From: Candidatus Aenigmatarchaeota archaeon | GTDB taxonomy: Archaea > Aenigmatarchaeota > Aenigmatarchaeia > QMZP01 > QMZT01 | Direction: 5' to 3' | Length of the DNA: 64,000 nt | Assembly: GCA_041489155.1 (NCBI GenBank) | Contig: JBGPQP010000003.1 | Coordinates: forward strand, 23,297 to 87,296 | Part shown: positions 1-64,000 of the stretch, in pieces | Layout: every line of letters starts with the position of its first letter | Position numbering within the stretch: position 1 is the stretch's first letter | The notes under the pieces: generated by a model | The model's input: only the letters and a program-made list of their open reading frames with translations | Databases searched by the model: none | What the model was told of the DNA's origin: nothing | Program-made: the position numbers and the translations under genes

Positions 1-1082
1 GTCTTCGGGTCGAGCTTCTTGACGAGTTCCATTATCCTGCCTGCCATGTGCGCTGTGTGGCAGTGGAACACCGGCGTGTAACCCTTCGTTATGACCGTCG
101 GGTGCTGCAGAACGATTATCTGCGCGGTGAACTCTTTCGCGACAGTCGGCGGGCTGTTCAGATGGCCGGCGACGTCGCCGCGTTTAACGTCGGTCTTTGA
201 AATGCCTCTTACGTTGAAGCCGACGTTATCGCCAGGCTCTGCTTTCGCAAGCTGCTTGTGGTGCATCTCGACCGATTTCACCTCGCCCTGCACTCCGGAA
301 GGCTCGAAGATCAGCTTGTCTCCCGGCTTAAGTATGCCTGTTTCTACCCTTCCGACCGGGACAGTTCCAACGCCTGTTATCGTGAAGACGTCCTGCACCG
401 GAAGTCTCAGCGGCTTGTGCAGCGGCTTCTCGGGCGGAGTGATCGCGATGTCAAGCGCCTCTACAAGCGTCGGCCCGCTGTACCAGGACATGTTGGTAGA
501 TTTCTTGAAAACATTGTCGCCCAGATAGGCAGAGCATGCCACCATCGGGATCTTGTCCGGCTTGTAACCAAGCGTCTGAAGCAGCTTCGTTACCTCGGTC
601 TTGGTCTTCTCGTACGCGGCCTTCTCGTAGTTCACTGCGTCCATCTTGTTTATCGCGACTACAAGCTGGCCGATGCCAAGGACCTTTGCCAGATACAGGT
701 GCTCTCTCGTCTGCTCCTGGATGCCATCCTTCGCGGATACGACAAGTATCGCTGCGTCGGCCTGGCTCGCTCCTGTGATCATGTTCTTGACGAAGTCCCT
801 GTGGCCGGGGCAGTCGATGACCGTGAAATAGTACTTGTGAGTCTCGAATTCCTTGTGCATGAGGTCAATGGTCAAGCCTCTTTCCCTCTCTTCCTTGAGG
901 TTGTCCATGACGAAGGCGAACTCGAACGTTTCCTTTTTCAGTTCTTTGGCCTTCTCCTTGAGCTTCCTGAGCTCCTGCTCCGGAATCGCTCCTGAATCGA
1001 AAAGCAACCTACCTATAAGTGTAGATTTGCCGTGGTCTACGTGACCAGACGTTATTATGTTGATGTGCGGTTTCTCTGCCAT
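1..1082 (-). CDS. tuf: Translation elongation factor EF-1 alpha (aEF-1A). N-terminal ~360 codons only; the ORF runs off the left edge of the window.
   Basis: Absent from the supplied ORF track because there is no stop inside the window. My reverse-strand translation from the ATG (complement of 1080-1082) reads [27 protein letters not shown]...[20 protein letters not shown]...NKMD...[11 protein letters not shown]. These are the G1, G3 and G4 GTPase motifs of archaeal/eukaryotic EF-1A. The frame stays open to position 1. Confidence 0.9.
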
Positions 1083-1237
1083 GTCATCCCTCCCAAACGT
1101 TTTATTAAGATCATCACGATCTTAACTGCTCATCTGACCTTATGGCCCGATGGGTTTTATACTATTGTATAAAGGATTTATATATAAATATTATTTATAA
1201 AGGTTTCGACGCAAAATATAGCCGATATCGCTCGTTT

Positions 1238-1606
1238 TTAGTCCTTGCCGACGCCTTCCCTGAGCATGCGCTCGCCCTTGCCGCGCTGCATGTAATACAT
1301 GCCCATGCCTATGAAGAGCATGCCCATCCCCACAAGAACGAAGGAAAGCCACGGGAAGCAGTTCTCGTCCACCGTTCCATCACAGTTGTCGTCCAGCGAG
1401 TTGCCGCAAACTTCGCTTTCCATGGGCACGACCGCGCCCTCGCACTCGCCCCAATTTCCTTCCTTGCAGATAGATCTGCCGGGTTCGCATATGCCCACGT
1501 CCGAGCCGCAGAGGCGCCTTTCGCCTTCCCTGCAGTCCTGTGCGCTGGCAGGAAACGCCATAATAATGACCAGAAACAGCGCCAGGGCAATGAAAGCGAA
1601 TCTCAT
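1238..1606 (-). CDS. Cysteine-rich secreted protein with a C-terminal membrane anchor and a MopE-like DDNCDG metal-binding-type motif
   Basis: Track ORF is 1238..1639. I prefer the internal ATG at 1606, which gives MRFAFIALALFLVIIMAFPASA (signal-peptide-like). The protein has many Cys, the motif CGNSLDDNCDGTVDENC, then a hydrophobic stretch WLSFVLVGMGMLFIGMGMYYM and a basic tail. Confidence 0.5.
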   Translation of the reverse strand: MRFAFIALALFLVIIMAFPASAQDCREGERRLCGSDVGICEPGRSICKEGNWGECEGAVVPMESEVCGNSLDDNCDGTVDENCFPWLSFVLVGMGMLFIGMGMYYMQRGKGERMLREGVGKD

Positions 1607-1649
1607 GTTTAGAAATTGGCACAGCGGAATTAAAACCATTTCATCCGGT

Positions 1650-4061
1650 TTATTTCATTATCTCCAGCGCGATCTTGAACTTCTCCGTTTCTGTCGTCTT
1701 CTCTTTAAGCTTCCCTATCTTCGCGCTCTCGATTTTCATGGTCTTCTGGATATCCCTGAGAACGGGCCTGACCGCGTTGGAAGCAATGGTCACGGCCTTA
1801 AGAGGCTGCGGCATAGGCATCGAGTTCGCCGACTTGAACTTCCTTATCGCCGCGATTACATCGATTGCCATGTCCCCCGCCTTCTCGGCCTTCCTGCTCG
1901 CGAGCGAGCTGTCCAATTGCGGCCATGCGGAGATGTGGATGCTCTTTTTGTCCTCGGCTTTAGCGAAATAAAGATGGTAAATCTCCTCGGTGATGTGCGG
2001 CATGATGGGAGCCATGAGCTTCAGGATGGAGAGCAAAACGTAGTAAAGCGTATACTTCGCGGAGTCGACTTCCCACTGCTCATAAGCAGAGGAGTTGTAG
2101 AGCCTGTCTTTCGCGATTTCCAGATAATAATCGCAGAAAGTGTGCCAGAAGAAATTCTCGGTCTCGACCTTCGCTTTCGAATACTCGTATTTCCCGAAGG
2201 CGATGGTCGAAGCCTTTATGATGTTGCTTATCTTCGAAAGAATCCACTTGTCAATTTCAGTGAACTTTTCCGGCTTATCCGGTTTGTAGTCTTTAAGATG
2301 CATAAGCGTGAATTTGGAGGCGTTCCAGAGCTTCGTCACGAACTTGCTGCCGGTGATGAAATCCTTTTCCTGGTACGGAAGATCTTCACCTAGCTTAGAG
2401 CCGGCTGCCCAGAAGCGCAGCGAATCGGCGCCGTATTTTTCGGTGAGCGTCTGCGGCTCGATTACATTGCCTTTGGATTTCGACATCTTCTTGCCGTGCG
2501 GGTCGAGCGCCCAGCCTGATATCATTATGTCCTTCCACGGATTGACGGTGTTGTGCATCTGGGACTTGACGACGGTGTTGAAGAGCCAGAAGGTTATGAT
2601 GTCGTGCGCCTGCGGCCGCAAAGACATCGGATAAAGCTTCGCATAAACCTGGGGGAATAGCGAGGCAGCGATTTGCGGCGTTAACGATGAAGTAGCCCAC
2701 GTGTCGAGCACGTCATGGTCGCCGCGGAAAGCGCGGGAGCCGCACTTGCAAGCGTGCTTGGGCTTGTCAACCATCGGGTCAACGGGCAGGTCGATTTCTT
2801 CGGGCAGCATGACCTCTCCGCATTTCTCGCAGAACCACACGGGTACAGGCACGCCGAAGCTCCTCTGCCTTGAGATGTTCCAGTCCCATTTCAGGCCCTT
2901 TATCCAGTTGTCGTAGCGCGAGCGCATGAAGGCAGGGTACCATTTCATCCGCCTTCCAGCATCAAGGAACTGCCTCTTGAGGTCGAGGTAGCGGATGAAC
3001 CACTGCTCCGTCATCAGGATTTCCATTTCCGCTCCGCATCTCTCGTGGACGTTCACGACATGAGTGATCTTCTCTATCTTCTCTATGCGGTTTTCATGCT
3101 TCATGTCATCGATTATGGCGTTCCTCGCCTCATGCGAGTTCATGCCGGCGTATTTCCCGGCCTTCTCGTTCAGCCTGCCGTCCTTGTTCATTATCTCTAT
3201 CGGAGGGATCCTGTATTTCTCCATCCATTCCACGTCGTCCATGTCACCGAATGTGCAGTGATACACGGCGCCGCTCCCGAACGCCGGGTCGACGTCCGTG
3301 TTTGCCATGATGTCGACCTCGCGGTTGAAGAATGGTATCCTGGCCTTGGCGCCGATGAATTTTTTGTAGCGCTCGTCCTGCGGGTGGACATGCATCATGA
3401 CGCAAGCGGGCAGCAGCTCAGGCCTCGTCGTCGCGATGGTTATCTGCTCGCCTATGCTTGTGTCGAATTTCATGTAGACGAAGCGCGATTCCTGCTGCTT
3501 GTCCTTCATCTCCACCTGCGCTATCGACGTCTGGCATTCGGGACACCAGAGGAACGGCGTGCGCTTTCTGTAAATCCTTCCGGCATTGTAAAGGTCGATG
3601 AAGGATTTCTGCGAGATCTTCTGACAGTGCTCGTTTATGGTCGTGTAGTAGATCGACCAGTCGCAGCTCATGCCTATCCTCTTCCAGTCGTGGATGTACT
3701 TCGGCCTCACGGTCTTGAGCGTCTCGAGGACCAGATTGACGAATTCCTTCCTGCCCATCTCCGTCCCTTTGACGCCTTTTTCCTTCTCGACAAGGCGTAT
3801 GGTCGCAAGGCCGTTGTCGTCCGTGCCGAAGGGATAGAATATCTCGAAGCCGTTCATGCGCTTGAAGCGGATGACGAAGTCCTGCTGTGAGTATGAGAAC
3901 GCGTGTCCCAGGTGCATCTTGCCCGAAACAGTAGGAGGCGGCGTGTCTATCGAGAAAACCGGCTTCTCGCTTTCAGGGTTGAATTTGAAAATCCCTTCCT
4001 TCTCCCAATATGCCTGCCACTTCTCCTCGCTTTCGCGGAAATTGTAGTCTTTGGGGAACAT
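1650..4061 (-). CDS. valS: Valyl-tRNA synthetase
   Basis: 803 aa. Class I signatures are present: PPPTVSGKMHLGHAFSY (HIGH) and KKMSKSKGN (KMSKS). Length and overall layout are ValRS-like. Confidence 0.95.
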   Translation of the reverse strand: MFPKDYNFRESEEKWQAYWEKEGIFKFNPESEKPVFSIDTPPPTVSGKMHLGHAFSYSQQDFVIRFKRMNGFEIFYPFGTDDNGLATIRLVEKEKGVKGTEMGRKEFVNLVLETLKTVRPKYIHDWKRIGMSCDWSIYYTTINEHCQKISQKSFIDLYNAGRIYRKRTPFLWCPECQTSIAQVEMKDKQQESRFVYMKFDTSIGEQITIATTRPELLPACVMMHVHPQDERYKKFIGAKARIPFFNREVDIMANTDVDPAFGSGAVYHCTFGDMDDVEWMEKYRIPPIEIMNKDGRLNEKAGKYAGMNSHEARNAIIDDMKHENRIEKIEKITHVVNVHERCGAEMEILMTEQWFIRYLDLKRQFLDAGRRMKWYPAFMRSRYDNWIKGLKWDWNISRQRSFGVPVPVWFCEKCGEVMLPEEIDLPVDPMVDKPKHACKCGSRAFRGDHDVLDTWATSSLTPQIAASLFPQVYAKLYPMSLRPQAHDIITFWLFNTVVKSQMHNTVNPWKDIMISGWALDPHGKKMSKSKGNVIEPQTLTEKYGADSLRFWAAGSKLGEDLPYQEKDFITGSKFVTKLWNASKFTLMHLKDYKPDKPEKFTEIDKWILSKISNIIKASTIAFGKYEYSKAKVETENFFWHTFCDYYLEIAKDRLYNSSAYEQWEVDSAKYTLYYVLLSILKLMAPIMPHITEEIYHLYFAKAEDKKSIHISAWPQLDSSLASRKAEKAGDMAIDVIAAIRKFKSANSMPMPQPLKAVTIASNAVRPVLRDIQKTMKIESAKIGKLKEKTTETEKFKIALEIMK

Positions 4062-4127
4062 AATCTCGCCTTCTGGTTTTGCCGGTGAATAAAATCTACA
4101 TTATATTTATGATTTAATAAAACAAGC

Positions 4128-4568
4128 CTATTTTAAAAGCGCTTTTTTGCGCGCCTCTTCTGCGACGTGTTTCAGGGGAACGAGTATTATGAGAACTATC
4201 GCCGTCGTCACGAAAGCCGCCAGGTAATAGCCTATGCCCACAGCGAGGCCTATAGCGCCGACAACCCACAGCTCAGCCGCGGTGGTGAGGCCGATCACTC
4301 TCTCTTCCGACTTGAATATGACTCCGCCGCCTATGAAGCCTATGCCCGTCACCACGCCGGCAGCGATGCGCGACGCATCGACGTTGTTGCCGCTGAAGCT
4401 GAATGATATAACGGTGAACAGCGCGGCTCCCATGCAGACCAGCGAGTGCGTCCGCAAACCCGCGGGCCTCTTGTGGACTTCCCTTTCGTATCCCAGCAGC
4501 AGGCCAAGGCCTGCAGAAACGATTAGTTTCAGAACTAGTTCGATTTCCAGCGGAGAAAAGAAGGCCAT
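4128..4568 (-). CDS. MgtC/SapB family membrane protein
   Basis: Track ORF is 4128..4667. I prefer the ATG at 4568 (MAFFSPLEIELVLKL...) because it avoids overlapping the divergent gene at 4621. The protein is a four-to-five TM pattern with GLRTHSLVCMGAALF and GIGFIGGGVIF, typical of MgtC. Confidence 0.7.
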   Translation of the reverse strand: MAFFSPLEIELVLKLIVSAGLGLLLGYEREVHKRPAGLRTHSLVCMGAALFTVISFSFSGNNVDASRIAAGVVTGIGFIGGGVIFKSEERVIGLTTAAELWVVGAIGLAVGIGYYLAAFVTTAIVLIILVPLKHVAEEARKKALLK

Positions 4569-4620
4569 AATAAAATTTTGTCCAAAGTAATTAATAAGCA
4601 TTCCAGGACATACTAATTTT

Positions 4621-5580
4621 ATGAAGCATACCTTTCCGATAACCCTTGCGATAGTTCTTATTTTCATCCTCTCGCAGGTTATTGGCCTTTATGCAGTCAG
4701 CGCCAACACAGTCGTGTCACGAACGTCTGAAGGAGAAATCGTGGTGGAGCACGAGGACACGGCGATAGGCGAGCGGCCCGACATTCAGGGACCGGAGACT
4801 TTCGTCTACGTGCTGGTCGCGATATTGATAGGAACCGGCCTGATCCTTCTGCTGGTGAGGTTCAGGAAATTCCTGGTGTGGAAGGCCATGTTCTTCTTCG
4901 CCGTGTGGATGACATGTTCGATAACCATAGGCGTTTTCATCGATCCCACGGCAGCGTTCGTGATATGCTTTTTCCTCGCCTTTTTCAAGATATGGAGGCC
5001 CAGCATATGGGCCCACAACATAACAGAACCTCTCATATACGCCGGCATCGCGGTCATTCTCGTTCCCCTGATAAACGTACTCTGGGTAACGCTGCTGCTG
5101 CTCGCAATATCGGCGTATGACATCTTCGCCGTGTGGTATTCGAAGCACATGATTTCCCTGGCCGAATTCCAGACCAAGAGCCGCGCCTTCGCGGGCATAA
5201 TGCTTTCCTACAAAACCAAAACGAAGGAAACGATAAGGGATGCCGGAAAGGCGGCAAAGGGTGCAAAAGGAGGCGAGACGAAGGTCATCGAGGTCAGGGA
5301 GGAAACCAGAAACGCGATACTCGGCGGCGGAGACATCGCGTTCCCGCTGATTTTCGCGGGCGTGGTAATGGACGGCATGATAAAGCTGGGCCTTGAAAAA
5401 ACCCTCGCCTTCGCTTACTCCCTCATCATTCCCGCTGTCGTCGCTTTCGCGCTTTTCGGCCTGCTCGCCCTCGCGAAGAAAGACAGGTTTTATCCGGCGA
5501 TGCCGTTTCTGACAGTTGGCTGTCTGATTGGCTATGCGCTTGTGTGGCTTGTTACTGCCATCCCGCCCGTTCTTGTCTAA
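4621..5580 (+). CDS. Presenilin / signal-peptide-peptidase family (A22) intramembrane aspartyl protease homologue
   Basis: 319 aa polytopic membrane protein. It carries the paired catalytic motifs YD (LAISAYDIFAVWY) and GxGD (ILGGGDIAFPLIF), plus a PAL-like motif (YPAMPFL) near the C-terminus. Confidence 0.7.
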   Translation: MKHTFPITLAIVLIFILSQVIGLYAVSANTVVSRTSEGEIVVEHEDTAIGERPDIQGPETFVYVLVAILIGTGLILLLVRFRKFLVWKAMFFFAVWMTCSITIGVFIDPTAAFVICFFLAFFKIWRPSIWAHNITEPLIYAGIAVILVPLINVLWVTLLLLAISAYDIFAVWYSKHMISLAEFQTKSRAFAGIMLSYKTKTKETIRDAGKAAKGAKGGETKVIEVREETRNAILGGGDIAFPLIFAGVVMDGMIKLGLEKTLAFAYSLIIPAVVAFALFGLLALAKKDRFYPAMPFLTVGCLIGYALVWLVTAIPPVLV

Positions 5581-5611
5581 CCTTTAAAAACCAGAAACCC
5601 AAAATCGTTCT

Positions 5612-6805
5612 ATGAAAGCGGATAAAGCGGTCATACTTTGCGCGGGCAGATCGACGAGGACCTATCCCCTGACTCTCGGCAGGCCCAAGCCTCTTCTCAA
5701 GGTCGCGAACAAGACCATACTCGAATGGAACCTCGGCCAGCTGCAGGACCTGGTCAGCGAGGCGGTTCTTGTAACAGGGTACAGGGGAGAGATGATAAGG
5801 GAGCGTATAGGCAAAAGATACGGCAAGCTGAAGATTACGTATGCCGGGCAGACCGAGCCGCTGGGGACGGGCCACGCGCTGCTGCAGGCGGAGAAATGCG
5901 CGGGAGAAAAATTCATAGTGATGATGGGCGACAATTTTTACAGGCGCGAGGACATCGCGAAATGCGCTAAAGATTTAGCGATGCTTGCGATGAAAGCTGA
6001 GAATCCCGATGACTACGGCGTCATCAAAAAAAGCGGGAACGCGCTTTCAGGGATCATCGAAAAGCCGGAGAAGCCCAAATCCGACCTGGTCAACTGCGGG
6101 CTTTACGTGCTGAACAGCGAGATTTTCGGCCTGCTGAAAAAGGCCGGCAGATCCAGAAGGGGCGAAATCGAGCTGACCGACGCCGTCAACGCCTTCGCCA
6201 GGCACAAGTACGTCCGTGTCGTGGAAACGCAGAAGTGCTTCATGATAACCTATCCATGGGACCTGCTCTCGCTTAACGAGTTCCTCCTCTCGCAAACAAA
6301 GAGAAACATAAGGGGGACGAAGGAAGCGAACGTGACGCTGAAAGGCAACGTTTCGGTCGGCAAAGGCACGCTGCTCAGGTCTGGGACGTACATAGAAGGT
6401 CCTGCAGCGATAGGAGAGAACTGCGACATCGGGCCCAACTGCTACATCCGCAGCGGGACATCGATAGGCGACGGATGCAGGATAGGCAATTCAGTCGAGG
6501 TAAAGAACTCGATAGTAATGGACAACACGAGCATCGGCCATCATGCCTACGTCGGCGACTCGGTAATAGACGAAAACGTGAATTTCGGCGCCGGCACCAA
6601 GATCGCGAACCTGAGGCACGACGAAGCGAACGTCAAATCGATGATCAGGGGCGTCCTGCTCGACACAAACAGGAGGAAGTTCGGCAGTGTCATAGGCCGA
6701 GGAGCGCGCGTAGGCATCAATACTTCCATTTATCCGGGCAGGAAGCTCTGGCCCGGCACCACCACGCTTCCGGGAGAAGTCGTCAAGTATGACAAGGAAA
6801 AATAA
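5612..6805 (+). CDS. Bifunctional sugar-1-phosphate nucleotidylyltransferase / left-handed beta-helix acyltransferase (archaeal GlmU-like)
   Basis: N-terminal NTP-transferase motif KAVILCAGRSTRTYPLT. The C-terminal half consists of hexapeptide repeats (IGENCDIGPNCYIRSGTSIGDGCRIGNSVEVKNSIV...). Confidence 0.8.
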   Translation: MKADKAVILCAGRSTRTYPLTLGRPKPLLKVANKTILEWNLGQLQDLVSEAVLVTGYRGEMIRERIGKRYGKLKITYAGQTEPLGTGHALLQAEKCAGEKFIVMMGDNFYRREDIAKCAKDLAMLAMKAENPDDYGVIKKSGNALSGIIEKPEKPKSDLVNCGLYVLNSEIFGLLKKAGRSRRGEIELTDAVNAFARHKYVRVVETQKCFMITYPWDLLSLNEFLLSQTKRNIRGTKEANVTLKGNVSVGKGTLLRSGTYIEGPAAIGENCDIGPNCYIRSGTSIGDGCRIGNSVEVKNSIVMDNTSIGHHAYVGDSVIDENVNFGAGTKIANLRHDEANVKSMIRGVLLDTNRRKFGSVIGRGARVGINTSIYPGRKLWPGTTTLPGEVVKYDKEK

Positions 6806-7334
6806 AGGCAAGGAAAGCAAGAAAGATGACAGCAAAAGGAACACGCTCATTCTGGTCTGCGGCCTGCCCGGGACAGGCAAGTCAACAGTTTCAAAGGCAA
6901 TCGCCGAAAGAACGAAGGCCCTGCTTTTCAACACGGACGTCGTGAGGAAAGAGCTGTTCTCCAGGCCGGCCTATACGCAGGAAGAGAAGGACCTCGTCTA
7001 CAAAATGCTTTTCGAGATGGCTGAAAAATTTCTGAAGCAGTCCAAGAACATCGTCCTCGACGGCACCTTTTACAAAGAGGAGCTGCGCAGCCGAGTGAAG
7101 GAAATCGCGCAGAGAAATAGGAGCGCTTTCGCGATAGTCGAGGTCGTATGCAGCGAAAAAACTGCGAAGCGCCGCCTGGACGAGCGGGCGAAAAGCGAGA
7201 GCCTGAGCGATGCGGATTTCTGTGTCTATCGCAAAATCCGGGAACAATTCGAACCCATCCGCGAGAAGCACTTCGTGGTCGACACGGGCAAGAACGTCGG
7301 AAGACAGATAGCAGGCTTTCTGAAAAATTTTTAA
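6789..7334 (+). CDS. P-loop kinase (AAA_33-like)
   Basis: 181 aa with Walker A VCGLPGTGKSTVSKA. Overlaps the upstream gene by 17 nt, which suggests co-transcription. Confidence 0.6.
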   Translation: MTRKNKGKESKKDDSKRNTLILVCGLPGTGKSTVSKAIAERTKALLFNTDVVRKELFSRPAYTQEEKDLVYKMLFEMAEKFLKQSKNIVLDGTFYKEELRSRVKEIAQRNRSAFAIVEVVCSEKTAKRRLDERAKSESLSDADFCVYRKIREQFEPIREKHFVVDTGKNVGRQIAGFLKNF

Positions 7335-7391
7335 TCGCATATCATCAAACCGCTAGCACAATATTTAAACAGGCCGGCGCAAATATAGAAC

Positions 7392-8222
7392 ATGGGTTTG
7401 GATTTCAACAGGCTTTTCGGAAAATCAGTAAGGTACCCGCTGGCGAAGGACGCGTTCATACTCATGTTCGCCGTGCAGCTGGTTTTCGCGATAGCCGCAT
7501 GGTTCGTCTCTGGCTACTTCCTTGGAGACATGAGCACAGTTTTTTCTGGCGAAGAGATTCCATCGCTGGAGAGCCTGATGCCATTCATGGTTTATTCCAC
7601 GCCCCTGATGATAGTCACTTGGGTTTTCTTGATACTGCTGATGCCTGCCTATCTTGAAAATTCGTTGGCCTATTTCAGCGGCAAGAGGAAGGCGCTTTCC
7701 GGAGACTTGGGAGCAATCAGAAAAAGATTCCTGCCGCTGCTGGCGCTCTTCCTCATACTCGGCCTGATACTCCTAGCCTGCTTCGGCGGCATTTTCCTCG
7801 TGGGCTTTGCCATGCTGACGGGAGCGAACTTCCTGCTTGTGGCCGTGGGCGGCCTGTGGTTCGCGGTCGGCCTTGTCGCGGGCGTTATAATCATGTTCAT
7901 GACCACTGTTTCACCGGTTCTCTCAGGGCTTGAGAAACACGGCGCCCTCGACGCGATAAAGAAGTCATGGAAAATCATAGGCAAGAACAAGCTCAACACA
8001 TTCATACTTTACGTGCTTCTGGGAGCGGTCGTGTTTGCGGTGACGGTTGTAGGCACGATGCCGGAGGCCACTTATACTGTCTTGTCAGGCGATACCAGCA
8101 TGCTCTCCATACCGAGCTTCGTGTTCATGCTGGTCAGGACGGCCATCCAGACATACGTCGCTCTTCTGAGTTATGCAGCCCTGGTCGGTTTCTACACCGG
8201 AATAAAGAAGACCAAGACCTAG
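7392..8222 (+). CDS. Polytopic membrane protein, function unknown
   Basis: 276 aa with about six hydrophobic segments. I recognise no diagnostic motif. Confidence 0.5.
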   Translation: MGLDFNRLFGKSVRYPLAKDAFILMFAVQLVFAIAAWFVSGYFLGDMSTVFSGEEIPSLESLMPFMVYSTPLMIVTWVFLILLMPAYLENSLAYFSGKRKALSGDLGAIRKRFLPLLALFLILGLILLACFGGIFLVGFAMLTGANFLLVAVGGLWFAVGLVAGVIIMFMTTVSPVLSGLEKHGALDAIKKSWKIIGKNKLNTFILYVLLGAVVFAVTVVGTMPEATYTVLSGDTSMLSIPSFVFMLVRTAIQTYVALLSYAALVGFYTGIKKTKT

Positions 8223-8239
8223 GCAAACGTTAAAGCATG

Positions 8240-8392
8240 CTAACGCGCCTGCTGCTTTCTGTGGGCGAAGTTGTCACACGCCCTTTCCTTTGGGTCCCAA
8301 ACAGAGCCGTCGTTGTTGGCGCATTCCACCGCGGGCGGAAGCTGGCGTATCCTGAAGAAAACGCAATCCGAGCATTTCGCGTCGAAGCGCAT
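8240..8392 (-). CDS. Possible small (50 aa) cysteine-containing protein
   Basis: Below the track cut-off. My translation is MRFDAKCSDCVFFRIRQLPPAVECANNDGSVWDPKERACDNFAHRKQQAR, with four Cys including a CxxC. It sits in an otherwise empty 200-nt gap, divergent from gltX. Confidence 0.25.
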   Translation of the reverse strand: MRFDAKCSDCVFFRIRQLPPAVECANNDGSVWDPKERACDNFAHRKQQAR

Positions 8393-8436
8393 GAAATCAC
8401 GATTAATTTTTATTTCCAAGGCTTAAATATTTGTTC

Positions 8437-10101
8437 ATGAAACTAAAAGACATCGTCCTCCAGTACGCACTGCAGAACGCAGTTTTCTACAAGGGCAAGG
8501 CGAACGCTTCGGCGGTTCTTGGTAAGGTGATTTCGCACAGCCCGGAAGCGAGGACCAGGGTGAATGAAGTGCGCATGATGGTGGAGCAGGCAGTAAATGA
8601 GATAAACCACCTTTCCCTTGCTGAACAGGCAAAGAAACTCGAGGATATCGCTCCCGAACTGCTCGAGAAGCAGGAGAAGAAGCAGGAGGGCCTTTCCGGG
8701 CTTGAAGGAGCGGAAGAAGGGAAAGTCACGACAAGGTTCGCGCCTTCGCCGACCGGGCCCCTGTCGATAGGCCAGTTCATGCGCGCGGTTTTTCTCAGCC
8801 ATTATTACGCAAGGAGATACAAAGGCAAATTCATCCTTCGCATAGAGGACACTGACGCGAAGAAGATCGAAGCGAATGCCTACGAATGGCTGAAGGAGGA
8901 TTTGGCAAGAATGGGCATAAAATGGGATTCGCTGGTCCTCCAGTCTGACAGGTTGCATGATTATTACAAGCACGCGAAACACCTCCTTGAAAAGGAAAGG
9001 GCTTACGTGTGCACATGCCCGACCGAGACATTCAAGGAATACAAGCTTTCGAAAGCCGACTGCCCCTGCCGGGTGAATTCAAAAGAGAAAAACTTGGAAC
9101 TGTGGGAGGCGATGCTCGCAGGCGGCATGGAGGACGGCTCGGCTGTATTGAGGCTGAAAAACAGCATGGCTGACCCGAACCCTGTACTGCGCGACCCGCC
9201 TCTTCTGAGGGTCAACAAGACCCCCCACCCCCTGAAGGGGACGAAGTACGCGGTCTGGCCTTTGTACAATTTTTCCTGCGCTGTCGACGACCATGAACTC
9301 GGAGTGACGCATGTCTTCCGCGGCAAGGAGCACGAGCACAACACAGCGGTGCAGAAGATGGTATCTGACATTTTCGGCTGGGGCTTCCCGGATGTCGTTA
9401 ACTTCGGCATGATACGCTTCCCCGGCGGCGCGGTCCACACCAGGGACATCAAGGTGATGATAGCGAATGGCGAGGTCTCGGGCTGGGACGACCCGAAGCT
9501 CCCGACGGTCCGCGCCATGCTGAGGCGCGGCTTCCATCCGGAAGCGATAAAGAACCTCGCCATGCAGTGCGGCCTCAGCAAGAACGACATCGAGCTGAGT
9601 TGGGAAAATCTCGACACGCAGAACAGGAAATTCATTGATCCCATCGCCAATAGGTACATGACCGTGATCGACCCTGTCAAGCTCCTGATAGAAGTTGCGC
9701 CTGATAAACGCGAGGTTTTCGAAGTGCTCCATCCGGATTTCCCGGAGCGCGGCAAGAAGAAAATTCCTGTAGACCCGAAAAATATTTACATCTCCGGGAA
9801 GGACAGTGCGGAGCTTAAAGGCAAGGTCGTCCGCCTGAAAGGCTATTGCAACGTTTCGCTTTCAAGGAAAACGAAGTGCGTGGGAGACGAAATCGTCCGC
9901 GACATGCACAAGATACAATGGGTGAGCGAGCCGCACGTCAAGGTGAAGGTCGTCAACGCTGACGGCGTTTCCGAAGGCATAGGCGAGCCGGAGATGTCGA
10001 ATCTGAAAGTCGGCGAAGTCATACAGATGGAACGCATCGGGTTCGGACGCGTGGACGCGAACGAGAACAAGCAAATAATCATATACTTCGCACACAAGTG
10101 A
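8437..10101 (+). CDS. gltX: Glutamyl-tRNA synthetase, archaeal type, with a non-canonical HIGH motif
   Basis: The track start at 8431 is TTG; the first ATG is at 8437. Archaeal GluRS architecture is present (RFAPSPTGPL..., ILRIEDTD, GWDDPKLPTVRAMLRRG, C-terminal ...ERIGFGRVD...IIYFAHK). The HIGH position reads SIGQ; see findings. Confidence 0.85.
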   Translation: MKLKDIVLQYALQNAVFYKGKANASAVLGKVISHSPEARTRVNEVRMMVEQAVNEINHLSLAEQAKKLEDIAPELLEKQEKKQEGLSGLEGAEEGKVTTRFAPSPTGPLSIGQFMRAVFLSHYYARRYKGKFILRIEDTDAKKIEANAYEWLKEDLARMGIKWDSLVLQSDRLHDYYKHAKHLLEKERAYVCTCPTETFKEYKLSKADCPCRVNSKEKNLELWEAMLAGGMEDGSAVLRLKNSMADPNPVLRDPPLLRVNKTPHPLKGTKYAVWPLYNFSCAVDDHELGVTHVFRGKEHEHNTAVQKMVSDIFGWGFPDVVNFGMIRFPGGAVHTRDIKVMIANGEVSGWDDPKLPTVRAMLRRGFHPEAIKNLAMQCGLSKNDIELSWENLDTQNRKFIDPIANRYMTVIDPVKLLIEVAPDKREVFEVLHPDFPERGKKKIPVDPKNIYISGKDSAELKGKVVRLKGYCNVSLSRKTKCVGDEIVRDMHKIQWVSEPHVKVKVVNADGVSEGIGEPEMSNLKVGEVIQMERIGFGRVDANENKQIIIYFAHK

Positions 10102-10120
10102 GCCTTTTAGAAAAAGGCTC
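10100..10120 (+). terminator. Stem-loop overlapping the gltX stop codon
   Basis: gagcctttt (10100-10108) pairs perfectly with aaaaggctc (10112-10120), giving a 9-bp stem and a 3-nt loop. An AT-rich tract follows. Confidence 0.3.
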
Positions 10121-10317
10121 AATCGAAAAACTAACTTAAAACTTTAGCAGAAAACTATTTCTTGCAAAATAAACACATTAAATTGGAATTTTGTTCCAAA
10201 TAAATTATATTTTAGGTATTTTATACAATTATTTACCTAATTATTTGAATAAAATGTTAAAGATATGAAAATATGCATAAATAGAGAAATCTTTATTGCC
10301 ATCTACAAAAACCGGCA

Positions 10318-11151
10318 TCAGCCGAGCAGGCCCAGAATATCGAACAAGCTCATGCCCTTCGTCTGCAGCGTCACGAATTCCGCATCCTTGACTCCTGCAA
10401 GTTCTTTGGCCTTCTCTTTTGCGTCTTTTATCGTGCCTGTCGAGTCTATCAGACCCAGGTCGACAGCGTCCTTTCCGAGGAATATGTCTCCTGTGGATAT
10501 CTCTTCTACCTGCGCTGGCGTAAGCTTTCTCTTCTCGCTCACGTCGCTGATGAAATATTTGAATATTTCATTGGTTATGTATTCAAGCTTGCCTCTCTCG
10601 CTTTCGGTCAGGTTGCGGAACGGCGAGCCCATGTCCTTCATTGCGCCTGACGTTATCTGCTCATAGGTGATGCCGTACTTCTCGAAGAGCTTCGAGAACT
10701 CGAGATACGATGCGGTCACGCCCACTGATCCCGTAAGCGTGAGCGGGTCGGCCATTATGTGGTCGCAAGAGGAGGCGATCCAGTAAGCGCCGCTCGCCGC
10801 GACGTCGCCCATCCAGCAGAGCGTCGGCTTATTCATGTCGGCAACAGCGAAGGCGATTTCCCTCGACGCGACGACAGAGCCGCCCGGAGAATCGATTTCA
10901 AACATCACTGCCTTTATGCTCGGGTCGTCTTCGGCCTTCTTTATCAGGTAAAACGCTTCCTCCGGCGTGAACGTATCGCTGAGCAGCTGCTGCCCGGAAG
11001 CGATGACGCCCTGCACCCTGATTATGGCAATCTTGTTGCCGAAAGGCAGTTCAGTCGCCATGAAGCCAGCAGCGATAATTATGACAACGATTCCTATGCC
11101 GACACCGATTCCCAGCAGAAACTTCCAGCCTTCCGTCTTGGATTTTTTCAT
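10318..11151 (-). CDS. sppA: Signal peptide peptidase SppA (36K type)
   Basis: 277 aa with an N-terminal TM segment. Contains the ClpP/crotonase-like S49 motif GDVAASGAYWIASSCD and GSVGVTASY. Confidence 0.8.
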   Translation of the reverse strand: MKKSKTEGWKFLLGIGVGIGIVVIIIAAGFMATELPFGNKIAIIRVQGVIASGQQLLSDTFTPEEAFYLIKKAEDDPSIKAVMFEIDSPGGSVVASREIAFAVADMNKPTLCWMGDVAASGAYWIASSCDHIMADPLTLTGSVGVTASYLEFSKLFEKYGITYEQITSGAMKDMGSPFRNLTESERGKLEYITNEIFKYFISDVSEKRKLTPAQVEEISTGDIFLGKDAVDLGLIDSTGTIKDAKEKAKELAGVKDAEFVTLQTKGMSLFDILGLLG

Positions 11152-11199
11152 GATAATCAGATATGTAATCCTTTGCTTAAAAAATGCGGCAATCCTGGC

Positions 11200-12246
11200 T
11201 TAACCCACGTCCACGCCGTTTACAATAATCTTCTGGACTTTCGTGACCTTGCCTATCACGCTGTGCGCGATGTTGTGTTTCTTAAGGACGTCAGCGATAC
11301 GCTCGTAATCCTCCGGCTCCTCGCCTGGCGCGACGATTATGAAGCCGATTCCCATGTTGAACGTCCGGAACATCTCCCTGTCGCTAAGCAGGCCGTAATG
11401 CTGTATAAGTTTGAACACCGGCTTTGTCGGTTTGGGGAGCTTGATGTCAAAGCCCACGCCGGCTTTGCTGCCTATACGTGCGAGTTTCGAGAACGCGCCG
11501 CCCGTGATGTGGGCGAGGCCATGAACCTTGCAGTTCTGCAGGATCTCGAGGACCGGTTTGACGTAAATCCTCGTCGGCTTGAGCAGCTCTTCTCCGACAG
11601 AGCAGTCAAGCTCCTTGACGTATGTGCCTATGTCATGCCTCTGCAGCAGAACTTTCCTTGCGAGCGAGAGGCCGTTCGAATGCACGCCTGAGCTCTCGAG
11701 GCCTATGACTATGTCTCCTGGTATCATCTTTTCGCCGGTTATAATCCTGTCCTTGTAGACCATGCCTAGCGACATCGCGGCCAGGTCGAAGCCCTTTACG
11801 ACGTCCGGCATTATCGCTGTTTCGCCACCGACGACAGCTACGCCAGCTTCTTTCGCCGCTTTCGCGAGGCCTTTTGCTATCTCGCTTATCATTTTCTCAT
11901 CGGTTTTCTCCAGTGCGAGATAATCAACCATGGAAACAGGTTCAGCGCCCATGCAGATGAGGTCGTTCACGTTCATCGCCACGCAGTCGAAGCCGATGGT
12001 GTCGTACTTCCTCATGGCCTGGGCGATAAGCGTTTTCGTCCCGACGCCGTCGACATGTATCGCAAGCGTCTTGCCGCCGCCGATGTCGATGAGCCCTGCA
12101 TAATGCCCTATCTCGCTCAAAACCCTCCCGAACTTGTCCAAGCGCTGTGAAAAGGTCTGCTTGAAAATCTCGGCCATCTCACCGTGCGAGTGCTTGACCT
12201 TCTCTATGTCGACGCCCGCCTTCTCGTAAGTGAACTCGTCAGTCAT
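11200..12246 (-). CDS. purM: Phosphoribosylformylglycinamidine cyclo-ligase (AIR synthetase)
   Basis: 348 aa. PurM-type N-terminus (YEKAGVDIEK...), DGVGTK motif and AIR-synthase C-terminal domain. Confidence 0.92.
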   Translation of the reverse strand: MTDEFTYEKAGVDIEKVKHSHGEMAEIFKQTFSQRLDKFGRVLSEIGHYAGLIDIGGGKTLAIHVDGVGTKTLIAQAMRKYDTIGFDCVAMNVNDLICMGAEPVSMVDYLALEKTDEKMISEIAKGLAKAAKEAGVAVVGGETAIMPDVVKGFDLAAMSLGMVYKDRIITGEKMIPGDIVIGLESSGVHSNGLSLARKVLLQRHDIGTYVKELDCSVGEELLKPTRIYVKPVLEILQNCKVHGLAHITGGAFSKLARIGSKAGVGFDIKLPKPTKPVFKLIQHYGLLSDREMFRTFNMGIGFIIVAPGEEPEDYERIADVLKKHNIAHSVIGKVTKVQKIIVNGVDVG

Positions 12247-12304
12247 ATTGATAATATGAACCTCTCCGTTTTAAAGTTTCGCCGGAATGAGAAAATCAGA
12301 TAAT

Positions 12305-13645
12305 TCATTTCTTGTTCAACGCCTTCAGCACGTCGTCCACCTGCTCCTTCGCGGTGCCGATGTAGTTGCGCGGGTCGAACAGGCGTTCGATTTCCTTCGC
12401 TGTAAAATGCTTCTTCACCTGCGAATTTTTCAGAAGGATGTCCTTGAGCGGCGCGCCTTTAGCGTACGACTCCATCGCCGCCTGACGCATTATCTCGTGT
12501 GCGTCCTGGCGGCCAATCCCTTTTTTGACCAGCGCGATCATTATCTTCTCGCTCATTACCAGTCCCTTGGTTAGATCAAGGTTTTCCTTTATTTTGTCGT
12601 GTTGCAGCTCGAGGCTTAGAAGAATGTCAGTAATCCTTCGCAGCATGAAGTCGAGCAGCATGAAACTTTCGGCGAAGATTATTCTTTCGTTAGCGGAATT
12701 CGAGAGATCGCGCTCGTGCTCGAGCGGGTTGTTGTCGAGCGCCACCATCACATGCGATTTCAAAACGCGTGCGAGCGAGCAGACGTTCTCTGACTTCCAT
12801 GGATTACGCTTGTGCGGCATGGTCGAGCTGCCGACCTGTTTGTTCTCGAAGCTCTCCAGCACCTCGCCGATTTCCGTGCGCTGGAGGTTGCGCACTTCTT
12901 TCGCGATTTTCTCGAGGGTCGAGCCGATGAGCGCGAGGACGAAGACGAGTTCCGCATGTCTGTCGCGCTGAATCACTTGTGTCGAAATCATTACCGGAGT
13001 GAGACCTAAATCTTTCATCACCAGCGCCTGCAACTTGCGCGCGTTCTCGCCAAACGTCGCCTGCGTGCCGACAGCGCCAGTCATCTTGCCGACGAGAATC
13101 CTTTTTTTCGCCTGCTCGAGGCGGTCGATGTCCCTCTGTATCTCGCAGAGCCAGTTCGCGAATTTCAGGCCATACGTCGTGGGAACTGCGTGCTGGCCGT
13201 GCGTCCTGCCGATGCAGACAACGTCCCTGTTTTTCTTGGTGAGCGTCGCTAGCGTATCCTTCAACTTTTTCAGGTTGCTCTCGATTATTTCTATCGCGTC
13301 CCTCAGCTGGAGCGCGAGTGCCGTGTCCTCGATGTCATACGAAGTCGCTCCATAGTGCACGTATTTGCCGGCATCGCCCGCGACTTCCGTGAGCGCCCTG
13401 ACCATCGCCATCAAATCATGATGTATTTCCTCGTCGATTTCGTGCACGCGCTCGACTGTCACGAACTGCGTGTCCGCTTTCTTCGAGATTTCTGCGGCAG
13501 CGGCTTTCGGGATGTTGCCGAGCTGCGCATGCGCTTTCGCCAGCGAAGATTCGACGTCAAGCCATTTCTGTAGCTTCGCTTCTTCCTCGAAAACTTCGCG
13601 CATCTCGTCGGAACAATAACGGTACTCGATAGGATGTATTGCCAT
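12305..13645 (-). CDS. purB: Adenylosuccinate lyase
   Basis: 446 aa. Fumarate-lyase family signature GSSTMPHKRNP and PurB-type termini. Confidence 0.92.
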   Translation of the reverse strand: MAIHPIEYRYCSDEMREVFEEEAKLQKWLDVESSLAKAHAQLGNIPKAAAAEISKKADTQFVTVERVHEIDEEIHHDLMAMVRALTEVAGDAGKYVHYGATSYDIEDTALALQLRDAIEIIESNLKKLKDTLATLTKKNRDVVCIGRTHGQHAVPTTYGLKFANWLCEIQRDIDRLEQAKKRILVGKMTGAVGTQATFGENARKLQALVMKDLGLTPVMISTQVIQRDRHAELVFVLALIGSTLEKIAKEVRNLQRTEIGEVLESFENKQVGSSTMPHKRNPWKSENVCSLARVLKSHVMVALDNNPLEHERDLSNSANERIIFAESFMLLDFMLRRITDILLSLELQHDKIKENLDLTKGLVMSEKIMIALVKKGIGRQDAHEIMRQAAMESYAKGAPLKDILLKNSQVKKHFTAKEIERLFDPRNYIGTAKEQVDDVLKALNKK

Positions 13646-13670
13646 GCCATCACACCTTTATATTCATATA

Positions 13671-14639
13671 TTATTGCAGATAACCTTTCTGCCTGAGATT
13701 CTTCGCGATTCTTTGCAGCACGTTTTCACGCGTAGTCTCGAAGCGGCTTCCGGTTATCTTCTCATATGCTTCGATATACCTTTTCGCCGCTTCAACCATG
13801 ACTTCATTCGTCAGCTTCGGCGGGGTGCCATCGCCCATGTAGCCCTGGTTCGCAAACCACGTCCTTACATATTCCTTGTCGAGCTTCCTCTGCTCCTCGC
13901 CTTTCGCGAAAAGCTCGTCGTACGTGTCGCTGAACCAGAACCTCGAAGAGTCAGGAGTGTGGATTTCGTCCATGAGTACGAGCTTGCCGTCCAGCAGGCC
14001 GAACTCGTATTTCGTATCGACAAGTATCAGGCCGTGCTTGGCGACAAAGCGCGAGCCGAAATCGAAAAGCTTCAGGCTGACCTCGGACAGCTGCTCGAAA
14101 AGTTCCTTCGAAATCAGGCCTTCCTTAACAGCGTCCTCGCCTGAGATTGGCCTGTCGTGCTCGCCTTTTCCCGCCTTCGTCGTAGGAGTGATTATAGGCC
14201 TGTCGAATTTCTGGTCCTTGTGCAGCCCTTCGGGCAAGCGAACTCCGCAGAAATCCCTGACGCCGCGCTGGTAGTTGTACCATGCGGATGTCGTCGTGAC
14301 ACCTGTTATGTAGCCGCGCACGACCATCTCGACCGGGACGGGCTGGCATTCCTTCACGACCATGACGTTCGGATCGGGGATGTCCAGCATGTGATTTTTT
14401 ACAACGCTTTTAGTCTTGTCGAACCAGAATGCAGCAAGCTGGTTCAAAACTTGTCCCTTGAAGGGAATCGTTCCCAGCACCTTGTCAAAAGCAGAAATCC
14501 TGTCAGTCGTTATTATGATTCTCCTGTCGGTGAGGATGTAATTATCCCTCACCTTTCCCTCATACTTCCTGCCCAGATTGAAATTCGTTTTTCCGAGGGC
14601 AAGAGGAATCTGGCTCCTTATGGCCGCCTCATCTATCAT
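13671..14639 (-). CDS. purC: SAICAR synthetase (long form)
   Basis: 322 aa with YEGKVRD..., [11 protein letters not shown] and [12 protein letters not shown] motifs. Confidence 0.9.
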
Positions 14640-15049
14640 TTCTTCCCCTTTTTCTTCGCGGGTTCAGCCCTGAGCCTGAGGATGCGTATCGCGAGTTCCG
14701 CCGCATTCCTGCCGTTGTCTATCCCCACCGTCGCAACAGGCACGCCGCCGGGCATCTGCATCATCGAAAGCAGCGCGTCAAGCCCGTCCAGCTTCACCCC
14801 GACAGGCACGCCGATTACAGGCTTGCTCGTATGCGATGCGATGAAACCGGGCAGCGCGGCCGAAAGGCCGGCAATCGCGATTATTACGTCAGCGTCTGTG
14901 TTTTTCACGAGCCTCTCCGTCCCTTTGGGGTCCCTGTGCGCCGAGGAGACACGGATTTCGAAAGGGATTCTGCTGGTCTTCAGGACGTCTTCAGCGCGCC
15001 TCGCGACTTCCATGTCGCTCTGGCTTCCGCAAACTATCAGAACTTTCAT
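14636..15049 (-). CDS. purE: PurE (N5-CAIR mutase / AIR carboxylase catalytic subunit)
   Basis: 137 aa with GSQSD, SSAHRDP and PVIGVPV motifs. Overlaps purC by 4 nt. No purK is visible in the window. Confidence 0.85.
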
Positions 15050-15116
15050 ATCTAATCTATCGGTAGCTGTTTTATAAAATTTTGGTTTTTATGCGCCTTC
15101 GCCCAAAATAATTAAT

Positions 15117-16523
15117 ATGCGACGCGAGCATGAACATGCGCAGCAGCATAAGATGCATCCTGTGCATCACATTGCCGTCCACGGCGCGCGCGGCACCAGC
15201 GTGTGGAAGAGGCTCGTGTTTGTCATCGTCTGCGTGGCGCTTTCGGTTCTCGTGTCGTCTTATTTCCTCGGCTTTGGCACGCAGCAGCAGATTGTACTTG
15301 CCCTGACATTTTCCGCTCTTGTCATGTGGCTTTCCGAGCTCGTTCCGCTCCATGTCACTGCGTTGCTCATACCGTTCCTGCTCGTGATACTCGGCGGCTT
15401 CAAGCCGGCGGAGGCATTCTCGCCATTTTTCGATTCCATAATCGTTCTCGTGCTCGGCGGTTTCGCCATCGCTTTTGCGCTCAGCAAATACAAAGTCGAC
15501 GAGTATCTGGGCCACAAGCTCGTGCATCGCGGCTCCGGGCCGCGCATGGTTCTACTGAGCCTCATGGCTGTGACGGCGTTCCTTTCCATGTGGATGGCGA
15601 ACTCAGCGGCGGCAGCATTGATGATGCCGATAGGCATCATCATACTCAAAGAAAACAAGATGCTTCCAGGCAAATCGAAATTCGGGAAATCGATGGTTCT
15701 GGGCATAGGCTTTGCCGCGACCATCGGCGGCCTCGGCACGATGGTTGGCAGCACGCCGAACGTGCTCGTCGCGAAGTTCCTTACCCAGGCCGGCTACTCA
15801 TTCGGCTTCATCGACTGGTCATACTACGGCCTGCCGATGATGATAGCGCTTATAATCTCCACTTTCACAATCCTCACCCTTCTGTTCAAGCCCGAGGTAA
15901 AGAAAATAAGCATAAAGGATGTTGAAAAGAAGCTCAACATCAACCAGAAAAAAGTCCTGGCCATATTCCTGATAACGGTCATACTCTGGATCACGAGCGA
16001 GCTGCATAAGATAGACATAGGCACAATCTCGCTCGTTCCCATATTCCTGCTGTACGCTTTCGGTTTGCTGAAGACCGAAGACTTCAAAAAATTGGACTGG
16101 CCGGCGCTGATACTGATAGGCGGAGGCATATCGCTCGGCTATGCCATGCACACTTCGGGTCTTGACGTGACAATGGCCAATGCGCTGAACACCATGATAA
16201 CGGGCCAGCCGGCTATAATGATAGCCATCGTCATAATAACCTTCGGCGTCGCGCTGACGGCTTTCGCCAGCAATACCGCAGCCGCATCGGTAATGGTGCC
16301 GATGATGATACCTCTGGCTGTCGTTACGGGCATCAATCCGAGAACACTCGCCTTCCTTGCAGGCGTCGGAGTTTCGCTGGATTTCATAATGCCCAGCGGC
16401 ACGCCGCCCACGACAATCGCTTATTCCACAAGCTACGTAAAATTGAAGGAGCTTGTGAAAGCCGGACTGCTCGTGTCGGCCGCAGCGATAGCGATATGCA
16501 CGGCTATTGCTGTCGCTATCTGA
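15117..16523 (+). CDS. DASS/SLC13-family anion:sodium symporter
   Basis: 468 aa polytopic protein. Two hairpin-type motifs are present (ANSAAAALMMP and ASNTAAASVMVPM), characteristic of the DASS fold. Confidence 0.7.
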   Translation: MRREHEHAQQHKMHPVHHIAVHGARGTSVWKRLVFVIVCVALSVLVSSYFLGFGTQQQIVLALTFSALVMWLSELVPLHVTALLIPFLLVILGGFKPAEAFSPFFDSIIVLVLGGFAIAFALSKYKVDEYLGHKLVHRGSGPRMVLLSLMAVTAFLSMWMANSAAAALMMPIGIIILKENKMLPGKSKFGKSMVLGIGFAATIGGLGTMVGSTPNVLVAKFLTQAGYSFGFIDWSYYGLPMMIALIISTFTILTLLFKPEVKKISIKDVEKKLNINQKKVLAIFLITVILWITSELHKIDIGTISLVPIFLLYAFGLLKTEDFKKLDWPALILIGGGISLGYAMHTSGLDVTMANALNTMITGQPAIMIAIVIITFGVALTAFASNTAAASVMVPMMIPLAVVTGINPRTLAFLAGVGVSLDFIMPSGTPPTTIAYSTSYVKLKELVKAGLLVSAAAIAICTAIAVAI

Positions 16524-16542
16524 AGCAATTGCGGCATATCAT

Positions 16543-16562
16543 GCTGAAGCCGGAGCTTCAGC
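16543..16562. terminator. Stem-loop in a convergent intergenic region
   Basis: gctgaagc (16543-16550), loop cgga, gcttcagc (16555-16562): a perfect 8-bp stem. It lies between the transporter stop (16523) and the stop of the minus-strand zinc-ribbon gene (16628). Confidence 0.3.
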
Positions 16563-16627
16563 TAAGTTTGTCCGACCCAAATAACCCAAAAAATCGGGCT
16601 AAGTGTCTTGCAATTCCCGTCTTCTAC

Positions 16628-16804
16628 TTAGAATCTCTTCTTCTTGGCGAAGCAATCTCTGCAGAAAACCGGCCTGCCCTCTGTGGGCTTGAACGGGACT
16701 TCACATTCTTTTCCGCACTCAGAACAAACTGCCTTGTGCATCTCTCTTGGTCTGAAGTCTCTTCTTTCCGATCTTTCTCCGAAATGCCTTTCTCTAAATG
16801 ACAT
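16628..16804 (-). CDS. Small CxxC-x17-CxxC zinc-ribbon protein (58 aa)
   Basis: Below the track cut-off. My translation is MSFRERHFGERSERRDFRPREMHKAVCSECGKECEVPFKPTEGRPVFCRDCFAKKKRF. The CSEC...CRDC spacing and the PF.P..GRPV.C..C core match the widespread CxxC-x17-CxxC domain. Confidence 0.6.
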   Translation of the reverse strand: MSFRERHFGERSERRDFRPREMHKAVCSECGKECEVPFKPTEGRPVFCRDCFAKKKRF

Positions 16805-16904
16805 CCTATCTTACTCCTGTTTATATTTAATTCATTATTTTGCCTAGCTGATTTAAATACGTTTATGTCTGAAATATGCGCCTGCCGGTGCAGCTTTATT
16901 AAAG

Positions 16905-17657
16905 TCAGAACTTCTTCTTCGCGTAGTTGACCGCGTTCCTGAAAATCGCCAAGCCGTCGCCTTCCTCGGGCAGATTCGCGGTCCTCGTCCAGTACGGATG
17001 CATGTATTTCGTGACGAATTTCTCTGGGTGCGGCATTAGTCCGAACACGTTGCCTTCCGTGTTGCAGATGCCGGCGATGTCGTTCATCGAGCCGTTCGGG
17101 TTGTCTTTGTATCTAAAGACGACCTGATCATTTTCCTCGAGCTTGCGTATTGTTTCAGGCGGCGCGACGAACTTGCCCTCGCCGTGGTTTACGGGCACGA
17201 ATATTTCGCTTTTCATGCCTTTGGTGAAAACGCACCGCCCCTTGTTTACGTGCTTCAGCGTCACCCACCTGTCTATGAAATAGCCGGAATCATTCACAGC
17301 GAGGGTCACCTCCTGCTTCCCGAAGCCTGCGAACGCGGGCAGAAGGCCCGCCTTGACTATCGCCTGGAAACCGTTGCATATGCCCATGACGAGCTTGCCG
17401 CCCTCTATGAATTTCACCATGTCTCTGCTCAACTTGTATCTTATCATGTTCGCGAGAATCTTCCCTGACGCAACGTCGTCGCCGTGCGCGAAGCCGCCTG
17501 GTATTGCGAGAATCTGGAAGTCCTCCAGAGAGACTCGGCCCTTTATTATTTCATTTATATGCGCGAGCGAGACCTGCGAGCCGACGAGTTCGAAAGCATG
17601 CATCGTCTCCTCGTCGCAGTTCGTCCCGTCCACGCGCAGCACCAAAGTTCTGACCAT
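16905..17657 (-). CDS. purQ: FGAM synthase, glutaminase subunit
   Basis: 250 aa. Triad-type amidotransferase motifs GICNGFQ (nucleophile Cys) and MPHPE. Confidence 0.9.
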   Translation of the reverse strand: MVRTLVLRVDGTNCDEETMHAFELVGSQVSLAHINEIIKGRVSLEDFQILAIPGGFAHGDDVASGKILANMIRYKLSRDMVKFIEGGKLVMGICNGFQAIVKAGLLPAFAGFGKQEVTLAVNDSGYFIDRWVTLKHVNKGRCVFTKGMKSEIFVPVNHGEGKFVAPPETIRKLEENDQVVFRYKDNPNGSMNDIAGICNTEGNVFGLMPHPEKFVTKYMHPYWTRTANLPEEGDGLAIFRNAVNYAKKKF

Positions 17658-17667
17658 TTTTTCACCA

Positions 17668-20022
17668 TCACCAGTCGAAAGTCGATTTCCATGCCCCTTT
17701 CAGGCCGTCGATTTTTTCGTTCACGATTTCTTTCCCGCCGAGGCCGGTGACCATTAATTTCTTGTCGCCCGTCACCTCGCCGATTTTTGCGAATTTGCAG
17801 CCGGACATGATCTTCTCGAAAGCCTTTTCCTCCGCTTTCTCGACTTCAACAATGAAACGTGAATTGCTCTCCGCGAAGAGAAGCTTGTAGTTCTTTTTGA
17901 CGCCGTTTTGAGGGACGCTTCTTAGGTCGATGCTCATGCCCAGATCGCCTGCGAAGCACATCTCCGCGGCAGCGATTGCAAGCCCGCCCTCCGAGCAGTC
18001 GTGGCATGCGCGGACGAGACGCATGTCCATCGCCTTTGTCAGCGAAGCCATCGCTGTCCTTGCAGCCGGCAACTCGACTCCGGGTATCTCGCCGCCTTTC
18101 AGCGCCTTGATCATGTGGTAATGCGAACCGCCCATCTCGTCTTTCGTTTCGCCTATCAGATAAATTGGATTTCCCTCTTCCTTAAGATCCATCGTCACGG
18201 CTTTCCTCACGTCAGGCATTATCCCCACGGCGGTCACGACGAGGGTGTAGGGTATCGAAATGGTCTCCTTCCCGCCTATGCTGTATTCGTTGTAGAGGGA
18301 ATCCTTGCCGGATATGAACGGCGCCTGGAAGCCCATCGATCCGTCGTAGCAAGCCTTCACTGCCTCGACCAGTGCGCCGAGCCTGTCAGCCTTCTCCGGG
18401 TTGCCCCAGGAGAAATTGTCGAGCAGCGCTATTCGCCGCCCGCCGCAGCAGACGTTGTTCCTGATGGCCTCGTCTATCGCGGAGAGCGCCATGTTGTAAG
18501 GGTTGCCAGAGAAGCGCGGATTGTAACCATTCGAAACGACGACTCCGTCCCATTTGCCGTAAACAGGCCTGAGCACGCAAGCGTCTCCAGGCCCGCCAAA
18601 GCCATGCAGCGGCTTTATCGCCATCTTCGCCTGCACCTCGTGGTCATACTGGCGGATGATCCATTCCTTGCTGGCGACGGTCGGCGAGGCGAGTATCTTC
18701 TTCAGGGCATCACCGAAATTTTCCTCGTCCAGGATGTCGGAGTCTTTTCCCGAAACGAATTTTAATTCAGCCTTTCTGGAAACTTTCGGGATTCCATCAT
18801 GCAGAAATTCCATCTCTATTTCAGCGATTTTTTCTCCTTCGAAAGTGAGCGTGAGTTTTTTGTCGCCCGTGAATTCTCCTATAACAGTCGCTTCGGTATT
18901 CTCGTTCCTGAAAATTTCCAGAACTTCGTTAACATTCGCTTCCGGTACAGCAAGCAACATCCTTTCCTGCGCCTCTGAAACCCAGATTTCCCATGGCTCG
19001 AGGCCCTCGTATTTCAGCGGGACTTTTTCAAGCCAGACTTTCACGCCGGTTTTCTTGCCCATTTCTCCCACCGCCGATGAAAGCCCGCCGCCGCCGCAGT
19101 CAGTCACTGCCGAATAAAGCGGCCTGCTGCCCTTGTCCCTCGCCCCTATCAGGCCGTCGAGAACGCGTTTCTCTTCGATTGCGTTGCCTATCTGCACTGC
19201 GCCGCTCGACGTCTTCTCCGACTCTGTGGACAGCTCTAGCGAGGCAAAGGTAACGCCGTGTATGCCGTCGCGGCCTGTTCTTCCTCCGGCAAGCACTATC
19301 TTATCACCCGGTTTGGGATCGTGCACGTACCTGTCCTTTGGCATTATGCCAAGGCAGCCCGCGTATACCAGAGGATTGCCGATGTAGCCTTCATGAAAGC
19401 CGAAGCCGCCATTCGCCGTCGGAATGCCCATCCTGTTGCCGTAGTCGCGGATGCCTGCGACGACGCCTTTCATCAGGCGCTTCGGATGGAGAACGCCCTT
19501 CGGAAGTTTGCTGTGGGGATAGTCGGGCGGGGCGAAAAACAAAACGTCCGTCGAAAGTATCGGCTTCGCCCCCACGCCCATCACATCGCGGAATACGCCG
19601 CCAGACCCGGTTCCTGCGCCGCCGTACGGGTCGAGTGCGCTCGGATGGTTGTGCGTCTCTACCTTGACGGCGATGTTGTGTTCGCCATCGAAGGTCACGA
19701 TGCCCGCGTTGTCCTCGAAAACATGCACGCACCAAGGCAGCGCGAGTTCTTTAGTCGCCCTGATTATGTAGGATTTCAGGAGGCTTTCTATATTCTGCCC
19801 TTTGTATTCGATGCTCCCGCGGAAAGTCTTGTGCACGCAGTGCTCGGACCAGGTCTGCGCGAAGGTTTCGAGCTCCGCGTCGGTGGGGTTGCGTCCGAGT
19901 TTTGTGTAATAGTCCTGTATTTTTTTCATCTCTTCTGCGTTGAGCGCGAGCATGAACTTCCGCGAAATGCCTACAAGTTCCTTTTCATTCTTCCCAAGTA
20001 TTACGATTTCCCCAGCTTTCAT
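17668..20022 (-). CDS. purL: FGAM synthase II (small PurL)
   Basis: 784 aa. Duplicated PurM-like domains with ETHNHPSALDPYGGAGTG and DCGGGGLSSA motifs. Confidence 0.95.
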   Translation of the reverse strand: MKAGEIVILGKNEKELVGISRKFMLALNAEEMKKIQDYYTKLGRNPTDAELETFAQTWSEHCVHKTFRGSIEYKGQNIESLLKSYIIRATKELALPWCVHVFEDNAGIVTFDGEHNIAVKVETHNHPSALDPYGGAGTGSGGVFRDVMGVGAKPILSTDVLFFAPPDYPHSKLPKGVLHPKRLMKGVVAGIRDYGNRMGIPTANGGFGFHEGYIGNPLVYAGCLGIMPKDRYVHDPKPGDKIVLAGGRTGRDGIHGVTFASLELSTESEKTSSGAVQIGNAIEEKRVLDGLIGARDKGSRPLYSAVTDCGGGGLSSAVGEMGKKTGVKVWLEKVPLKYEGLEPWEIWVSEAQERMLLAVPEANVNEVLEIFRNENTEATVIGEFTGDKKLTLTFEGEKIAEIEMEFLHDGIPKVSRKAELKFVSGKDSDILDEENFGDALKKILASPTVASKEWIIRQYDHEVQAKMAIKPLHGFGGPGDACVLRPVYGKWDGVVVSNGYNPRFSGNPYNMALSAIDEAIRNNVCCGGRRIALLDNFSWGNPEKADRLGALVEAVKACYDGSMGFQAPFISGKDSLYNEYSIGGKETISIPYTLVVTAVGIMPDVRKAVTMDLKEEGNPIYLIGETKDEMGGSHYHMIKALKGGEIPGVELPAARTAMASLTKAMDMRLVRACHDCSEGGLAIAAAEMCFAGDLGMSIDLRSVPQNGVKKNYKLLFAESNSRFIVEVEKAEEKAFEKIMSGCKFAKIGEVTGDKKLMVTGLGGKEIVNEKIDGLKGAWKSTFDW

Positions 20023-20023
20023 T

Positions 20024-20509
20024 TCACAGCCTCTTGTAATTGTAAGTCTGTATCAGCCTGTTAGCAAGGCATTTTTCGCATATGTTTTTGATTTCCTTTT
20101 CCGTCAGGCTGCCGCTTATAACGTAAGTAGTTCCGGTCCTGACTTTCGCTCCATTTATGCCCATGACTTCTATCGCCTTCGCCACCGAAAGGCCGACGAC
20201 ATCCATGACGCCCGGCCTGAAAAACACTTCCACAACCCAGACGCCCCGCTTTTTTACGAGATTTTTCAGGTGTTTGCCGTCGAAGGCTGAGAAATTGAAA
20301 TACTGTATTATGCTGTCCGCGAGAAGTTCCCTGCCTGCTTTTTCGATGTCTTCTCTGTTCACATCGCCTTCTATCACGTAAGTCTGCAGCGTTTTTACTT
20401 CGCTGACCTTGGAAATTCCAAGGCCGATGATGTCGGCTTTCGTGTTCTCCCCAAGCGGATCCCTGTAACCGTCCTTGTAGCCCACTCCAGCAACCCACAT
20501 AAGCATCAA
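20024..20509 (-). CDS. purS: PurS, tandem (PurS-PurS) fusion
   Basis: 161 aa, about twice normal PurS length. Each half ends in a PurS-type motif (GRELLADSIIQYFNF and CEKCLANRLIQTYNY). It abuts purL with one nt between the genes. Confidence 0.75.
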   Translation of the reverse strand: MMLMWVAGVGYKDGYRDPLGENTKADIIGLGISKVSEVKTLQTYVIEGDVNREDIEKAGRELLADSIIQYFNFSAFDGKHLKNLVKKRGVWVVEVFFRPGVMDVVGLSVAKAIEVMGINGAKVRTGTTYVISGSLTEKEIKNICEKCLANRLIQTYNYKRL

Positions 20510-20640
20510 TACATTAACTATGCCCGACTGTTATAAAAATCTGAGTTTTCCGCTGCATGTCAGCGGTTTTTTCAGAAAATAGTTCGGGTTCCGTACGATA
20601 AAATTATAAAGCCTTCCGACACCATAATATTCTAATAATT

Positions 20641-21219
20641 ATGTCCGGCTTCATGAAGCACATACTGAGAAGGGAGATGCTTTCCCAGAGAAACAAGCAG
20701 AAAGGAGAGGTGAAACTGGAAAAGGACGCCATGATAAAAGAGAAACTCCTCTCGCTTAACGAATACAAGAAATCAAAGATAATCCTTTTCTATGTGTCTA
20801 TAAGGGGCGAAGTCAAAACCGAAGACATGCTGTCCCAGGCCCTCAGGGAAGGCAAAAGGGTTCTGGTTCCGTTCGTTAACGTGAAGAAAAAACTGATGTT
20901 GATTTCAGAGATACACGACCTTAACGAGCTTTCGCCGGGAGCGTTTGGCATACCTGTCCCCACGCATCCCAAGAAATTCCCCCTTGACAAGATAGACCTT
21001 ATGGTAGTCCCCGGCATAGCCTTTGACAGGAAGGGCAACAGGGTCGGCTACGGGACGGGCTTCTACGACAGATTCCTCAAGAGGCTCAAGAGGAATGTGC
21101 CCGTCATCGCGCTGGCTTACGACTTCCAGATAGTCCCGAAGATAATGCCCGACAAATACGACGTCAGGATCCACAAGATAGTCACCGAGAACGAAGTCAT
21201 CAGCTGCAGGAAAAGGTAA
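20641..21219 (+). CDS. 5-formyltetrahydrofolate cyclo-ligase
   Basis: 192 aa with MVVPGIAFDRKGNRVGYGTGFYDRFL, the family signature. Confidence 0.85.
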   Translation: MSGFMKHILRREMLSQRNKQKGEVKLEKDAMIKEKLLSLNEYKKSKIILFYVSIRGEVKTEDMLSQALREGKRVLVPFVNVKKKLMLISEIHDLNELSPGAFGIPVPTHPKKFPLDKIDLMVVPGIAFDRKGNRVGYGTGFYDRFLKRLKRNVPVIALAYDFQIVPKIMPDKYDVRIHKIVTENEVISCRKR

Positions 21220-21222
21220 CTT

Positions 21223-22527
21223 CTATTTTTTCAGGTCAACGTTTTCATTGAACTCGCGACCCATTCTTGCTTTCTTCCTGAACCATATCTCTCTCGCTTC
21301 CGCGACCGTGAAGAGCGAGCCGGTGACAAGAATCAGATCGTTTTTTCCCGCAAGCTGCATCGCCTTCCTCACAGCGTCCTTCACGTCGTAGATAACGAGA
21401 AAGTCCTTGCCTTGTTTTTTCACTTCCTTCGCAAGTTCGCAGGGATCCGCTCCTCTCCCCAGCACCTTGTGCTTCGTGAGAATGAAAAAGTCTGTCTTTC
21501 TGCCCGTCTCATGAAGCATTTTTGGTATGAGCTTGTCTTCTGACGCGCTGAAGACTGTGTAAAGTTTCCTGTATTTTATCAGGTCGAGCGAGTTCATAAG
21601 ATGTCTCATGGAATCGGAATCCTTCGCCCCGTCGAGCAGGATTTTCTTTCCCCTTCCAACCATTTCGAACCTTCCCGGCCATTTCACTTTTTCAAGACCT
21701 TTCTTTATCGCTTCATTTGGAATCTCTTCTTTCATCGAATTCAAAGCGGTAAGAGCGCAGGCGATATTCTTCAGCTGGTATGTGCCTGCAAGGGGAACGA
21801 AGATTTTCATGCCCCTGAATTTAATCTCGTTGCCGCGCAGAAATGATTTCGCGCCTCTAAGCCTTTTCGCGCGCACGAATTTCGCTTTCCTGTCCTTGCA
21901 TATTTTCCTGAGGACGGCGATGGCGTCGGGATTCTCGGCTCCGGTGACCAGAACTCCTCCTTCGTTCAATATGCCTGCTTTCTCCCTCGTTATTTTTTCC
22001 ACAGTGTCACCGAGTATCCTGATGTGCTCCAAAGAGACGTTAGTTATTATTGAAACCTCCGGCTTGACTGTGTTCGTCGCATCCAGCCTTCCGCCGAGCC
22101 CTACCTCAAGGACGGCGATGTCGATTTTTTTCTCCCTGAAATATTCGAACGCCATCGCTGTCACGAATTCGAAGAAAGTCGGGCATTCAAAATCCCTGCT
22201 CACATCGTCTGCGAAGGGTTTGATTTTTTCAACGAGCCTTATGAAATCGCTTTCCGGAATCATCTGCCTGTTAACCTTGATACGTTCCCTGAAATCGAAA
22301 AGGTGAGGTTTTGTGAAAACGCCCGTCCTGTAACCCGCTTCCTTCAGAACCGAGCCTATCATTACAGTCGTAGAGCCCTTGCCACTCGTCCCGCCGACAA
22401 GGACTGAGCGGAAGCTGTCCTGCGGGTTGCCGAGGAGTTCTAGAAGTTTTTGTATTCGCTCCAGGCCAAGCTTTATGCCGAACCTGTTCAGTTTCTGGAT
22501 GTAGTCGGTCGCCTCTATATAATTCAT
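21223..22527 (-). CDS. folC: Folylpolyglutamate synthase / dihydrofolate synthase
   Basis: 434 aa. Mur-ligase P-loop VGGTSGKGSTTVM and the FolC-type N-terminus (YIQKLNRFGIKLGLERIQKLL). Confidence 0.85.
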   Translation of the reverse strand: MNYIEATDYIQKLNRFGIKLGLERIQKLLELLGNPQDSFRSVLVGGTSGKGSTTVMIGSVLKEAGYRTGVFTKPHLFDFRERIKVNRQMIPESDFIRLVEKIKPFADDVSRDFECPTFFEFVTAMAFEYFREKKIDIAVLEVGLGGRLDATNTVKPEVSIITNVSLEHIRILGDTVEKITREKAGILNEGGVLVTGAENPDAIAVLRKICKDRKAKFVRAKRLRGAKSFLRGNEIKFRGMKIFVPLAGTYQLKNIACALTALNSMKEEIPNEAIKKGLEKVKWPGRFEMVGRGKKILLDGAKDSDSMRHLMNSLDLIKYRKLYTVFSASEDKLIPKMLHETGRKTDFFILTKHKVLGRGADPCELAKEVKKQGKDFLVIYDVKDAVRKAMQLAGKNDLILVTGSLFTVAEAREIWFRKKARMGREFNENVDLKK

Positions 22528-22552
22528 AAAAGAAATAATTGCTCTCCGCTTT

Positions 22553-24115
22553 TTAATGCTTGAACATGCGCCTGCCGGTGAAGATCATCGCAACGCCTGC
22601 GCTGTTGCATGCCTCTATAACTTCCTTATCCTTGACTGAGCCGCCCGGTTGGATTATGAAGCGAAGCCCGTTTTTTGCTGCTTCCTCTATCGAGTCCGGA
22701 AACGGGAAAAACGAATCGCTGGCAAGGACGCATTTCGAAATTTCGCTTTCGCTTAGTTTCATGCTACTCAGGTTTTCTTTCGCCTTTTCCACCGCTATTT
22801 TCAACGAAGTCACGCGGTTAGGCTGGCCCGCGCCCATACCGATTATGTGATACAAGCCGTGCCTGTATTCGCGCGCAATCACGACTGCGTTCGACTTCGT
22901 GTGCTTGCATGCGAGGCAGGCGAAGAGCGCGATATCCTTTTTGGCGTCTGGGAACCCGCTTTTCGTCACGGTCTTGAACTCGCTTTTACCCGCGTAGCCG
23001 ATGTCGCTTTCCTGTTCGAGGACCGCTGCCTTCAGGAACCTGTAATTTTTCCCGCTCTGGGAGAAATCTCCGAGTTCGATGAGCCTCAGGTTCTTTTTTG
23101 CGTCCAGAATCTTGATGGCGTCGGCATCAAATTCCGGCGCGATTATTACCTCGACAAATTTGTCCTTGAGGAATTCTGCCGCATCCTTGTCGACCGGTTT
23201 CGTAACGGCGACCACGCCTCCGAACGCTGATATGGGGTCGCCTTTCCAGGCGTTTTCCAGTGCCTCCCTCGCGTTCTCGCCGGTGGCGTAACCGCACGGG
23301 TTGGTGTGTTTTATTATGGCGGCGCCTGTTCCGTCCATGAGATCTCCTGCAGCGTCGACCGCGCTCTGGGCGTCAAGGTAATTGTTGTAAGACATCTCCT
23401 TGCCCTGGAGCTGTTTGGCGCTGGCTAGCGAGATTCCCTTGCCCGCGAAAATCTTAGCCTTCTGATGCCAGTTCTCTCCGTATCGCAGCGGCCTGCCGCC
23501 CGTGAATTTCAGGCGCAGGACTTCTTCGCTTGCGAATTTCCTCGAAAGGAAGCTCTCTATGTCGCCGTCGTAATCTGCTGTCATGCTGAAAGCTTTCAGT
23601 GAAAGAAGCTCTCTCGTTTTCAGGTCGACGTCCTTCCTTCCGTTCAGCTGCTTCACTATCATTTCATAATCATTAGGATCGGTCACGACCACCACGTCCC
23701 TGTAATTCTTCGCCGACGAGCGAATTAGGGCAGGGCCACCTATGTCGATATTCTCGATGATTTCCTCGAAAGACGCGCCGGCTTCAGCAGTCTTCCTGAA
23801 CTGGTAAAGATTCACAACGACCATGTCTATAGGCGATATGCCATGCGCCTTCGCCTGCTCCATGTGCCTACTGTCATCTCTGCGTGCGAGAATGCCGCCG
23901 TGGACTTTCGGATGCAGCGTCTTTACGCGGCCATCCATCATCTCGGGGAAGCCAGTGTGCTCCTCGATGAGTTTGACTTTGACTCCGTTCTCTTTCAGAA
24001 TTTTCGCAGTGCCGCCGGTCGAAATTATCTCAACGCCGAACTTCTCAAGGGCCTTCGCGAAATCGACTATGCCCGTCTTGTCGGTTACAGAAATCAAGGC
24101 GCGCCTGATTCTCAT
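22553..24115 (-). CDS. purH: Bifunctional AICAR transformylase / IMP cyclohydrolase
   Basis: 520 aa. N-terminal MGS-like IMPCH domain (RALISVTDKTG...STGGTA) followed by the AICARFT domain, ending ...RRMFKH. Confidence 0.95.
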   Translation of the reverse strand: MRIRRALISVTDKTGIVDFAKALEKFGVEIISTGGTAKILKENGVKVKLIEEHTGFPEMMDGRVKTLHPKVHGGILARRDDSRHMEQAKAHGISPIDMVVVNLYQFRKTAEAGASFEEIIENIDIGGPALIRSSAKNYRDVVVVTDPNDYEMIVKQLNGRKDVDLKTRELLSLKAFSMTADYDGDIESFLSRKFASEEVLRLKFTGGRPLRYGENWHQKAKIFAGKGISLASAKQLQGKEMSYNNYLDAQSAVDAAGDLMDGTGAAIIKHTNPCGYATGENAREALENAWKGDPISAFGGVVAVTKPVDKDAAEFLKDKFVEVIIAPEFDADAIKILDAKKNLRLIELGDFSQSGKNYRFLKAAVLEQESDIGYAGKSEFKTVTKSGFPDAKKDIALFACLACKHTKSNAVVIAREYRHGLYHIIGMGAGQPNRVTSLKIAVEKAKENLSSMKLSESEISKCVLASDSFFPFPDSIEEAAKNGLRFIIQPGGSVKDKEVIEACNSAGVAMIFTGRRMFKH

Positions 24116-24726
24116 GTGAGTACCCTCACCTTGTTGCCCTCTACCTTGAGCTTGCCGGAAGAGAAAAGCTTTATTGCTTCAAGAATTACATCCTGCTCTG
24201 CCTTCTGCACTTTCGCTTTCAGCGTTTCGGCTGTCTCGTTTTCGTCGACAGCGACTGGCCTCTGCATTATTATCGGTCCCCTGTCCACGTCCGGCGTGAC
24301 GAAGTGCAGCGTGCAGCCTGTGACCTTCAGGCCCAAGTTGAGCACTTCCTCATGGACGTTTATGTCCCTGCCGCCTGAAAACAAAGGCAGCAGCGACGGG
24401 TGGATATTCATTATTTTGTTATCGTAATGCTTGCAGAACCACGGCGAAAGGACTTTCATGAAGCCTATGAGCAGAATAAGGTCAACGCCTCTCTTGTCGA
24501 GTTCGTGCGCAGCAGCCTTGTCGAACAGCACCTGCTTGCCTCCCTCGTACTCGAGGAATATCGCGTCAATGCCGTGCGATCTCGCCCTTTCAAGAATCGG
24601 CGCGTCCTCCTTGTTCGAGACGACGCAGACAATCTGCGCGTCCAACTGCCTCTTTTCGATCGCGTCTATAATCGCCTGCATGTCCGTTCCTTTTGTCGAA
24701 CCCAGTACGCCAAGTTTTATCGTCAT
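24112..24726 (-). CDS. purN: GAR transformylase (folate-dependent)
   Basis: Track ORF extends to 24747. I prefer the ATG at 24726 (MTIKLGVLGS...), which is preceded by GGTGGGTGG. Has the NIHPSLLP catalytic motif and overlaps purH by 4 nt. Confidence 0.9.
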   Translation of the reverse strand: MTIKLGVLGSTKGTDMQAIIDAIEKRQLDAQIVCVVSNKEDAPILERARSHGIDAIFLEYEGGKQVLFDKAAAHELDKRGVDLILLIGFMKVLSPWFCKHYDNKIMNIHPSLLPLFSGGRDINVHEEVLNLGLKVTGCTLHFVTPDVDRGPIIMQRPVAVDENETAETLKAKVQKAEQDVILEAIKLFSSGKLKVEGNKVRVLT

Positions 24727-24815
24727 CACACACCACCCACCTACCAAATTAGTATGATATATAATCCAAATTGTTTTTGTCTTTTAAAAATTAAATTCTA
24801 TAAAATCCTGAGAAA

Positions 24816-25040
24816 TTATAACTGTACCTTTAGCCCAGCTTGTCTATTGTTCATCTTTTCAATGATAGCTTTAATAGCAGGTTCATATGAGCCCGAGATA
24901 GTGAGTGTGGCTTCTCGTTCGTCAATCCCCATGTATGGCGGACAACAATTCCTTCTTAAGTAATTTGACTTGATCATATCTCTTGCGACGTATAATTGGC
25001 CTATGTACCTTTTTGAGTTGACAGCGAGCTTAAAACTCAT
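24816..25040 (-). CDS. Hypothetical 74-aa protein inside an AT-rich spacer
   Basis: The only ORF in the AT-rich gap between purN and folD. I recognise no motif. Confidence 0.3.
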   Translation of the reverse strand: MSFKLAVNSKRYIGQLYVARDMIKSNYLRRNCCPPYMGIDEREATLTISGSYEPAIKAIIEKMNNRQAGLKVQL

Positions 25041-25082
25041 CTTAACTTAAAGGTAGTTAAATTATTTAAATATTGCGTACAG

Positions 25083-25934
25083 CTATTTCTGGAGCATTCT
25101 CTCCGCAGAAATGACGGTGTTCTCGAGGACCATCGCGACCGTGAGAGGGCCGACGCCGCCGGGTACGGGCGTGATGTAAGAGGCGACGTTCCTAACGCGG
25201 TCGAAATCTACGTCGCCGAGTATCCTGCTGCCCATGCGGTTCGTCCCCACGTCGATGACTACCGCGTCCTTCTTGACCATATCAGCCGTGACGAAATTCG
25301 CCTTACCCACCGCAGCGAAAAGAATGTCCGCATTTTTCGTGTGGCTTTTCAAATCGCTTGTCTTCGAGTGGCACATCGTCGCTGTGGCGTTCCTTTTTAT
25401 GAGCATGAACAGCAACGGCTTGCCCACGATGTTGCTCCTGCCGATGACGACGGCGTTCTTTCCCTCGATGGGAATGCGTTCATGTTCGAGCATCTTCATT
25501 ATACCCTTCGGCGTGCAAGGCTCGAATGTTTCGTCGCCTGCCATGAGCCTGCCGAGGCTGCAGGTGGTCAGGCCGTCAACATCTTTCGTGATTGTTATGG
25601 TATCGAGGATTTTCTGCTCGTCCATCTGCGAGGGCAGCGGAAGCTGCACGAGTATGCCGTGGACATACCTGTCTGCGTTGAGTTTTTCTATGAGCCTTAT
25701 CACGTCCTCCTGCTTCGCATTTCTGCCGAACATGTGGAGTTCGGCTTTCATCCCGGTCTCTTCCGAAGCCTTCATTTTTGCCTTTACGTAAATTTCCGAA
25801 GCGGCGTTGTCGCCGACAAGAAGTATGTCAAGTTTCGGCGTTATGCCTTTCTTTTTCAGAGTATTGATGCGGCTCCTGAGTTGGCCGAGAATTTCAGCTG
25901 AAATCTTCCTGCCATCAAGAATTTTCGCTGCCAT
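25083..25934 (-). CDS. folD: Methylene-THF dehydrogenase / methenyl-THF cyclohydrolase
   Basis: 283 aa. FolD signatures YVKAKMKA, GILVQLPLP and PVPGGVGPLTVAML. Confidence 0.92.
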   Translation of the reverse strand: MAAKILDGRKISAEILGQLRSRINTLKKKGITPKLDILLVGDNAASEIYVKAKMKASEETGMKAELHMFGRNAKQEDVIRLIEKLNADRYVHGILVQLPLPSQMDEQKILDTITITKDVDGLTTCSLGRLMAGDETFEPCTPKGIMKMLEHERIPIEGKNAVVIGRSNIVGKPLLFMLIKRNATATMCHSKTSDLKSHTKNADILFAAVGKANFVTADMVKKDAVVIDVGTNRMGSRILGDVDFDRVRNVASYITPVPGGVGPLTVAMVLENTVISAERMLQK

Positions 25935-27241
25935 TATTTCGACCTTATCGCTTCCATGTGCCTTATGCGTTTCTCGATGAGCGCTCTGGTGCCTATGTCG
26001 GGCCTGTGGAACACGTTCCCCTTCACGGACCTTATTGCTTCTTCTGCAATCCTCTCAGCCTGCCAGAAATCGCTGGAAATGCCGACGAAAGCGATTGCCC
26101 TCGAGCCGCTCATGTAAAGCCCGTCAGGTTTCTGGTCAACTGACGCGAAGTACATCCTGGCGGCAGTCGAAGACGGGACTTCTACCTTCTCCCCCCTGAC
26201 GGGGTTGTCCGGATAGCCTTTCGGTACCACGTATTTGCAGACAGTCGCTTTTTTATCGAACATCGCTCCGGTTTTCGAAAGGTTGTTTATGACGCCGTAA
26301 CACAGGTCTATGAAGTCGCTTGTGAGTATCGGAAGCACGTTCATCGTTTCCGGGTCGCCGAGCCTCGCGTTGTATTCGAGAAGCTTGATGCCGTCTTTCG
26401 TTACCATGAAGCCTCCGTACATGACCCCCCTGTAAAGCGTTCCGGTCTCTTTCAGTATCGCTTTCGCCACCAGTTCGGTTATCCTGTGGGCCTCTTCTAT
26501 CTCGCTTTTAGTGATGAAAGGTAGCAGATGGTCGGAGCAGGAATACGAGCCCATGCCGCCGGTGTTCGGTCCCTCGTCGTTGACGTACGCGCGCTTGTGA
26601 TCTTGGGCAGGCGGGCTGTCGAGCACGAAGCGTCCGTCCGTGAAGCTCTGCAGAGAGAACTCCTCGCCCTCCAGCTTCTCTTCCACTATCACCGAGGCAT
26701 GCTGTTTCAAAACCTCTTCCGCATACCTCAGGGCGTCATTAACGTCCTTCAGGTGTTCGCCGTGCACCATCACTCCCTTGCCACCCGTGAGGCCGTCGGG
26801 TTTCACGACGAATGAATCGAGCGACTGCAAAAACTCTTTAATGCCATCCATGCTGGTGAAGGCCCTGAACTCCGGCAGGCCCGGAACCCTGTGCTTTTCC
26901 ATGAGCAAACGAGCGAAAGATTTCGAGGTCTCGAGTCTCGCCAAGTCCTTCGTCGGGCCGACCGAAGGGATGCCGATCTTCGCCAGCGCGTCCACCACGC
27001 CGTAGTCAAGCGGCGCCTCAGGGCCGACGACGCAGAAATCCGCGGCAACATGCCTTGCGAAACTGGTTATCCTTTCAAGGTCCTTGTAATCGCCCTGCTC
27101 GCATTTCTGCGACAGCGAGCGGATCCCCGGGTTGTTTGATTTCATGTAGGAAAAAAGCTCGTGATGCTGCGGAGAATTGCGTATCGCCTCGGCGATCGAG
27201 TGTTCCCGGGCGCCGTTGCCGACGAGCAGCACTTTAATCAT
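25934..27241 (-). CDS. purD: Phosphoribosylamine-glycine ligase
   Basis: 435 aa. VLLVGNGAREH N-terminus and an ATP-grasp core. The start of folD overlaps the purD stop by 1 nt. Confidence 0.92.
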   Translation of the reverse strand: MIKVLLVGNGAREHSIAEAIRNSPQHHELFSYMKSNNPGIRSLSQKCEQGDYKDLERITSFARHVAADFCVVGPEAPLDYGVVDALAKIGIPSVGPTKDLARLETSKSFARLLMEKHRVPGLPEFRAFTSMDGIKEFLQSLDSFVVKPDGLTGGKGVMVHGEHLKDVNDALRYAEEVLKQHASVIVEEKLEGEEFSLQSFTDGRFVLDSPPAQDHKRAYVNDEGPNTGGMGSYSCSDHLLPFITKSEIEEAHRITELVAKAILKETGTLYRGVMYGGFMVTKDGIKLLEYNARLGDPETMNVLPILTSDFIDLCYGVINNLSKTGAMFDKKATVCKYVVPKGYPDNPVRGEKVEVPSSTAARMYFASVDQKPDGLYMSGSRAIAFVGISSDFWQAERIAEEAIRSVKGNVFHRPDIGTRALIEKRIRHMEAIRSK

Positions 27242-27293
27242 ACCAAGATATTCGATTACTGGTTTTTAAAAATAATGCAGACAGATTGTTAGT

Positions 27294-27947
27294 ATGGAAC
27301 GCGACAGAGGCAACATCGAGCCGAAGAAAATCCAGGAGTTCGCCGACCTACGCGGCAAGGAAGTCCTTGAGATCGGCTGCGGAGACGGGCGCATTTCGCG
27401 GTTTCTCGCGAAGGCCGCGAAAAGGCTGACCGCGATAGACCCTGATGCAAAGGCGATAGAGAAAGCGAAACTCAAAACCGCTGACGCGGATTTCAGGGTC
27501 GGCTCAGGTGAGAGCTTGGAATTCGGGAACGAGGCTTTCGATATCGTCGTCTTCACCCTCTCTCTCCATCACCAGGACGCAGCTAAGGCGGTGGCAGAAG
27601 CGCGCAGGGTTTTGAGGAAAAACGGCCAGTTGCTAATCATCGAGCCTGCACATGACGGCGAGGTTCAGAAACTTTTCAATCTGCTGCGGAGTGAGAGGCA
27701 CGATCTTAAAAACGCGCTCGAAACGATAAGAAAAAGCGCCTTCTTTCCCGAAAGGGAAGAGACGTTTTTCACCACGTGGTCCTTCGCTGACAGGGAGGAA
27801 TTGTACCAGCGCTATTTCGAGCATTACGGCGCGCCGAGGGATGAAAGGATAATCTACGAGATAAACAGCTTCCTCGGCGCGAAGATAAACGAGAAGCCCA
27901 TCATCCTCAGCGACAAGCTGCTGATTTTTTCCCTGCGGAAGAAATGA
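27294..27947 (+). CDS. Class I SAM-dependent methyltransferase
   Basis: 217 aa. Motif I VLEIGCGDGR and a post-I acidic residue. Confidence 0.75.
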   Translation: MERDRGNIEPKKIQEFADLRGKEVLEIGCGDGRISRFLAKAAKRLTAIDPDAKAIEKAKLKTADADFRVGSGESLEFGNEAFDIVVFTLSLHHQDAAKAVAEARRVLRKNGQLLIIEPAHDGEVQKLFNLLRSERHDLKNALETIRKSAFFPEREETFFTTWSFADREELYQRYFEHYGAPRDERIIYEINSFLGAKINEKPIILSDKLLIFSLRKK

Positions 27948-27989
27948 ATCGGTTTTCATTTTATATGCTCATTTTCATAATTTTTCTTT

Positions 27990-28964
27990 ATGATATGCCT
28001 AGGCATAGAATCCACCGCGCACACCTTCGGCATCGGCATCTGCGACGGTAAAGGCAAAGTTCTCGCTAACGAACGCTCGGTTTACAAGCCGAAGGCTGGC
28101 TGGGGCATCATCCCGATGGATGCGGCGAAGCATCACGAGGAAGCTAAACAGCCAGTGCTTCGTGCGGCGCTGGAAAAGGCGAATTTGAGAGCGGAAGACA
28201 TCGACGTAATCGCATATTCGCGCGGGCCCGGACTGCCACCGTGTTTGTACAGAGGTCTGGAACTTGCAAAAGAGCTTTCACAAAAACACAAGCTTCCGGT
28301 TGTGGATGTCAACCACTGCATCGCGCATGTAGAAATCGGAAGACTCACTTCGAAGTTCAAAGACCCGGTCGTCGTTTACGTTTCCGGTGGCAACACGCAG
28401 ATTATCTCCTTCGCTTCCGGCCGCTACCGCGTGTTCGGCGAATGCATGGACATGGGAATCGGAAACGCTCTCGACAAGTTCGGCCGCGCGGTCGGCCTCG
28501 ACTTCCCGCAGGCGCCGAAAATCGAGCAGCTGGCGAAGGGAGGCAAATGGACCGAGCTGCCATACGTCGTCAAGGGAATGGATCTTTCCTTCTCGGGCAT
28601 CGTGACAGAATGCATCAAAAAACATCATAAAGGCGAGAAGCTTGAAGATATCTGCTATTCGATTCAGGAGGTCTTCTTTTCAATGTTGACAGAAGTCACG
28701 GAACGTGCGCTTGCGCATCTCGGCAAGGACCAGGTCCTGCTCACAGGCGGCGTCGCAGCGAACATGCGCCTGCAGGAAATGCTGAACAAAATGTGCGAAG
28801 AGCGAGAAGCGAAGTTCAAAGTGGTGCCGCGCGAATATTCGGGCGACAACGGCGCGATGATTGCATGGAATGGCATTCTTGCCAGCAAGTCTGGGCAGAA
28901 AAAAGAAGCGAAGGACATCGACCCGAGATGGCGCACGGACGACGTTGAAATACCCTGGCTCTAA
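27990..28964 (+). CDS. kae1: tRNA N6-adenosine threonylcarbamoyltransferase Kae1 (not fused to Bud32)
   Basis: 324 aa with ICLGIESTAHTFG, VNHCIAHVE (metal His pair) and SGDNGAMIA. Confidence 0.9.
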   Translation: MICLGIESTAHTFGIGICDGKGKVLANERSVYKPKAGWGIIPMDAAKHHEEAKQPVLRAALEKANLRAEDIDVIAYSRGPGLPPCLYRGLELAKELSQKHKLPVVDVNHCIAHVEIGRLTSKFKDPVVVYVSGGNTQIISFASGRYRVFGECMDMGIGNALDKFGRAVGLDFPQAPKIEQLAKGGKWTELPYVVKGMDLSFSGIVTECIKKHHKGEKLEDICYSIQEVFFSMLTEVTERALAHLGKDQVLLTGGVAANMRLQEMLNKMCEEREAKFKVVPREYSGDNGAMIAWNGILASKSGQKKEAKDIDPRWRTDDVEIPWL

Positions 28965-28971
28965 ACTCCCT

Positions 28972-30384
28972 TCATTTTGCCTTGCGGTTGTTTATGTAGA
29001 AAGCGATGTTTCTCTCGTCACGATCAGCGCTGCAGGAGATGAACTTTTTCTTTACTGGGTATATGCCGTTGAAGCATGCCTTGCATGTGTCGGAGTGTCC
29101 TATTGCCTCGTCGAGCTCCTCTATAGTAGGATAGCAAACGCGGTCGGCATTAAGCTTCTTGGCCACCTTTTCTCCTATCTCTTCCACGGAACCGGTCAGC
29201 CCCTGGGCGGCGAACGTTTTGCCGCTTGGATCTTTCACGCACGGGTGGGAGAGAGGCGGGCAGGATATGACGGTGACGATTTCTTTCGCTCCCGCGTTCC
29301 TGAGCTTGTAAATCATGCCGTCCCTCAGGACGGTTCCCCTCACGATCGAATCATCACCGATAGCGACCTTTTTCCCCTTTATGAATTCCTTGTTCACGAA
29401 GAACTTGACGCGTGCGGCCATTTTCCTTTCCTCCGGGTTCTCGACTTGGAAAGTCCTTTTGGCCCCCGGGTTCTTTATGAAAATTTCTTCGAAAGGTATG
29501 AATGCTTTCTTGATGTCGCAAAGACCCTGATGATATCCGATTGCAACGCCTCTCCCTGAATCCGGCGAAGCCAAGACTAAGTCGACGTCGAGAGGGTACC
29601 TTCTGGCGAGTTTTTTGCCGAGGTCTTTCCTCACGGCGTAGACATTCCTTCCCTCGATAACCGAGGTCGGGTCGGCAAAATACACCCATTCGAACGCGCA
29701 GTGCGCATGCACGTCTTTCTTGAGAACGCGCGTCTCCATGCCGTCTTTGGATATGACTATTATTTCCCCTGGTTCCACGTCCTTTATCAGTTCCGCTTCC
29801 AGCAAGTCCAGCGCCTTGGTTTCGGAGGCTATCACGTATGTCTTGCCCTTTTTGCCTAGGCACAGCGGCTTAATCCCTTTCGGGTCCCTGAAGGCTATCA
29901 GGTAAAACTTCCCGCCTTTTCTGGCGGCTATGACCACGTTGTAAGGGCCCCTGCCCTCGAGCTTTTCCATCACTTTCTCGGCAGCCGAGTAGAAATTTCC
30001 CGTTTCCTTGAGATAATCCAGGAACAATGTCCTCATCACGCTGTCATGCTTTTTCTCGCCGAAGCCCAGCAGCACGCCGTCCATTGCCAGGGAGATGTCG
30101 ACGTTCTGGTCGCCCCACTGCTCTGTGGGCTGCAGGTCCCCGCTCCTTTCATAAAGCGTGTGGCCTATGCCGATGAACGGGCTCATTTTCTCCAGTTGCG
30201 CGAGCTTGTCCTTGAGGAAGTAATAAACAAGGCCCTCTCCAGTGAGCGTGCGGAAGTACTTGCTGTCGTTGACGCTCACACCGCAGCCCTCTTCTCCTCT
30301 GTGCTGCAGGGCTGTGAGGCCGTAAAACAAGTCGCTCATTATGTTCTTGCCGTCGACAGAAAAGATCCCGATTATTCCCGACAT
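28972..30384 (-). CDS. purF: Amidophosphoribosyltransferase homologue with a degenerate glutaminase active site
   Basis: 470 aa collinear with PurF. The PRTase motif VAIGDDSIVRGT and the C-terminal CKACFNGIYP are intact. The N-terminus is MSGIIGIF (Ser where the Cys1 nucleophile is expected); see findings. Confidence 0.85.
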   Translation of the reverse strand: MSGIIGIFSVDGKNIMSDLFYGLTALQHRGEEGCGVSVNDSKYFRTLTGEGLVYYFLKDKLAQLEKMSPFIGIGHTLYERSGDLQPTEQWGDQNVDISLAMDGVLLGFGEKKHDSVMRTLFLDYLKETGNFYSAAEKVMEKLEGRGPYNVVIAARKGGKFYLIAFRDPKGIKPLCLGKKGKTYVIASETKALDLLEAELIKDVEPGEIIVISKDGMETRVLKKDVHAHCAFEWVYFADPTSVIEGRNVYAVRKDLGKKLARRYPLDVDLVLASPDSGRGVAIGYHQGLCDIKKAFIPFEEIFIKNPGAKRTFQVENPEERKMAARVKFFVNKEFIKGKKVAIGDDSIVRGTVLRDGMIYKLRNAGAKEIVTVISCPPLSHPCVKDPSGKTFAAQGLTGSVEEIGEKVAKKLNADRVCYPTIEELDEAIGHSDTCKACFNGIYPVKKKFISCSADRDERNIAFYINNRKAK

Positions 30385-30471
30385 TTTATTATCTTGACAG
30401 CGATATTTTTAAATCTGTGTGTCGGCGCATAGACGGAATTGAGGCTTTGAGACTAGTCGGATAAAAAAGAT

Positions 30472-30654
30472 TTAACAGGGAGTTGGTGCTTCTTTAATTT
30501 CTTGCGCTATCTTGCTGAGACCCTTTCTGGCGACGTGTGGATAGATAATACCGGTTTCAACGTAAGGCTGCCTTGCAAGCACGGCATCAGCCTCCATTTG
30601 AACAAAAAATTTTCTGAGGCCAAATTTACTGTCTATTTCTTCCGGGGTCATCAT
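30472..30654 (-). CDS. Hypothetical 60-aa protein
   Basis: ORF only; no motif recognised. Confidence 0.25.
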   Translation of the reverse strand: MMTPEEIDSKFGLRKFFVQMEADAVLARQPYVETGIIYPHVARKGLSKIAQEIKEAPTPC

Positions 30655-30768
30655 ACCACCTGATAGATTCTTGAAATCTAATATTTAAATACTTGATTAA
30701 TGTAATTTCTTTTTAGTGATTACAAAATAAAACAGTTCGCTTTTATTTTCCTCTGTCATTTTATATCC

Positions 30769-32052
30769 ATGAGAGTCGCGATTTTGTCGGATTTCCACTT
30801 CGGTTTCGGGGATGGCAGCGAACGGGCGAATGACCCGTACGACGCCTTCAAGGAAGCGATAGAGAAAGCGATGGGCTGCGACCTGATAATCTTCGCGGGC
30901 GACATCTTCGATAACCGCAGCCCCGACGCAGAGACCCTGACCAGGGCGATGGAGCTGATGATACCTCCGCTGCTCACGCAGACGGGCGTTAAGCTGATGC
31001 AGGGCATAGGCAAGGATGTTTCGAAGGTTTCTGAAATGGCGCTCATGGGCATCCCCATCGTCGCGATCCACGGGACGCATGAAAGGCGAACGAAAGGCCT
31101 GCTCAATCCGGTCGAAGCGCTGGAGAAGGCGGGCTTCCTGATATATTTGCACTGCAACGGCGTCGTTTTCGATAAGGACGGCACGCGCGTCGCGATACAG
31201 GGCATGTCAGGCGTGCCAGACCAGTACGCGGAAAGCGTATTGTCAAACTGGAATCCCGCGCCGGAGCACGGCTGCTTCAACATCCTCATCCTTCACCAGT
31301 CGATAACAGAGTTTCTCTACGCACCGCACACACTCGACCTGAACAAGCTCCCGAAAGGCTTCGATGTCTATGTCGACGGCCATATCCACGAGGCGAAGGA
31401 AAGCGAATACGCAGGAGGGACGTTCCTGCTTTCCGGTTCGCTTGTCCCGACGCAGATAAGAGAGGAATCGGAGAAGCCGAAGGGCTTCTGGATAATCGAA
31501 ACCTCGCTGCGCGACGAGATAAAGGATTCGCCCGTCCTCCAGAAAGCGAGAAAATACCTCAAGAACGGCTACGCAATCTACTGGATCGAGCTTGGGCACC
31601 AGAGAAAGGTTTACGTGCGCTCATTCGAAAACCCGGACATCGAAACCGTAGAGGCCGAGCTGGGCAAAATCGTGAAAGAAAACCCGCAGAGGAAGCCCAT
31701 CGTAAGAATCGACTTCAAGGGCAGGGTCAGCCCGACGCTCGCGGATGAGATAGAGATGAAATTCGGCGCAAAGGCGATACTTTCGCTGAAAAGGGAAAAA
31801 GAGGAAAAGGCGCTTCCCACCAAGACGCTGGAGGAGCACAAGCTGTCGGTCGAGGAGCTGGGCAGGAAGATACTGATGGAGAATCTTGCGAAAGCAGGTC
31901 TTGAGACCAAGGCTTTCGAATCCCTTTTCGAGCTGCTGTCCGCAGGCAAAAGCGATGAAGCGATGGCGCTGCTCGAAAAAGCGTCGCTCAAAGAGGAAAA
32001 ACCGAAAAACGTCAAACAAACTAGGCTTTTTCTGGCAGGCAAGAGGCAGTAG
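30769..32052 (+). CDS. mre11: Mre11-like DNA repair metallophosphoesterase
   Basis: 427 aa. Calcineurin-fold motifs ILSDFHFG, FAGDIFD, IHGTHERR (T where GNH is usual), ILHQ and VDGHIHE. No rad50 lies downstream. Confidence 0.7.
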   Translation: MRVAILSDFHFGFGDGSERANDPYDAFKEAIEKAMGCDLIIFAGDIFDNRSPDAETLTRAMELMIPPLLTQTGVKLMQGIGKDVSKVSEMALMGIPIVAIHGTHERRTKGLLNPVEALEKAGFLIYLHCNGVVFDKDGTRVAIQGMSGVPDQYAESVLSNWNPAPEHGCFNILILHQSITEFLYAPHTLDLNKLPKGFDVYVDGHIHEAKESEYAGGTFLLSGSLVPTQIREESEKPKGFWIIETSLRDEIKDSPVLQKARKYLKNGYAIYWIELGHQRKVYVRSFENPDIETVEAELGKIVKENPQRKPIVRIDFKGRVSPTLADEIEMKFGAKAILSLKREKEEKALPTKTLEEHKLSVEELGRKILMENLAKAGLETKAFESLFELLSAGKSDEAMALLEKASLKEEKPKNVKQTRLFLAGKRQ

Positions 32053-32085
32053 AACAAATAAGCAATTTATACTATGCGAACCCAA

Positions 32086-32099
32086 CAATATATATAAAG
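32086..32099 (+). promoter_or_regulatory. TATA-box-like element upstream of tbp
   Basis: caatatatataaagg is centred about 25 nt upstream of the tbp ATG (32118). This spacing fits a leaderless or very short-leader archaeal transcript. Confidence 0.4.
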
Positions 32100-32117
32100 G
32101 CTGTATAGGGTGTCATT

Positions 32118-32687
32118 ATGGTCGAGTTTCACATAAAGGTCGAAAATGTAGTCGCCTTTGCTGTTTTAGGCAAGAGAATCGTGCTCAACAAGCTCGTTGA
32201 AAAAATGGGCAACACCGAATACGAGCCCGAACAGTTCCCGGGCCTCGTCTACAGGATAAAGGACCCGAGGGCGGCTGCGCTTATTTTCTCGTCAGGCAAG
32301 ATAGTCTGCACCGGAGCGAAGAGCATAGCTATGGCAAAGGAAGCCATGAGGAAAATCGTGCAGGACATAAAGAAGACAGGCACCGCCATGCCGACGAAGT
32401 TCAACATAAACATAGAGAACATAGTCGCGTCGACTAAAATCGACGTCAAGCCAAGGCTCATGCTCGAGGAAATCGCCATGTCGCTCGAGGAAGTGGAATA
32501 CGAGCCCGAACAGTTCCCCGGCCTTGTTTACAGGATGAAGAGCCCGCGAACCGCTTTCCTGCTTTTCGGCTCGGGCAAGATAATCTGCACGGGCGGCCGC
32601 AGCCTGGAGGACATAAACACTGCACTGAACAACTTCAAGAAGCGGCTGGAAGGGATAGGCCTGAAAATCAAGCCGGCGAAAGACTGA
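32118..32687 (+). CDS. tbp: TATA-box binding protein
   Basis: 189 aa with two direct repeats. Both contain EYEPEQFPGLVYR and G(K)I(V/I)CTG. Confidence 0.95.
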   Translation: MVEFHIKVENVVAFAVLGKRIVLNKLVEKMGNTEYEPEQFPGLVYRIKDPRAAALIFSSGKIVCTGAKSIAMAKEAMRKIVQDIKKTGTAMPTKFNINIENIVASTKIDVKPRLMLEEIAMSLEEVEYEPEQFPGLVYRMKSPRTAFLLFGSGKIICTGGRSLEDINTALNNFKKRLEGIGLKIKPAKD

Positions 32688-32737
32688 TTCTCTGGCAACG
32701 CAAATAACATTTAAGCAGCCGGGACAAATTCTTTAAC

Positions 32738-33649
32738 ATGGATGCTTTTGACAAGATAATCCGCGACATAAGGACCGTTAAAATCCAGGGCGCCGAGAAT
32801 ATCGCCATAAGCGCGGTCAAGGCACTCGAGTACCGCGGCTCAAAAATAAAGACGCATTCGGCGGCGAAGTTCTTTTACGAAATCGAGGCAGCGAAGCGCC
32901 AGCTTTTCGCTTCCAGGCCGACAGAACCGCTTATGAGGAATTCGCTTTTATACATAATCGATTCCCTGAAATCCGACAGCAACAGCGTTCTCGATCTCAA
33001 GAAGTCGCTGCGCAACCTTTCCATCGAGGTTTTGAACCACTTCGAACACGCGAGGCAGAGAATCGCGGAGATAGGGGCGAAGAAAATCGAGAACGGCATG
33101 ATAGTCTTCACCCACTGCCATTCCTCGACCGTGATGCTGATCCTGAAGGCGGCGAAGGCGAAAGGCACGCGCTTCGCGGTTTACAACACGGAAGCTCGCC
33201 CGCTCTTGCAGGGAAGAATCACCGCGAAAGAGCTCGCCAAGATGAAAATCCCCGTCACCCATTTTATCGACTCCGCGGCAAGGATTGCGCTGAAGAAGGC
33301 CGACATCTTCCTTATGGGTTTCGACGCTGTGACGACGACGAGGGTCTACAACAAGATCGGCTCGGAGCTGTTCGCCATAATCGCAGACAAATACGATGTC
33401 CCGATATACGCCTGCGGCGACGCGTGGAAGTTCGACCCGGAGGGCATCGCGGGCTGCGAGGAGAAAATCGAGCTCCGCCCTTCCAAGGAAATATGGCCCT
33501 CAGCGCCGAAGGGCGTCAAAATCGAAAACCCGTGCTTTGAAAAAATAAATCCCGAACTCATCACAGCGATAATCTCGGAGCTAGGCGTCTACACCCACGA
33601 GAACTTCGTCGAGGAAGTGAAGAAGGCGTATCCGTGGCTTTCTGAATAA
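32738..33649 (+). CDS. eIF-2B alpha/beta/delta family protein (aIF-2B subunit or ribose-1,5-bisphosphate isomerase)
   Basis: 303 aa. The IF-2B family layout is present (THCHSSTV..., GFDAVTTTRVYNKIGS). Subfamily cannot be resolved by eye. Confidence 0.75.
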   Translation: MDAFDKIIRDIRTVKIQGAENIAISAVKALEYRGSKIKTHSAAKFFYEIEAAKRQLFASRPTEPLMRNSLLYIIDSLKSDSNSVLDLKKSLRNLSIEVLNHFEHARQRIAEIGAKKIENGMIVFTHCHSSTVMLILKAAKAKGTRFAVYNTEARPLLQGRITAKELAKMKIPVTHFIDSAARIALKKADIFLMGFDAVTTTRVYNKIGSELFAIIADKYDVPIYACGDAWKFDPEGIAGCEEKIELRPSKEIWPSAPKGVKIENPCFEKINPELITAIISELGVYTHENFVEEVKKAYPWLSE

Positions 33650-33752
33650 AAATAATGTCGATATATGCTGGTTTTATGGCAACAAAAAGCTTTAAATATC
33701 ATGAATCCAAGTATTAACTATCAATAAGTAATAAAATATAAATGGTGAGGAT

Positions 33753-34547
33753 ATGCCTGAGGTTTTTCAATACGGTTCTAATCTGAGCAAGGATCGCTTT
33801 ACTAGTAGGATGTTGCAGGGTGAATATAGGCCCGTGAGTGATCTTGGCAGATATGATTTAAATGGGTGCGAAGTCGTATTTGATGTTCCCAGTCAAACCG
33901 TACGCGTAGCTGCTGACATGATACCTTCTCAGCCTTCTTCACGTGCTGTCGGAAGAGTTTGGGGCATAACAAAAAAACAATTTGAAACTCTCAAAGGATT
34001 CGAGGGTCCTCGTTATAGAGAGGAAAGAATACAGATACCCGGAGTTGGCAATGCAATAACGTTTGTTGGCACGGATGATGCCAGAAGAATTTTCAGAGCA
34101 CAACATTCTGGCGAGTTGCCTACAGGAGAGTATCTTCATCACATCATAACCGGACTTAATGATCCTAACGTAAGAGCAGAAATAGAATATATAAGTCAAA
34201 TTATAGGAAAAGGAAGACCAAATCTCTCTGGAAGTAGAAGAGATGTCAGGCAAACCTTTGACAACCCTAGAGAATTTATGACATCTTCAATCGGAATCGA
34301 CAGAAATTTAAGAGACGATTTGGGAGTAGGAGTAGGAGATTTTGTTCGGGTACATTATGATAGAAATTGGCTTAATCTTCAGGTAAGAAAGGCCCCAATA
34401 GAATTAGTCGATTCTACTCTGTCACCCGTAACTCTTTCAAGAAAAGCTAGAGAATTTCTTGGCATGCGACCCGTTTCGCAAAGGGACGCGGAAAGCTTCA
34501 GAACAATATATCCTGGATTATCCATCACCAGATTAGAAAATTTATAG
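33753..34547 (+). CDS. Gamma-glutamylcyclotransferase (AIG2)-like domain fused to a C-terminal AbrB/VatN-like cradle-loop-barrel-type domain
   Basis: 264 aa. The N-terminal VFQYGSNL (the YGSN motif of GGCT) and FEGPRY (a candidate catalytic Glu in an EG context) are collinear with human GGCT FAYGSNL...EQEGV. The C-terminus carries two half-motifs, IDRNLRDDLGVGVGDFVRV and LSRKAREFLGM. Sampled lines of the gene are AT-richer than its neighbours. Confidence 0.5.
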   Translation: MPEVFQYGSNLSKDRFTSRMLQGEYRPVSDLGRYDLNGCEVVFDVPSQTVRVAADMIPSQPSSRAVGRVWGITKKQFETLKGFEGPRYREERIQIPGVGNAITFVGTDDARRIFRAQHSGELPTGEYLHHIITGLNDPNVRAEIEYISQIIGKGRPNLSGSRRDVRQTFDNPREFMTSSIGIDRNLRDDLGVGVGDFVRVHYDRNWLNLQVRKAPIELVDSTLSPVTLSRKAREFLGMRPVSQRDAESFRTIYPGLSITRLENL

Positions 34548-34572
34548 AACTGGTCTCTCAACCAAACTTTTT

Positions 34573-36171
34573 ATGACCTCGTTCAATTCAATAACTATGA
34601 GCTTCGTGAGCCATCCGATGATCAGGCCGAATGCGATAGAGTCGAGACTCTACCAGGAAGCGATAGTCGGCAGGGCGGCAGCGAACGACCTGCTCTGTGT
34701 GTTGCCAACGGGATTGGGCAAGACTCCTATAGCCATCGTTTTAGCCGTTCACCGCCTTGAGAAATTCCCGGGCTCTAAGGTACTGGTCATGGCGCCGACC
34801 AAGCCGCTGACCGAGCAACATCTGCATTCTTTCATGCGGGCGATAAATCTGCCGGATGAGGAGTTCGTCCTGGTCACAGGAAAGACAAAGCCTGGCAGCA
34901 GGCAGGAGCTTTACAGGAACGCCAGAATAATTTTTGCCACGCCGCAGACCATCGAGAACGATCTGGAAGGGGGAAGGATAAACCTGGAGGACTTCTCCCT
35001 CCTGGTCTTCGACGAGGCGCACCATTCGATAGGAGATTACGCTTACCCTTACATAGCTAAGGCGTATGCCGGGCAGGCGAAGAACCGCAGGATCCTCGGC
35101 CTGACAGCATCCCCGGGCGGGACGAAGGCTAAGATAAAGGAGATCATGGACAACCTCGGCATCCGCGAGGTCGAGATACGGACGGAGAAAGATTTCGATG
35201 TGGAGCCGTGGGTGCAGGAGAAGCATGTGGAATGGGTCTACGTCAGGCTGCCGGACGCCTTCGTTGAACTGGGCAAAACGCTCAGAAAAGCCTATATGGA
35301 CAGGCTGGAGAAGCTCAGGAAAATAGGCTTCAACAAGCCCGTCGGCATCATAAGCAAGCGTGACCTTCTGGCGCTGCAACAGAAGCTCATGGCCAGCCCC
35401 TCGCGCGACTACACCAAGTTCTGGGGCGTTTCGCTGGTCTCGCAGGCGATAAAGCTCGAGCACGCGCTCGGCCTGCTTGAGACGCAGGGCATAACATCGC
35501 TCTGGAACTACTTCAGGAAGCTGTCTTCAAGCAAGGCAAAATCGTCACGGAGCGTGCTGAAGGACAAGAACGTGATAAAGGCGATGAAGCTATCCGAAGC
35601 GCTGGAGGCCGAAGGCCGCAAGCATCCGAAGATGGCGAAGCTCAGCGAGCTCGTTAGCTTCCAGCTGCGCGAAAAACCCGCCTCGAAAATCATCCTGTTC
35701 GCGAATTACAGGGAGATGGTCAGGGAGCTAGTCAAGACGCTGTCCAATGTTGAAGGCGCGAGGCCTGGCGAATTCATGGGACAGAAGGAAGGGATGACGC
35801 AGAACGAACAGAAGCAGCGCATACAGGAGTTCAAGGACGGCATCTATAACATACTGGTAACCACATCAATCGGCGAGGAAGGAATTGACATACCGGAGAT
35901 GGAGCTCGCGATTTTCTACGAGCCCGTCCCTAGCGAAATTCGTTCGATTCAGCGGCGCGGACGAGTGGGGCGAACGAAAGTCGGCAGGATAATCATACTC
36001 ATGGCCAAGGGCACGAGGGACGAAGCGTATTACTGGACCGCGCAGAGAAAGGAAAGCATCATGAGGAAAACGCTGTACGAGATGAAGGAGGAATCACGAT
36101 TCCCGGAGGTGCCGACGCGTCAAAGAAGAAAGATTGCCAAGAGAAATCAGAGTAGTTTATCGGATTTCTGA
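34573..36171 (+). CDS. hef: Hef/FANCM-type SF2 helicase (helicase module only, no ERCC4 nuclease domain)
   Basis: 532 aa. Motifs I LPTGLGKT, II FDEAHH, III LTASPG and VI QRRGRVGR. The protein ends ...KRNQSSLSDF. Confidence 0.8.
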   Translation: MTSFNSITMSFVSHPMIRPNAIESRLYQEAIVGRAAANDLLCVLPTGLGKTPIAIVLAVHRLEKFPGSKVLVMAPTKPLTEQHLHSFMRAINLPDEEFVLVTGKTKPGSRQELYRNARIIFATPQTIENDLEGGRINLEDFSLLVFDEAHHSIGDYAYPYIAKAYAGQAKNRRILGLTASPGGTKAKIKEIMDNLGIREVEIRTEKDFDVEPWVQEKHVEWVYVRLPDAFVELGKTLRKAYMDRLEKLRKIGFNKPVGIISKRDLLALQQKLMASPSRDYTKFWGVSLVSQAIKLEHALGLLETQGITSLWNYFRKLSSSKAKSSRSVLKDKNVIKAMKLSEALEAEGRKHPKMAKLSELVSFQLREKPASKIILFANYREMVRELVKTLSNVEGARPGEFMGQKEGMTQNEQKQRIQEFKDGIYNILVTTSIGEEGIDIPEMELAIFYEPVPSEIRSIQRRGRVGRTKVGRIIILMAKGTRDEAYYWTAQRKESIMRKTLYEMKEESRFPEVPTRQRRKIAKRNQSSLSDF

Positions 36172-36183
36172 TCAGGTTAAATG

Positions 36184-37140
36184 TTATATTCGAATGTGGC
36201 GTAATTCACCTCTCGTGTATAGTGTTCTCCGTAAACGAAACAAAGCCCTTTGCCTAAGCTGACTAATTCGTACAGGTGTGACATCATATTTCCAAGCAAG
36301 TTGTCTAGTTTTCCCTAAATCAATGTTATCAGTAAACTTGAAACTCACAACATCGCCATGTTTTCTGCCTTTTTCTACTGTTTTTATTATTCCAAATGAT
36401 TCTAATAGATGTTCTGGAACATCTGAAAGAGGACCATATTTAGATTCAACGTATTTTAAAATTTCAGACCTATCCACGGGTTCAGTAGTTAAATTGTTTC
36501 TATTAAAATCATAATATTTTTCAATTATTGAAAATTCTCTCTCGGGAAGTGAGGATAGAGCTGAGTTCAAAGCCATGCACAACCTTTCTTCAAAATCAAT
36601 CTCAGATGATGTTTTTTTAGATAAAATTAAGTCTTTATACCACCACTGATCTTCTTCTGTGGGTACTGGCCATTTGTCCACCAAGTTTAAAATAATACCA
36701 GCCAGACATTTTCTCATATACAGATCGTAATTCTTATCTTTGCCCGATGTGTGTTTTCTCTGGTTACCTAAAAATTGTATAAACGCTTCCTGAATAATAT
36801 CTTCCCTGTCCTCTTCTGTCGTATCCGACCTTTTTTTGTATTCCACACAATTGTCGAATATTCTCTTCATTATTTCCAAAACCTTACCGGTTTCCATGTT
36901 TTTTTCCAACTTTCCAATTCCATTAGTGTATCCTAAAATTTTCATTTCCTCTCTCGTGGTCAAACCAAGTTCTTTCCTAACATGGGAAGGATTGCTATCG
37001 AAAAAATGTTTATAAACATCACTATGTCCTGCATCGCTTATTTCATAGATATTAGGATTCCTTCGGTTTTTTGTACAAAATCCTAAGTAAAACTCTAAAA
37101 ATTCATCCCTCTTTCCCAAACATATTTCTGTATTTGCCAT
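36184..37140 (-). CDS. Sigma-70-family-like protein (region 2-like plus split region 4-like HTH)
   Basis: 318 aa. EDREDIIQEAFIQFL...NYDLYMRKCLAGIILNLV resembles sigma region 2.1-2.2 (compare RpoE [11 protein letters not shown]...[16 protein letters not shown]). ALSSLPEREFSIIEKYY ... TRQLAWKYDVTPVRISQLRQRALFRLRR resembles region 4.1/4.2. Sampled lines of the gene are AT-rich. Confidence 0.5.
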   Translation of the reverse strand: MANTEICLGKRDEFLEFYLGFCTKNRRNPNIYEISDAGHSDVYKHFFDSNPSHVRKELGLTTREEMKILGYTNGIGKLEKNMETGKVLEIMKRIFDNCVEYKKRSDTTEEDREDIIQEAFIQFLGNQRKHTSGKDKNYDLYMRKCLAGIILNLVDKWPVPTEEDQWWYKDLILSKKTSSEIDFEERLCMALNSALSSLPEREFSIIEKYYDFNRNNLTTEPVDRSEILKYVESKYGPLSDVPEHLLESFGIIKTVEKGRKHGDVVSFKFTDNIDLGKTRQLAWKYDVTPVRISQLRQRALFRLRRTLYTRGELRHIRI

Positions 37141-37177
37141 ATTTCCAATTCAAATTAAATTCTAAGATTTAAATAAG

Positions 37178-37194
37178 CTACTATCTTATAGTAG
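37178..37194. promoter_or_regulatory. Perfect palindrome in the divergent sigma-like/gatD intergenic region
   Basis: ctactat-ctt-atagtag: 7-bp arms and a 3-nt spacer, lying between starts at 37140 (-) and 37253 (+). It could be an operator; no supporting data. Confidence 0.25.
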
Positions 37195-37252
37195 TTAATA
37201 ATTAAAACACCACAAAAAGTTATTTTAAATCATGTAGCATAATAGTCTAATT

Positions 37253-38629
37253 ATGTATTCTCACGAAATACAGCGGCTTCTCGGGCACAAGAACATCGCC
37301 ATTGGCGACAGGGTCCTCGTCCAGAAGGACGGCAAAAAGCACGAGGGCCTGCTCATGCCAAAGCCTTCCCACGGCGACGAGAGAACGGTTCTCATAAAGC
37401 TTGACAGCGGCTACAACGTCGGCTTCGATATAACCGGCCTCGTGATTTCGAAGGCGCATTCGAAAGAGCCGAAAGACGTGAAAGAAGAGGCGAAATACGA
37501 ATTCGGCAGGACGAACAAAGAGCTGCTTGAACTGAAGTTCGATGCGAACAAGCCTAAGGTCGCGCTAATCTCGACCGGCGGCACCATTGCTTCGCGGGTT
37601 GATTACAGGACAGGAGGCGTCTACGCTGTCGAGAATCCCAAGGAGCTCCTGCACAACATACCCGAGCTTTCTCACATAGTTAATCTCGAGATGTTCAGCC
37701 CGATTAAGAAGATGAGCGAGGATCTCGACCCTGAGGACTGGCAGCACATCGCCAGGGAGGTCGCTAAAGAGTTGAACGCCGGAAAAAAGGGTGTGATTGT
37801 AACGCACGGCACGGACACGCTGCATTACACTTCCGCTGCGTTATCATTTTTCCTTCAGAATCTCGGCAAACCCGTCGTCCTTGTAGGCGCGCAGAGGTCG
37901 AGCGACCGGGGCTCGAGCGACGCCGGCCTGAACATCATCTGCGCGGCGCACGTCGCCGTGTCTGACATCGCCGAGGTCGGGACGTGCATGCACGGCAGCA
38001 CGAATGACGCATACTGCCATTTCATCCGCGGGACGAAGGTGCGCAAGATGCACACGACCAGGCGCGACGCCTTCCAGCCGATAAACGAGCCCGCGCTGGC
38101 GAGGGTCTTCGCTGATGGCAGGATCGATATAATCAACAAGAACTTCAGGAAAAGAGATGACAAGAAGAAGGTGGAGGTCGACGCAAAAATCGACCCGAAC
38201 GTCGCGATACTCAAGGTCTATCCCGGCTCGCACTCGAATGTGATCGATTATCACATCAGGAACGGGTGTAAAGGCTTCGTCATCGAGGGGACCGGCATGG
38301 GCCACGTGCCTACTGAAGTCTCGAAAAAGCCTTGGACCCTTGCGATAAAGAAGCACTCGGAAACCATCCCGTTTGTCATAACCTCCCAGACAATTTACGG
38401 CAGGGTAAACCCATACGTCTACACGAACCTGCGCAAGCTGTTCATCGATTCCGGAGCGATTCCTGGCGAGGACATGACCAGCGAAACTGCGTATGTCAAG
38501 CTCATGTGGGTGCTCGGCAAGACAAAGAGTATGGAGAAGATACGCGAGATGATGCTTACGAACTACGTCGGTGAAATCACCAGCCGCACGGAAACCGACG
38601 CCTTTTCTGCAGAGGGATTGAATGAGTGA
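37253..38629 (+). CDS. gatD: Glu-tRNA(Gln) amidotransferase subunit D
   Basis: 458 aa. GatD N-terminal domain followed by an asparaginase domain (LISTGGTIAS, HGTDTL). Confidence 0.92.
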   Translation: MYSHEIQRLLGHKNIAIGDRVLVQKDGKKHEGLLMPKPSHGDERTVLIKLDSGYNVGFDITGLVISKAHSKEPKDVKEEAKYEFGRTNKELLELKFDANKPKVALISTGGTIASRVDYRTGGVYAVENPKELLHNIPELSHIVNLEMFSPIKKMSEDLDPEDWQHIAREVAKELNAGKKGVIVTHGTDTLHYTSAALSFFLQNLGKPVVLVGAQRSSDRGSSDAGLNIICAAHVAVSDIAEVGTCMHGSTNDAYCHFIRGTKVRKMHTTRRDAFQPINEPALARVFADGRIDIINKNFRKRDDKKKVEVDAKIDPNVAILKVYPGSHSNVIDYHIRNGCKGFVIEGTGMGHVPTEVSKKPWTLAIKKHSETIPFVITSQTIYGRVNPYVYTNLRKLFIDSGAIPGEDMTSETAYVKLMWVLGKTKSMEKIREMMLTNYVGEITSRTETDAFSAEGLNE

Positions 38630-39773
38630 GATTTTAACTAAAAAGTTGCACAAAAATTCAGATAGAAAATTTTCGCTTATTTTAGCTAAACCCAAAAATA
38701 AGGCAGACGTTCCTAAAAATTTGTGGGAAAAATCAAAAAGGATAGTGGTTAATCGATTTCGTGAAGAATATGTACCTCTTTATCTCTTAAATTCATATAA
38801 GATTAAGATAGATAAGTTGGTTGTGAACAACACATACGGAAGGCCTATTAAATTTGTTACGGAATTAACAGAGGATTTCGCAAAAATAATAGGTGCTATT
38901 TGTTCGGATGGCCATATAACAACTAAATCAAAAGCTGATTATATCATACAGTTGGTCGATTCCGACAAAACAGCAGTCATAGCTTTTCAGAAATGGATTG
39001 AAAATATATTTGGTAGAAAGTATACTGTCAATAAGGACTATACATCGAACTCGTGGAGAATAGATATAAACAACAAGATCATAGGCCGTTACTTGGTTGA
39101 TGTTATAGGGCTCCCTACCAATAAAAAATCTGATACTGTAAGATCACCAAAAGTTATAATGAGAAGTACTTCAGATATTCAAAAGGCATTTTGCGTTGGA
39201 GCTTTAACTTTCGATGGAGGAATAGACATAAGCGGTAATATAGAATTTTTAACACGTAGCAAACAATTCTATTTGGATATTGTTAGAATCCTGAAAAGAT
39301 TGAATATCGATGCGTACTACAAAAAAACAAGCGATAAAAACGGATTTTGGAGGTTCCATTTGTGCAGATCATCCCCAGAATATAAAAAATGGTTGCAACT
39401 TTTTGAAAAGGGAACAGAGAAATGGGAAAAAATAAAAGAAAACGTAAATGGTTTCAAAAAGATACCAACTTCGGAGAACGAAGTTCTTGAAACATTCAGC
39501 AGAGTATTCCCCTCTAAAAACAGAAGCTTTGTAAACATCTCTGATTTTTTTAATTGCCTAAAGAAAGCTGGAAATTGTAATATAGAGGAACTAACGAAGA
39601 AATTAAATATAGATAAAACCACAACAAATAAATATAGAAAAGTTCTGAAAGATTGCAATATAATACGCGAAGAACACATTGAGGGCAAGAAATATAAAAT
39701 AGAGATATGCTTCAATAAAAATATACACGAATGGAGAATACCAAAAAGGTCTTATAATGGAATTGGATTATAA
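38622..39773 (+). CDS. Free-standing double-motif LAGLIDADG homing-endonuclease-like protein with a C-terminal winged-helix domain
   Basis: 383 aa. Two LAGLIDADG-type motifs, FAKIIGAICSDGHI and FCVGALTFDGGI, both keep the acidic residue before G. The connector GLPTNKKSDTVRSP is typical of the family. The C-terminal NIEELTKKLNIDKTTTNKYRKVLKDCNII looks like an HTH. It overlaps gatD by 8 nt and gatE by 17 nt and is very AT-rich. Confidence 0.6.
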   Translation: MSEILTKKLHKNSDRKFSLILAKPKNKADVPKNLWEKSKRIVVNRFREEYVPLYLLNSYKIKIDKLVVNNTYGRPIKFVTELTEDFAKIIGAICSDGHITTKSKADYIIQLVDSDKTAVIAFQKWIENIFGRKYTVNKDYTSNSWRIDINNKIIGRYLVDVIGLPTNKKSDTVRSPKVIMRSTSDIQKAFCVGALTFDGGIDISGNIEFLTRSKQFYLDIVRILKRLNIDAYYKKTSDKNGFWRFHLCRSSPEYKKWLQLFEKGTEKWEKIKENVNGFKKIPTSENEVLETFSRVFPSKNRSFVNISDFFNCLKKAGNCNIEELTKKLNIDKTTTNKYRKVLKDCNIIREEHIEGKKYKIEICFNKNIHEWRIPKRSYNGIGL

Positions 39774-41643
39774 AAAAATGGGTCTTAAATGTGGCATTGA
39801 GGTGCATAAACAGCTAGACACGGAACGCAAGCTTTTCTGCAACTGCAGGGCGCGCTTTTCCGAGGCGAAGCCGCAGGCAGAGGTTGTGCGGAAACTGCGA
39901 GTGGTCGCCGGCGAGACCGGCGAAATCGATGTGGCGGCGCTGGGTGAAGTTGCTAAAGGAATCGAATTCGTCTACAGGGTTTATCCCGATGAGACCTGCC
40001 TCGTCGAACTGGACGAAGAGCCAATTCATTCTCTTAATTCCGAAGCGCTTGATATTGTCCTCACCATAGGCGGACTTCTGAAGTGCGAGGTGCCAGAGGA
40101 AATCCACGTGATGAGGAAGACTGTTTTGGATGGTTCAAACACTTCCGGCTTCCAGAGGACGGCGATTGTTGGGTTGGACGGAAAAATGAAAACGTCTTTC
40201 GGCGAGGTCGGCATAGAAAACCTGTGCCTCGAGGAGGAGAGCTGCCAGATAATGGGGAGAGAGGGGAACCGCGTGTTTTATGGCCTGGACAGGCTTGGCA
40301 TCCCGCTCGTCGAGATTGGCACTTCGCCCGATATCCGCTCGCCAGAACAAGCGAGAGAAGTCGCTGAGAAACTTGGCATGATAGTGCGCTCGACCGGGAA
40401 GGTGAAGCGAGGCCTCGGCACGATCAGGCAGGACATAAATGTTTCCATCGCGGGCGGCGCGAGAGTCGAGATAAAGGGTGTGCAGGAACTGAGGATGATT
40501 CCCAAGTTCGTCGAGAACGAGGCGCTGAGACAAAAGGCGCTGCTTGAGATAAGGAATGAGCTGAAGAAAAAAGGCTTCAAGCCGGTTAGGCCGAAAGTTG
40601 TTCATGTTTCCCACATATTCAAAGGTTCTGAATCGAAGATAACGAAGGACAAGGCAACGTATGCGATTCTCATTCCAGATTTCGCGGGCTTCATGAAAAG
40701 GCAAATCACGCCCACGAGAACGCTTGGGAATGAGATAGCGAATTACGTGAGAGCGCATTCCGACCTGAAGGGCATAATCCACAGCGACGAGGAACTCGAG
40801 AAATACAAGCTGGGCAAGGAATTTGGGAAACTCAGAACGGCGATGAAAGCGCATCATGGCGACACGCTCATAATCGCGGTCGGCGAGAAGGAAGCAGTTC
40901 AAAGGACCATGGACGTCGTTGCCCGGAGAATAAACCAGCTTACTGAAGGCGTTCCGAAGGAAGTGCGAAAAGCGCTTGAAACGGGTGAGACGGAATACAT
41001 GCGTCCCCTTCCGGGGTCGGCCAGGCTTTACCCGGAGACCGACATACCGCCGATACGCATCACCCGCAAGAAGCTCGCTGAGATTCGAAGAAATCTGCCC
41101 GAGCTGCTCGCTGAAAAGGAGGAGAGGCACAAGAAAGAGATAGTCGAGAAGTTCAGGCTAAGCGAGGAGATAACCAAGCAGCTGGTAAAGGCCGGCAAGA
41201 AAAAGCTTTTCGATGCGCTTGTGCAGACGGGCGCTGACCCGAAGGTGATAGCCACCACGCTGACCTCAACGCTGCCTTATCTGAAGAAGAGCGGCGTCGC
41301 AATCGATAAGCTCGAGGAACGCCATTTCGCCGCGCTTTTCGTGAAATTCAGGGAAGGACATCTGACGAAGGAAGCGCTTCCTGATGTTCTGAAAGAGCTT
41401 GCCGCCCATCCCGGCATCGACATAGAGAACGCAATAAGGAAAACGAAAATTGTCTCGCTCAAGCTGGACGATCTTAAGAAGATAATCCAGAAGACCATTG
41501 AAAAGAACAGCGAACTGGTCGGTGACGAGCGGGGCGAGAAAGTCTTGCTGGGCCTGGTCATGCAGGTGGTCAGGGGCAAGATCGACCCGACCATCGTAAT
41601 GAGTGAGCTTGAGATTGCATTAAGAAAAATCAAACAAAAATAA
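39757..41643 (+). CDS. gatE: Glu-tRNA(Gln) amidotransferase subunit E
   Basis: 628 aa with the MELDYKKMGLKCGIEVHKQL start. GatB/E core plus the GatE-specific insertion and a YqeY-like tail. Confidence 0.92.
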   Translation: MELDYKKMGLKCGIEVHKQLDTERKLFCNCRARFSEAKPQAEVVRKLRVVAGETGEIDVAALGEVAKGIEFVYRVYPDETCLVELDEEPIHSLNSEALDIVLTIGGLLKCEVPEEIHVMRKTVLDGSNTSGFQRTAIVGLDGKMKTSFGEVGIENLCLEEESCQIMGREGNRVFYGLDRLGIPLVEIGTSPDIRSPEQAREVAEKLGMIVRSTGKVKRGLGTIRQDINVSIAGGARVEIKGVQELRMIPKFVENEALRQKALLEIRNELKKKGFKPVRPKVVHVSHIFKGSESKITKDKATYAILIPDFAGFMKRQITPTRTLGNEIANYVRAHSDLKGIIHSDEELEKYKLGKEFGKLRTAMKAHHGDTLIIAVGEKEAVQRTMDVVARRINQLTEGVPKEVRKALETGETEYMRPLPGSARLYPETDIPPIRITRKKLAEIRRNLPELLAEKEERHKKEIVEKFRLSEEITKQLVKAGKKKLFDALVQTGADPKVIATTLTSTLPYLKKSGVAIDKLEERHFAALFVKFREGHLTKEALPDVLKELAAHPGIDIENAIRKTKIVSLKLDDLKKIIQKTIEKNSELVGDERGEKVLLGLVMQVVRGKIDPTIVMSELEIALRKIKQK

Positions 41644-42978
<1,335 letters not shown>

Positions 42979-42997
42979 TCAGACGTCGGGCGGAAAG

Positions 42998-43804
42998 CTA
43001 CAGATAGCATTTCATCTTCTCGCCGCTCACGCCTGCGTAAAGCTCTATGTAAGGCTTCACGGGGCTCGAATTTATCTTCTTGAGCAGAACTTCCTCGACC
43101 TGGAAGAAGCCGACAGGCGAGTCCATCTCCACCGTTATCTTTATCGGCCGTTTCTGGCCTTTTTCAATCGTGACTTTATGGATCGAGGTGGATGAATATT
43201 TGTGTATGTCGCCCATCTTGCCCATGGCGGATTCCTTGATTATCATGGGTATGCGCGCGCGGCCTTTCTCCATGTCGCAGCCGTCCGCGATAAGTATTAT
43301 GCCCGCCTCGAGCGAGTCGATCTTCTGACCGCCCATGTGGCCTAGAATCCCCTCTATCGCCATCGAGCGCACGATAACCTTCTGTTCAACGTCGTCCTTG
43401 TAAACGTGCCCGAGAATCCTGTCAAGAATCGGCACTGCAAAAAGGGAAGCCGCATTCTCGTGCTTTTCGCGGCCGACGCTCATGCCTATGTCGTGCAGGA
43501 ATGACGCCAGCATCACGGCGATCTTGCTGTCCTCGAACGAGCCCGCGCCCTCGCTCTCGAGATTGAGCTTGATGCCTGCCCTGTTCAGCAGGTCGATCAT
43601 GGCCAGCGCGTTAATCACGACTTTCCTCATGTGCACAGGGCCGTGGTCGTTGTAGCCCAGTCTCTTTATGGAAACCGTGTTGGCGTAGTCCTGCAGGCAG
43701 TCGATTTCCCTGTCTTTCAGCATCAGCTCGGCGATTTTCAGCGGCCTGCCTGAAAGCATCTTCAGGATCTTCTCATCCATGACAGTCTCTTTGGGTGATG
43801 TCAT
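42998..43804 (-). CDS. HD-domain phosphohydrolase
   Basis: 268 aa with the H...HD metal motif (HMRKV..., ASFLHDIGMS). Confidence 0.7.
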   Translation of the reverse strand: MTSPKETVMDEKILKMLSGRPLKIAELMLKDREIDCLQDYANTVSIKRLGYNDHGPVHMRKVVINALAMIDLLNRAGIKLNLESEGAGSFEDSKIAVMLASFLHDIGMSVGREKHENAASLFAVPILDRILGHVYKDDVEQKVIVRSMAIEGILGHMGGQKIDSLEAGIILIADGCDMEKGRARIPMIIKESAMGKMGDIHKYSSTSIHKVTIEKGQKRPIKITVEMDSPVGFFQVEEVLLKKINSSPVKPYIELYAGVSGEKMKCYL

Positions 43805-43848
43805 ACTATCTCCTTGTTTTTCACAGAATAAAAATAAACTACAGTTCG

Positions 43849-45321
43849 TCAGCCCTCGGAGCCGCCCCAGTAATTGGGGGCTTCCTCGGTTATTATCACA
43901 TCATGCGGATGCGATTCTTCGACGCCTTCTTTCGTCACGCGGATGAACCTCGCCTTCCTTTTCATCTCGTTTATGCTGGCGCAGCCGCAATAGCCCATCG
44001 AAGAACGCAGGCCGCCGACCATCTGGAAAACCATTTCACCGACGCTCCCCCTGTAGGGCACGACTCCTTCCACGCCCTCCGGGACGAATTTCACGGCCTC
44101 GCTCTGGCCGTACCTGTCCTTTGAGCCGAGCTGCATCGCCTTTACAGAACCCATCCCCCTGTACTTCTTGTACTTCCTTCCGCCCATGTGAACGATTTCG
44201 CCCGGTGCCTCCTCGGTGCCGGCGAAAAGGGAGCCAATCATCACCACGCTCGCGCCGGCGGCAATCGCCTTGGCGATGTCGCCAGAATTCCTTATGCCTC
44301 CGTCGGCTATCACCGAGATTTTGCGTTTTTCCGCTGCATCGGAGCATTCCTGCACCGCGGTTACCTGCGGCACCCCGATGCCGGCGACGATTCTCGTCGT
44401 GCATATCGAGCCCGGCCCGATGCCGACTTTAACAGCGTCAGCGCCTGCCGCTATAAGATCACGGGTGCCTTCCGCTGTAGCCACGTTCCCCGCTATCACG
44501 TCAATGTCATGTGCCCTTTTCAGCTGCCTGACCATTCTTATCACGTTCTCGCTGTGGCCGTGGGCCGTGTCGACCGTCAGGATATCAACGCCGGTCTTTA
44601 TCAACGCCTCGGCCCTCGCCGTGTCGAACGGCCCTATTGCCGCTCCCACGAGAAGACTCCCTTCCCTGTCCTTGGATGCATGCGGGTACTTCTGGGTCTT
44701 CTTAAGGTCAGCGAAGGTTATAAGGCCTTTGAGTCTCCCTTTCTCGTCCACTATCGGAAGCTTTTCCACCTTGTGTTTGTTCATGATTTCCACGGCTTCA
44801 ACCAGGTCGGCCCTTCTTGTGATTATCGGATTCTTCGTCATCATGTTCCTTACCTTCTCGTTCGGGTCGTTTTTGAACCACATGTCCCTGCTGGTGAGAA
44901 TGCCGACGACTTTCCCGTTCTCCACAACTATGAAACTCCCTACGCCCGTTTTCTTGGAAACTTCCCAGACCTTCGCAAGGGTGTCGCCCGGAGCAACTGT
45001 CAGAGGATTGCGAATTATCCAGGACTCGGATTTCTTTACCCTCCCGACTTCCTCCGCCTGCTTCTCGACGGGCATGTTCTTGTGTATTATGCCCATCCCG
45101 CCTTCCTGCGCCAGGGCGATGGCCATCTGAGATTCAGTGACAGTGTCCATCGCAGCGCTCATGATGGGTATGTTGAGAGAAATCCTTTTCGTCAGCCTGG
45201 TCTTGGTGTCAACGTCCTTGGGGATGACGCTTGATCGTCTTGGTACTAGCAGAATGTCATCGAACGTCAACGCTATCTTCCTTCTGAGCCTTTTCATCCG
45301 CGCACCTTTCCTCCAATCCAT
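43849..45321 (-). CDS. guaB: IMP dehydrogenase (with CBS pair)
   Basis: 490 aa. The catalytic loop [14 protein letters not shown] and [10 protein letters not shown] are present. The true start may be the second ATG (45297, MKRLRRK...). Confidence 0.92.
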
Positions 45322-45435
45322 GTACTTCCGTCTGGGTGTTGCTTTGAGAAGATTATTGACTCGTGGTTTTTAAAGTTTTCCCCTCCCGACTGGACAATTG
45401 AAAACGTTTTATCTGTCCTCAGGCAAAAAAATAAT

Positions 45436-46851
45436 ATGATAGGTTTCTTTTTCACGGCCTTGGCTTTCATTATTCTGGTATTTTTTATCGCAAGACCGGT
45501 TTCAATAAATGTCCCAGGCCTTGGCCGGAAGCTGAAGTTAGACTACGCCGCAGGTAGCGTAATTGGCGTTTCCCTTTTGCTGCTGGCAAGCGTCCTTGCG
45601 CCGCATCAGGCCTTCGCCTCGCTCATCGGCCGGCCGGGCTTCAGCCCTTACACGATAATCATCCTTTTCATGGCCGTCGCCTACATAGCGATTTCCCTCG
45701 ACAGCACCGGCTTCTTCGAATACCTGGCGCTCAAGATAGCCAAGCGCTCCGGTGGCGACGGGCGCAAACTGTTCTTCTATTTCTACTTCCTAAGCGGCTT
45801 CATCACGCTTTTCACGTCCAACGATATCGTAATCCTTACGCTCACGCCGATCATCTTCTACTTCGGCAAGCATGCGAAAATCAAAGTCCTGCCGTATCTC
45901 ATCGCCGAGTTTTTTGCGGCAAATATCTGGAGCATGTTCCTTTACGTGGGCAACCCCACGAATATAATCGCGGCTTCAGCGAGCGGCATAGGCCTGATAG
46001 AATACAGCGTATGGATGATACTTCCAACGATAGCAGCCGGTCTCTCCTGCCTGGTACTGCTTTACTTCGTCTTCAGGGAACAGGTAAGCTTCAAATTCAA
46101 AGTCCCTCACGTTAACCCAGACGATTTCCTCAAGGACAGGCGCTGCGCCTTCGTGACCTTCACCGTCTTCTGCCTGACCCTGGTCACCCTCAGCCTTTCG
46201 CCTTTCATCGGTGTTGAGATGTGGGTGGTATCTCTGTTATTCGCCGTTGCGCTGTTCATTTACGACACGGGCAGCGCCTTCAGCGAATACTACAACGAGA
46301 AGATGACCTTCTACCACGTGTTCAAGCGCTATGTGCTGCGCCACAGGACGAAGATATACCAGTTTCGCCTGCACCTCATAGCAGAGAGGATGCCGTGGAA
46401 AATCGTTCCCTTCCTCCTGTGCTCCTTCGTGATGGTCGAGGCGCTTGTCGTGAGCGGCGTTACCGATGCCGCAGCGGCATTCTTTTCTTCGATATCTGCC
46501 AACATATTCATGGCGGTCCTGTCCATGGGCTTCCTTTCCAGCCTAGCGGCGAATCTCGTCAACAACCAGCCGATGACCGTCCTCTTCACGAAAATCACTG
46601 AGAGCAGCCAGTTCGCCATGCCTGCAAGCACAAAGCTTGCCTCTATATTCTCGCTTATAATAGGCAGCAACCTCGGAGCGAATATCACGCTCATCGGCGC
46701 CCTCGCAGGCATAATGTGGTCGAAAATCCTGAAGGACAAGAACCAGACGGTCACCTACCGCGGCTTCGCCGAGCTCGGCTTCCTCGTTATGCCTTTGGTC
46801 ATCCTTGCCGCCTGCGGCGTGCTTGCGCTGGAGTTCTTTTTCTTCGGCTAA
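45436..46851 (+). CDS. ArsB/NhaD-superfamily anion permease
   Basis: 471 aa with about 11-12 TM segments. IIGSNLGANITLIGALAGIMW-type motifs are present; substrate is unknown. Confidence 0.6.
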   Translation: MIGFFFTALAFIILVFFIARPVSINVPGLGRKLKLDYAAGSVIGVSLLLLASVLAPHQAFASLIGRPGFSPYTIIILFMAVAYIAISLDSTGFFEYLALKIAKRSGGDGRKLFFYFYFLSGFITLFTSNDIVILTLTPIIFYFGKHAKIKVLPYLIAEFFAANIWSMFLYVGNPTNIIAASASGIGLIEYSVWMILPTIAAGLSCLVLLYFVFREQVSFKFKVPHVNPDDFLKDRRCAFVTFTVFCLTLVTLSLSPFIGVEMWVVSLLFAVALFIYDTGSAFSEYYNEKMTFYHVFKRYVLRHRTKIYQFRLHLIAERMPWKIVPFLLCSFVMVEALVVSGVTDAAAAFFSSISANIFMAVLSMGFLSSLAANLVNNQPMTVLFTKITESSQFAMPASTKLASIFSLIIGSNLGANITLIGALAGIMWSKILKDKNQTVTYRGFAELGFLVMPLVILAACGVLALEFFFFG

Positions 46852-46957
46852 GCCATTTTGCGGGTTGCATGTTTGATGTCCCTTGGGACAGACCTGCGTC
46901 TGCGAAGGTTCAAAACAAAAAGAAAAAGAAAAGATTGTATCGTTGGCCATCTCTGCT

Positions 46958-47278
46958 TTACTTTGCTTTTGTTATCGTGTAGACTTCCTTGAGAGCCACT
47001 ATCAGCGCTGCACCTGCTACGAAGGCGACGAATGCGGAAAGCATCCCGCCCACCATCGTACCAAGAGTCGTGTGTAATGCTGAACCGACAAGCATAAGCG
47101 CGACAGTCCCCAGAAGGAACTTCTGCACTTCCCCGCCTGTGACGTTAAGGAATCCTACAATGATTCCAAGCACGGCGAGGGCTGGAAGTCCGTAAACTCC
47201 CAGGTCGAAAAACCCTGCAATCACTGAAATTACTATTCCAACGATAAATGCATATCTACCGACTGTTTCCATGTTCAT
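46958..47278 (-). CDS. Small three-TM membrane protein
   Basis: 106 aa, Gly/Ala/Val-rich hydrophobic segments; no motif recognised. Confidence 0.5.
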   Translation of the reverse strand: MNMETVGRYAFIVGIVISVIAGFFDLGVYGLPALAVLGIIVGFLNVTGGEVQKFLLGTVALMLVGSALHTTLGTMVGGMLSAFVAFVAGAALIVALKEVYTITKAK

Positions 47279-47562
47279 ATAAATCTATATTTGGTTGCAC
47301 CTATATAAATCTTTCTCTCTGTAACTGTTAACTGTTATAATATTTGTTGAATATTCAGCTTCTACGGCCGCGAAAGCACGAGTCTAACCTTTATAAAGGT
47401 AAGTCCCATATTAATCAACTAAAAGCGAAAAACGGCGTTAGGGATCATGCGCCTCTTGGCGGTGAATGCTAATTCTGTTTTTTGTCTATTGAAACGTGTA
47501 AACCGCAAGTAGACAACGTTTACTTCAATAAAAGTTTACATGCTTTAGAAGGAGTGATAGAG

Positions 47563-48849
47563 ATGTCATTTGAAAAATTAGGAATAGAGCCGAGGATACT
47601 TGATATTCTCAGGAAGGCGGGTTTTGAAAAACCGATGCCCATACAAAGGGAGTGCATACCTCTCGTAAAACAGGGGAAGGACGTCATAGCCCAGTCGGAA
47701 ACAGGGTCGGGCAAGACGCTCGCTTTCGCGATACCCATAATGGAGAAAATCGAGCAGGGCAAAGGCATACAGGCCCTTGTCGTCACGCCGACTAGGGAAC
47801 TTGCGAACCAGATAACAAAGGAGTTTCTCAAGCTGACGGCGTACAAGATGGCCAACATAACGAGCGTTTACGGAGGTGTGTCCATCGAACCCCAGATAAG
47901 TTCGCTTAGGACGGCGGATGTCGTCGTCGGCACGCCGGGCAGGATACTGGACCATCTAGAGAGAAGGACCATAAATCTCTCAAACGTGAAGTACCTTGTC
48001 ATCGACGAAGCTGACCGCATGCTCGACATGGGCTTCATAGACGACGTGGAGAGGATCGTAAGCTACACGCCGAGAAGCCGCCAGACCATGCTGTTCAGCG
48101 CGACCATACCCGGGCCAGTGTATGGCATAAGCCAGCGCTACATGAAGAATCCAATAGCGATAGAGACTGAAAGGCATGTCAAGCCGGAGTTTCTCCGCCA
48201 GATATATTATGACGTCATGGAGAACGAGAAGTTCTCTGTCCTTGTCCATCTTATACAACAGGAAAAGCCGAAGCTCGCGATGATTTTCTGCGGCAAAAGA
48301 TCGACAGCGGACGCAGTCGCGAGAAACCTGCAGATGCAGGGCATAAACGCGAGGGTGATACACGGCGGGCTCGAGCAGAACAAGCGCGAGCGCATAATAA
48401 GCGACACGCATGCTGGCAGCGTTCAGGTGCTTGTTGCAACGGACGTCGCTTCGCGCGGCCTCGACATAAAGGGAGTGACGCACGTCTTCAACTATGACGT
48501 TCCAGCGAAGAAGGACGATTACATCCACAGAATAGGCAGGACCGCGCGCGCCGGCAAGTCTGGCATCGCGATAACCATCCTTTCAGACTCGGACTACGAC
48601 AACTTCCGCAGGATACTCAGGGACAACATGGGCCTCAACGTCGAGGAAGGCGCAAAAGAAGACTTCAGGCGCATCCCGTTCAATCCGCGCGCAGGCCGCG
48701 AGTACAGAGGCGATGGTTATCATCAGGGAAGCCATTACGGAGGCGGGGGACAACATGGCCATCGTCATGCCCGTGACAGCCACAGAAGCTACGGACATCG
48801 CAGCAGTGAGCATGAGCATCGCAGCAGCTGGAGATCCCGCAGCCGTTAG
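47563..48849 (+). CDS. DEAD-box RNA helicase with a His/Arg/Gly/Ser-rich tail
   Basis: Track ORF starts at 47482. I prefer the ATG at 47563 (MSFEKLGIEPRIL...), preceded by GGAG. Motifs Q, I (SETGSGKT), II (DEAD), III (SAT) and VI (HRIGRTARAG) are present. The tail reads GYHQGSHYGGGGQHGHRHARDSHRSYGHRSSEHEHRSSWRSRSR. Confidence 0.9.
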   Translation: MSFEKLGIEPRILDILRKAGFEKPMPIQRECIPLVKQGKDVIAQSETGSGKTLAFAIPIMEKIEQGKGIQALVVTPTRELANQITKEFLKLTAYKMANITSVYGGVSIEPQISSLRTADVVVGTPGRILDHLERRTINLSNVKYLVIDEADRMLDMGFIDDVERIVSYTPRSRQTMLFSATIPGPVYGISQRYMKNPIAIETERHVKPEFLRQIYYDVMENEKFSVLVHLIQQEKPKLAMIFCGKRSTADAVARNLQMQGINARVIHGGLEQNKRERIISDTHAGSVQVLVATDVASRGLDIKGVTHVFNYDVPAKKDDYIHRIGRTARAGKSGIAITILSDSDYDNFRRILRDNMGLNVEEGAKEDFRRIPFNPRAGREYRGDGYHQGSHYGGGGQHGHRHARDSHRSYGHRSSEHEHRSSWRSRSR

Positions 48850-49598
48850 GTTTTTTTGAAAAAGATTATTCTGGCGGGTTTCCCGCCTTTTTTTATAATC
48901 ACTACGTCGCCTTTCTCTAGCCTGCATGCCTGCTCTTCCTGGCCGTCAGAGCAGACTTCGCCTTCCTTGCTCTTGCAGGTTATCGTAACCTTGCCCTTGG
49001 CCATCGTTATCGCGCCTTTTCTGAGCCTTCCTTGGTAAGGAGCGACTGCCACAACGCCAAACCTGCCCGGCGTGTCGAAAGGCTTCGCGCCAGCCGCCTT
49101 TGCGTAGGCGTAGGAGCCGCTTGGCGTGTAAACTATTATGCCTGAATTCCTTTCCCTCGTTTTCCTCCCGTCTATCGCCAGCTCCGCTTCCATCAGCCTT
49201 CTCACGTATATCGGTGAGACCAGCACCTCGTTTATGGACTGGAAGGGCATCTTCGTGTTGCTTATCACGGTTTCCAGCCTGGTGAACTCGCGGATGAAAT
49301 AGTCCTTCCCTTCCCTGCCGCCGAACAGCTTCCGCGCCTTATTTACGAAATCCCTGCCTGTCGCCGTCGAATAATGCCCGACCGACTTGCCGGGGTTTAT
49401 GCTGAACATGGGGCACTCGAGGAACGACTGGTGCTTCAGCATCGTACCATCGCCGCCGACCATTATGGCGAGGTCGCAGTCCTGCGGCTCGTCGAAGACG
49501 TATGCGATGCCATGCTCCCTGAGAATGGAACAGAGCTTGAGCACTATCTGCTCGCCGTATTCCCTTTTCCACGTTATGTAGACTTTCGAGAATTCCAT
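48846..49598 (-). CDS. nadK: NAD kinase
   Basis: 250 aa with the GGDGTML motif (AIMVGGDGTMLKH). Its stop overlaps the stop of the convergent helicase gene by 4 nt. Confidence 0.85.
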   Translation of the reverse strand: MEFSKVYITWKREYGEQIVLKLCSILREHGIAYVFDEPQDCDLAIMVGGDGTMLKHQSFLECPMFSINPGKSVGHYSTATGRDFVNKARKLFGGREGKDYFIREFTRLETVISNTKMPFQSINEVLVSPIYVRRLMEAELAIDGRKTRERNSGIIVYTPSGSYAYAKAAGAKPFDTPGRFGVVAVAPYQGRLRKGAITMAKGKVTITCKSKEGEVCSDGQEEQACRLEKGDVVIIKKGGKPARIIFFKKT

Positions 49599-49734
49599 GC
49601 TTTCGCCCGTCGTCCGCGCCAGATAAACTAATTTTGTCCGCGGTTCTATATATTCATTTTATAGAGTCCTGCCTTTGCCCCGGCTGCCGGCAAATTACCC
49701 AAAATTAAGTAAAATTAACCACTATTCGATGACA

Positions 49735-49760
49735 AAAATATTTATAAATATATAATATAA
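49735..49760 (+). promoter_or_regulatory. AT-rich TATA-like region upstream of the propeller array
   Basis: aaaatatttataaatatataatataa lies about 50-70 nt upstream of the ATG at 49808. A GAGGTG Shine-Dalgarno-like element sits 7 nt before that ATG. Confidence 0.3.
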
Positions 49761-49807
49761 TTAATTAGTAACGATTCGAAGATTTCAACTACCAGAGGTG
49801 TTTGTGG

Positions 49808-51184
49808 ATGGATTTCGGCTTTGAAGGCTTCGACTCCGGTTTCACCGGTTTTGACGTGGATGTAGAAGAGTTTCAGGTCAGCAAAAAGAAGAAATATGAC
49901 AGGATATGGAAAGTCGGTTTCGGCGGAAGCGTGTGTTCAAAACCCGTCATACTCAATGACGTAATATACTTCGGCTCCCTCGACCACAACGTTTATGCTA
50001 TTGATATCAAAACGGAAAAAGAGGTCTGGAGATTCAAGACCAACGGCATAATATTGGATTCTTCCCCGACGATACACAATGGTGTATTGTTTATAGGATG
50101 TTTTGGCGGAACCATTCATGCAATAAACATTCGGACAGGCAGGGAAGTGTGGAATTACAAGGCAGGAGGAGAGATAAACTGCAGGCCGCTTGTCTGGAAC
50201 GGCGCGGTTTATTTCACGTCGAAGGACGGTTTTCTTTACGCCGTATACGAAACGGGAGGGAAGGAAATCTGGCGCTTCCGGACAGGAGACGAAATGGTTT
50301 CATCTCCCACTGTCCACAAAGGCAAAATATTCATCGGTTCTTATGACGGCAATCTTTATTGCATCAAGGAGGATACAGGCAAGGAGCTGTGGAGATTCAG
50401 AACAGGGGCGGAGATAGAGAACGATGACCAGTTCCTCATACACGAAGACATCATCTACTTCGGAGGCTTTGACAATTTCCTTTATGCGGTTGATATCGAA
50501 ACCGGCAAGGAAATATGGAGGTTCAGGACCGGCAAGTATGGCAACAACAGCGTTCCAGTGATTCATAACGATGTTCTTTACCATGGAAGCAGGGACGGCA
50601 TTTTTTACGCGCTTTCGCTTGAAGGCAAGGAGATATGGAGGTTCAAGGCGGGAGCGGAGATAACGGACAAGGGCCCGCTCGTATACAGGGGCAGGATTCA
50701 CTTCGGGTGTGGCGACGGGAACGTGTATTGCTTGAGCACCGAAGGAGAGGAAATATGGCGTTACAAGACGGACGGAGGCGTGTACACTTCGATAGTCGAG
50801 CATGAAGGGGTCCTATACTTCGGCAGCTGGGACTGCCACCTGTATGCGCTGGACGCGGACACAGGCAGGGAAATTTGGAGGTTCACGACAAGCACGCTAA
50901 CAAAAGCCCCATTACCTCCTGCATACGAATGCTTCGAGATGGAAATCAAAAAGGAAACGCACATAGAAGAGGCCATGGGAGACAGCAGGTACAAGAAGAA
51001 AAGGGAAGAGACATCGTCCCTATCAGATTATCATATTACAAGCGAATACCACACGGAATCGGAGTACAAGCAGAAATCAGAGTACGATACGAACTGGGTC
51101 ATGTTTGAAGATGTCATGGAAGGAGAGGAATTATGTCTTTTGGATTCGAAGGTTTCGCATCCTCGGATTTTGAGACCGAGCTAG
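49808..51184 (+). CDS. PQQ-like 8-bladed beta-propeller protein, paralogue 1
   Basis: The track start at 49802 is TTG; I prefer the ATG at 49808 (MDFGFEGFDSGF...). Eight ~40-aa blades of the type VIYFGS.D..VYAID..TGKEVWRFKT. No signal peptide or TM segment. Confidence 0.8.
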   Translation: MDFGFEGFDSGFTGFDVDVEEFQVSKKKKYDRIWKVGFGGSVCSKPVILNDVIYFGSLDHNVYAIDIKTEKEVWRFKTNGIILDSSPTIHNGVLFIGCFGGTIHAINIRTGREVWNYKAGGEINCRPLVWNGAVYFTSKDGFLYAVYETGGKEIWRFRTGDEMVSSPTVHKGKIFIGSYDGNLYCIKEDTGKELWRFRTGAEIENDDQFLIHEDIIYFGGFDNFLYAVDIETGKEIWRFRTGKYGNNSVPVIHNDVLYHGSRDGIFYALSLEGKEIWRFKAGAEITDKGPLVYRGRIHFGCGDGNVYCLSTEGEEIWRYKTDGGVYTSIVEHEGVLYFGSWDCHLYALDADTGREIWRFTTSTLTKAPLPPAYECFEMEIKKETHIEEAMGDSRYKKKREETSSLSDYHITSEYHTESEYKQKSEYDTNWVMFEDVMEGEELCLLDSKVSHPRILRPS

Positions 51185-52488
51185 AGGATTTCAGCGTGAA
51201 GAGGATCGGCAAGTTCGACAGGATGTGGAAGATTACCGAAGGCGGCAGCATAGCCCATTCCATACTGCACGACGGCATGGTTTACTTCGGTTCTTGTGAC
51301 AGAAATGTTTACGCCGTTGATTGCAAGAGCGGCAAGGAGATATGGAGGTTCAAGACCGGAGGACCTGTAACAGCAATGCCCTTTTTTAAGGAAGGCGTGC
51401 TTTACATAGGCTCGCATGACGGCAAATTCTATGCGCTTGAAGCAAAGAGTGGAAAGGAGATGTGGAGATTCAACGCAGGCAGCGAGATATTTTCCGGTTC
51501 ATTCGTTCATGAGGGCATGATTTTCTTCGGCTGCAGGAGCGGTTATTTTTACGCGCTGAACACCGAAGGCGAAGAGCTCTGGAGGTTCAGGACGGGCAGC
51601 GAAATAGTCTTCAATCCCGTCGCCGCAAATGGAAAGGTTTTCGTGGGCTCGTTCGACAGGAACCTTTATTGCTTGGACTTCGAAAACGGCAAAGAACTCT
51701 GGAGGTTTAAGACAGGAGACATCGTGCACGCTGACATCATGCCGCTGGTTCTGGAAAATATGATTTACTTCGCTTCTTTTGACAGCTATCTGTACGCAGT
51801 CGACGTTACAAGCGGCAAGGAGATATGGAGGTTCAAGACAGGAAAATACGGAAATGCAGGAAGTCCCGTGTGTTACAGAGGAGTCATCTACCACGGTTCC
51901 AGAGACGGAATTCTTTATGTCCTGACTCTTGAAGGCAAAGAAATGTGGAGATTCAAGACGGGAGGCATGCTAGAATCTCCACCTCTAGTCAAGGATGCTT
52001 ATGTTTATCTGACTTCCGAGGACGGGAATGTTTACTGCCTAAATCTCGATGGGAAAGAGCTGTGGAGGTTCAAGGCCGGAGGAGCGATTTACACCTCGCC
52101 TAAATTCTACAAAAACGTTCTTTACATTGGCTCATGGGACTGCCATCTTTATGCGCTGAATCTCAGGGGGGAAGAAATCTGGAGATTCGCAACAAGCTCT
52201 CTCGTTCCAGCACAAATACCGCCGGCCCACGAGGCCTTCAAGATGGAGATATCAAAAACGTTTGAAAGCGATACCATTGAAGAAAAGGACAAATACAAGG
52301 CGAAGAAAGACGAGACAATCTCGCTTTCCGACTATCACGTCAAAAGTGAATATCACACGGAAAGCGAGTACAAGCAGAAGAGTGAATATGAAGCCAACTG
52401 GGTTATATTTGAAGGAGTTCTAGAAGGTGAACAGATATGGACTTCGGATTTGAAGATCTTGACACCGGCTTCTCGGCTTTCGACGTAG
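51133..52488 (+). CDS. PQQ-like 8-bladed beta-propeller protein, paralogue 2
   Basis: Starts MSFGFEGFASSDFETELEDF, with its own GGAGAGG 5 nt upstream. Eight blades. The start lies 52 nt inside paralogue 1, in another frame. Confidence 0.8.
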   Translation: MSFGFEGFASSDFETELEDFSVKRIGKFDRMWKITEGGSIAHSILHDGMVYFGSCDRNVYAVDCKSGKEIWRFKTGGPVTAMPFFKEGVLYIGSHDGKFYALEAKSGKEMWRFNAGSEIFSGSFVHEGMIFFGCRSGYFYALNTEGEELWRFRTGSEIVFNPVAANGKVFVGSFDRNLYCLDFENGKELWRFKTGDIVHADIMPLVLENMIYFASFDSYLYAVDVTSGKEIWRFKTGKYGNAGSPVCYRGVIYHGSRDGILYVLTLEGKEMWRFKTGGMLESPPLVKDAYVYLTSEDGNVYCLNLDGKELWRFKAGGAIYTSPKFYKNVLYIGSWDCHLYALNLRGEEIWRFATSSLVPAQIPPAHEAFKMEISKTFESDTIEEKDKYKAKKDETISLSDYHVKSEYHTESEYKQKSEYEANWVIFEGVLEGEQIWTSDLKILTPASRLST

Positions 52489-53819
52489 ACGTAGAGGAAG
52501 TCGTGGTGAAGAAGACGAAGACTTACGACAGGGTATGGAAGACAACCATGGGCGGGAGCATAGACAACAACCCGCTGATGCATGAAGGGATTATCTACTT
52601 TGGCGCGTGCGACGGCCAAGTCTATGCGGTTGATGCAGGAAGCGGCAAAGTCATCTGGACGTTCAGGACGAGCGACACCATAGTCGGCTCCTCGCCCGCG
52701 CTTTTCGGGAACTCGATAATCATAGGATCGTACGACGGGAACCTCTACAGGATAGATTTGGAAAAAAGGGATGCGGTCTGGGTTTTTAAAACCTCGGGCA
52801 AGATATTCAGCTCGCCGTTTGTATACGGGGAAAACGCCTATTTCGGCTCGATGGACGGTAACGTTTATGCGGTCAACTGCGAGGTCGGCAAGGAGACCTG
52901 GAGATTCAGGACGGGCGGGGAGATAGCGTCATCGCCGCTGGTTGAGAACGGAAAGGTGTACATCACATCTTACGACCATAACATGTATTGCTTGGATGCT
53001 GAAACAGGAAAGGAATTGTGGAGGTTCAGGACAGGGGACGAGATGATAAACAACATACCCTTCATAGTACACAGGGGAGTTCTCTATTTTGGCAGCCTAG
53101 ACAATTATCTTTACGCTGTTGACTGCAACACAGGCAAGGAGCTGTGGAGATTCAAAGCTGGCAAATACGGCATCGGAGGCAGCATGCCAGTCGTCCACAA
53201 AGATGTGCTTTACTTCGGTACAAGGGACGGGGACTTTTTTGCCCTCACTCTTAGAGGTAAGGAGCTCTGGCGCTTCCGCGCGGGCGAGCCGATAATCGGA
53301 CAGCAGCCAAGGATTTACAATGGCATGATAATTTTCGGATGCGAGGACGGCAACATTTATTTCCTTGATATCAAAGGCAAGGAAATAGGAAGATTCAAGA
53401 CAGGCGGAAGACTTTACGGAAAGTTCCTTTTGCATGAAGGCAAGATATACATCGGCAGCTGGGACTGTTATCTTTATTGCATAGATACTGAGAACAGGAA
53501 GGAAGTATGGAGATGCCCGACGTCGACAATGGTGCAGGCCTACATACCGCCGGCACACGCCTCGTTCAGCGTCGAGATAAAGAAGGGCGTGCATATAGAA
53601 GACGCTGTCAGCGAGGACAAATACAGGTCGAAAAAGAAGGAAGAAGTTGTTTCCCTTTCTGATTATCACGTGAAAAGCGAATATCATACGGAAAGCGAGT
53701 ACAAACAAAAATCAGAATACGATACTAACTGGGTTATGTTTGAAGATGTCACGGAAGGAGAGGAATTATGTCTTTTGGATTCGACACTTTTGAATCCGGT
53801 TTCTCGGATTTTGATGTAG
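52437..53819 (+). CDS. PQQ-like 8-bladed beta-propeller protein, paralogue 3
   Basis: Starts MDFGFEDLDTGFSAFDVDVEE, with AAGGTGA 6 nt upstream. Eight blades. Overlaps paralogue 2 by 52 nt. Confidence 0.8.
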   Translation: MDFGFEDLDTGFSAFDVDVEEVVVKKTKTYDRVWKTTMGGSIDNNPLMHEGIIYFGACDGQVYAVDAGSGKVIWTFRTSDTIVGSSPALFGNSIIIGSYDGNLYRIDLEKRDAVWVFKTSGKIFSSPFVYGENAYFGSMDGNVYAVNCEVGKETWRFRTGGEIASSPLVENGKVYITSYDHNMYCLDAETGKELWRFRTGDEMINNIPFIVHRGVLYFGSLDNYLYAVDCNTGKELWRFKAGKYGIGGSMPVVHKDVLYFGTRDGDFFALTLRGKELWRFRAGEPIIGQQPRIYNGMIIFGCEDGNIYFLDIKGKEIGRFKTGGRLYGKFLLHEGKIYIGSWDCYLYCIDTENRKEVWRCPTSTMVQAYIPPAHASFSVEIKKGVHIEDAVSEDKYRSKKKEEVVSLSDYHVKSEYHTESEYKQKSEYDTNWVMFEDVTEGEELCLLDSTLLNPVSRILM

Positions 53820-55132
53820 ACGTTGAAGAAGTGACGATGAGGAAGACCAAGAAGTTCGACCGCGTATTCCGCGTCGGCTTCGGCGGCAGCATAAACCAGA
53901 AGCCGCTTATTTTGGGCGATATCATCGTTTTCGGCTCCATGGACCATTACCTTTATGCGGTTAATCTGGAGACCGGCATGGAAGCATGGAGGATGAAGGC
54001 GAACGGCATCTTCATGGAATCGTCGCCCGTGACAGACGGCGAGACGGTTTTCATTGGCAGTTATGATTATTGCCTTTACGCAGTTGACCCCGAAGACGGC
54101 GGCATCAGATGGAGGTTCAGAACAGGAGGCGAAATCCTAGGCACGCCCGCACTGGACGAAAAGCATGTTTACATAGGTTCAAGGGATGGAAGCTTTTATT
54201 GTCTGGACAAAGAGTCGGGCAAAGAACTTTGGAGGTTCAGGACAGGAGACTGGGTTGTAGCGAGCGCATTTGTCGATAAGGGAAGGGTCTACATAGGCTC
54301 CTTTGATGGCAATTTCTACTGTCTCGACAAGCGCACAGGCAAGGAGATATGGCGCTTCAGGGCCGGTGCGGAGATATACGATGTCTACCCTGGTAATGTA
54401 ATGAATGGCAGAATTTTCGTTCCATGTTTTGACAACAACCTCTACTGCATCAATGCGGACAACGGCAAGGAAATATGGAGGTTCAGGGTCGGCAGATACG
54501 GCACTGCAACTGCGCCAGCCGTCTACAAAAACGTGCTTTACCAGGAATCAAGGGACGGCATCCTTTACGCCCTGACGCTTGATGGCAAGGAGATCTGGAG
54601 ATTCAAGACAGGCGGCCTCATAGGGATGCCTGTCATAAAAGAGGACAGGATCTATGTCGGCTCGGCTGACAAGAATCTTTACTGCGTAGATCTGCATGGA
54701 AAAGAGCTATGGAGATTCAGGACTGACGGAGATGTTTTCTGGTGCCCTGTGATAAAAGGCAACGTGATATACTTCACCTCTTGGGACTGCCACCTTTACG
54801 CCGTAGATTTGGAAACGCGCAAAGAGTTGTGGAGGTTTGCGACTTCCACGTTGTCGCAGGCCGAGTGGCCTCCTGCGTACGAAGGCTGGGAAGCAGAAAT
54901 AAAGAAGGGAATGCACATAGAGGACGCAATAACAGAGGAAAGATACAAGGCCAGGAAAAAGGAGAACGTGGTTTCACTCTCCGATTACCACGTTGCCAGC
55001 GAGTATCATATGGAATCTGAATATAAGCAAAAGTCTGATTACAGCACTAACTGGGCTATGTTCGAGGAAGACCTGATTACAGGGTTCATTCAGGCAGAGA
55101 GTATCAACATTCTGCAGAAATTTATGAAGTAA
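53768..55132 (+). CDS. PQQ-like 8-bladed beta-propeller protein, paralogue 4
   Basis: Starts MSFGFDTFESGFSDFDVDVEE, with GGAGAGG upstream. Eight blades. It is the only copy with a free C-terminus (...NWAMFEEDLITGFIQAESINILQKFMK). Confidence 0.8.
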   Translation: MSFGFDTFESGFSDFDVDVEEVTMRKTKKFDRVFRVGFGGSINQKPLILGDIIVFGSMDHYLYAVNLETGMEAWRMKANGIFMESSPVTDGETVFIGSYDYCLYAVDPEDGGIRWRFRTGGEILGTPALDEKHVYIGSRDGSFYCLDKESGKELWRFRTGDWVVASAFVDKGRVYIGSFDGNFYCLDKRTGKEIWRFRAGAEIYDVYPGNVMNGRIFVPCFDNNLYCINADNGKEIWRFRVGRYGTATAPAVYKNVLYQESRDGILYALTLDGKEIWRFKTGGLIGMPVIKEDRIYVGSADKNLYCVDLHGKELWRFRTDGDVFWCPVIKGNVIYFTSWDCHLYAVDLETRKELWRFATSTLSQAEWPPAYEGWEAEIKKGMHIEDAITEERYKARKKENVVSLSDYHVASEYHMESEYKQKSDYSTNWAMFEEDLITGFIQAESINILQKFMK

Positions 55133-55144
55133 AAAAGCCTGACC

Positions 55145-56224
55145 CTAATCGGCGACATGAGGCAGCAGGTTCGCTTTTTTCGTCAGCCACCATACAATTA
55201 AGGTTGCCACTATCGTACAAATAGCAAGAACCGGAATGTACCAGTAGACGTCGTCAGCAGTGAACTGGAACATGGGATTGCCGGCGATGGTCGCGATGGT
55301 GTTCGGGACCAGCAGCGCGGTGCCTATTATCGCAAGATACGCCGCCAGCAGCGCGAGGCGGTTGTTGAGAATCTGGAGCTGGTTATTGTATATTGATTGC
55401 AGCACTTCGAGGCCGCTGGCAAGGACCTCGCTCAGGTGCTCGGCAAGGCCGATGTGCGAATGCACCTCGCCGACCAGGCCGCTAAGCCGGTCAAGTATTT
55501 TGGAATCATCCGTGAGCAAATCAGGGTCGCCGTAGCGTATCGAGTTCAGCGCATCCACGGTTGACCACATCCCCCCGAGATAGACGATGAGCGCGTGCTT
55601 CATCTGGTGTATCTTGGGACCCAGAATCTGCCGCGGCGTTTTGGGATCCGAAAGTTCCTCGCTCATCTTGTCTCCCAACTCTTCTATCTCCCTCAGGTGG
55701 TCGAAGTTGCGCGAGTTATTTTCATCGATTATGCGAATCAGAAGCATCGTTATCTTGTCGTTCTGCAAAAGACCTTCAGGAAGCTTTCTCAGCAGGGTTT
55801 CAGCGTATCTTCTCACGCGGAAAAACCTTTTGGTTTCAATCGTGTGTATCGTGAAGATTACGTTCTGCTTTATGAAAATCAGGAGAGGATCTATGTCCAC
55901 TTCGAAGCCCTTGACTTTCAACGCGGGAAGCAGAATGCCGACCTCGTTGCCAAAATCCTCGTAGCCGCTTCGGGAGGATTTAATGATTTTCTTGGCAAGC
56001 TGCTCGGTAAAGCCCAGCGATGTTGCGACTTCAACGCTTTCAGTTTCAAAGTCGCTCACAACGTAATCTATCCACGCTACGGTCGCTTCTTTTATCAGCG
56101 GGCAAAAATCCTTTACGTTGTCCGACTCCTTGCACCTCGTCTCGCCGCTTTCGTAAAGCGCTGCGCAGAAGCCGCGGTTTTCAAAAACCGAATCCTTGTT
56201 TTCCCCTTCATTCGCGTTTTCCAT
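55145..56224 (-). CDS. corA: CorA-family divalent cation channel homologue with a non-canonical pore motif
   Basis: 359 aa. A cytoplasmic alpha/beta-plus-coiled-coil region is followed by two C-terminal TM helices. The YGMNF position reads AGNPMF. Confidence 0.7.
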   Translation of the reverse strand: MENANEGENKDSVFENRGFCAALYESGETRCKESDNVKDFCPLIKEATVAWIDYVVSDFETESVEVATSLGFTEQLAKKIIKSSRSGYEDFGNEVGILLPALKVKGFEVDIDPLLIFIKQNVIFTIHTIETKRFFRVRRYAETLLRKLPEGLLQNDKITMLLIRIIDENNSRNFDHLREIEELGDKMSEELSDPKTPRQILGPKIHQMKHALIVYLGGMWSTVDALNSIRYGDPDLLTDDSKILDRLSGLVGEVHSHIGLAEHLSEVLASGLEVLQSIYNNQLQILNNRLALLAAYLAIIGTALLVPNTIATIAGNPMFQFTADDVYWYIPVLAICTIVATLIVWWLTKKANLLPHVAD

Positions 56225-56257
56225 ATTTTACTATCGTTTCGGGAAATATAAATCCCT

Positions 56258-56866
56258 TTAAATGCCCAGAAATCTTTCGGCGATTTTTTTCACATCCTCG
56301 AATACTTCATCCTTAGTCCTGTCGCCGTTTACCACGAAGAAGCGCTCGTCCTTCGCCATTCTGTGATACGCGTCCCTAACCTTGCGCAGCAGCTCGACCT
56401 TCTCGAGCCTGTCGTCCGGTCTCGCCCGCTTCCGCTGCAGCGAAATCTCGGGTGCGATATCGATGAAAATCACGAGGTCCGGCTTCCTCACGTTCTCATG
56501 CAGCTTCCTTATCCATTCCGGCTTAACGCCGAATATCGCCGATTCGTAGGCGATTGTGGAATAATAATATCTGTCCGAGACGACAGTCTTGCCATCCGCC
56601 AGCGCGGGCAGAATCGTTTTCTTCAGATGCTCGAAGCGGTCGGCCGTGTAAAGGAGAGCAATTGTCTCGCCACTTTTCAACTCGAACTTGCCCGCGAGCC
56701 AGTCTTTCACGAGCCTGCCTGCCGGATTATCCGGGCTCGGCTCCTCCGTGTAAAGCACTTGCGCGCCTTTCTTGCGCAGATGCCCGCACAGCAACTGTGC
56801 CTGAGTCGCCTTGCCGGATTTATCGATGCCCTCGAACACGATGAACTTGCCCTGCATAAAGAACAA
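56258..56866 (-). CDS. tmk: Thymidylate kinase
   Basis: 202 aa. P-loop FEGIDKSGKATQ and the DRY motif (VSDRYYYS). Confidence 0.9.
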   Translation of the reverse strand: MFFMQGKFIVFEGIDKSGKATQAQLLCGHLRKKGAQVLYTEEPSPDNPAGRLVKDWLAGKFELKSGETIALLYTADRFEHLKKTILPALADGKTVVSDRYYYSTIAYESAIFGVKPEWIRKLHENVRKPDLVIFIDIAPEISLQRKRARPDDRLEKVELLRKVRDAYHRMAKDERFFVVNGDRTKDEVFEDVKKIAERFLGI

Positions 56867-56885
56867 TAATATTTTTACAATTTAA

Positions 56886-57422
56886 TTAATAAGGCACATT
56901 CTTAAGATTCAGAAGATACGCCACGAAGTTCGCTGACAGATGGATTATCGGCGTCATTACCAGAAGTATAACAATCCATTCCCATTTTAATGCGACCACA
57001 AGGCTAGCGAAGACAAGCATTCCAGCTATGAAGTCGAGTTGGTCCAGCAGCGGCGCCGGCCTGCCGCGTGCGATGCCAAGACGTCTTTTTATCGCTGAGC
57101 CTCCGATGTCGCCGAGCATCGCGCCGAGGCCCATCACGAAGCCGAGCAGCGGTGTCATGGGAACGATATCGAGCAGAACAGGCGACAGGTTCCATGGCAG
57201 AAGCGGAGCGACGAACATCTGGAACATCGCGACGAGCATCGCGACAATCACTCCTAGCGCCAGACCTTCCCACGTTTTGCCTGGTCCAAAAATCTGCTTG
57301 CCCCGCCACGTGCGCCCGCCATCTATCGCTCGTTTTCCTTTTGCAAGCATGCATAATCCGTTCGCTCCGTAGGCAGGCCACATGAGCCAGACGGCTTCGA
57401 CGAACGTGTAGATGTCTATCAT
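56886..57422 (-). CDS. carS: CDP-archaeol synthase
   Basis: 178 aa, five TM segments. WPAYGANG...GKQIFGPGKTWEG and LGDIGGSAIKRRLG match the CarS (DUF46) pattern. Confidence 0.8.
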   Translation of the reverse strand: MIDIYTFVEAVWLMWPAYGANGLCMLAKGKRAIDGGRTWRGKQIFGPGKTWEGLALGVIVAMLVAMFQMFVAPLLPWNLSPVLLDIVPMTPLLGFVMGLGAMLGDIGGSAIKRRLGIARGRPAPLLDQLDFIAGMLVFASLVVALKWEWIVILLVMTPIIHLSANFVAYLLNLKNVPY

Positions 57423-58351
57423 AATGCCAACAACCCAGCGAGTTTATCTATGTTTTCAATAACATATTTTGGCTTAGCTGTCTTTAATTTACCGGCGAGT
57501 TTAGGGTCGGCCAGTGCCTTTTCATCAACAGGCATCGAAACCCCGTCTATCGTCCTCGCGTCAGCCATGTGCAGCGAGCCGAGAGGAACGCGCGCCAGCT
57601 TGCCGGACGGCGTCTGTGAAGGGTCGATGCTCAGAACCTTTGGAAGCTTTTCATGGCCTCCCATTACGTTTATTTTCAGTTCTTTCTTTATCTGTTCTGC
57701 CCATCTGCCGGTGAAGCTCGCGAGTGGGTCGCTCTTTGAGAACATGAAATATTTGTCATAGAATGAGCCAGGCCTCGGTTTGTCGAGCATTATGTAAACA
57801 TGGAAAGAGCTGCCCGTCCAGGAAACGAACGGTTCGGCTTTGCCAATCAACTTTGCCAGGTTCTCGTCTTTCCTGACAATCTCGCAGAAAGCTTTTGTGA
57901 CCTTTTGTGCCGTTTCAAGAAGAACGCCTTCACCTCTGTCCATGTCGAAGAATATGCGGTCTATCGGCTTTCCTGCGCCTTCGCAGTTCGCCGCATAGAA
58001 AAAATCCATGAGCTTGCGCGGAGGGAAGTAGGACCATACCAGTTTCTGCTTTTCAGTAAGCTGATTCTCAACGTCCTTGAGATGATGCTTGCCGCGAACT
58101 TCGAGGAACTCCGGTGTTATAGCCTCCACGAAATCTTCGATGAACAGCTTCGGTTTGTTGGAGCCGCGGTTCAGGAAATATTTTATGTTACCCTGCGGCA
58201 GCCATACTTTCGATGCGAGTTCCTTGCCGTGCAGGAATTTTTTCAGTTTCTCGCCAGCGATTCCATAGAGCAGGAGGACGTCGATATCTCCGTATGGCCT
58301 TACCACGTCCTTAACCTCTTTTGCTAGGCTTGAAAGTGAATTCATGGTCAT
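57419..58351 (-). CDS. Archaeo-eukaryotic primase superfamily polymerase (LigD PolDom-like)
   Basis: 310 aa. AEP motifs I IFFDMDRG (DxD), II SWTGSSFHVYIML (SxH) and III VLSIDPSQ. ATGA overlaps with both neighbouring genes. Confidence 0.6.
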   Translation of the reverse strand: MTMNSLSSLAKEVKDVVRPYGDIDVLLLYGIAGEKLKKFLHGKELASKVWLPQGNIKYFLNRGSNKPKLFIEDFVEAITPEFLEVRGKHHLKDVENQLTEKQKLVWSYFPPRKLMDFFYAANCEGAGKPIDRIFFDMDRGEGVLLETAQKVTKAFCEIVRKDENLAKLIGKAEPFVSWTGSSFHVYIMLDKPRPGSFYDKYFMFSKSDPLASFTGRWAEQIKKELKINVMGGHEKLPKVLSIDPSQTPSGKLARVPLGSLHMADARTIDGVSMPVDEKALADPKLAGKLKTAKPKYVIENIDKLAGLLAL

Positions 58352-58719
58352 AATCTAACCTTGAAAAACAGCCAGTTTTTCGCCCCGGCTTTCTTGAATT
58401 TCAGCAGCACGTATTCGCCGCGCAGCTTCTTGCCGTTCATTCTGACGACGATTTTGTCATCAGTTTTTTCAACAAGGTCATACGTCCCCCTGTCCCAGAT
58501 TTTCACCTTGCCTGCGCCATAGCTGCCTTCTGGTATCGTGCCCTCGAACTTCGCATACGCCAGTTCATGGTCTTCGACCTGAATGGCCAGCCGCTTTACA
58601 TTCGGCTCGAGAGGCGGCTCTTTCGGGACAGCGAAACTCTTCAGAGCGCCGTCCATCTCAAGGCGCAGGTCCCAGTGGAGATGCTTCGCATGATGCTCAT
58701 GCACGACAAATACGGGCAT
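58348..58719 (-). CDS. LigD-type 3'-phosphoesterase (PE) domain protein, stand-alone
   Basis: 123 aa. FVVHEHHAKHLHWDLRLEMDGALKSFAVPKEPP...VEDHELAYAKFEGTIPEGSYGAG is collinear with the LigD PE domain signature (FVVQ.H.A..LHYDFRLE..GVL.SWAVPKGP...VEDHP..Y..FEG.IP...YGAG). Confidence 0.85.
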   Translation of the reverse strand: MPVFVVHEHHAKHLHWDLRLEMDGALKSFAVPKEPPLEPNVKRLAIQVEDHELAYAKFEGTIPEGSYGAGKVKIWDRGTYDLVEKTDDKIVVRMNGKKLRGEYVLLKFKKAGAKNWLFFKVRL

Positions 58720-58762
58720 CTTTAAGTTTTATATAATGAATATAAAATAATCGGTATTATAT
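58720..58762. promoter_or_regulatory. Divergent promoter region (PE operon / tRNA-Ala)
   Basis: TTTATATAA at about 58728-58736 lies roughly 27-35 nt upstream of the tRNA 5' end. Its AT-rich complement (TTATTTTATA, 58741-58750) lies about 22-31 nt upstream of the PE ATG at 58719. Confidence 0.4.
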
Positions 58763-58834
58763 GGGCTCGTAGCTCAGGGGTAGAGCGCTCGGCTCGCATC
58801 CGAGAGGCCTCGGGTTCAAATCCCGACGAGTCCA
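58763..58834 (+). tRNA. tRNA-Ala (anticodon CGC)
   Basis: 72 nt folds as a cloverleaf. Acceptor GGGCTCG/CGAGTCC contains the G3:U70 Ala identity pair. D arm GCTC/GAGC, anticodon stem CTCGG/CCGAG with loop CT-CGC-AT, 5-nt variable loop, T arm TCGGG-TTCAAAT-CCCGA, discriminator A. No encoded CCA and no intron. Confidence 0.92.
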
Positions 58835-58873
58835 TATATTTTAAATAGACGATTCAAAGTTAATGGAAATCAA

Positions 58874-59587
58874 GTGGTTTTTATGACCAAATTCCTTTAC
58901 GTGACCGATGTACATGGCACCGTAGAAATCTATGAAAGGATGTTCGAGCTGGGCAAAGCGAAGGACATCGATTTCCTGGTTTTCGGCGGGGACATAACCT
59001 CAGGCAACGACCCGAACGGCCAGAGATTCTTTCTCGGGTTTTACCTAGTGAAAAGGCTGAAGGAGTTCACGAAGCAGAGGAAGAAGCCGGTTTTCATAAT
59101 GATGGGCAACGACGATTTTTCATCCAATGCCCGCATGCTCAAGAAGGCAGGCAGGCAAAAAATCGCGAACATACTGCACAACAGGTTTTTCAGGGATGAT
59201 GGCATCAATATCGCAGGCTACCCCTTCATAAACCCCACGCCCTTCCTTCTGAAAGACTGGGAAAAGAGCGAGAAGGAGATTGCGAGGGATCTTGAAAAAT
59301 TGTCCGCAAAGCTCGAGCCCGAGAAAACGATTTACGTATTTCACGCGCCGCCTTACGGAACGAAGCTCGACATCCTTTGCAACGGCCAGCACAAAGGCAG
59401 CAAAGCGGTCCTGGGCTTCATAAAGAAGAACCAGCCCGTGCTGACGCTGCACGGCCACATACACGAAGCTCCCGAGGTTTCCGGGACGATGAAAGAGAAG
59501 ATAGGCAGGACGCTCTGCATCAATCCAGGCAACGGGAAAATAATATCAGTCGACCTCGATGGCATGAAATTAAAAGAAATGCAGTGA
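58874..59587 (+). CDS. Calcineurin-like metallophosphoesterase
   Basis: 237 aa with motifs VTDVHG, GGDIT, GNDD and HGHIHE. The first ATG is at 58883; 58874 is GTG. Confidence 0.75.
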   Translation: MVFMTKFLYVTDVHGTVEIYERMFELGKAKDIDFLVFGGDITSGNDPNGQRFFLGFYLVKRLKEFTKQRKKPVFIMMGNDDFSSNARMLKKAGRQKIANILHNRFFRDDGINIAGYPFINPTPFLLKDWEKSEKEIARDLEKLSAKLEPEKTIYVFHAPPYGTKLDILCNGQHKGSKAVLGFIKKNQPVLTLHGHIHEAPEVSGTMKEKIGRTLCINPGNGKIISVDLDGMKLKEMQ

Positions 59588-59645
59588 AAGATAATTTTTT
59601 AAAGCGTTTTTCCAATTTTTAACGGGTTGATTTGTTGTGGTGAAG

Positions 59646-59768
59646 ATGTCTGAGTTGATTGAAAAAAGCATCTGCAGGAAATGCGGCATAGTTTTCAAAC
59701 GCGCCAGCGAATGCCCGAGGTGCGGCAAGAGCGACGGGCTCGATGTTTACTTCGAGGCGAAGGAATAA
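59646..59768 (+). CDS. Possible 40-aa zinc-ribbon protein
   Basis: Below the track cut-off. My translation is MSELIEKSICRKCGIVFKRASECPRCGKSDGLDVYFEAKE, with a CxxC...CxxC pattern. It fills the gap between two + strand genes. Confidence 0.4.
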   Translation: MSELIEKSICRKCGIVFKRASECPRCGKSDGLDVYFEAKE

Positions 59769-59800
59769 GGTTTATTTCTGGGTAGCAATATAATATAATA

Positions 59801-60049
59801 ATGGTATTCCAGACGCTGAACAAATTGAAATGGACTGGCAAGCTTGACAGGGCCGTTATAGTTTTCATACACAGGGGAGCGGAAAACGACAGGAAAACTA
59901 TTCATGGGCATCAGCTCACAAGCATAAAAAAGTCGCATTTCTGTTACAAGGATAGGGGCCGCGAAACCCACATACCGAACCACAGGGTCCTGGAGATACG
60001 CCTGGATGGCGAGATACTATGGAAGAAAAGAACCATTCCAAAAGGATGA
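59801..60049 (+). CDS. UPF0248/DUF504-like small protein
   Basis: 82 aa. LNKLKWTGK...IVFIHRGA...THIPNHRVLEIRLDGEILWKK resembles the conserved archaeal DUF504 pattern. Confidence 0.55.
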   Translation: MVFQTLNKLKWTGKLDRAVIVFIHRGAENDRKTIHGHQLTSIKKSHFCYKDRGRETHIPNHRVLEIRLDGEILWKKRTIPKG

Positions 60050-60516
60050 TAACCTGCTTCAAATTCCCGGAGGAGGGCAGGTCGCTCAGGAAATGGAAGA
60101 AGGTCCGCCACCCGCTGAGGGTCCTCTTCAACTACATGGTAATAACCGCGTGCAAATTCCTTCCCGACATCGAATTCAAGAACCGTCTTTACAGGAGGAC
60201 GGGCATGAAGATAGGTAAGAACGTAAAGATATACGGTTCCAATCTCGACGTATTTTTCCCCGAATTGATAGAAATAGGCGACAACTGCACCATAGGCTCT
60301 TTCACATCCATCCTGACCCACGAATTCGTCAACGGCCATTACACGAAAGGGAGAGTGAAGATAGGCAGCGATGTTCTCGTGGGGACGATGACTCTTGTAC
60401 TCCCGGGCGTTGAGATAGGAAATCGCGCGAAGATTGCCGCATACTCGCTGGTGAACAAAAGCGTGCTGCCCGACGCCTTCGTAGGCGGAGTGCCCATAAG
60501 AGAGATAGCTACATGA
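60046..60516 (+). CDS. Hexapeptide-repeat (LbH) acetyltransferase
   Basis: Track ORF is 60019..60516. The ATG at 60046 gives an ATGA overlap with the upstream stop. Hexapeptide repeats: IGDNCTIGSFTSIL, VKIGSDVLVGTMTLVLPGVEIGNRAKIAAYSLV. Confidence 0.75.
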   Translation: MITCFKFPEEGRSLRKWKKVRHPLRVLFNYMVITACKFLPDIEFKNRLYRRTGMKIGKNVKIYGSNLDVFFPELIEIGDNCTIGSFTSILTHEFVNGHYTKGRVKIGSDVLVGTMTLVLPGVEIGNRAKIAAYSLVNKSVLPDAFVGGVPIREIAT

Positions 60517-61127
60517 GATTCGGGAAATTCTCGGAGCTCTCCGGAAGAATTCTGGGCAACAAAAAAATTCTGCTTTTTCTTGCAATAGCCAATATCGCCG
60601 GCTTTTTTGCAGGCATCTATTTTTACCGGGAGCAGTTGGCGGGCTCGAACCCGCTGCTCTGGATAGTCATAATGGACTCGCCGATCTCCGTCCTCCTTTT
60701 TGCCGTTGTCTGCATGCTCCTTTATTTCAACAAAAAAATACCCGAAGCGCTCAAGCTTTTCGCTTCCGTATACGTGATAAAATACGGCATCTGGACGATG
60801 CTTACGCTCTGGCTCTACCGGAGCAATTACGTCATCCCGGTAGACCAGATTATAGGCGTTGCGGATTTCATTCTTCACTTCGGCATGGTGCTGGAAGGCA
60901 TTGTGCTGATCCCCAAAATCAGGCCGAGAATCCGCGATACTCTGGTCGCGCTCTTGCTTTGCCTCACAAATGATTTCTTCGATTACTTCCTAGGGACAGT
61001 CACGAGAATACCGACGACGTACATAGACTTTCTTATGCTGGAAAGCTTCGCGGTGAGCATCATTTTAACGCTTTCTATTTTTATCTGTCAAAGAACGGCA
61101 GGCTCGAAGGCAAGCTCGAAATTGTAG
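60513..61127 (+). CDS. DUF1405-like membrane protein
   Basis: 204 aa, about 5-6 TM segments, with an MDSP motif after TM2. ATGA overlap with the upstream gene. Confidence 0.5.
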   Translation: MRFGKFSELSGRILGNKKILLFLAIANIAGFFAGIYFYREQLAGSNPLLWIVIMDSPISVLLFAVVCMLLYFNKKIPEALKLFASVYVIKYGIWTMLTLWLYRSNYVIPVDQIIGVADFILHFGMVLEGIVLIPKIRPRIRDTLVALLLCLTNDFFDYFLGTVTRIPTTYIDFLMLESFAVSIILTLSIFICQRTAGSKASSKL

Positions 61128-61939
61128 AGCCGCTGGAGCCTGGGACTGAATTTTAGCAGATCCCTGCTTCCGTCTAGGATGCTTTCCAGAACTTTCCCGC
61201 TTATCGGGATGTAAGAAGTGTGGCTTCCTGACACTAGCCTTCTTGTCTTTATCTGCCTCTCGTTCAAGCCTATTTCAGGAGTTGAAAAATTTACAAGCTG
61301 GAGATTTTTTGCCGCAAAATCCCTTGCCTCTTCCGGAGTAGGCCGTGACAGAAAATTCAGCACCCAATATTGTTTTGGTATTTCGCTATCAGGATTCGCT
61401 TTTGCTGAGAAAAGAACGGCTGTTGCGTCACGCTCAAGCTTCTTCACTTTTGCCACGTCTTCATCCTCCAGGACCTCGTCGCATGTAGCTAACCTAAACA
61501 AGTCTGTCCTGTAATCCGGCATTTCAAGAGTTTTCGCCTTCGCCTTACGCCCGCATGACCTCGGTAGACCCATGCACTTCAGAAGCCTCGCCATGTATGC
61601 CCCGCCTTCTTCTGCCATGGACAGCACCGACCCGTGATTTCCCTTTGTCGGCTTTATCTTTGTTTTCAGACTCAGTTTTTCCATTATGTTCTTTTCTATG
61701 CGCTCAAGCGTTTCTTCATTGCCCGATATGTTAACGTCCTTTCTCGCGACGCAGCCGGAGTAGAATGCGAAATTGGCCAGGACGTTAAGGAAACTGAAAT
61801 TCCCGTCAACATAGAGAGGGAGCAGTCCCCTTTCTTTGAGAAATTTGTAGCATGCAGTGGCATATTTACAATTGGGCCTGTCGTAAGTGCCTTCTATGAC
61901 ATCAAAGGGTGAAACAAGCGAATAATTTCTCAATTTCAT
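61088..61939 (-). CDS. Hypothetical protein with a possible degenerate LAGLIDADG-like segment
   Basis: 283 aa. FLNVLANFAFYSGCV lines up with LAGFFDGDGCV-type motifs but lacks the acidic residues. ARLLKCMGLPRSCGRKA resembles the GLP..KK connector of the gene at 38622. See findings. Confidence 0.45.
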   Translation of the reverse strand: MKLRNYSLVSPFDVIEGTYDRPNCKYATACYKFLKERGLLPLYVDGNFSFLNVLANFAFYSGCVARKDVNISGNEETLERIEKNIMEKLSLKTKIKPTKGNHGSVLSMAEEGGAYMARLLKCMGLPRSCGRKAKAKTLEMPDYRTDLFRLATCDEVLEDEDVAKVKKLERDATAVLFSAKANPDSEIPKQYWVLNFLSRPTPEEARDFAAKNLQLVNFSTPEIGLNERQIKTRRLVSGSHTSYIPISGKVLESILDGSRDLLKFSPRLQRLYNFELAFEPAVL

Positions 61940-61972
61940 TAAAAGACGTTTCGTGCAAGTTTTAAATTCCCA

Positions 61973-63007
61973 TCATTTTCCAGAGCAGGAAACCCTGAAG
62001 TTCTCGCCGTGCTCTCTGACAGCGAATTTCGAGCCCAGGAATTTCTCGCACAGCCAGATGTTGGTCTTGACGTGCTCCGTGAGGTCGGGTATGAGGATTT
62101 CGGATTTGCCGTGGGCGAGCGCCATGAAAGGAATCAGCTGGTCGGCGAGATGAAACCCGACCGTCGAGCCGTAGTCCATTTCTTCCTTAAGCTTGAACGC
62201 AGCCTCCTCGCCGACGACCTCCGCCGGCTTCCTCTCCTCGCCGACATGATCGCCCGAAAGGATGCAGCCCGTCGAGGTTTTCGCCCAGACGACGAAGACG
62301 GAGCCAGGAGATTTCGCTTCAACATAAAGCGGCTTTATCTCGACTCCCTTCTCCTTCCTTATTATCCTGTGGTAGCCTGCTATCTGGCGTTCTGCAACGT
62401 TCCTGTTTTTCAGCGACGAGCTGGCGATGGAAAGGCCGTCTATAGTCTCCACTTTGCCAGGCTCGGTCATTACCAGCGGCAGGATTTTCTTCGCCGGGCT
62501 GATCTCGAACTGCACGTCGCTGCCGCCTTCTGGATAGAAGCCGTGCCTTTTGACTGTGAACTTCGCCTCGATGCCCATCCTTTCAAGGATTGGAAAAAGC
62601 ACGTTCTCAAGATAATAGATGGGTGGCGCCCAGAGACTCGCTGTCGAGCCGCCTTTTATGCTGAGGACGGTTTTGCCGCTGGCCAGAAGCGCGGGGATCA
62701 TTACAGCATAACCCAGGAGGCCGATGGAGCCGGCGGTCTCGATGTTGACATCGAAGCTGCCGTGCTTTATTTTTCCCGGCCTGAATTCGATTTCCTTCGA
62801 GCCGACTTCGTCGCCTTTCAGGCTCGCCGAGCATATCTTTGCGATCGTCCTCACGGCCTCGAGATGCTGGTGGTGCAGGCCGGGGCTCGGCCGTTTCGCG
62901 CGGATGTCTGTTATCTTTATCGGTTTTCCGGTGAGCGCTGAGAAAGCGACCGCAAGCCGAACTATCGTTCCAGAACCGCTGCCGTACTCGCCGGGGATTT
63001 CAAGCAT
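61973..63007 (-). CDS. rtcA: RNA 3'-terminal phosphate cyclase
   Basis: 344 aa with EYGSGSGTIVRLAVAFSALTG and RAKRPSPGLHHQHL (active-site His region). Confidence 0.9.
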   Translation of the reverse strand: MLEIPGEYGSGSGTIVRLAVAFSALTGKPIKITDIRAKRPSPGLHHQHLEAVRTIAKICSASLKGDEVGSKEIEFRPGKIKHGSFDVNIETAGSIGLLGYAVMIPALLASGKTVLSIKGGSTASLWAPPIYYLENVLFPILERMGIEAKFTVKRHGFYPEGGSDVQFEISPAKKILPLVMTEPGKVETIDGLSIASSSLKNRNVAERQIAGYHRIIRKEKGVEIKPLYVEAKSPGSVFVVWAKTSTGCILSGDHVGEERKPAEVVGEEAAFKLKEEMDYGSTVGFHLADQLIPFMALAHGKSEILIPDLTEHVKTNIWLCEKFLGSKFAVREHGENFRVSCSGK

Positions 63008-63055
63008 GATTATAATTTGTCTTGGGAATTAAAAATAGGTTTCATTTTCGGCGTC

Positions 63056-64000
63056 TCATGCAACCTTGAAGGTTTCGCCGTTTTTCGGCGCTTCCGCGTC
63101 GAAGCCCTTCGCCTTCAGCTCCTCGGCGAATTCCGCTGTCTTCTCTCCGTGAACCAGAAGGATTTTCCTCGGGTTGACTTTTTTGTAGAATTCAATCAGA
63201 TGGTCGTGGTCGGTGTGCGCGGAGAAATCAAGGAACTCGATGCGCATCCTTGGCCTGACTTCCAGGTCGCCAGCGACGAACTTGCCCGTGTCGAGAAGCT
63301 TTCTGCCGCCGGTTCCCGGTACTTGGTATCCCGTGAGAATAAGGGTGCAGTCCTCCCTGTCGTACAGGTTGGACAGGTAGCTGACGACAGGCCCGCCGTT
63401 GAGCATCCCTGCCGTGGTGAGAATGGCGCACGGGTTCTGTATTATCCTCTCCCTTTCGCTCGCCCTCGTGACCTTCCTTGCCATGGAAAACGCCTTCTGA
63501 AGTTTCTTGTAATCTCTTATGCTTTTCGGGTGGCGGAGAATCGCCTCCGTCGCTCTTGCGCCCATGCCGTCTATGTAAAGGGGAACGCCCAGGTCATGCA
63601 GGATCATCAGCAGCTCCTGCGTCCTTCCCACGGCGAAAGCGGGAATGATACAAACGCCTCCCGCGTAAACAGTTTCCTGCACCTTTTTTCTGAGCGCGTC
63701 TTCAATCGATTTCCTGTCCGGGTGGTTCATGTACGAGTACGTGGATTCGGATATGAGGACGTCAATGTCCTTGAAGTCCGTGTACGCGCCGTTCATAAGA
63801 TGCGTGCCGAGGAATTTGATGTCGCCCGTGAAAAGCACGCGCTTGCCGCGGCTTTCGAGAAGCGTAGTCGCGCTTCCGGGAATGTGGCCCGCGCTCTGGA
63901 AGCTTACCGAAGAGAGGGTGAAATCGTCTTTTTCGCCCGGCTTGAGGAAAACCGCGTTCTTTTCGAGCTGGCGGATGTCGTCCATCGTGAAATCCAGGTT
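63056..64000 (-). CDS. Beta-CASP family metallo-beta-lactamase RNase (C-terminal ~310 codons). The gene continues beyond the right edge.
   Basis: The SAGHIPGS (MBL motif), ESTY, AFAVGRTQE (beta-CASP motif A region), FSAHTDH and LVHGE motifs are present. The HxHxDH motif must lie upstream outside the window, so the track Met at 63985 is not the real start. Confidence 0.75.
   Translation of the reverse strand, partial: NLDFTMDDIRQLEKNAVFLKPGEKDDFTLSSVSFQSAGHIPGSATTLLESRGKRVLFTGDIKFLGTHLMNGAYTDFKDIDVLISESTYSYMNHPDRKSIEDALRKKVQETVYAGGVCIIPAFAVGRTQELLMILHDLGVPLYIDGMGARATEAILRHPKSIRDYKKLQKAFSMARKVTRASERERIIQNPCAILTTAGMLNGGPVVSYLSNLYDREDCTLILTGYQVPGTGGRKLLDTGKFVAGDLEVRPRMRIEFLDFSAHTDHDHLIEFYKKVNPRKILLVHGEKTAEFAEELKAKGFDAEAPKNGETFKVA

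Follow-up and report, generated by a model that had tools for sequence, protein, structure and literature searches.

An intact, very diverged sigma-70-superfamily gene on a foreign replacement cassette in an Aenigmatarchaeota genome

Sigma factors define transcription initiation in bacteria; archaea use TBP and TFB, and none is known to have the bacterial type of core RNA polymerase. In sigma-70 factors, the DLIQEG motif of region 2.2 binds the beta-prime coiled-coil. Sigma-like genes in DPANN cells and viruses have already been published (PMC8204110, PMC12647753): DPANN genomes, mainly those of Woesearchaeota, carry sigma-70-class genes that lack an anti-sigma partner (fam00359, Castelle et al. 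2021; PMC8204110), and "rpoS-like" genes are found in DPANN viruses or proviruses (acid-mine-drainage viruses; PMC12647753). Many archaeal regulators, moreover, carry sigma-4-like helix-turn-helix (HTH) domains (PMC5413776). Sigma-like genes recur in DPANN archaea, and the one described here, encoding the protein P0001, is a clean, well-bounded example carried on a single-gene cassette, which combines a putative host-type promoter with a conserved polymerase-binding-like motif. Compared by description rather than by sequence, P0001, fam00359 and the viral rpoS-like genes are alike in being sigma-family genes in DPANN archaeal or viral DNA that coexist with TBP/TFB and have no anti-sigma partner. 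The build of P0001 is unusual: the architecture of an extra N-terminal domain and a split sigma-4 domain is found in two proteins among ~15 billion.

Among characterized systems, ECF (group 4) sigma factors such as E. coli RpoE share with P0001 a core of sigma-2 and sigma-4 that lacks a sigma-3 domain, and the region 2.2 motif D-x-x-Q-E-A-F is ECF-like, whereas region 4 fits the PF04545 (group 1-3) type and not the ECF-type model. Unlike ECF sigma factors, P0001 has an additional 105-aa N-terminal domain, a 63-aa insertion in sigma-4 and no adjoining anti-sigma gene, resides in an archaeal host without a bacterial core polymerase, and scores below the curated cut-off. FliA/WhiG (sigma-28, group 3) is the best subfamily-level match of the P0001 sigma-4 domain, and its structures are the best sigma-factor matches in the PDB, albeit non-significant ones (E 0.03-0.3; 1rp3, 9wsf, 6pmi). 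Read by eye, region 2 aligns without gaps with E. coli FliA from D..Q to F..Y......G..L, but P0001 differs from FliA/WhiG in lacking sigma-3, in possessing the insertion and the N-terminal domain, and in its low identity (17%, hhalign). MzaA of the MZA anti-phage system (NF041931) offers a precedent for a sigma-like domain outside housekeeping transcription in a conflict context, and the only homolog of P0001, P0002, is encoded near candidate defence genes; MzaA, however, exceeds 700 aa and carries other domains, the similarity is weak and limited to sigma-4 (E 0.007-0.07), and the MZA partners are absent here. In Tfx, Bat/HTH_10 and LuxR solos, a sigma-4-type HTH serves as an ordinary regulator working with the archaeal machinery (PMC5413776), yet these proteins have no sigma-2 domain and P0001 matches none of their models.

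The window, by which we mean the whole stretch of 64,000 nucleotides that was analysed, belongs on sequence evidence to an Aenigmatarchaeota (DPANN) archaeon. GatD is 81-83% identical at the amino-acid level to GatD of Aenigmatarchaeota MAGs, and GatE too has Aenigmatarchaeota relatives, in keeping with the initial annotation of the DNA as an archaeal chromosome with tbp in the same window; TBP is indeed encoded at 32118-32687 (Pfam E 9e-59), and CDP-archaeol synthase is encoded in the window as well. The features of the locus are collected in Table 1. With a GC of 0.34 and a GC3 of 0.29 against window medians of 0.53 and 0.69, the P0001 gene is one of three compositional outliers of its kind among 58 window ORFs. 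The details on which the gene had originally been described proved accurate: the frame does encode 318 aa, with the three quoted peptides at residues 110-156, 194-210 and 275-305; the RpoE segment set beside them agrees with E. coli K-12 RpoE; both G+C counts hold exactly, with 18 in 36601-36660 and 35 in 35941-36000; and the hef stop (36169-36171) and the gatD ATG (37253) are correctly placed. The chance of a 318-codon open frame in DNA of 34% GC is ~7.5e-13, which together with a collinear P0002 at 34% identity argues that P0001 is intact and functional rather than a relic.

Table 1. Features of the sigma-like gene and its locus (positions in the window).
Feature	Position	Strand	Remarks
Native flank: Hef-like helicase, helicase domains only	34573..36171	+	Pfam DEAD, Helicase_C, ResIII
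AT-rich replacement cassette between hef and gatD	36096..37240	.	No nucleotide match in syntenic relatives
Sigma-like gene P0001	36184..37140	-	318 aa, ATG to TAA
Sigma-4 region 4.2 helix-turn-helix, residues 279-318, KYDVTPVRISQLRQRALFRLRR	36187..36306	-	Spliced sigma-4 profile match, hhalign
Insertion of 63 aa splitting sigma-4, residues 216-278	36307..36495	-	Insertion versus all sigma factors in hhalign
Sigma-4 region 4.1 helices, residues 176-215, ALSSLPEREFSIIEKYY	36496..36615	-	Pfam Sigma70_r4, hhalign, FliA PDB matches
Sigma-2-like domain, residues 106-175, regions 2.1-2.4, including DREDIIQEAF and NYDLYMRKCLAGIILNL	36616..36825	-	NCBIfam, hhalign, shuffles
N-terminal domain, residues 1-105, helical	36826..37140	-	Helices predicted, low confidence
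TATA-like box TTATTTAAAT	37167..37176	-	27-36 nt upstream of ATG; putative promoter, leaderless mRNA
Native flank: gatD	37253..38629	+	Pfam GatD_N and Asparaginase

In blastn comparisons with three relatives (L003, L004 and L009) the alignment ends at 36084-36095 and restarts at 37241-37242. The hef-like gene keeps 78-80% nucleotide identity to the relatives and an intact C-terminus, and runs towards the sigma-like gene, with 12 nt between the two stop codons; gatD is divergent from the sigma-like gene and has a TATA box of its own, which, like the start context, the relatives have kept. The genes hef, gatD and gatE are syntenic in the closest relatives, where the slot between hef and gatD is occupied by an unrelated ORF of ~300 aa (Tat-signal/TPR) on the + strand; of that ORF the window retains no remnant. 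Syntenic flanks with an unrelated gene in the relatives' slot mark the sigma-like gene as a replacement cassette, and misassembly of the cassette is very unlikely because both flanks rejoin the same syntenic locus with intact genes. The description of the gene as lying on a foreign, AT-rich insert is borne out by its GC3 (0.29 against 0.69) and by a segment that has no counterpart in syntenic relatives. We retain the proposal that it was horizontally acquired, and take the acquisition to be recent. In these small genomes, as the locus illustrates, certain gaps between housekeeping genes act as hotspots for foreign cassettes.

The TATA-like box upstream of the sigma-like gene sits where host genes in the window have theirs, which begin 27-35 nt ahead of the ATG. 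Its role as a promoter is putative, because AT-rich DNA yields such motifs easily. A scan for bacterial-type promoters and terminators returned 7 sites against 4.2 +/- 2.3 in shuffles, which is not above expectation. Two further foreign cassettes lie no more than 6 kb from P0001, and one of them is LAGLIDADG homing-endonuclease-like. A repeat search around the three cassettes detected no flanking direct or inverted repeats and no att-like sites; the sigma-like and LAGLIDADG ORFs do match over 23 nt (78%) at their 3' ends, but in different frames, and we put this down to chance.

Profile searches place P0001 in the sigma-70 superfamily as a very diverged member, in line with the original designation as sigma-70-family-like. 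The sigma-70/ECF superfamily model TIGR02937 is the best NCBIfam model for P0001 (E 1.7e-9, residues 103-306) and the top match for P0002 too (E 1.1e-7; model covered nearly end to end), with scores below the curated cut-off of 42.9 bits for P0001 (37.5), its core after in silico excision of the insert (40.9) and P0002 (31.6). All 25 NCBIfam matches listed for the insert-excised core are sigma factors, and the sigma-2 segment contributes ~11 bits of its TIGR02937 score (40.9 vs 30.1). When HMMs built from five E. coli sigma factors were run against a six-frame translation of the window (609 segments), the P0001 ORF was the sole significant match (region 4, E 3.7e-6; full length, E 1.6e-5). Aligned by hhalign with the same number of E. 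coli sigma factors, P0001 gave a single collinear alignment (E 8e-5, 17% identity); single E. coli sigma factors are too shallow for this comparison and gave probabilities of 5-21%, with every local match at the expected position. Matches to PHROG sigma families were weak (E 6.6e-5 and 4.4e-4). The LuxR, GerE, HTH_10 and Tfx models of Pfam and NCBIfam were searched with the whole protein, the spliced core and the sigma-4 segment at E up to 10 and gave no match. As no LuxR, GerE or Tfx model was matched, P0001 does not reduce to a generic LuxR/HTH fold, the outcome against which its sigma-like character was to be measured; its sigma-2 segment matches sigma models exclusively.

The two sigma domains differ in how firmly they can be assigned from sequence: sigma-4 is solid once the insert is removed, and sigma-2 is weaker. 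In the native protein, Pfam Sigma70_r4 (positions 1-18 aligning to residues 194-214) scores just 19.1 bits because the sigma-4 domain is split; with the insert excised in silico the score is 26.3 bits, which passes the gathering cut-off of 24.1, and the match extends over model positions 1-49 of 50. The initial annotation had read the region 4.2 signature as interrupted by an insert of ~65 aa, and the insertion indeed measures 63 aa (residues 216-278). It is predicted to form a helix-helix-beta-hairpin, is also present in P0002 at 29% identity, and matched no Pfam or NCBIfam family when searched alone. The spliced sigma-4 segment (4.1 and 4.2 without the insert) matches FliA_WhiG (TIGR02479, E 2.4e-7) and PRK06986 (E 2.6e-7), and residues 283-308 are set against RpoD 578-603 by hhalign. 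Against an E. coli region-4 HMM the sigma-4 segment scores 31.2 bits, a value reached by none of 3000 shuffles.

The region 2.1-2.2 collinearity proposed earlier stands in so far as the sigma-2-like segment is collinear with E. coli sigma factors in hhalign and matches sigma models at region-2 positions, but the similarity is much weaker than for region 4. Searched alone, the sigma-2 segments of both members gave ten NCBIfam matches, all of them weak; every one was to a sigma model in its region-2 part, with a best E of 5e-4 for P0002 and 7e-3 for P0001. The real region-2 scores were reached by 2/3000 and 10/3000 shuffles in the two members, and shuffling favoured region 4 in both as well. Pfam Sigma70_r2 matched neither the native protein nor the spliced core, and a shallow region-2 HMM built from E. 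coli sequences only was not significant in the window-wide scan (E 0.9). Taken separately, the sigma-2 and sigma-4 segments match sigma models almost exclusively, the sole exception being a weak match to cyanase (E 0.15). The remaining part, an N-terminal extension first put at ~110 aa, is present (residues 1-105); its assignment to a family gave nothing, as no Pfam or NCBIfam model matched the domain searched alone.

Conservation between the two members, and only two are available, is uneven. The N-terminal domain is conserved best (42% identity), followed by sigma-2 (37%) and sigma-4 (20%). The most conserved sigma block is DREDI[IV]Q[EN]A[FY], which aligns to the region 2.2 DLIQEG motif, and the RIxQL core of the basic region 4.2 recognition helix is invariant in both.

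P0002 is the single homolog of P0001 among ~15 billion public proteins. The two proteins have one architecture and 34% identity; their alignment runs from end to end, through the N-terminal domain and the insert, and shows conserved blocks without frameshifts. A word-indexed search of 5.8 billion clusters (with the protein, then a two-sequence profile) and an exhaustive HMMER scan of 1.84 billion representatives returned nothing beyond these two proteins. Neither the spliced sigma core without the insert as query nor pattern scans of GTDB genomes, IMG/VR and JGI metagenomes added a family member, and tblastn against 50,697 INPHARED phage records and 72,556 plasmids found no relatives. A metagenome scan for the back-translated motif KDKNYDxYxxKC produced one match, a chance fragment of 16 codons. 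With two members and no detectable link to other proteins the family is not widespread, and with no bacterial or phage relative in the collections searched it does not resemble a recent bacterial import. The gene is rare (one homolog in ~15 billion proteins), but less unprecedented than the initial annotation implied, since DPANN sigma-70-class genes have been published. The virus-derived origin that had been considered found no support: IMG/VR holds no relatives of P0001 or of the neighbouring cassette genes, phage records hold none of P0001, and no capsid, terminase or integrase genes were found beside P0001 or P0002.

The gene for P0002 lies on an AT-rich islet beside candidate defence genes, in a contig whose host part has a tetranucleotide signature correlating at r = 0.94 with the window and its close relatives, and which was found identical (100% over 7.5 kb) in an ENA and a Logan assembly. 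The island encodes a DUF4143/AAA_14 ATPase matching the PADLOC candidate PDC-S01 (E 7e-89) and a GHKL-like protein of 608 aa matching PDC-M33A (E 3e-26); the neighbours of P0002 are a divergent, AT-rich ORF of 181 aa and an ORF of 100 aa without a Pfam match. By tblastx, the P0001 and P0002 loci have the sigma-like gene alone in common. No anti-sigma or cognate regulator gene was found adjoining either (the neighbours of P0001 are the Hef-like helicase gene and gatD), and PADLOC models matched neither protein.

We favour, with moderate confidence, the reading that P0001 is the product of an intact, diverged sigma-70-superfamily gene that belongs, as a horizontally transferred cassette, to the accessory genome of one Aenigmatarchaeota clade and likely encodes a DNA-binding regulator. 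The gene would have arrived as an AT-rich, single-gene cassette of ~1.1 kb and displaced the resident gene of a hypervariable hef-gatD slot. Transcription by the archaeal machinery may start from the TATA box at its host-typical position, and we infer that P0001 acts as a sequence-specific DNA-binding regulator by way of the basic recognition helix of sigma-4, much as other HTH proteins of the sigma-4/LuxR type serve as ordinary regulators in archaea. Contacts with other proteins are probably the task of the conserved sigma-2-like surface (DREDI[IV]Q) and the N-terminal domain. In our analysis, a DNA-binding regulator of the accessory genome is the most likely role of P0001, and if this is all it does, the protein would exemplify the reuse of bacterial parts within the archaeal mobilome. 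A plain DNA-binding role leaves the retention of the sigma-2 core-binding motif unexplained.

Other explanations of the gene were weighed against this one. That a bacterial or phage fragment was joined into an archaeal contig by assembly or binning would account for the sharp jump in composition at both ends of the cassette, but it is barely credible: the flanks are adjacent in every close relative, so two precise misjoins at one locus would be needed, the hef stop and the gatD promoter and start are all intact, P0002 is arranged alike on a contig recovered identically in two assemblies, and a bacterial source sequence is in no collection searched. Nor do we give much credit to a generic HTH regulator of the LuxR/GerE, Tfx or HTH_10 type whose likeness to region 2 would be spurious, a reading that seems very improbable even though sigma-4-like HTH regulators are numerous in archaea (PMC5413776) and both Pfam Sigma70_r2 and the E. 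coli-only region-2 HMM failed to register; models of those regulators went unmatched where sigma models matched by the dozen, and the sigma-2 segment adds to the TIGR02937 score, finds only sigma models at the correct positions in both members and outscores nearly all of its shuffles. The gene might instead be a non-functional passenger, the drifted relic of a bacterial or phage sigma factor with no role in archaeal DNA. Archaea, as is generally known, have no bacterial core RNA polymerase for a sigma factor to work with, the gene is missing from all close relatives, and sigma-4 is poorly conserved between P0001 and P0002; against these points stand the improbably long open frame, two members of equal length that share a four-part architecture and conserved blocks free of frameshifts, a putative host-type promoter, and the absence of any bacterial or phage relative from the protein, phage, plasmid and IMG/VR collections. 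We consider such a relic rather unlikely.

It is also unlikely that P0001 belongs to an archaeal mobilome module for conflict or defence, in which it, paralleling MzaA, would itself be a component or a regulator that switches on or senses a defence or selfish-element programme. The PDC-S01 and PDC-M33A matches and the AT-rich divergent ORF on the P0002 island, the two foreign cassettes close to P0001 and the weak sigma-4 matches to the MzaA model all point this way; on the other side, PADLOC recognizes neither protein, the two loci have no common partner gene, the window cassette is one gene amid housekeeping genes, and the similarity to MzaA is no better than that to dozens of ordinary sigma factors. 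A sigma-like initiation or specificity factor of the archaeal RNA polymerase, whose sigma-2 domain would bind the clamp coiled-coil of the beta-prime homologue Rpo1 as the split sigma-4 domain reads a promoter element, is quite improbable on present evidence. It agrees with the most conserved block aligning to the beta-prime-binding motif of region 2.2, with sigma-2 being better conserved than sigma-4, as in sigma paralogs that use a common polymerase at different promoters, and with the repeated retention of sigma-like genes without anti-sigma partners by DPANN genomes (PMC8204110). Yet we know of no archaeon in which a sigma factor was shown to interact with the polymerase, TBP is present, and presumably TFB, which would suffice, the sigma-2 similarity is weak, and no candidate target promoters have been identified. 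We would put no higher a mobilome-borne sigma-like factor that works with the archaeal RNA polymerase: with its conserved sigma-2 surface on the Rpo1 clamp coiled-coil, and its split sigma-4 and nested winged-helix-like insertion reading a DNA element, it would redirect transcription in Aenigmatarchaeota to element-specific or defence genes. If P0001 did touch the archaeal polymerase, sigma-type specificity would prove graftable onto archaeal/eukaryotic-type machinery, and P0001 would give the first instance of a TBP/TFB system that has acquired promoter specificity of the sigma type.

Structure prediction gave the fold no confirmation. AlphaFold2 models from two-sequence alignments were poor both for the full length and for residues 85-318 (pLDDT 51-52), and the comparison with sigma domains 2 and 4 that had been suggested yielded no significant Foldseek match for the P0001 models against the PDB. 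In a sequence search of the PDB, the sigma factors retrieved (FliA and region 4 of RpoD) have E-values no better than 0.03 to 1; the matches with lower E are designed helical repeat proteins that fall on the N-terminal helices. In the models the 63-aa insertion alone attains pLDDT 64-79. Among the non-significant Foldseek matches, winged-helix proteins recurred (RTP, PadR/LmrR, MarR-type), a mere hint that the insertion may be winged-helix-like.

The gene for P0001, the 318-aa sigma-like protein, is intact, and the chance of a 318-codon open frame at such composition is about 7.5e-13. The initial annotation was accurate for the reading frame, the hef stop (36169–36171) and the gatD ATG (37253); the three peptides it quoted lie at residues 110–156, 194–210 and 275–305, and its RpoE segment was recovered from E. 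coli K-12. It had called the gene compositionally foreign, and this was borne out: the G+C counts (18 in 36601–36660 against 35 in 35941–36000) are exact, and GC drops to 0.30–0.36 at the gene between flanks of 0.53–0.57. Composition was computed per ORF for 58 non-overlapping ORFs of the window (medians: GC 0.53, GC3 0.69), only three of which are GC3 outliers (0.29–0.30): the P0001 gene, a LAGLIDADG ORF and a further AT-rich ORF upstream of hef.

The chromosome is archaeal, as had been assumed: the window carries the expected TBP gene (32118–32687, E 9e-59) and a CDP-archaeol synthase, and GatD shares 81–83% identity with its counterparts in several MAGs of Candidatus Aenigmatarchaeota, whose sources include Lac Pavin sediment and Microflora Danica. 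In these MAGs synteny extends over hef, gatD and gatE, at 77–80% nucleotide identity, and positions 36096–37240 have no match there, in line with the proposed AT-rich insert. Every syntenic relative instead has in the hef–gatD slot a protein of ~300 aa, encoded on the plus strand, with a Tat-type signal and a TPR-like C-terminus, of which the window holds no remnant. Because a different gene fills the slot in relatives that lack the cassette, we interpret the P0001 gene as a cassette that replaced the resident gene of a hypervariable slot; beside it, hef has an intact C-terminus and stop, and gatD an intact TATA box and CTAATTATG start context. The comparison shows that the gene is foreign to its host and occupies a slot of the Aenigmatarchaeota chromosome whose content can be replaced. 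The slot protein of the relatives is itself fast-evolving (Tat-type signal RRNFI or RRREFL, “LDCDTSS” motif), with no nucleotide-level match between MAGs and a tandem duplicate in locus L003. The nuclease domain is absent from hef in the window, and likewise in the relatives.

Features of the window, the P0001 protein and the comparison loci
Feature	Position	Strand	Description
P0001 gene	36184..37140	−	ORF, 318 aa, ATG to TAA
P0001 N-terminal domain	residues 1–105		Helical, without detectable relatives; best-conserved family part, 42% identity to P0002
P0001 sigma-2-like part	residues 106–175		37% identity to P0002
P0001 region 4.1	residues 176–215		20% identity to P0002
P0001 insertion	residues 216–278		63 aa, 29% identity to P0002; predicted helix-helix-beta-hairpin
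P0001 region 4.2	residues 279–318		20% identity overall to P0002
hef	34573–36171	+	532 aa; helicase half only (DEAD, Helicase_C, helical bundle)
Third AT-rich foreign ORF	33753–34547	+	264 aa, GC 0.41, GC3 0.30
LAGLIDADG ORF	38622–39773	+	383 aa, LAGLIDADG_3 E 6e-8, C-terminal winged HTH, GC3 0.30
Four tandem paralogous ORFs	49802–55132	+	451–460 aa, 46–54% mutual identity
Slot-resident ~300-aa gene of relatives	L003 4115–5954; L004 1639–2541; L009 5082–5975; L005 219–1121		
P0002 neighbor	L001 314–1657	−	AAA_14/DUF4143 ATPase; PDC-S01, E 7e-89
P0002 neighbor	L002 677–2503	−	608-aa GHKL-type ATPase-like protein; PDC-M33A, E 3e-26

The proposed sigma-70-family likeness was upheld by profile searches. 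Residues 103–306 of P0001 matched positions 23–164 of 165 in TIGR02937, the NCBIfam sigma-70/ECF superfamily model (E 1.7e-9), at 37.5 bits, short of the curated 42.9-bit cut-off; all 10 NCBIfam matches listed for the whole protein were sigma models, Pfam gave only a partial Sigma70_r4 match (19 bits), and PHROGs gave two weak matches to phage sigma-factor families. P0002, the sole homolog, independently had TIGR02937 as its best match (E 1.1e-7). The decisive evidence came from searching again after in silico excision of the insertion and N-terminal domain: the spliced core reached 26.3 bits on Pfam Sigma70_r4 (gathering score 24.1; model positions 1–49 of 50), all 25 NCBIfam matches shown were sigma factors, and TIGR02937 rose to 40.9 bits, so that the sigma-4 profile threshold is passed and the whole-protein cut-off is not reached. 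When the two-member profile was compared by hhalign with an alignment of five E. coli proteins annotated as sigmas (RpoE, FliA, RpoH, RpoS and RpoD), a single collinear match resulted (E 8e-5, probability 61%), running through region 2 (110–155), a deleted sigma-3, region 4.1 (186–215), the insertion (216–278) and region 4.2 (279–309).

The two segments originally singled out fared differently: the region 4 match is firm, while that to region 2 is weak. Searched alone, the sigma-4 segment of P0001 matched FliA_WhiG at E 2.4e-7; the sigma-2 segments gave E 7e-3 (P0001) and 5e-4 (P0002), although all 10 of their matches were sigma models at region-2 positions. With HMMs built from E. coli sigmas only, the real region 4 score was attained by 0 of 3000 shuffles for P0001 and 1 of 3000 for P0002, and the region 2 score by 2 and 10 of 3000, respectively. 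Across 609 six-frame segments of the window, the P0001 ORF was the sole significant match to the region-4 HMM (E 3.7e-6) and the full-length sigma HMM (E 1.6e-5), and was not singled out by the shallow region-2-only HMM (E 0.9). Profile similarity thus places P0001 in the sigma-70 superfamily, with firm homology in sigma-4 and probable, weakly supported homology in sigma-2. Two AlphaFold2 runs on two-sequence alignments reached pLDDT 51 and 52, only the insertion attaining 64–79, and Foldseek returned nothing significant for these models.

P0001 lacks a sigma-3 domain, which makes its core layout ECF-like, and the sequence alignment shows the four-part architecture to be kept in P0002. The sigma-2-like part contains an invariant block, DREDI[IV]Q, aligned to the DLIQEG motif of region 2.2, and in the recognition helix of region 4.2 R291, I292, Q294 and L295 are invariant.

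The family is extremely rare. Single-protein and profile queries of 5.8 billion protein clusters returned only P0001 itself; when 1.84 billion representatives (~15 billion proteins) were scanned exhaustively with HMMER, P0002 was the single relative to emerge; and there were none in GTDB genomes, IMG/VR, JGI metagenomes or phage and plasmid collections, nor in a motif scan of metagenomes. The initial annotation had named a virus-derived regulator as one option; nothing supports that origin, IMG/VR and the phage collections being without relatives. P0002 (314 aa, 34% identical, collinear over the full length) lies on a 177-kb metagenomic contig identical in two assemblies, and its gene is likewise an AT-rich outlier (GC3 0.39 vs. 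~0.70 in neighbors). The tetranucleotide correlation between the host part of that contig and the window's host DNA is 0.94, compared with 0.93–0.96 for confirmed close relatives, 0.13–0.75 for more distant Aenigmatarchaeota and 0.56 for E. coli at the same GC, which places both members in one narrow archaeal clade. As both genes are still AT-rich despite only 34% identity, the simplest reading is that each was acquired separately from a low-GC donor pool; many Aenigmatarchaeota have 25–35% GC (PMC8407114).

Genes heading transcription units in the window have a TATA-like box starting 27–35 nt upstream of the ATG, suggesting that mRNAs of this Aenigmatarchaeote are mostly leaderless. In many genes the boxes (TTTAAAA, ATTTAAA or TTTTATA) begin within a narrow span, 27–31 nt before the ATG, e.g. 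5612, 7392, 12246, 27241/27294, 30384, 37253 and 61939. The P0001 gene has a TATA-like TTATTTAAAT 27–36 nt ahead of the ATG, which fits transcription by the archaeal machinery, although in AT-rich DNA this is not strong evidence; bacterial-type promoter matches did not exceed shuffle expectation. The best explanation, which we consider somewhat better than even, is that P0001 would be expressed from an archaeal promoter and serve as a regulator that binds specific DNA sequences with its basic sigma-4 HTH, while the N-terminal and sigma-2-like domains may supply protein contacts. Sigma-4/LuxR-like HTH proteins serve as DNA-binding regulators in archaea (PMC5413776).

A role tied to a conflict or defense module seems rather unlikely. 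Two P0002 neighbors match PADLOC candidate defense systems, the GHKL-type gene within a 3.1-kb stretch of 33% GC, and another is an AT-rich 181-aa ORF without family assignment, for which reasons the P0002 locus looks like a variable or archaeal defense island. The two ATPase genes are separated by small HTH ORFs (78 aa, Myb/wHTH-like). That the intact P0001 gene is a functionless relic is unlikely, and true sigma-like action on the archaeal RNA polymerase is quite improbable. We give hardly any weight to a generic HTH protein, since sigma models were matched, if weakly, at region-2 positions and the LuxR/GerE, HTH_10 and Tfx models never were. Least probable is an assembly artefact: a chimera would need two exact misjoins leaving and re-entering one syntenic locus, with both gene borders left intact.

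P0001 is closest to ECF sigmas in layout and best model, and its region 4 is closest to FliA/WhiG, which gave the best sigma-4 scores, and to group 1–3 sigmas. That a DPANN archaeon can carry a sigma-like gene is not a new idea: sigma-70-class genes have been reported from DPANN genomes, with a prevalence in Woesearchaeota, without anti-sigma partners and with unclear function (Castelle et al., 2021, PMC8204110), and two divergent “rpoS-like” genes have been reported from DPANN viruses, one within a provirus (PMC12647753). What is new is the combination of an added N-terminal domain with a conserved insertion dividing sigma-4, a family so extremely isolated that all public data searched contain just two members, and the clean demonstration of a recently acquired replacement cassette.

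The three GC3 outliers are foreign single-gene cassettes of like composition, interleaved with native genes within 6 kb. The LAGLIDADG ORF lies exactly at the gatD/gatE junction. In L003 and L004 the stop of gatD and the start of gatE overlap (..ATGAGTGA.., gatE “MSE..”). The window's ORF begins at that ATG position (“MSEILTKK”), and gatE, with a new start at 39757 (“MELDYKK”), overlaps the end of the ORF in a different frame, which marks the ORF as a free-standing homing-endonuclease-like gene that captured the gatE start. An intein was rejected on the same grounds. In another MAG (L005/L006/L009) this junction holds different cargo. The N-terminus of the third ORF weakly resembles GGACT/AIG2 (E 3e-3), and GGTGAGG, similar to a Shine-Dalgarno sequence, lies ahead of its ATG; the ORF is missing in L003 and L009, where an IF-2B-family gene abuts hef. 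The tandem paralogs (GC 0.48–0.49, slightly below host) each overlap the next by ~50 nt and contain beta-propeller-like repeats, “VYAVD..G..W.F.T”.

What the first reader, a model, noticed from the sequence alone, without database searches (positions are those of the whole stretch)
38622..39773. AT-rich free-standing LAGLIDADG + wHTH gene inserted exactly between gatD and gatE and translationally coupled to both
Between the two subunits of the archaeal Glu-tRNA(Gln) amidotransferase lies a 383-aa ORF. Its start overlaps the gatD stop (ATGAGTGA, 8-nt overlap), and its end overlaps the gatE start by 17 nt.

It carries two LAGLIDADG-type motifs (IIGAICSDG and VGALTFDGG, both with the acidic residue retained). 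It also has a family-typical GLPTNKKS connector and a C-terminal HTH-like module.

The composition is strikingly foreign. Line 38641-38700 has 15/60 G+C, compared with 27/60 at 38521-38580 (gatD) and 38/60 at 39841-39900 (gatE).

The pattern fits intergenic homing of a free-standing endonuclease into a conserved operon. Alternatively it could be a domesticated DNA-binding protein riding on gatDE expression. I am not aware of a described gatD-HEG-gatE arrangement.
Basis: partly seen in the sequence, partly recalled or inferred. Interest (0 to 1): 0.65.

Follow-up and report, generated by a model that had tools for sequence, protein, structure and literature searches.

The report
Homing endonuclease gene inserted at gatE start
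A selfish-looking DNA-cutting enzyme gene has been inserted between the two subunit genes of an essential archaeal tRNA enzyme; it uses the downstream gene's original start signals and supplies replacements. It is a well-documented new variant of a known kind of mobile gene, but cutting activity has not been tested.

Summary
The ORF at 38622-39773 (383 aa) overlaps the gatD stop (ATGAGTGA) and overlaps the gatE start by 17 nt. It is the lowest-GC 1.15-kb stretch in the window (0.315 against a mean of 0.51). It is a two-motif LAGLIDADG protein with a C-terminal winged helix, shown by Pfam LAGLIDADG_3, an AlphaFold model (pLDDT 87) and Foldseek matches to intein and intron LAGLIDADG enzymes. D96, D198 and K169 are conserved across the family.

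The host is an Aenigmarchaeota archaeon. Of its three closest syntenic gatE relatives, two carry an empty site: gatD and gatE overlap by the same ATGAGTGA, and gatE begins MSEI. The third has a proteasome-like ORF there. In the window the endonuclease ORF begins with that same ATGAGTGAGATT. It has therefore taken over gatE's ribosome-binding site, start codon and first four codons. Its 3' end supplies an AAGGT-ATG-GAA-TTG replacement start for gatE. The next ~20 gatE codons are AT-rich and donor-like.

Homologues sit immediately upstream of gatE in 12 other distinct DPANN loci, always at ~31% GC. One more distant member sits between pheS and pheT. dN/dS is 0.1-0.2.

Best reading: a free-standing homing endonuclease gene targeting the 5' end of gatE. 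Cleavage is untested, and a domesticated role is not excluded. This is a new variant of a known kind.

The parts
37253..38629 (+). gatD (Glu-tRNA(Gln) amidotransferase subunit D), 458 aa. Its 3' end is host-type right up to the stop codon.
   Evidence: NCBIfam GatD equivalog at E = 1.3e-149; Pfam GatD_N, Asparaginase and Asparaginase_C. The 3' end aligns with the relatives L021, L022 and L019 up to ...GAATGAGTGA.
38612..38633 (+). Captured ancestral gatE translation-initiation region, now serving the endonuclease ORF. It comprises an SD-like GAGGG (38612-38616), the ATG (38622) and codons 2-4 (AGT GAG ATT = MSEI), all overlapping the gatD stop.
   Evidence: In the empty-site relatives L021 and L022 the same sequence ...AGAGGGxTTGAATGAGTGAAATC... 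is the gatD stop plus the gatE start (MSEIDFSKLGLK). Its function as a ribosome-binding site and coupling signal is inferred.
38622..39773 (+). Free-standing LAGLIDADG-wHTH endonuclease ORF, 383 aa, GC 0.32.
38634..39765 (+). Inferred inserted segment of 1,132 nt. Deleting it joins ATG AGT GAG ATT to GAT TAT AAA... and restores a gatE collinear with the empty-site alleles (MSEI|D(Y/F)xK...).
   Evidence: Derived from the alignment of the window with L021 and L022. The boundaries are accurate to within a few nucleotides.
38886..38912 (+). LAGLIDADG motif 1 (IIGAICSDG, residues 89-97). D96 is the predicted metal-binding acid.
   Evidence: G91, A92, D96 and G97 are invariant in 11-12 family members. 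The motif aligns with the first motif of the TliVMA intein endonuclease.
39108..39131 (+). GLPTNKKS, corresponding to the 'block D'-type segment of intein-class LAGLIDADG enzymes. K169 is invariant and is the candidate catalytic lysine.
   Evidence: P165, K169 and S170 are conserved. The segment aligns with LGIPESKKARNWKVP of the TliVMA intein. The catalytic role is inferred from PI-SceI K301 (my own knowledge).
39195..39221 (+). LAGLIDADG motif 2 (VGALTFDGG, residues 192-200). D198 is the predicted metal-binding acid.
   Evidence: G193, T196 and F197 are invariant. Position 198 is D in 11 of 12 members and E in L012.
39537..39713 (+). C-terminal winged helix-turn-helix, residues ~306-364.
   Evidence: HTH_24 at E = 1.7e-4 (residues 311-349), with weaker MarR, TrmB, Lrs14 and ArsR hits. 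In the AlphaFold model the elements run H306-316, E318-320, H321-328, H332-344, E348-352, E360-364. Foldseek aligns 302 columns with WhiA, which has the same LAGLIDADG+HTH architecture.
39746..39765 (+). Replacement translation start for gatE, carried by the element. It comprises an SD-like AAGGT (39746-39750, within the conserved ...PKRS codons of the endonuclease) and ATG GAA TTG (39757-39765).
   Evidence: The sequence (A/G)AGGTCTTA(A/T)AATG is conserved at the endonuclease/gatE junction in L003, L004 and L014. GAGG or GGAG-type elements occupy the same position in L006, L008 and L016. RBS function is inferred.
39757..39816 (+). Donor-type (co-converted) 5' tract of gatE, about 20 codons with AT-rich synonymous codons.
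   Evidence: In the first 6 codons, 16 of 18 nt are identical to the endonuclease-bearing L004 but only 10 of 18 to the empty-site L021. GC3 is 0.3-0.4 over nt 1-60 and 0.8-0.9 over nt 61-120. From the sequences, GC3 over these ~21 codons is ~0.38 in the window and ~0.73 in the empty-site allele L021.
39757..41643 (+). gatE (subunit E), 628 aa. Beyond roughly codon 20 it is host-type.
   Evidence: GatE equivalog at E = 3e-217. It is 76-79% identical to P0013, P0016 and P0019, whose loci share the synteny helicase-gatD-gatE-purA(-)-268 aa(-)-IMPDH.

Best explanation
The ORF is a free-standing, single-chain (two-motif) LAGLIDADG homing endonuclease gene with an extra C-terminal winged-helix DNA-binding module. 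It belongs to a small clade found in DPANN archaea whose home site is the 5' end of gatE.

Proposed mechanism (inferred): the enzyme cuts gatE alleles that lack it, either at the gatD/gatE junction or in the conserved GLKxG(I/L)E(I/V)HQQL-coding box just downstream. The break is then repaired from an endonuclease-bearing allele, which copies in the gene plus a short flanking tract.

In this Aenigmarchaeota genome, 1,132 nt were inserted between codons 4 and 5 of the ancestral gatE. Two consequences follow. First, the endonuclease ORF now begins with gatE's own ribosome-binding site, ATG and MSEI codons, and so inherits the ATGA-type stop/start overlap with gatD. Second, the 3' end of the element carries a replacement SD-like AAGGT and an ATG-GAA-TTG start, so GatE is still made with a near-normal N-terminus. 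This makes the insertion close to harmless for an essential operon.

Shown here: the fold, retention of the catalytic-type residues, the empty site, the insertion boundaries, the foreign composition, the donor-like flank, the recurrence at gatE and purifying selection. Inferred: DNA cleavage, the exact target, homing as the transfer route and translational coupling.
For: 1. Protein identity. LAGLIDADG_3 scores above the Pfam cut-off. The best sequence matches in the PDB are VMA-intein endonuclease domains. The AlphaFold model has pLDDT 87.2 and pTM 0.86. Foldseek top matches are TliVMA, PI-PfuI, PI-TkoII, I-Tsp061I, WhiA and I-DmoI, at E = 5e-11 to 1e-6.
2. Active-site residues. D96 is invariant, position 198 is D or E in every member, and K169 is invariant across copies as low as ~30% identical.
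3. Empty site. L021 (GCA_043808015.1), L022 and L023 share the window's synteny and have gatD and gatE overlapping by ATGAGTGA. The window's endonuclease ORF starts with that very sequence.
4. Foreign composition and donor-like flank. GC3 is 0.305 against 0.66-0.74 in the flanking genes, and the first ~20 gatE codons are AT-rich and L004-like.
5. Site specificity. Twelve other distinct loci (L001/2, L003/L015, L004, L005/L013, L006/7, L008-10/L017, L012, L014, L016, L018, L024 and the pheT-linked L011) carry a homologue. Wherever the downstream gene is on the contig, the homologue abuts or overlaps the start of gatE, whatever lies upstream: gatD, an HD protein, a nucleotidyltransferase, TrmB or a gene on the opposite strand.
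6. Rarity. Only 11 homologues were found by sequence search, against more than 6,700 GatE proteins at E <= 1e-100. Forty-four gatE clusters rank above the only listed gatE known to be endonuclease-linked (P0077, 55%), but only three of them (P0013, P0016, P0019) were inspected, and none of those carries the gene.
7. A functional protein. dN/dS is 0.10-0.19 in five pairs.
8. One frameshifted copy (L024), as expected from the decay phase of a homing endonuclease life cycle, although an assembly error is also possible.
9. No intron or intein surrounds the gene.
Against: - No cleavage, target-site or transfer data exist.
- Endonuclease identity correlates with the identity of the adjacent gatE (r = 0.86). 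Most of the family's history is therefore compatible with vertical co-inheritance plus loss, rather than frequent homing.
- Strong, long-term purifying selection and 12 of 13 intact copies are more than the classical invade-decay-lose cycle predicts. This would also fit a host-useful function.
- GC3 stays at 0.26-0.31 in five GC-richer hosts even though synonymous divergence between copies is saturated. That means either many recent arrivals or selection for AT-richness, which the simple model does not predict.
- The conserved gatE box is not consistently altered in endonuclease-bearing alleles. L003 and L014 keep ATCCACCAGCAGCT, as the empty sites do, so a target in that box would leave them unprotected.
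- The left recombination junction shows no obvious homology arm with known donors.
Confidence: 0.62

Rival explanations
1. Domesticated or dual-function LAGLIDADG-wHTH protein, analogous to WhiA. It would be a sequence-specific DNA (or RNA) binding factor kept because it benefits the host, for example by regulating gatE or GatD:GatE stoichiometry or by acting on heteromeric tRNA enzymes. It would be inherited with gatE and occasionally lost.
For: - It has the same architecture as WhiA, a LAGLIDADG core plus a C-terminal HTH. Foldseek aligns 302 columns to WhiA 8dy9_I at E = 1.7e-7 (PMC3384342).
- dN/dS is 0.10-0.19 across deep divergence.
- Its identity tracks the identity of the adjacent gatE (r = 0.86).
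- It is always tightly joined to the gatE start.
- A paralogue sits between pheS and pheT, another two-subunit tRNA enzyme.
- The constant AT-rich codon usage could be a selected expression feature.
Against: - WhiA-type domestication is defined by loss of the catalytic acids and lysines (PMC3384342). Here D96, D/E198 and K169 are conserved in all members.
- The gene is absent from the three closest syntenic relatives inspected, two of which have a clean empty site.
- It is extremely rare among gatE-bearing archaea.
- It has foreign composition, and the flanking gatE tract is donor-type.
- GatDE works without it in nearly all archaea.
Confidence: 0.2
2. A stranded relic. A homing endonuclease gene invaded once and is no longer active or mobile in this genome. 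The ORF persists only because gatE's ribosome-binding site and start codon now lie inside it, so deletions are selected against.
For: - gatE's replacement start and SD-like element are embedded in the 3' end of the ORF.
- One homologue (L024) is frameshifted.
- The homing endonuclease life cycle predicts decay after fixation (general knowledge; the abstract of PMC13619312 listed).
Against: - The full 383-aa ORF is intact, with all motif residues.
- Purifying selection acts on the whole protein, not only the 3' end (dN/dS 0.1-0.19).
- The unameliorated composition and the donor-like flank argue that the insertion is recent rather than old.
Confidence: 0.12
3. Assembly chimera. The assembler spliced a low-GC organism's gatE-upstream region into a higher-GC contig.
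For: The sequence is metagenome-derived, there is a sharp GC step at both ends, and the conserved gatE 5' sequence could mislead an assembler.
Against: - Both junctions are in frame and functional, and no long shared k-mer with any known donor occurs at the left junction.
- The protein occurs on 2 contigs.
- The same low-GC gene in higher-GC flanks is seen in independently assembled samples: L008, L009 and L010 come from three data sets, and there are also L001/L002, L003 and L014.
Confidence: 0.02

Closest known systems
Free-standing homing endonuclease genes of T-even phages ('intronless homing'), especially mobE (HNH), which is inserted between the nrdA and nrdB subunit genes (PMC2790892; PMC2988022)
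   Same: The endonuclease gene stands alone, with no intron or intein. It is lodged between the genes for two subunits of one essential enzyme and is integrated into the host transcription and translation unit. It shows presence/absence polymorphism among relatives, and flanking DNA is co-converted.
   Different: The enzyme family differs: LAGLIDADG plus a wHTH, rather than HNH or GIY-YIG. The host is a cellular archaeal (DPANN) chromosome, not a phage. The insertion lies inside the first codons of the downstream gene, captures its start and supplies a replacement. Activity is untested here.
Intein-associated LAGLIDADG endonuclease domains of Thermococcales (TliVMA 7qsu/7qss, PhoVMA 7qst, PI-PfuI 1dq3, PI-TkoII 2cw7)
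   Same: These are the closest matches in both sequence and structure: phmmer E ~1e-4 over residues 73-244, Foldseek E = 5e-11 to 4e-9, and Pfam LAGLIDADG_3. They share the motif 1 / block D lysine / motif 2 layout.
   Different: There is no Hint (splicing) domain. The ORF has its own start and stop codons and is not translated within the host protein. It also carries an added C-terminal wHTH.
WhiA/DUF199 bacterial regulators (3hyi, 8dy9)
   Same: The architecture is the same: a monomeric two-domain LAGLIDADG core tethered to a C-terminal HTH (PMC3384342).
   Different: WhiA has lost the catalytic acids and lysines and is universally and vertically conserved in Gram-positive bacteria. This protein keeps D96, D198 and K169 and is sporadic and compositionally foreign.
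Yeast HO endonuclease
   Same: It is a free-standing LAGLIDADG enzyme thought to derive from an intein endonuclease (PMC3384342), with an appended DNA-binding domain (my own knowledge).
   Different: HO is domesticated for mating-type switching, retains Hint remnants and uses zinc fingers. It has no association with a home site that it interrupts.
Fungal mitochondrial LAGLIDADG or GIY-YIG genes inserted in frame at the ends of genes such as rps3, atp6 and cox, with duplication of the displaced gene terminus
   Same: The endonuclease ORF is fused to host-gene codons, and the element carries a substitute copy of the displaced terminus, so the host gene stays functional.
   Different: Those cases usually involve the 3' end of the host gene and occur in organelles. 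Here it is the 5' end, including the RBS and start codon, of a chromosomal archaeal gene within a translationally coupled operon.
Archaeal intron-encoded LAGLIDADG enzymes (I-DmoI, I-Tsp061I)
   Same: The host domain is archaeal and the fold is monomeric with two motifs (Foldseek TM-score 0.65-0.72, normalised by target length).
   Different: Those enzymes lie inside rRNA introns. Here there is no intron signal, either from Rfam or as junction pairing, and there is an extra ~80-aa N-terminal region and a wHTH.

Membership tests
LAGLIDADG homing endonuclease (monomeric, two-motif) | [quoted passage not shown] | tested here: met
   Pfam LAGLIDADG_3 at 33.2 bits against a 22.5-bit cut-off. In the AlphaFold model, H84-96 and H184-198 are each followed by beta-hairpins. 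Foldseek probability is 1.00 to I-DmoI, I-Tsp061I, PI-PfuI and TliVMA.
LAGLIDADG homing endonuclease (monomeric, two-motif) | A metal-binding acidic residue at the C-terminal end of each motif | tested here: met
   D96 is invariant. Position 198 is D in 11 of 12 members and E in one.
LAGLIDADG homing endonuclease (monomeric, two-motif) | Conserved active-site lysine(s) (I-DmoI K42/43 and K120/130; PI-SceI K301/K403) | tested here: inconclusive
   K169 is invariant and aligns with the KK of the TliVMA block D-like segment. No structural superposition on an active site was possible, and a second lysine could not be assigned.
LAGLIDADG homing endonuclease (monomeric, two-motif) | Site-specific double-strand cleavage of the allele that lacks the gene | not testable with these tools
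   This requires an in vitro cleavage assay on the L021/L022-type junction.
Mobile (homing) element | Presence/absence polymorphism at one precise site among close relatives, with an intact empty site | tested here: met
   L021, L022 and L023 are empty, with the ATGAGTGA overlap. The window is filled. Synteny is identical.
Mobile (homing) element | Co-conversion of flanking host sequence | tested here: met
   The first ~20 gatE codons are donor-like and AT-rich: 16/18 against 10/18 nt identities, and GC3 of 0.38 against 0.73. The tract is short, so the statistical weight is modest.
Mobile (homing) element | Element phylogeny incongruent with host phylogeny | tested here: inconclusive
   Endonuclease identity tracks that of the adjacent gatE overall (r = 0.86). 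For the window, however, the endonuclease is 66-71% identical to copies whose gatE is 61-64% identical over its first 300 residues, while endonuclease-free relatives have 78-84% identical gatE.
Free-standing endonuclease gene (not intron- or intein-borne) | No surrounding self-splicing intron, archaeal bulge-helix-bulge intron or intein splicing domain; own start and stop codons | tested here: met
   There is no Rfam hit at E <= 1 in 36000-40500. Pairing between the two junctions is -19.5 kcal/mol, against -18.8 +/- 3.7 for shuffles. There is no Hint or intein Pfam domain. The ORF has its own ATG and TAA.
WhiA/DUF199-type domesticated LAGLIDADG regulator | LAGLIDADG core plus a C-terminal HTH | tested here: met
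WhiA/DUF199-type domesticated LAGLIDADG regulator | Catalytic acidic and basic residues lost (PMC3384342) | tested here: not met
   D96, D/E198 and K169 are retained throughout the family.
WhiA/DUF199-type domesticated LAGLIDADG regulator | Universal, vertically inherited presence in the host lineage | tested here: not met
   It is absent from the closest relatives. Only 1 locus was found among 185,579 species-representative genomes.
Intein | In-frame insertion within the host protein, flanked by Hint splicing blocks (N-terminal Cys/Ser, C-terminal His-Asn plus a nucleophile) | tested here: not met
   It is a separate ORF in a different frame from gatE (39757-38622 = 1135 = 3n+1) and has a stop codon. 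No Hint domain hit was found.

The most novel reading that the evidence does not exclude
The LAGLIDADG-wHTH family (176 clusters at E < 1e-30 and ~1,000 at E < 1e-10) may be more than a set of ordinary selfish endonucleases. It could be a DPANN-wide class of 'start-codon-capturing' genes that settle at the boundary of translationally coupled two-subunit tRNA-enzyme operons (gatD|gatE, pheS|pheT). They would be kept under selection, with a selected AT-rich coding style, because they have acquired a host-relevant role. Such a role could be setting subunit stoichiometry, or binding the operon's DNA, mRNA or tRNA, while they remain nuclease-competent.
Probability: 0.15. Interest if true: 0.75.

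Novelty: new variant of a known kind. Interest (0 to 1): 0.55.

Why it matters
If the enzyme is active, three things follow.

1. It would be a clear example of intronless homing by a free-standing LAGLIDADG enzyme in cellular archaeal chromosomes. It would imply DNA exchange and homologous repair among ultra-small DPANN archaea, whose gene flow is poorly understood.
2. It shows a neat way for a selfish gene to enter an essential, translationally coupled operon without harm: take over the downstream gene's start and bring a spare one.
3. It defines a largely unannotated family of LAGLIDADG nucleases with an added winged-helix module, mostly labelled 'hypothetical protein'. Their long composite target sites could interest genome engineers.

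For annotation, it warns that the gatE start in such loci is easily mis-called; one gene caller chose M8. It also warns that AT-rich islands next to gatD are insertions.

Tried and rejected
- Group I/II intron or other structured RNA around the ORF: no Rfam match at E <= 1 in 36000-40500.
- Archaeal bulge-helix-bulge intron: pairing between the two junctions is no better than for shuffled sequence (-19.5 against -18.8 +/- 3.7 kcal/mol). A splice is also unnecessary, because gatE has its own start.
- Intein: no Hint domain, a different reading frame and its own stop codon.
- Viral or plasmid origin: no relative in IMG/VR contigs, no PHROG family, and only a weak intein-like match in a crAss-like phage terminase.
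- Further copies of the family in the window or in the flanks of fetched loci: none found with a family HMM.
- Bacterial-type promoter and terminator scan: the excess of promoter-like hits simply reflects AT-richness. It is uninformative for an archaeon and was not used.
- Searching the species-representative genomes with the 11-sequence alignment failed for lack of a conserved block. It was repeated with 7 closer sequences.
- The idea that the family-wide N-terminal motif [FLI]D[LFV]xK[LM] is a relic of gatE's own N-terminus [ILF]D[YF]xK[LI]: suggestive, but low in information. The motif is also present in the pheT-linked member (FNLFKL), so I keep it only as speculation.
- Immunity by changes in the GLEIHQQL-coding box: not consistent across endonuclease-bearing alleles.


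Full report
**1. The observation**

The window has an ORF at 38622-39773 (+) of 383 aa, lying between gatD (37253-38629) and gatE (39757-41643).
- The ORF's ATG lies in ATGAGTGA, whose TGA is the gatD stop. Its last 17 nt overlap the gatE start.
- gatD and gatE are securely identified: NCBIfam equivalogs at E = 1e-149 and 3e-217, plus the expected Pfam domains.
- The ORF is the lowest-GC 1152-nt stretch in the 64-kb window (0.315; mean 0.510, sd 0.039). Its GC3 is 0.305, against 0.74 for gatD and 0.66 for gatE.
- Only two AT-rich islands longer than 1 kb exist in the window, and both flank gatD.

**2. What the protein is**

- Pfam LAGLIDADG_3 is hit above its curated cut-off (E = 6.3e-8). HTH_24 falls 0.4 bits below its cut-off at residues 311-349. 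A 67%-identical homologue passes that cut-off.
- The best sequence matches among solved structures are the endonuclease domains of Thermococcus VMA inteins, covering residues 73-244.
- An AlphaFold model built on the 11-sequence family alignment is confident (pLDDT 87.2, pTM 0.86). It shows two helix-plus-beta-hairpin LAGLIDADG domains followed by a helix / helix-turn-helix / beta-wing module at residues 306-364.
- Foldseek against the PDB returns intein LAGLIDADG endonucleases (TliVMA, PI-PfuI, PI-TkoII), the archaeal intron enzymes I-Tsp061I and I-DmoI, and WhiA, the domesticated LAGLIDADG+HTH regulator.
- WhiA has lost the catalytic acids and lysines (PMC3384342). This family keeps D96 (invariant), D198 (E in one member) and K169 (invariant) down to ~30% identity.
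- No Hint domain, no intron RNA and no junction pairing were found. The gene is therefore free-standing.

**3. The host and the empty site**

GatE homologues identify the host as an Aenigmarchaeota archaeon. The three closest GatE proteins were traced to their contigs.
- L021 (GCA_043808015.1, 78% identity) and L022/L023 (76%) share the window's order: helicase, gatD, gatE, purA(-), a 268-283 aa gene(-), IMPDH. Here gatD and gatE overlap by 8 nt and nothing lies between them.
- The DNA alignment shows that the empty sites read ...GCAGAGGGxTTGAATGAGTGAAATCGATTTTTC.... This encodes the gatD stop and a gatE that starts MSEIDFSKLGLKCG. The window reads ...GCAGAGGGATTGAATGAGTGAGATT and then diverges into AT-rich sequence.
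- The endonuclease ORF therefore begins with the ancestral gatE SD-like element, ATG and four codons.
- On the right side, collinearity with the empty allele resumes at GAT (39766). Removing 38634-39765 (1,132 nt) recreates MSEI|DYKKMGLKCG....
- The element's 3' end provides AAGGT (39746-39750), six nt of spacer, and ATG GAA TTG as a new start for gatE. The same (A/G)AGGTCTTA(A/T)AATG junction occurs in L003, L004 and L014. Other SD-like purine runs occupy that place in L006, L008 and L016.
- The first ~20 codons of the window's gatE use AT-rich synonymous codons. They resemble the endonuclease-bearing L004 allele (16 of 18 nt) more than the empty alleles (10 of 18). After that, gatE becomes host-like, with GC3 of 0.8-0.9. 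I read this as a short co-conversion tract.

**4. The family and where it lives**

A search of 5.8 billion proteins found only 11 homologues. Scans of species-representative genomes and metagenome contigs added L014, L016 and L018.
- Wherever the downstream gene is on the contig, it is gatE, and the endonuclease ORF abuts or overlaps its start.
- The upstream neighbour varies. It is gatD in the window, L001/2, L008-10 and L016. It is an HD protein with or without a nucleotidyltransferase in L003 and L014, TrmB in L012, other genes in L005 and L006, and two small ORFs after gatD in L024.
- A more distant member (P0009, 32% identity) lies between pheS and pheT and overlaps the pheT start by 13 nt.
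- An exhaustive profile search shows a much larger superfamily: 176 clusters at E < 1e-30 and 997 at E < 1e-10. The few named members come from Woesearchaeota, Nanoarchaeia, Diapherotrites and MSBL1 archaea. Most are annotated as hypothetical. Their genomic contexts could not be retrieved.

**5. Evolutionary signals**

- All copies have GC of 0.24-0.35. In five hosts whose gatE GC3 is 0.54-0.73, the endonuclease GC3 is 0.26-0.31.
- dN/dS is 0.10-0.19 in five pairs, so the protein is under purifying selection.
- One copy (L024) is frameshifted at an A-run. This could be decay or an assembly error.
- Pairwise endonuclease identity correlates with the identity of the adjacent gatE (r = 0.86). The family has therefore largely co-diverged with its hosts, or it moves only among relatives, as homology-dependent homing would require.
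- For the window itself the pattern is discordant. Its gatE is 78-84% identical over the first 300 aa to endonuclease-free relatives, but only 61-64% identical to the gatE of the loci holding the nearest endonucleases (63-71% identical).
- Forty-four GatE clusters rank above the only listed endonuclease-linked one (P0077 = L014, 55% over the full length). Only three of them (P0013, P0016, P0019) were checked for context.
- Together with the composition and the donor-like flank, gain in the window's lineage from an AT-rich relative is the most economical reading. Precise loss in the relatives, which is also part of a homing life cycle, cannot be formally excluded.

**6. Mechanism proposed**

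Shown here:
- an intact LAGLIDADG-wHTH ORF with catalytic-type residues;
- an exact empty site in close relatives;
- insertion boundaries that capture gatE's start and supply a substitute;
- recurrence at the same gene boundary in other loci.

Inferred:
- The enzyme cuts gatE alleles that lack it. The target either spans the insertion point, and so is destroyed by insertion, or lies in the adjacent GLKxGLEIHQQL-coding box.
- The break is repaired from a filled allele.
- The wHTH lengthens the recognition site.
- The ATGA overlap and the embedded SD-like element keep gatD, the endonuclease and gatE translationally linked, so the essential amidotransferase is unharmed.

The box-target version is weakened because L003 and L014 keep an empty-type box.

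**7. Comparison with what is known**

- In behaviour, the closest system is the free-standing endonuclease genes of T-even phages. T4 mobE sits between nrdA and nrdB, the two subunit genes of ribonucleotide reductase (PMC2790892).
- In sequence and structure, the closest relatives are intein LAGLIDADG domains.
- In architecture it equals WhiA, but it fails WhiA's defining loss of catalytic residues.
- Full-text searches for LAGLIDADG with gatE, for homing endonucleases in DPANN archaea, and for free-standing LAGLIDADG genes in archaea found no description of this arrangement. These are keyword searches of an open-access subset, so absence is not proof.

**8. Verdict**

It is a new variant of a known kind: a free-standing LAGLIDADG-wHTH homing endonuclease family in DPANN chromosomes, homing to the gatE start by start-codon capture. 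It is not a categorically new system.

Open points:
- There is no biochemical evidence of cleavage.
- The persistent AT-rich coding style and the long-term purifying selection leave room for a domesticated or dual role (about 0.2).
- The odd EVHKQL substitution in the co-converted tract is unexplained.

Noticed in passing
window 36184-37140 (-): This is the window's second AT-rich island (GC ~0.33-0.36), a 318-aa ORF on the opposite strand immediately upstream of gatD. It has weak sigma-70 region 2/region 4-like matches, which is odd for an archaeon: TIGR02937 at E = 1.7e-9, below its cut-off; Sigma70_r4 at E = 9e-4; and PHROG sigma factor families at E ~1e-4. The helicase|gatD slot it occupies varies among relatives. 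It is empty in L022, holds a 300-aa TPR-like ORF in L021, and holds an HNH endonuclease plus small ORFs in L019. There was no match in phage genomes.
   Followed up: partly
L019/L020 4233-4967 (+), with 1354-2025 (+) and 1-949 (-): The closest relative by GatE (79%) has a different gene between gatD and gatE: a 244-aa proteasome/HslV-like ORF (Pfam Proteasome at E = 6.6e-8; PHROG HslV family at E = 4e-8). It also has an HNH endonuclease with homing-endonuclease-associated repeats and a 471-aa LAGLIDADG_3 protein just upstream of gatD. The surroundings of gatD look like an insertion hot spot in this clade.
   Followed up: partly
L011 2873-4156 (+): A 32%-identical family member (P0009, Woesearchaeota MAG) lies between pheS and a pheT fused to AlaX-like domains. 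It overlaps the pheT start by 13 nt. This is the same downstream-start-overlap design, at another two-subunit tRNA enzyme.
   Followed up: partly
All endonuclease-bearing loci (window, L001, L003, L008, L014 against L004, L012, L018): The endonuclease gene keeps GC3 at 0.26-0.31 even in hosts whose gatE GC3 is 0.54-0.73, although the copies differ by saturated synonymous divergence. This means either repeated recent arrivals from AT-rich relatives or selection for AT-rich coding. It remains unexplained.
   Followed up: partly
window 39799-39816 (gatE codons 15-20): The window's GatE reads EVHKQL, whereas nearly all other GatE sequences inspected have E(I/V)H(Q/R)QL (L012 reads ECHFQL). K18 lies inside the donor-like tract. 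It might be an immunity change or may be neutral.
   Followed up: no
L001 2361-4105; L008 7168-8372: In two loci, gatE downstream of the endonuclease is called as two pieces: 242 + 344 aa in L001 and 77 + 325 aa in L008. An independent assembly of the L008 organism (L010) reads through the first break, so at least that one may be an assembly or strain artefact.
   Followed up: partly
L024 1147-2263: This family member (63-65% identical) is split by a frameshift at an A-run. The two tblastn segments fall in frames 1 and 2 and cover residues 8-252 and 239-374. It is either a decaying copy or a homopolymer assembly error. Upstream lie the 3' end of gatD, a DUF8150 ORF and a 76-aa ORF.
   Followed up: partly
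window 39757 against 39778: The gene call stored in the protein database starts the window's gatE at M8 (P0012, 621 aa), which hides the 17-nt overlap. The conserved N-terminal residues in other gatE genes favour the 39757 start.
   Followed up: yes

Follow-up and report, generated by a model that had tools for sequence, protein, structure and literature searches.

A conserved staircase of overlapping PQQ-like beta-propeller genes in Aenigmatarchaeota

The window analysed here, a stretch of 64,000 nucleotides from a Candidatus Aenigmatarchaeota archaeon, contains four consecutive cistrons, paralogues that diverged anciently. They encode non-catalytic eight-bladed PQQ-like beta-propellers without signal peptide, and the family is almost restricted to Aenigmatarchaeota (DPANN archaea). 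Consecutive genes overlap by the same length and in the same phase; this junction is inherited across the clade, and the overlap appears to be dual-coding rather than the product of neutral read-through. The best explanation of the whole, to which we give an even chance, is a dual-coded staircase that would provide a repertoire of binding modules, cytoplasmic and alike in their docking ends.

The gene array and its signals

The four ORFs, all on the + strand (Table 1), have start-to-start spacings of 1325, 1304 and 1331 nt, all equal to 2 mod 3. At each of the three junctions the downstream gene lies in the -1 frame of its predecessor and overlaps it by 52 nt. The stop codons are TAG, TAG, TAG and TAA for genes 1 to 4. 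Coordinates, spacings, overlaps and stops were exactly those given in a previous sequence-only reading of this DNA. The mechanical ORF of gene 1 opens at a TTG (49802); we took the ATG at 49808, which matches all family N-termini in the alignment. Gene 4 shares head, propeller and S-E-Y hexads with the others, but its tail (FEEDLITGFIQAESINILQKFMK, followed by the stop codon) is peculiar to it and lies outside any overlap. The staircase is far beyond chance; the overlap phase is repeated at 70 junctions in other genomes.

Table 1. Features of the array (positions in the window)
Feature	Position	Strand	Remarks
TATA-like box TTTATAAA	49741..49748	+	Consensus match; candidate single archaeal promoter of the array
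Shine-Dalgarno-like GAGGTG, gene 1	49795..49800	+	7 nt before ATG
Gene 1	49808..51184	+	458 aa; ORF, Pfam, alignment, AlphaFold2
Shine-Dalgarno-like GGAGAGG, gene 2	51122..51128	+	4 nt spacing; within gene 1 codons for E-G-E
Gene 2	51133..52488	+	451 aa; architecture as in gene 1
Junction 1	51133..51184	+	52-nt overlap; gene 2 head MSFGFEGFASSDFETEL; gene 1 tail (L)CLLDSKVSHPRILRPS-stop in +1-offset frame; TAG in CTA-G codon pair (L-E) of gene 2
Shine-Dalgarno-like AAGGTGA, gene 3	52424..52430	+	6 nt before ATG
Gene 3	52437..53819	+	460 aa; architecture as in gene 1
Junction 2	52437..52488	+	52-nt overlap; gene 3 head MDFGFEDLDTGFSAFDV; gene 2 tail (I)WTSDLKILTPASRLST-stop; TAG in GTA-G codon pair (V-D) of gene 3
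Shine-Dalgarno-like GGAGAGG, gene 4	53757..53763	+	4 nt spacing
Gene 4	53768..55132	+	454 aa; last in array; TAA stop
Junction 3	53768..53819	+	52-nt overlap; gene 4 head MSFGFDTFESGFSDFDV; gene 3 tail (L)CLLDSTLLNPVSRILM-stop; TAG in GTA-G of gene 4
T6 run	55175..55180	+	43 nt past array; possible archaeal oligo-T terminator

The TATA-like match at 49741 is the only one between 49500 and 55400, with none inside the array, and the spacer upstream of gene 1 has a GC content of 0.368, compared with 0.484 in the array. Each ATG has its own Shine-Dalgarno-like element, as had been noted before, but the spacing is 4-7 nt rather than the 5-7 nt then proposed. GAGGTG/GGGTGA-like elements also precede the first genes of other arrays, and a GGAGG/GAAGGTGA element is found at the matching position in 70 junctions. 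Since genes 1-3 contain T6 runs as well (50601, 51382 and 53235), the run at 55175 is weak evidence for a terminator.

Architecture and relatives of the proteins

The protein encoded by gene 1 comprises an acidic/aromatic disordered head (residues 1-19), an eight-bladed PQQ-like propeller with a two-strand clasp (about 20-385; strand 21-26 with 376-381), and a disordered tail (386-458) made of a basic patch, four S-[DE]-Y hexads, the sequence VMFE and finally the out-of-frame tail. Its AlphaFold2 model (pLDDT 85.6) has 32 blade strands forming eight four-stranded blades; the pLDDT is above 90 for 338 residues and below 50 for residues 1-18 and 388-457, and neither end adopts a docked conformation in the model. 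Together with Pfam PQQ_2 / Beta-prop_ACSF4 matches that exceed the gathering score, this confirms the earlier assignment as eight-bladed PQQ-like propellers. The reported absence of signal peptides and membrane segments was also borne out: none of the four proteins has a hydrophobic N-terminal region or a membrane segment, the maximal Kyte-Doolittle mean over 19 residues being at most 1.34. Judging only by the absence of Sec/Tat-like features, the proteins would remain in the cytoplasm, though DPANN archaea may have other routes of protein transport.

Conservation is highest in the disordered ends, at an entropy of 1.1 bits. Inner strands and loops lie at 2.1-2.9 bits, strand A varying most of all (2.9 bits). 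The terminal peptides, singled out previously as conserved, are indeed more strongly conserved than the propeller. The head follows the motif M-D-F-G-F-E-G-F-x-S-G-F-S-D-F-D-V-D-V-E-E, and both heads and tails are nearly identical across all paralogues.

Pairwise identities between the four proteins are 46-54%, genes 2 and 4 being the least similar pair (45.8%). A hand count on the alignment confirmed the 41 identities out of 78 residues between genes 1 and 3 on which the view of old paralogues had been based. Each gene is more similar to genes elsewhere (59-75%) than to its own neighbours (46-54%): gene 2 is closest to the fourth genes of loci L012 and L013 (59%), gene 3 shares 71-75% identity with L002 gene 2, L004 gene 2 and L017 gene 3, and gene 4 shares 74% with L013 gene 2. 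Gene order and content vary between genomes. These data do not support the proposal that the array is a duplicated two-gene unit, and the alternating MD/MS N-termini were rejected as a trace of such a unit in view of the low identity of genes 2 and 4. Adjacent genes in the arrays have a median identity of 47.8%, and a single recent duplicate was found.

We found 55 related loci, nearly all in Aenigmatarchaeota MAGs, with 1 to at least 11 genes per locus (2 to at least 11 in arrays) and at least 14 full copies in one MAG. As the sequence-only reading had surmised, the architecture has been kept, the staircase being conserved across genomes; independent JGI, ENA and Logan gene calls give similar overlaps (52-67 nt). 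A profile of the tail matched only 56 representatives among 1.84 billion proteins. No conserved partner gene was found, the neighbours being housekeeping genes. Profile searches reached no curated cut-off of any family with known function, defence-system models did not match the family and the literature search returned no paper on it, in agreement with its description as uncharacterised.

The best Foldseek/PDB matches were archaeal PQQ-like propellers, designed proteins built on them, and BamB. The archaeal propellers (PQQ_2/Beta-prop_ACSF4; PDB 3hxj; Cake, Scone and Bagel) are likewise compact and eight-bladed, with regular blades of about 40 residues and no cofactor-binding insertions; 3hxj was matched by the window family with a profile E-value of 5e-110, and Cake8, Bagel8 and Scone with a target-normalised Foldseek TM-score of 0.9. 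The window subfamily differs by its acidic/aromatic disordered head, the two-strand clasp, the 70-residue disordered tail with S-[DE]-Y hexads, and the overlapping tandem arrays. BamB is a similar non-catalytic eight-bladed scaffold of PQQ_2 type (Foldseek probability 1.0 at about 20% identity). However, the window proteins score 161-240 bits against a curated equivalog cut-off of 285 and have no lipoprotein signal, while the host, an archaeon as indicated by a CDP-archaeol synthase encoded in the window, lacks both an outer membrane and the BAM machinery. The name BamB given by JGI was discarded as annotation carry-over. PQQ-dependent alcohol/methanol dehydrogenases resemble the window proteins at the blade level (PF01011 repeat matches), but they are enzymes of 570-600 residues with insertions for the PQQ/metal pocket, which the window propeller of about 340 residues does not have; the window proteins, which are also without the signal peptide, reach 95-120 bits on TIGR03075, for a cut-off of 480.

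Coding in the overlaps

At about 70 junctions the overlaps measure 43-73 nt, most often 52 nt (42 cases), and are all 1 mod 3; the ATG follows a Shine-Dalgarno element at a distance of 4-10 nt. The upstream stop is formed by an xTA-G codon pair within the acidic D-V-D-V-E-E motif of the next protein. Codon choice in the overlap was markedly biased at certain positions of 69 junctions: Ile3 was ATC in 18 of 20 cases (background 0.22), Gly4 was GGA or GGG in 47 of 52, Phe8 was TTT in 38 of 53 (background 0.27) and Ser10 was TCC in 29 of 43 (background 0.18), while codons 2, 5, 6 and 9 were at background and the median top-codon fraction in conserved columns of the body was 0.41. The bias survived when one gene was kept per 60%-identity cluster (n=34, p 1e-6 to 6e-4), a dereplication that only partly restores the independence assumed by the binomial test, as junctions share descent. 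Gly4 was unbiased in non-overlapped first and single genes; TCC at Ser10 was enriched also in the few non-overlapped genes (6/8). Among junctions with an overlap of 40-80 nt, synonymous recoding would be expected to yield 25% early and 20% late stops, whereas 0 of 69 were observed. From these sequence comparisons, selection thus appears to act also on the tail in the upstream frame, with its lack of early stops and its D/G at +3, L at +7 and P at +9. The overlap appears to be dual-coding because wobble choice is biased as expected if this tail is selected, although a constraint acting on the initiation region at the RNA level could produce part of the same wobble signal.

The arrangement resembles the long 'phase 2' overlaps described by Huber et al. 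(2023, PMC10666635), which are co-directional, have the upstream stop within the downstream ORF, share the phase of -4, -1, -7, -10 and further such overlaps, and are thought to originate by stop-codon loss. It differs from them in that an overlap of 43-73 nt is iterated up to 10 times per array and is kept down to about 47% protein identity, with codon evidence that both frames are under selection. The long overlap is nevertheless not indispensable to the family, since other layouts exist: overlaps of 11 nt and 1 nt in locus L016, three arrays with one gap of about 80 nt each, tandem arrays without overlap in distant relatives (L035, L042, L043 and L045), and short singletons with no tail at all.

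That such layouts are tolerated, and that the tails of last-in-array genes are heterogeneous, would suit a neutral accident, in which the loss of one ancestral stop let the upstream gene run into the next and tandem duplication by unequal crossing-over then multiplied the junction, overlap and tail having no function of their own. Stop-codon loss is the accepted origin of long overlaps (PMC10666635), and the phase and Shine-Dalgarno/ATG/TAG layout common to all long junctions fit a single origin. We consider this explanation doubtful: long overlaps of this phase are rare and normally collapse to -4 or -1 nt (PMC10666635), the VMFE-to-ATG linkers of 70 long junctions differ only by multiples of three, and early stops are absent from the junctions when they would arise in a quarter of the synonymous recodings. 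Furthermore, silent sites should be randomised under a neutral accident because the paralogues are only about 47% identical, and the position-specific wobble bias survives dereplication. Programmed -1 ribosomal frameshifting, which would fuse the cistrons into multi-propeller polyproteins and make the staircase one recoded gene, could account for the -1 frame of the downstream gene at all of the approximately 70 junctions. The internal Shine-Dalgarno-like element upstream of the overlap is also compatible with it, such an element likewise preceding the dnaX frameshift site. However, frameshifting is unlikely because neither a slippery site nor an RNA structure was found: the overlap contains no conserved X XXY YYZ heptamer, and no conserved hairpin, pseudoknot or other structure was detected at the junction (alifold energy about 0, mean z -0.6). 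Each junction moreover has a canonical Shine-Dalgarno element and ATG. First-of-array and singleton genes, for which fusion is impossible, begin with an identical M-D-F-G-F head, and no natural two-propeller fusion was present among the 120 homologues listed or the 56 tail-profile matches. Fusion by frameshifting is thus very improbable.

In the dual-coded staircase that we favour, each cistron would start at an ATG with a Shine-Dalgarno element of its own, both lying within the 3' end of the preceding cistron. The latter would itself be read, one base out of register, across the DNA of the next head to end at the xTA-G TAG. The cistrons would then be initiated independently from one transcript, with neither frameshift fusion nor coupling by termination-reinitiation, a process that requires a distance of -8 to +6 nt (PMC10666635).

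Possible roles of the arrays

The conserved disordered head and the Tyr-periodic tail may represent short linear motifs that dock onto a shared partner or onto one another, while the propeller, through its variable inner strands and top loops, could bind a different ligand in each paralogue. The family would then be a repertoire of binding modules that share their handles and can be interchanged. In eukaryotic substrate-receptor families (WD40 DCAF, F-box/WD40), each paralogue pairs a short conserved element for docking with a beta-propeller whose binding surface varies. The analogy would be a functional one (many paralogues, conserved ends, variable propeller) with no homology; the docking elements of the window proteins are putative and lie in disordered termini rather than folded boxes, and no core machine on which they might dock was identified.

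The sequence-only reading had suggested a hetero-oligomeric assembly. In a fixed complex of this kind, the four paralogues would be obligate subunits, produced in fixed stoichiometry from the overlapping cistrons and held together by their terminal peptides. The highly conserved termini and the retention of old paralogue types across genomes are consistent with this, and subunits of heteromeric complexes are enriched among co-directional genes that overlap (PMC10666635). That enrichment, however, concerns overlaps of -8 to +10 nt, the termination-reinitiation range, not 52 nt. A variable repertoire fits better than a fixed complex, because the number of copies per array varies between 1 and at least 11 and gene order is shuffled; furthermore, the heads and tails cannot alone specify partners, as they are nearly alike in all paralogues. 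We consider a fixed complex improbable. Export of the proteins by a DPANN symbiont for interaction with its host, through a non-classical route with the conserved head or tail as signal, seems quite improbable too. DPANN genomes often expand surface/adhesion proteins, beta-propellers included (PMC5498576; PMC10266531), copy number varies greatly between genomes, and a variable propeller with conserved termini would also suit an effector carrying a targeting signal. Against this, none of about 138 family genes encodes a hydrophobic N-terminus, a membrane anchor or a C-terminal sorting signal of a known archaeal type. Within the 0.89 Mb sampled, no ORF outside the family carries the head and tail motifs, whereas a general export signal would be expected on other proteins too. 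The proteins also contain 7-9 cysteines each, two of them near-invariant, and the arrays lie in core housekeeping synteny, adjoining aRF1 and ribosomal protein genes.

The window array and its protein family

The four overlapping plus-strand PQQ-like propeller genes of the window (genes 1-4, together the array) were found at the coordinates that the sequence-only reading had assigned to them. The start-to-start spacings it had reported (1325, 1304, and 1331 nt, all 2 mod 3) and the 52-nt overlap at each junction, with the downstream gene in the -1 frame relative to the preceding one, were also confirmed. The mechanical ORF of gene 1 began at a TTG (49802), and the ATG at 49808 was the start that aligned with all N-termini of the family. 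The stop was TAG at the three internal ends and TAA at the last one, and a Shine-Dalgarno-like element lay 4-7 nt upstream of every ATG. The 209-nt spacer 5' of the array had a GC content of 37%, as compared with 48% within the array. Its lone TATA-like box and the absence of spacers between the genes suggest that a single promoter may serve the array, which is flanked by genes for NAD kinase and CorA. Two antisense ORFs within the propeller genes seem to be a side effect of the blades' repetitive codon composition, and nothing supports gene status for them.

Coordinates of features in the window and at related loci (L numbers, loci from other genomes)
Feature	Position	Strand	Length	Remark
Gene 1	49808-51184	+	458 aa	
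Gene 2	51133-52488	+	451 aa	
Gene 3	52437-53819	+	460 aa	
Gene 4	53768-55132	+	454 aa	
TATA-like box	49741			in the upstream spacer; sole such box of the region
T6 run	55175			after the array
Antisense ORF	53097-53708	-	203 aa	within window propeller genes
Antisense ORF	50300-50803	-	167 aa	within window propeller genes
DEAD-box helicase	47482-48849	+		C-terminus of ~60 residues, low-complexity, Gly/His/Arg/Ser-rich (...GDGYHQGSHYGGGGQHGHRHARDSHRSYGHRSSEHEHRSSWRSRSR)
L016 array	7275-19322			four 11-nt overlaps in the other frame, one of 1 nt, three long ones
L038 split array member	10017-11381			ORFs 10017-10595 and 10596-11381; CP070801.1, complete chromosome
L057 aRF1	14036-16774		912 aa	directly after the array
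L058 aRF1	8227-10965		912 aa	directly after the array

The four proteins shared 46-54% identity among themselves, and all four matched the Pfam profiles PF13570 (Beta-prop_ACSF4; 210-241 bits, cut-off 133) and PF13360 (PQQ_2; 143-220 bits, cut-off 27.6). An AlphaFold2 model built from a 111-sequence alignment (pLDDT 85.6, pTM 0.78) contained eight four-stranded blades (32 blade strands) and an additional two-strand clasp (residues 21-26 with 376-381), while residues 1-18 and 388-457 were disordered (pLDDT <50). Both Pfam and the model thus agreed with the eight blades that had been read from the sequence. With profile scores above the gathering score and a closed eight-blade propeller, the proteins are members of the PQQ-like beta-propeller repeat superfamily. 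In Foldseek searches, the model reached a target-normalised TM-score of 0.9 to eight-bladed designs and a probability of 1.0 to BamB. The nearest solved structure was 3hxj, an archaeal PQQ-like propeller from structural genomics (E = 5e-110), followed by the designed proteins Cake, Scone, and Bagel, and then by BamB, YxaL, and tetrathionate hydrolase. Simple hydropathy was in keeping with the claimed absence of a signal peptide or membrane segment: the N-terminus was acidic, and the maximal Kyte-Doolittle 12-residue mean did not exceed 0.9 within the first 30 residues. We infer, from the absence of export signals only, that the propeller proteins are cytoplasmic.

The superfamily, fold, and structure matches give no function assignment, and the expectation that no family of known function would match held: the NCBIfam scores of all tested families, including AfsK, were under the curated cut-offs. 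For BamB, TIGR03300 gave 161-240 bits versus an equivalog cut-off of 285, and NF008351 (PRK11138) gave 108-125 bits versus 423. BamB is distinguished by a lipoprotein signal peptide and a diderm host with BamA, whereas the present proteins have an acidic N-terminus and an archaeal host, as indicated by a CDP-archaeol synthase (CarS) in the window and by the named homologues, which all belonged to Candidatus Aenigmarchaeota. The public "BamB" annotation of these genes is wrong and is corrected by the present finding. PQQ-dependent dehydrogenases were similarly rejected (TIGR03075, 95-120 bits versus 480; TIGR03074, 42-56 bits versus 833); these enzymes are about 570-780 aa at full length, while the propeller core of the window proteins is only about 340 aa. 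For none of the four proteins did the PADLOC-DB defence-system models retrieve a family at E values up to 0.01, and a literature search for this propeller family in Aenigmarchaeota or DPANN found no relevant paper. An exact match to the window protein was likewise absent from public assemblies. What appears to be undescribed is the subfamily, together with its terminal motifs and the expansion it underwent in Aenigmatarchaeota; fold and superfamily are already known.

Tandem arrays across Aenigmatarchaeota

When one genome per species was scanned, 55 related loci emerged, nearly all in Aenigmatarchaeota MAGs. An HMM built from the four window proteins, run against the six-frame ORFs of these loci, showed the genes standing in tandem on one strand, in arrays that range from 2 to at least 11 members (10 in L005, 11 in L006, and at least 9 in both L012 and L016). 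One MAG contained at least 14 full copies over four contigs. The complete 1.05-Mb genome CP070801.1 seemingly has just about 3 copies. In its array (L038), one member is split into two ORFs and the gene after it contains a run of N; the split member is a pseudogene or else an artefact, of assembly or of masking. A 3.2-kb contig binned as a Thermotogae bacterium (L032, QNAP01000240.1) carried two genes of the family, which is archaeal elsewhere, and this assignment is likely a mis-binning.

The staircase of the window was found again in these related archaeal genomes, 70 junctions having the same layout, with a Shine-Dalgarno element and ATG within the upstream ORF and the downstream gene in the -1 frame. 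The overlap at these junctions was 43-73 nt, always 1 mod 3, and amounted to 52 nt in 42 of them. The upstream stop was almost always a TAG made of an xTA codon (V, L, or I) and a G-starting codon, and this pair sits within the D-[VLI]-[DE]-[VLI]-E-[ED] motif of the downstream protein. Independent gene calls (JGI, ENA, Logan) showed the same overlap type (52-67 nt). The genetic architecture as described here is close to certain. Three arrays had one gap of about 80 nt each, and the more distant relatives L035, L042, L043, and L045 were tandem without overlap. Singletons of 416-426 aa ended right after the S-E-Y hexads of the C-terminus, without extra tail. Short singletons of this length (L020, L023-L031, L041) had a penultimate Tyr (...SEYK, ...GEYR, ...SEYA) and came from genomes that also carry arrays; in front of some, the sequence was AT-rich as far as the ATG, so that their transcripts may be leaderless.

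Adjacent array genes had a median identity of 47.8%, and the only recent duplicate seen was the pair formed by genes 3 and 4 of L016 (99.6%). The sequence-only reading had taken the paralogues to be old, counting 41 identities out of 78 between genes 1 and 3. The count was correct on alignment, and each window gene was nearer to genes elsewhere than to its own neighbours: gene 1 to the first genes of L001 and L013 (67-68% identity), gene 2 to the fourth genes of L012 and L013 (59%), gene 3 to the second genes of L002 and L004 (73-75%), and gene 4 to L013 gene 2 (74%). The order of the paralogue types varied from genome to genome. The same reading had seen in the array a duplicated two-gene unit. 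Because the types are nearer across genomes and their order differs, such a duplication is unsupported, and it is rejected by the pairwise identities and the orthology, genes 2 and 4 being the least alike (45.8%).

In many MAGs, the array lay within a conserved housekeeping setting, with FEN1, a KaiC-like ATPase, and KsgA upstream and aRF1, PAP2, and ribosomal protein genes downstream. Clustering of the neighbours within 6 kb at the 55 loci disclosed no conserved non-housekeeping partner gene, and the recurring neighbours represent conserved synteny rather than functional partnership. At six loci, aRF1 was on the same strand, about 63-73 nt 3' of the array. The aRF1 proteins of L057 and L058 had Intein_splicing and LAGLIDADG_3 matches between the eRF1 domains, indicating an intein-containing release factor.

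Coding and translation of the overlaps

The downstream frame is clearly under amino-acid selection, since the conserved N-terminus or head (M-D-F-G-F-E-G-F-x-S-G-F-S-D-F-D-V-D-V-E-E) was kept in non-overlapped first-of-array and singleton genes too. The upstream frame was assessed at the downstream wobble positions, which are the second positions of upstream codons, in 69 overlapped genes and in a dereplicated set of 34 genes, each standing for one 60%-identity cluster. Ile3 was encoded by ATC in 18/20 genes (9/9 dereplicated; background 0.22), ATA being the codon that gives TAG in the upstream frame. Gly4 was GGA or GGG in 47/52 genes, with GGA in 15 of 22 after dereplication (background 0.32), giving D or G upstream and not V or A. 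Phe8 was TTT in 38/53 (16/25 dereplicated; background 0.27), giving L and not S, and Ser10 was TCC in 29/43 (13/22 dereplicated; background 0.18), giving P. The p values in the dereplicated set, in which junctions share descent, ranged from 1e-6 to 6e-4. Codons 2, 5, 6, and 9 were at background. In conserved four- or six-fold degenerate columns of the gene bodies, the most frequent codon accounted for a median fraction of 0.41 (90th percentile, 0.56). The Gly4 bias was absent from non-overlapped genes, while TCC at Ser10 was enriched also in those few genes. Codon 10 encodes S, T, or A, yet it was xCC in 32/42 of the 52-nt junctions, which indicates that a Pro is conserved in the upstream frame.

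When the head was recoded synonymously as a null model, 25% of cases had their stop earlier than 43 nt and 20% had it later than 73 nt, 45% in all; neither was observed in any of the 69 junctions, a class itself defined by overlap length and whose members are related by descent. The consensus of the upstream tail was E-E-[LI]-W-[TI]-S-[DG]-[SL]-[KR]-x-L-x-P-x-x-x-x-x-x-stop. The wobble bias that persisted after dereplication and the missing early and late stops argue for selection on the upstream frame beyond the constraint imposed by the downstream one; the out-of-frame tail appears to be maintained and not merely tolerated. As judged from these codon patterns, we consider it probable that the overlap is dual-coding. 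The apparent maintenance of the tail is hard to square with the general rule for this phase, in which long overlaps are scarce, since one mutation is enough to shrink them to -4 nt (PMC10666635).

As to how the successive cistrons would be translated, termination-reinitiation requires stop and start to lie within about -8 to +6 nt of each other (PMC10666635), whereas they are 52 nt apart in the window and 43-73 nt apart at the 70 related junctions; coupling of this type was therefore rejected. Programmed -1 frameshifting was rejected as well. The -1 frame and the overlap that a frameshift site needs were present at the 3 window and 70 related junctions, but the aligned overlaps contained no conserved slippery heptamer (X XXY YYZ), RNAalifold found no conserved structure in the region from -30 to +75 of 42 junctions (consensus -0.03; mean single-sequence z-score -0.6), and no fused member of the family was found among the homologues listed. 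The simplest reading is probably that each cistron initiates independently, at its own Shine-Dalgarno element and ATG.

Extended overlaps between genes on one strand are commonly dismissed as transient accidents or faulty annotation; in these arrays, one overlap of 43-73 nt is iterated up to ten times and kept through divergence to about 47% identity. Among prokaryotic gene overlaps, a long one that recurs through tandem arrays, is conserved, and seems to be under selection in the two frames alike is an unusual variant. Because it is iterated and retained and has codon signatures in both frames, it offers a clean natural system for dual coding in archaea, and the arrays also suit the study of overlapping-cistron translation in these organisms.

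The conserved ends and their possible role

In an entropy profile of 111 homologues, conservation was highest at the predicted-disordered ends, with 1.13 bits over residues 1-20 and 1.11 bits over the stretch of S-[DE]-Y hexads in the tail. Variability was greatest in the innermost strand of the blades (2.89 bits) and in the loops D-A and A-B (2.1-2.2 bits). The head has a net charge of -6 to -8 and is Phe-rich, 4-6 residues out of 22 being aromatic; the tail includes a patch rich in Lys and, after it, four hexads in which Ser and Tyr keep the same register. Neither motif was found on any other ORF in 0.89 Mb, and this confinement to the propeller family led us to reject a generic targeting signal. 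An exhaustive search with a C-tail profile matched 56 representatives only among 1.84 billion proteins, 55 of them being members of the propeller family or fragments and the other a low-complexity match in an unrelated 1809-aa protein. A word-index search with the C-tail alone returned two fragments only. The head D-F-G-F-E-G-F-D may resemble the C-terminus of the eukaryotic ribosomal stalk, D-M-G-F-G-L-F-D; no ribosomal stalk proteins were found in the related sequences searched.

The linear motifs, the varied propeller, the old paralogues, and the variable copy number lead us to infer a repertoire of binding modules, which would fit better than a fixed four-subunit machine. The diversified propeller surface combined with conserved linear motifs would provide the modules, and these would have a common docking partner or dock on each other. 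Such an adaptor function is a tentative proposal, which we regard as somewhat less likely than not to be correct. For the explanation that combines the architecture, dual coding, and an adaptor repertoire, we see the chances as evenly balanced. A bolder reading takes the dual-coded junction as a built-in pairing code for neighbouring proteins, the same 52 nt writing the tail of one protein and the head of the next, with tail and head docking mutually or the tail docking on the neighbour's propeller. If this were true, gene order would set subunit order in a heteropolymer, any mutation would alter both partners simultaneously, and the overlapping frames would be a new way to hard-wire partner specificity and co-evolution; we consider it very improbable. 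It is puzzling that genomes of about 1 Mb invest in these propeller copies. Being specific to Aenigmatarchaeota, devoid of signal peptide, and more conserved in its ends than in its fold, the family is a concrete candidate for lineage-specific cell biology in this DPANN group, about whose way of life little is known.

Some tails departed from the common pattern. The L016 array had a distinct longer tail (...FEGCMNIGVSGMFIPQNTF...). The last genes of the L006, L011, and L018 arrays had similar Thr-rich tails (e.g., ...LTLMNSVLTTTTGTTTSF), and several other last-in-array genes had a common different tail, FEEVLxLNPDxxQxxFxxF.... The tail of the last gene seems to track array position and not paralogue type.
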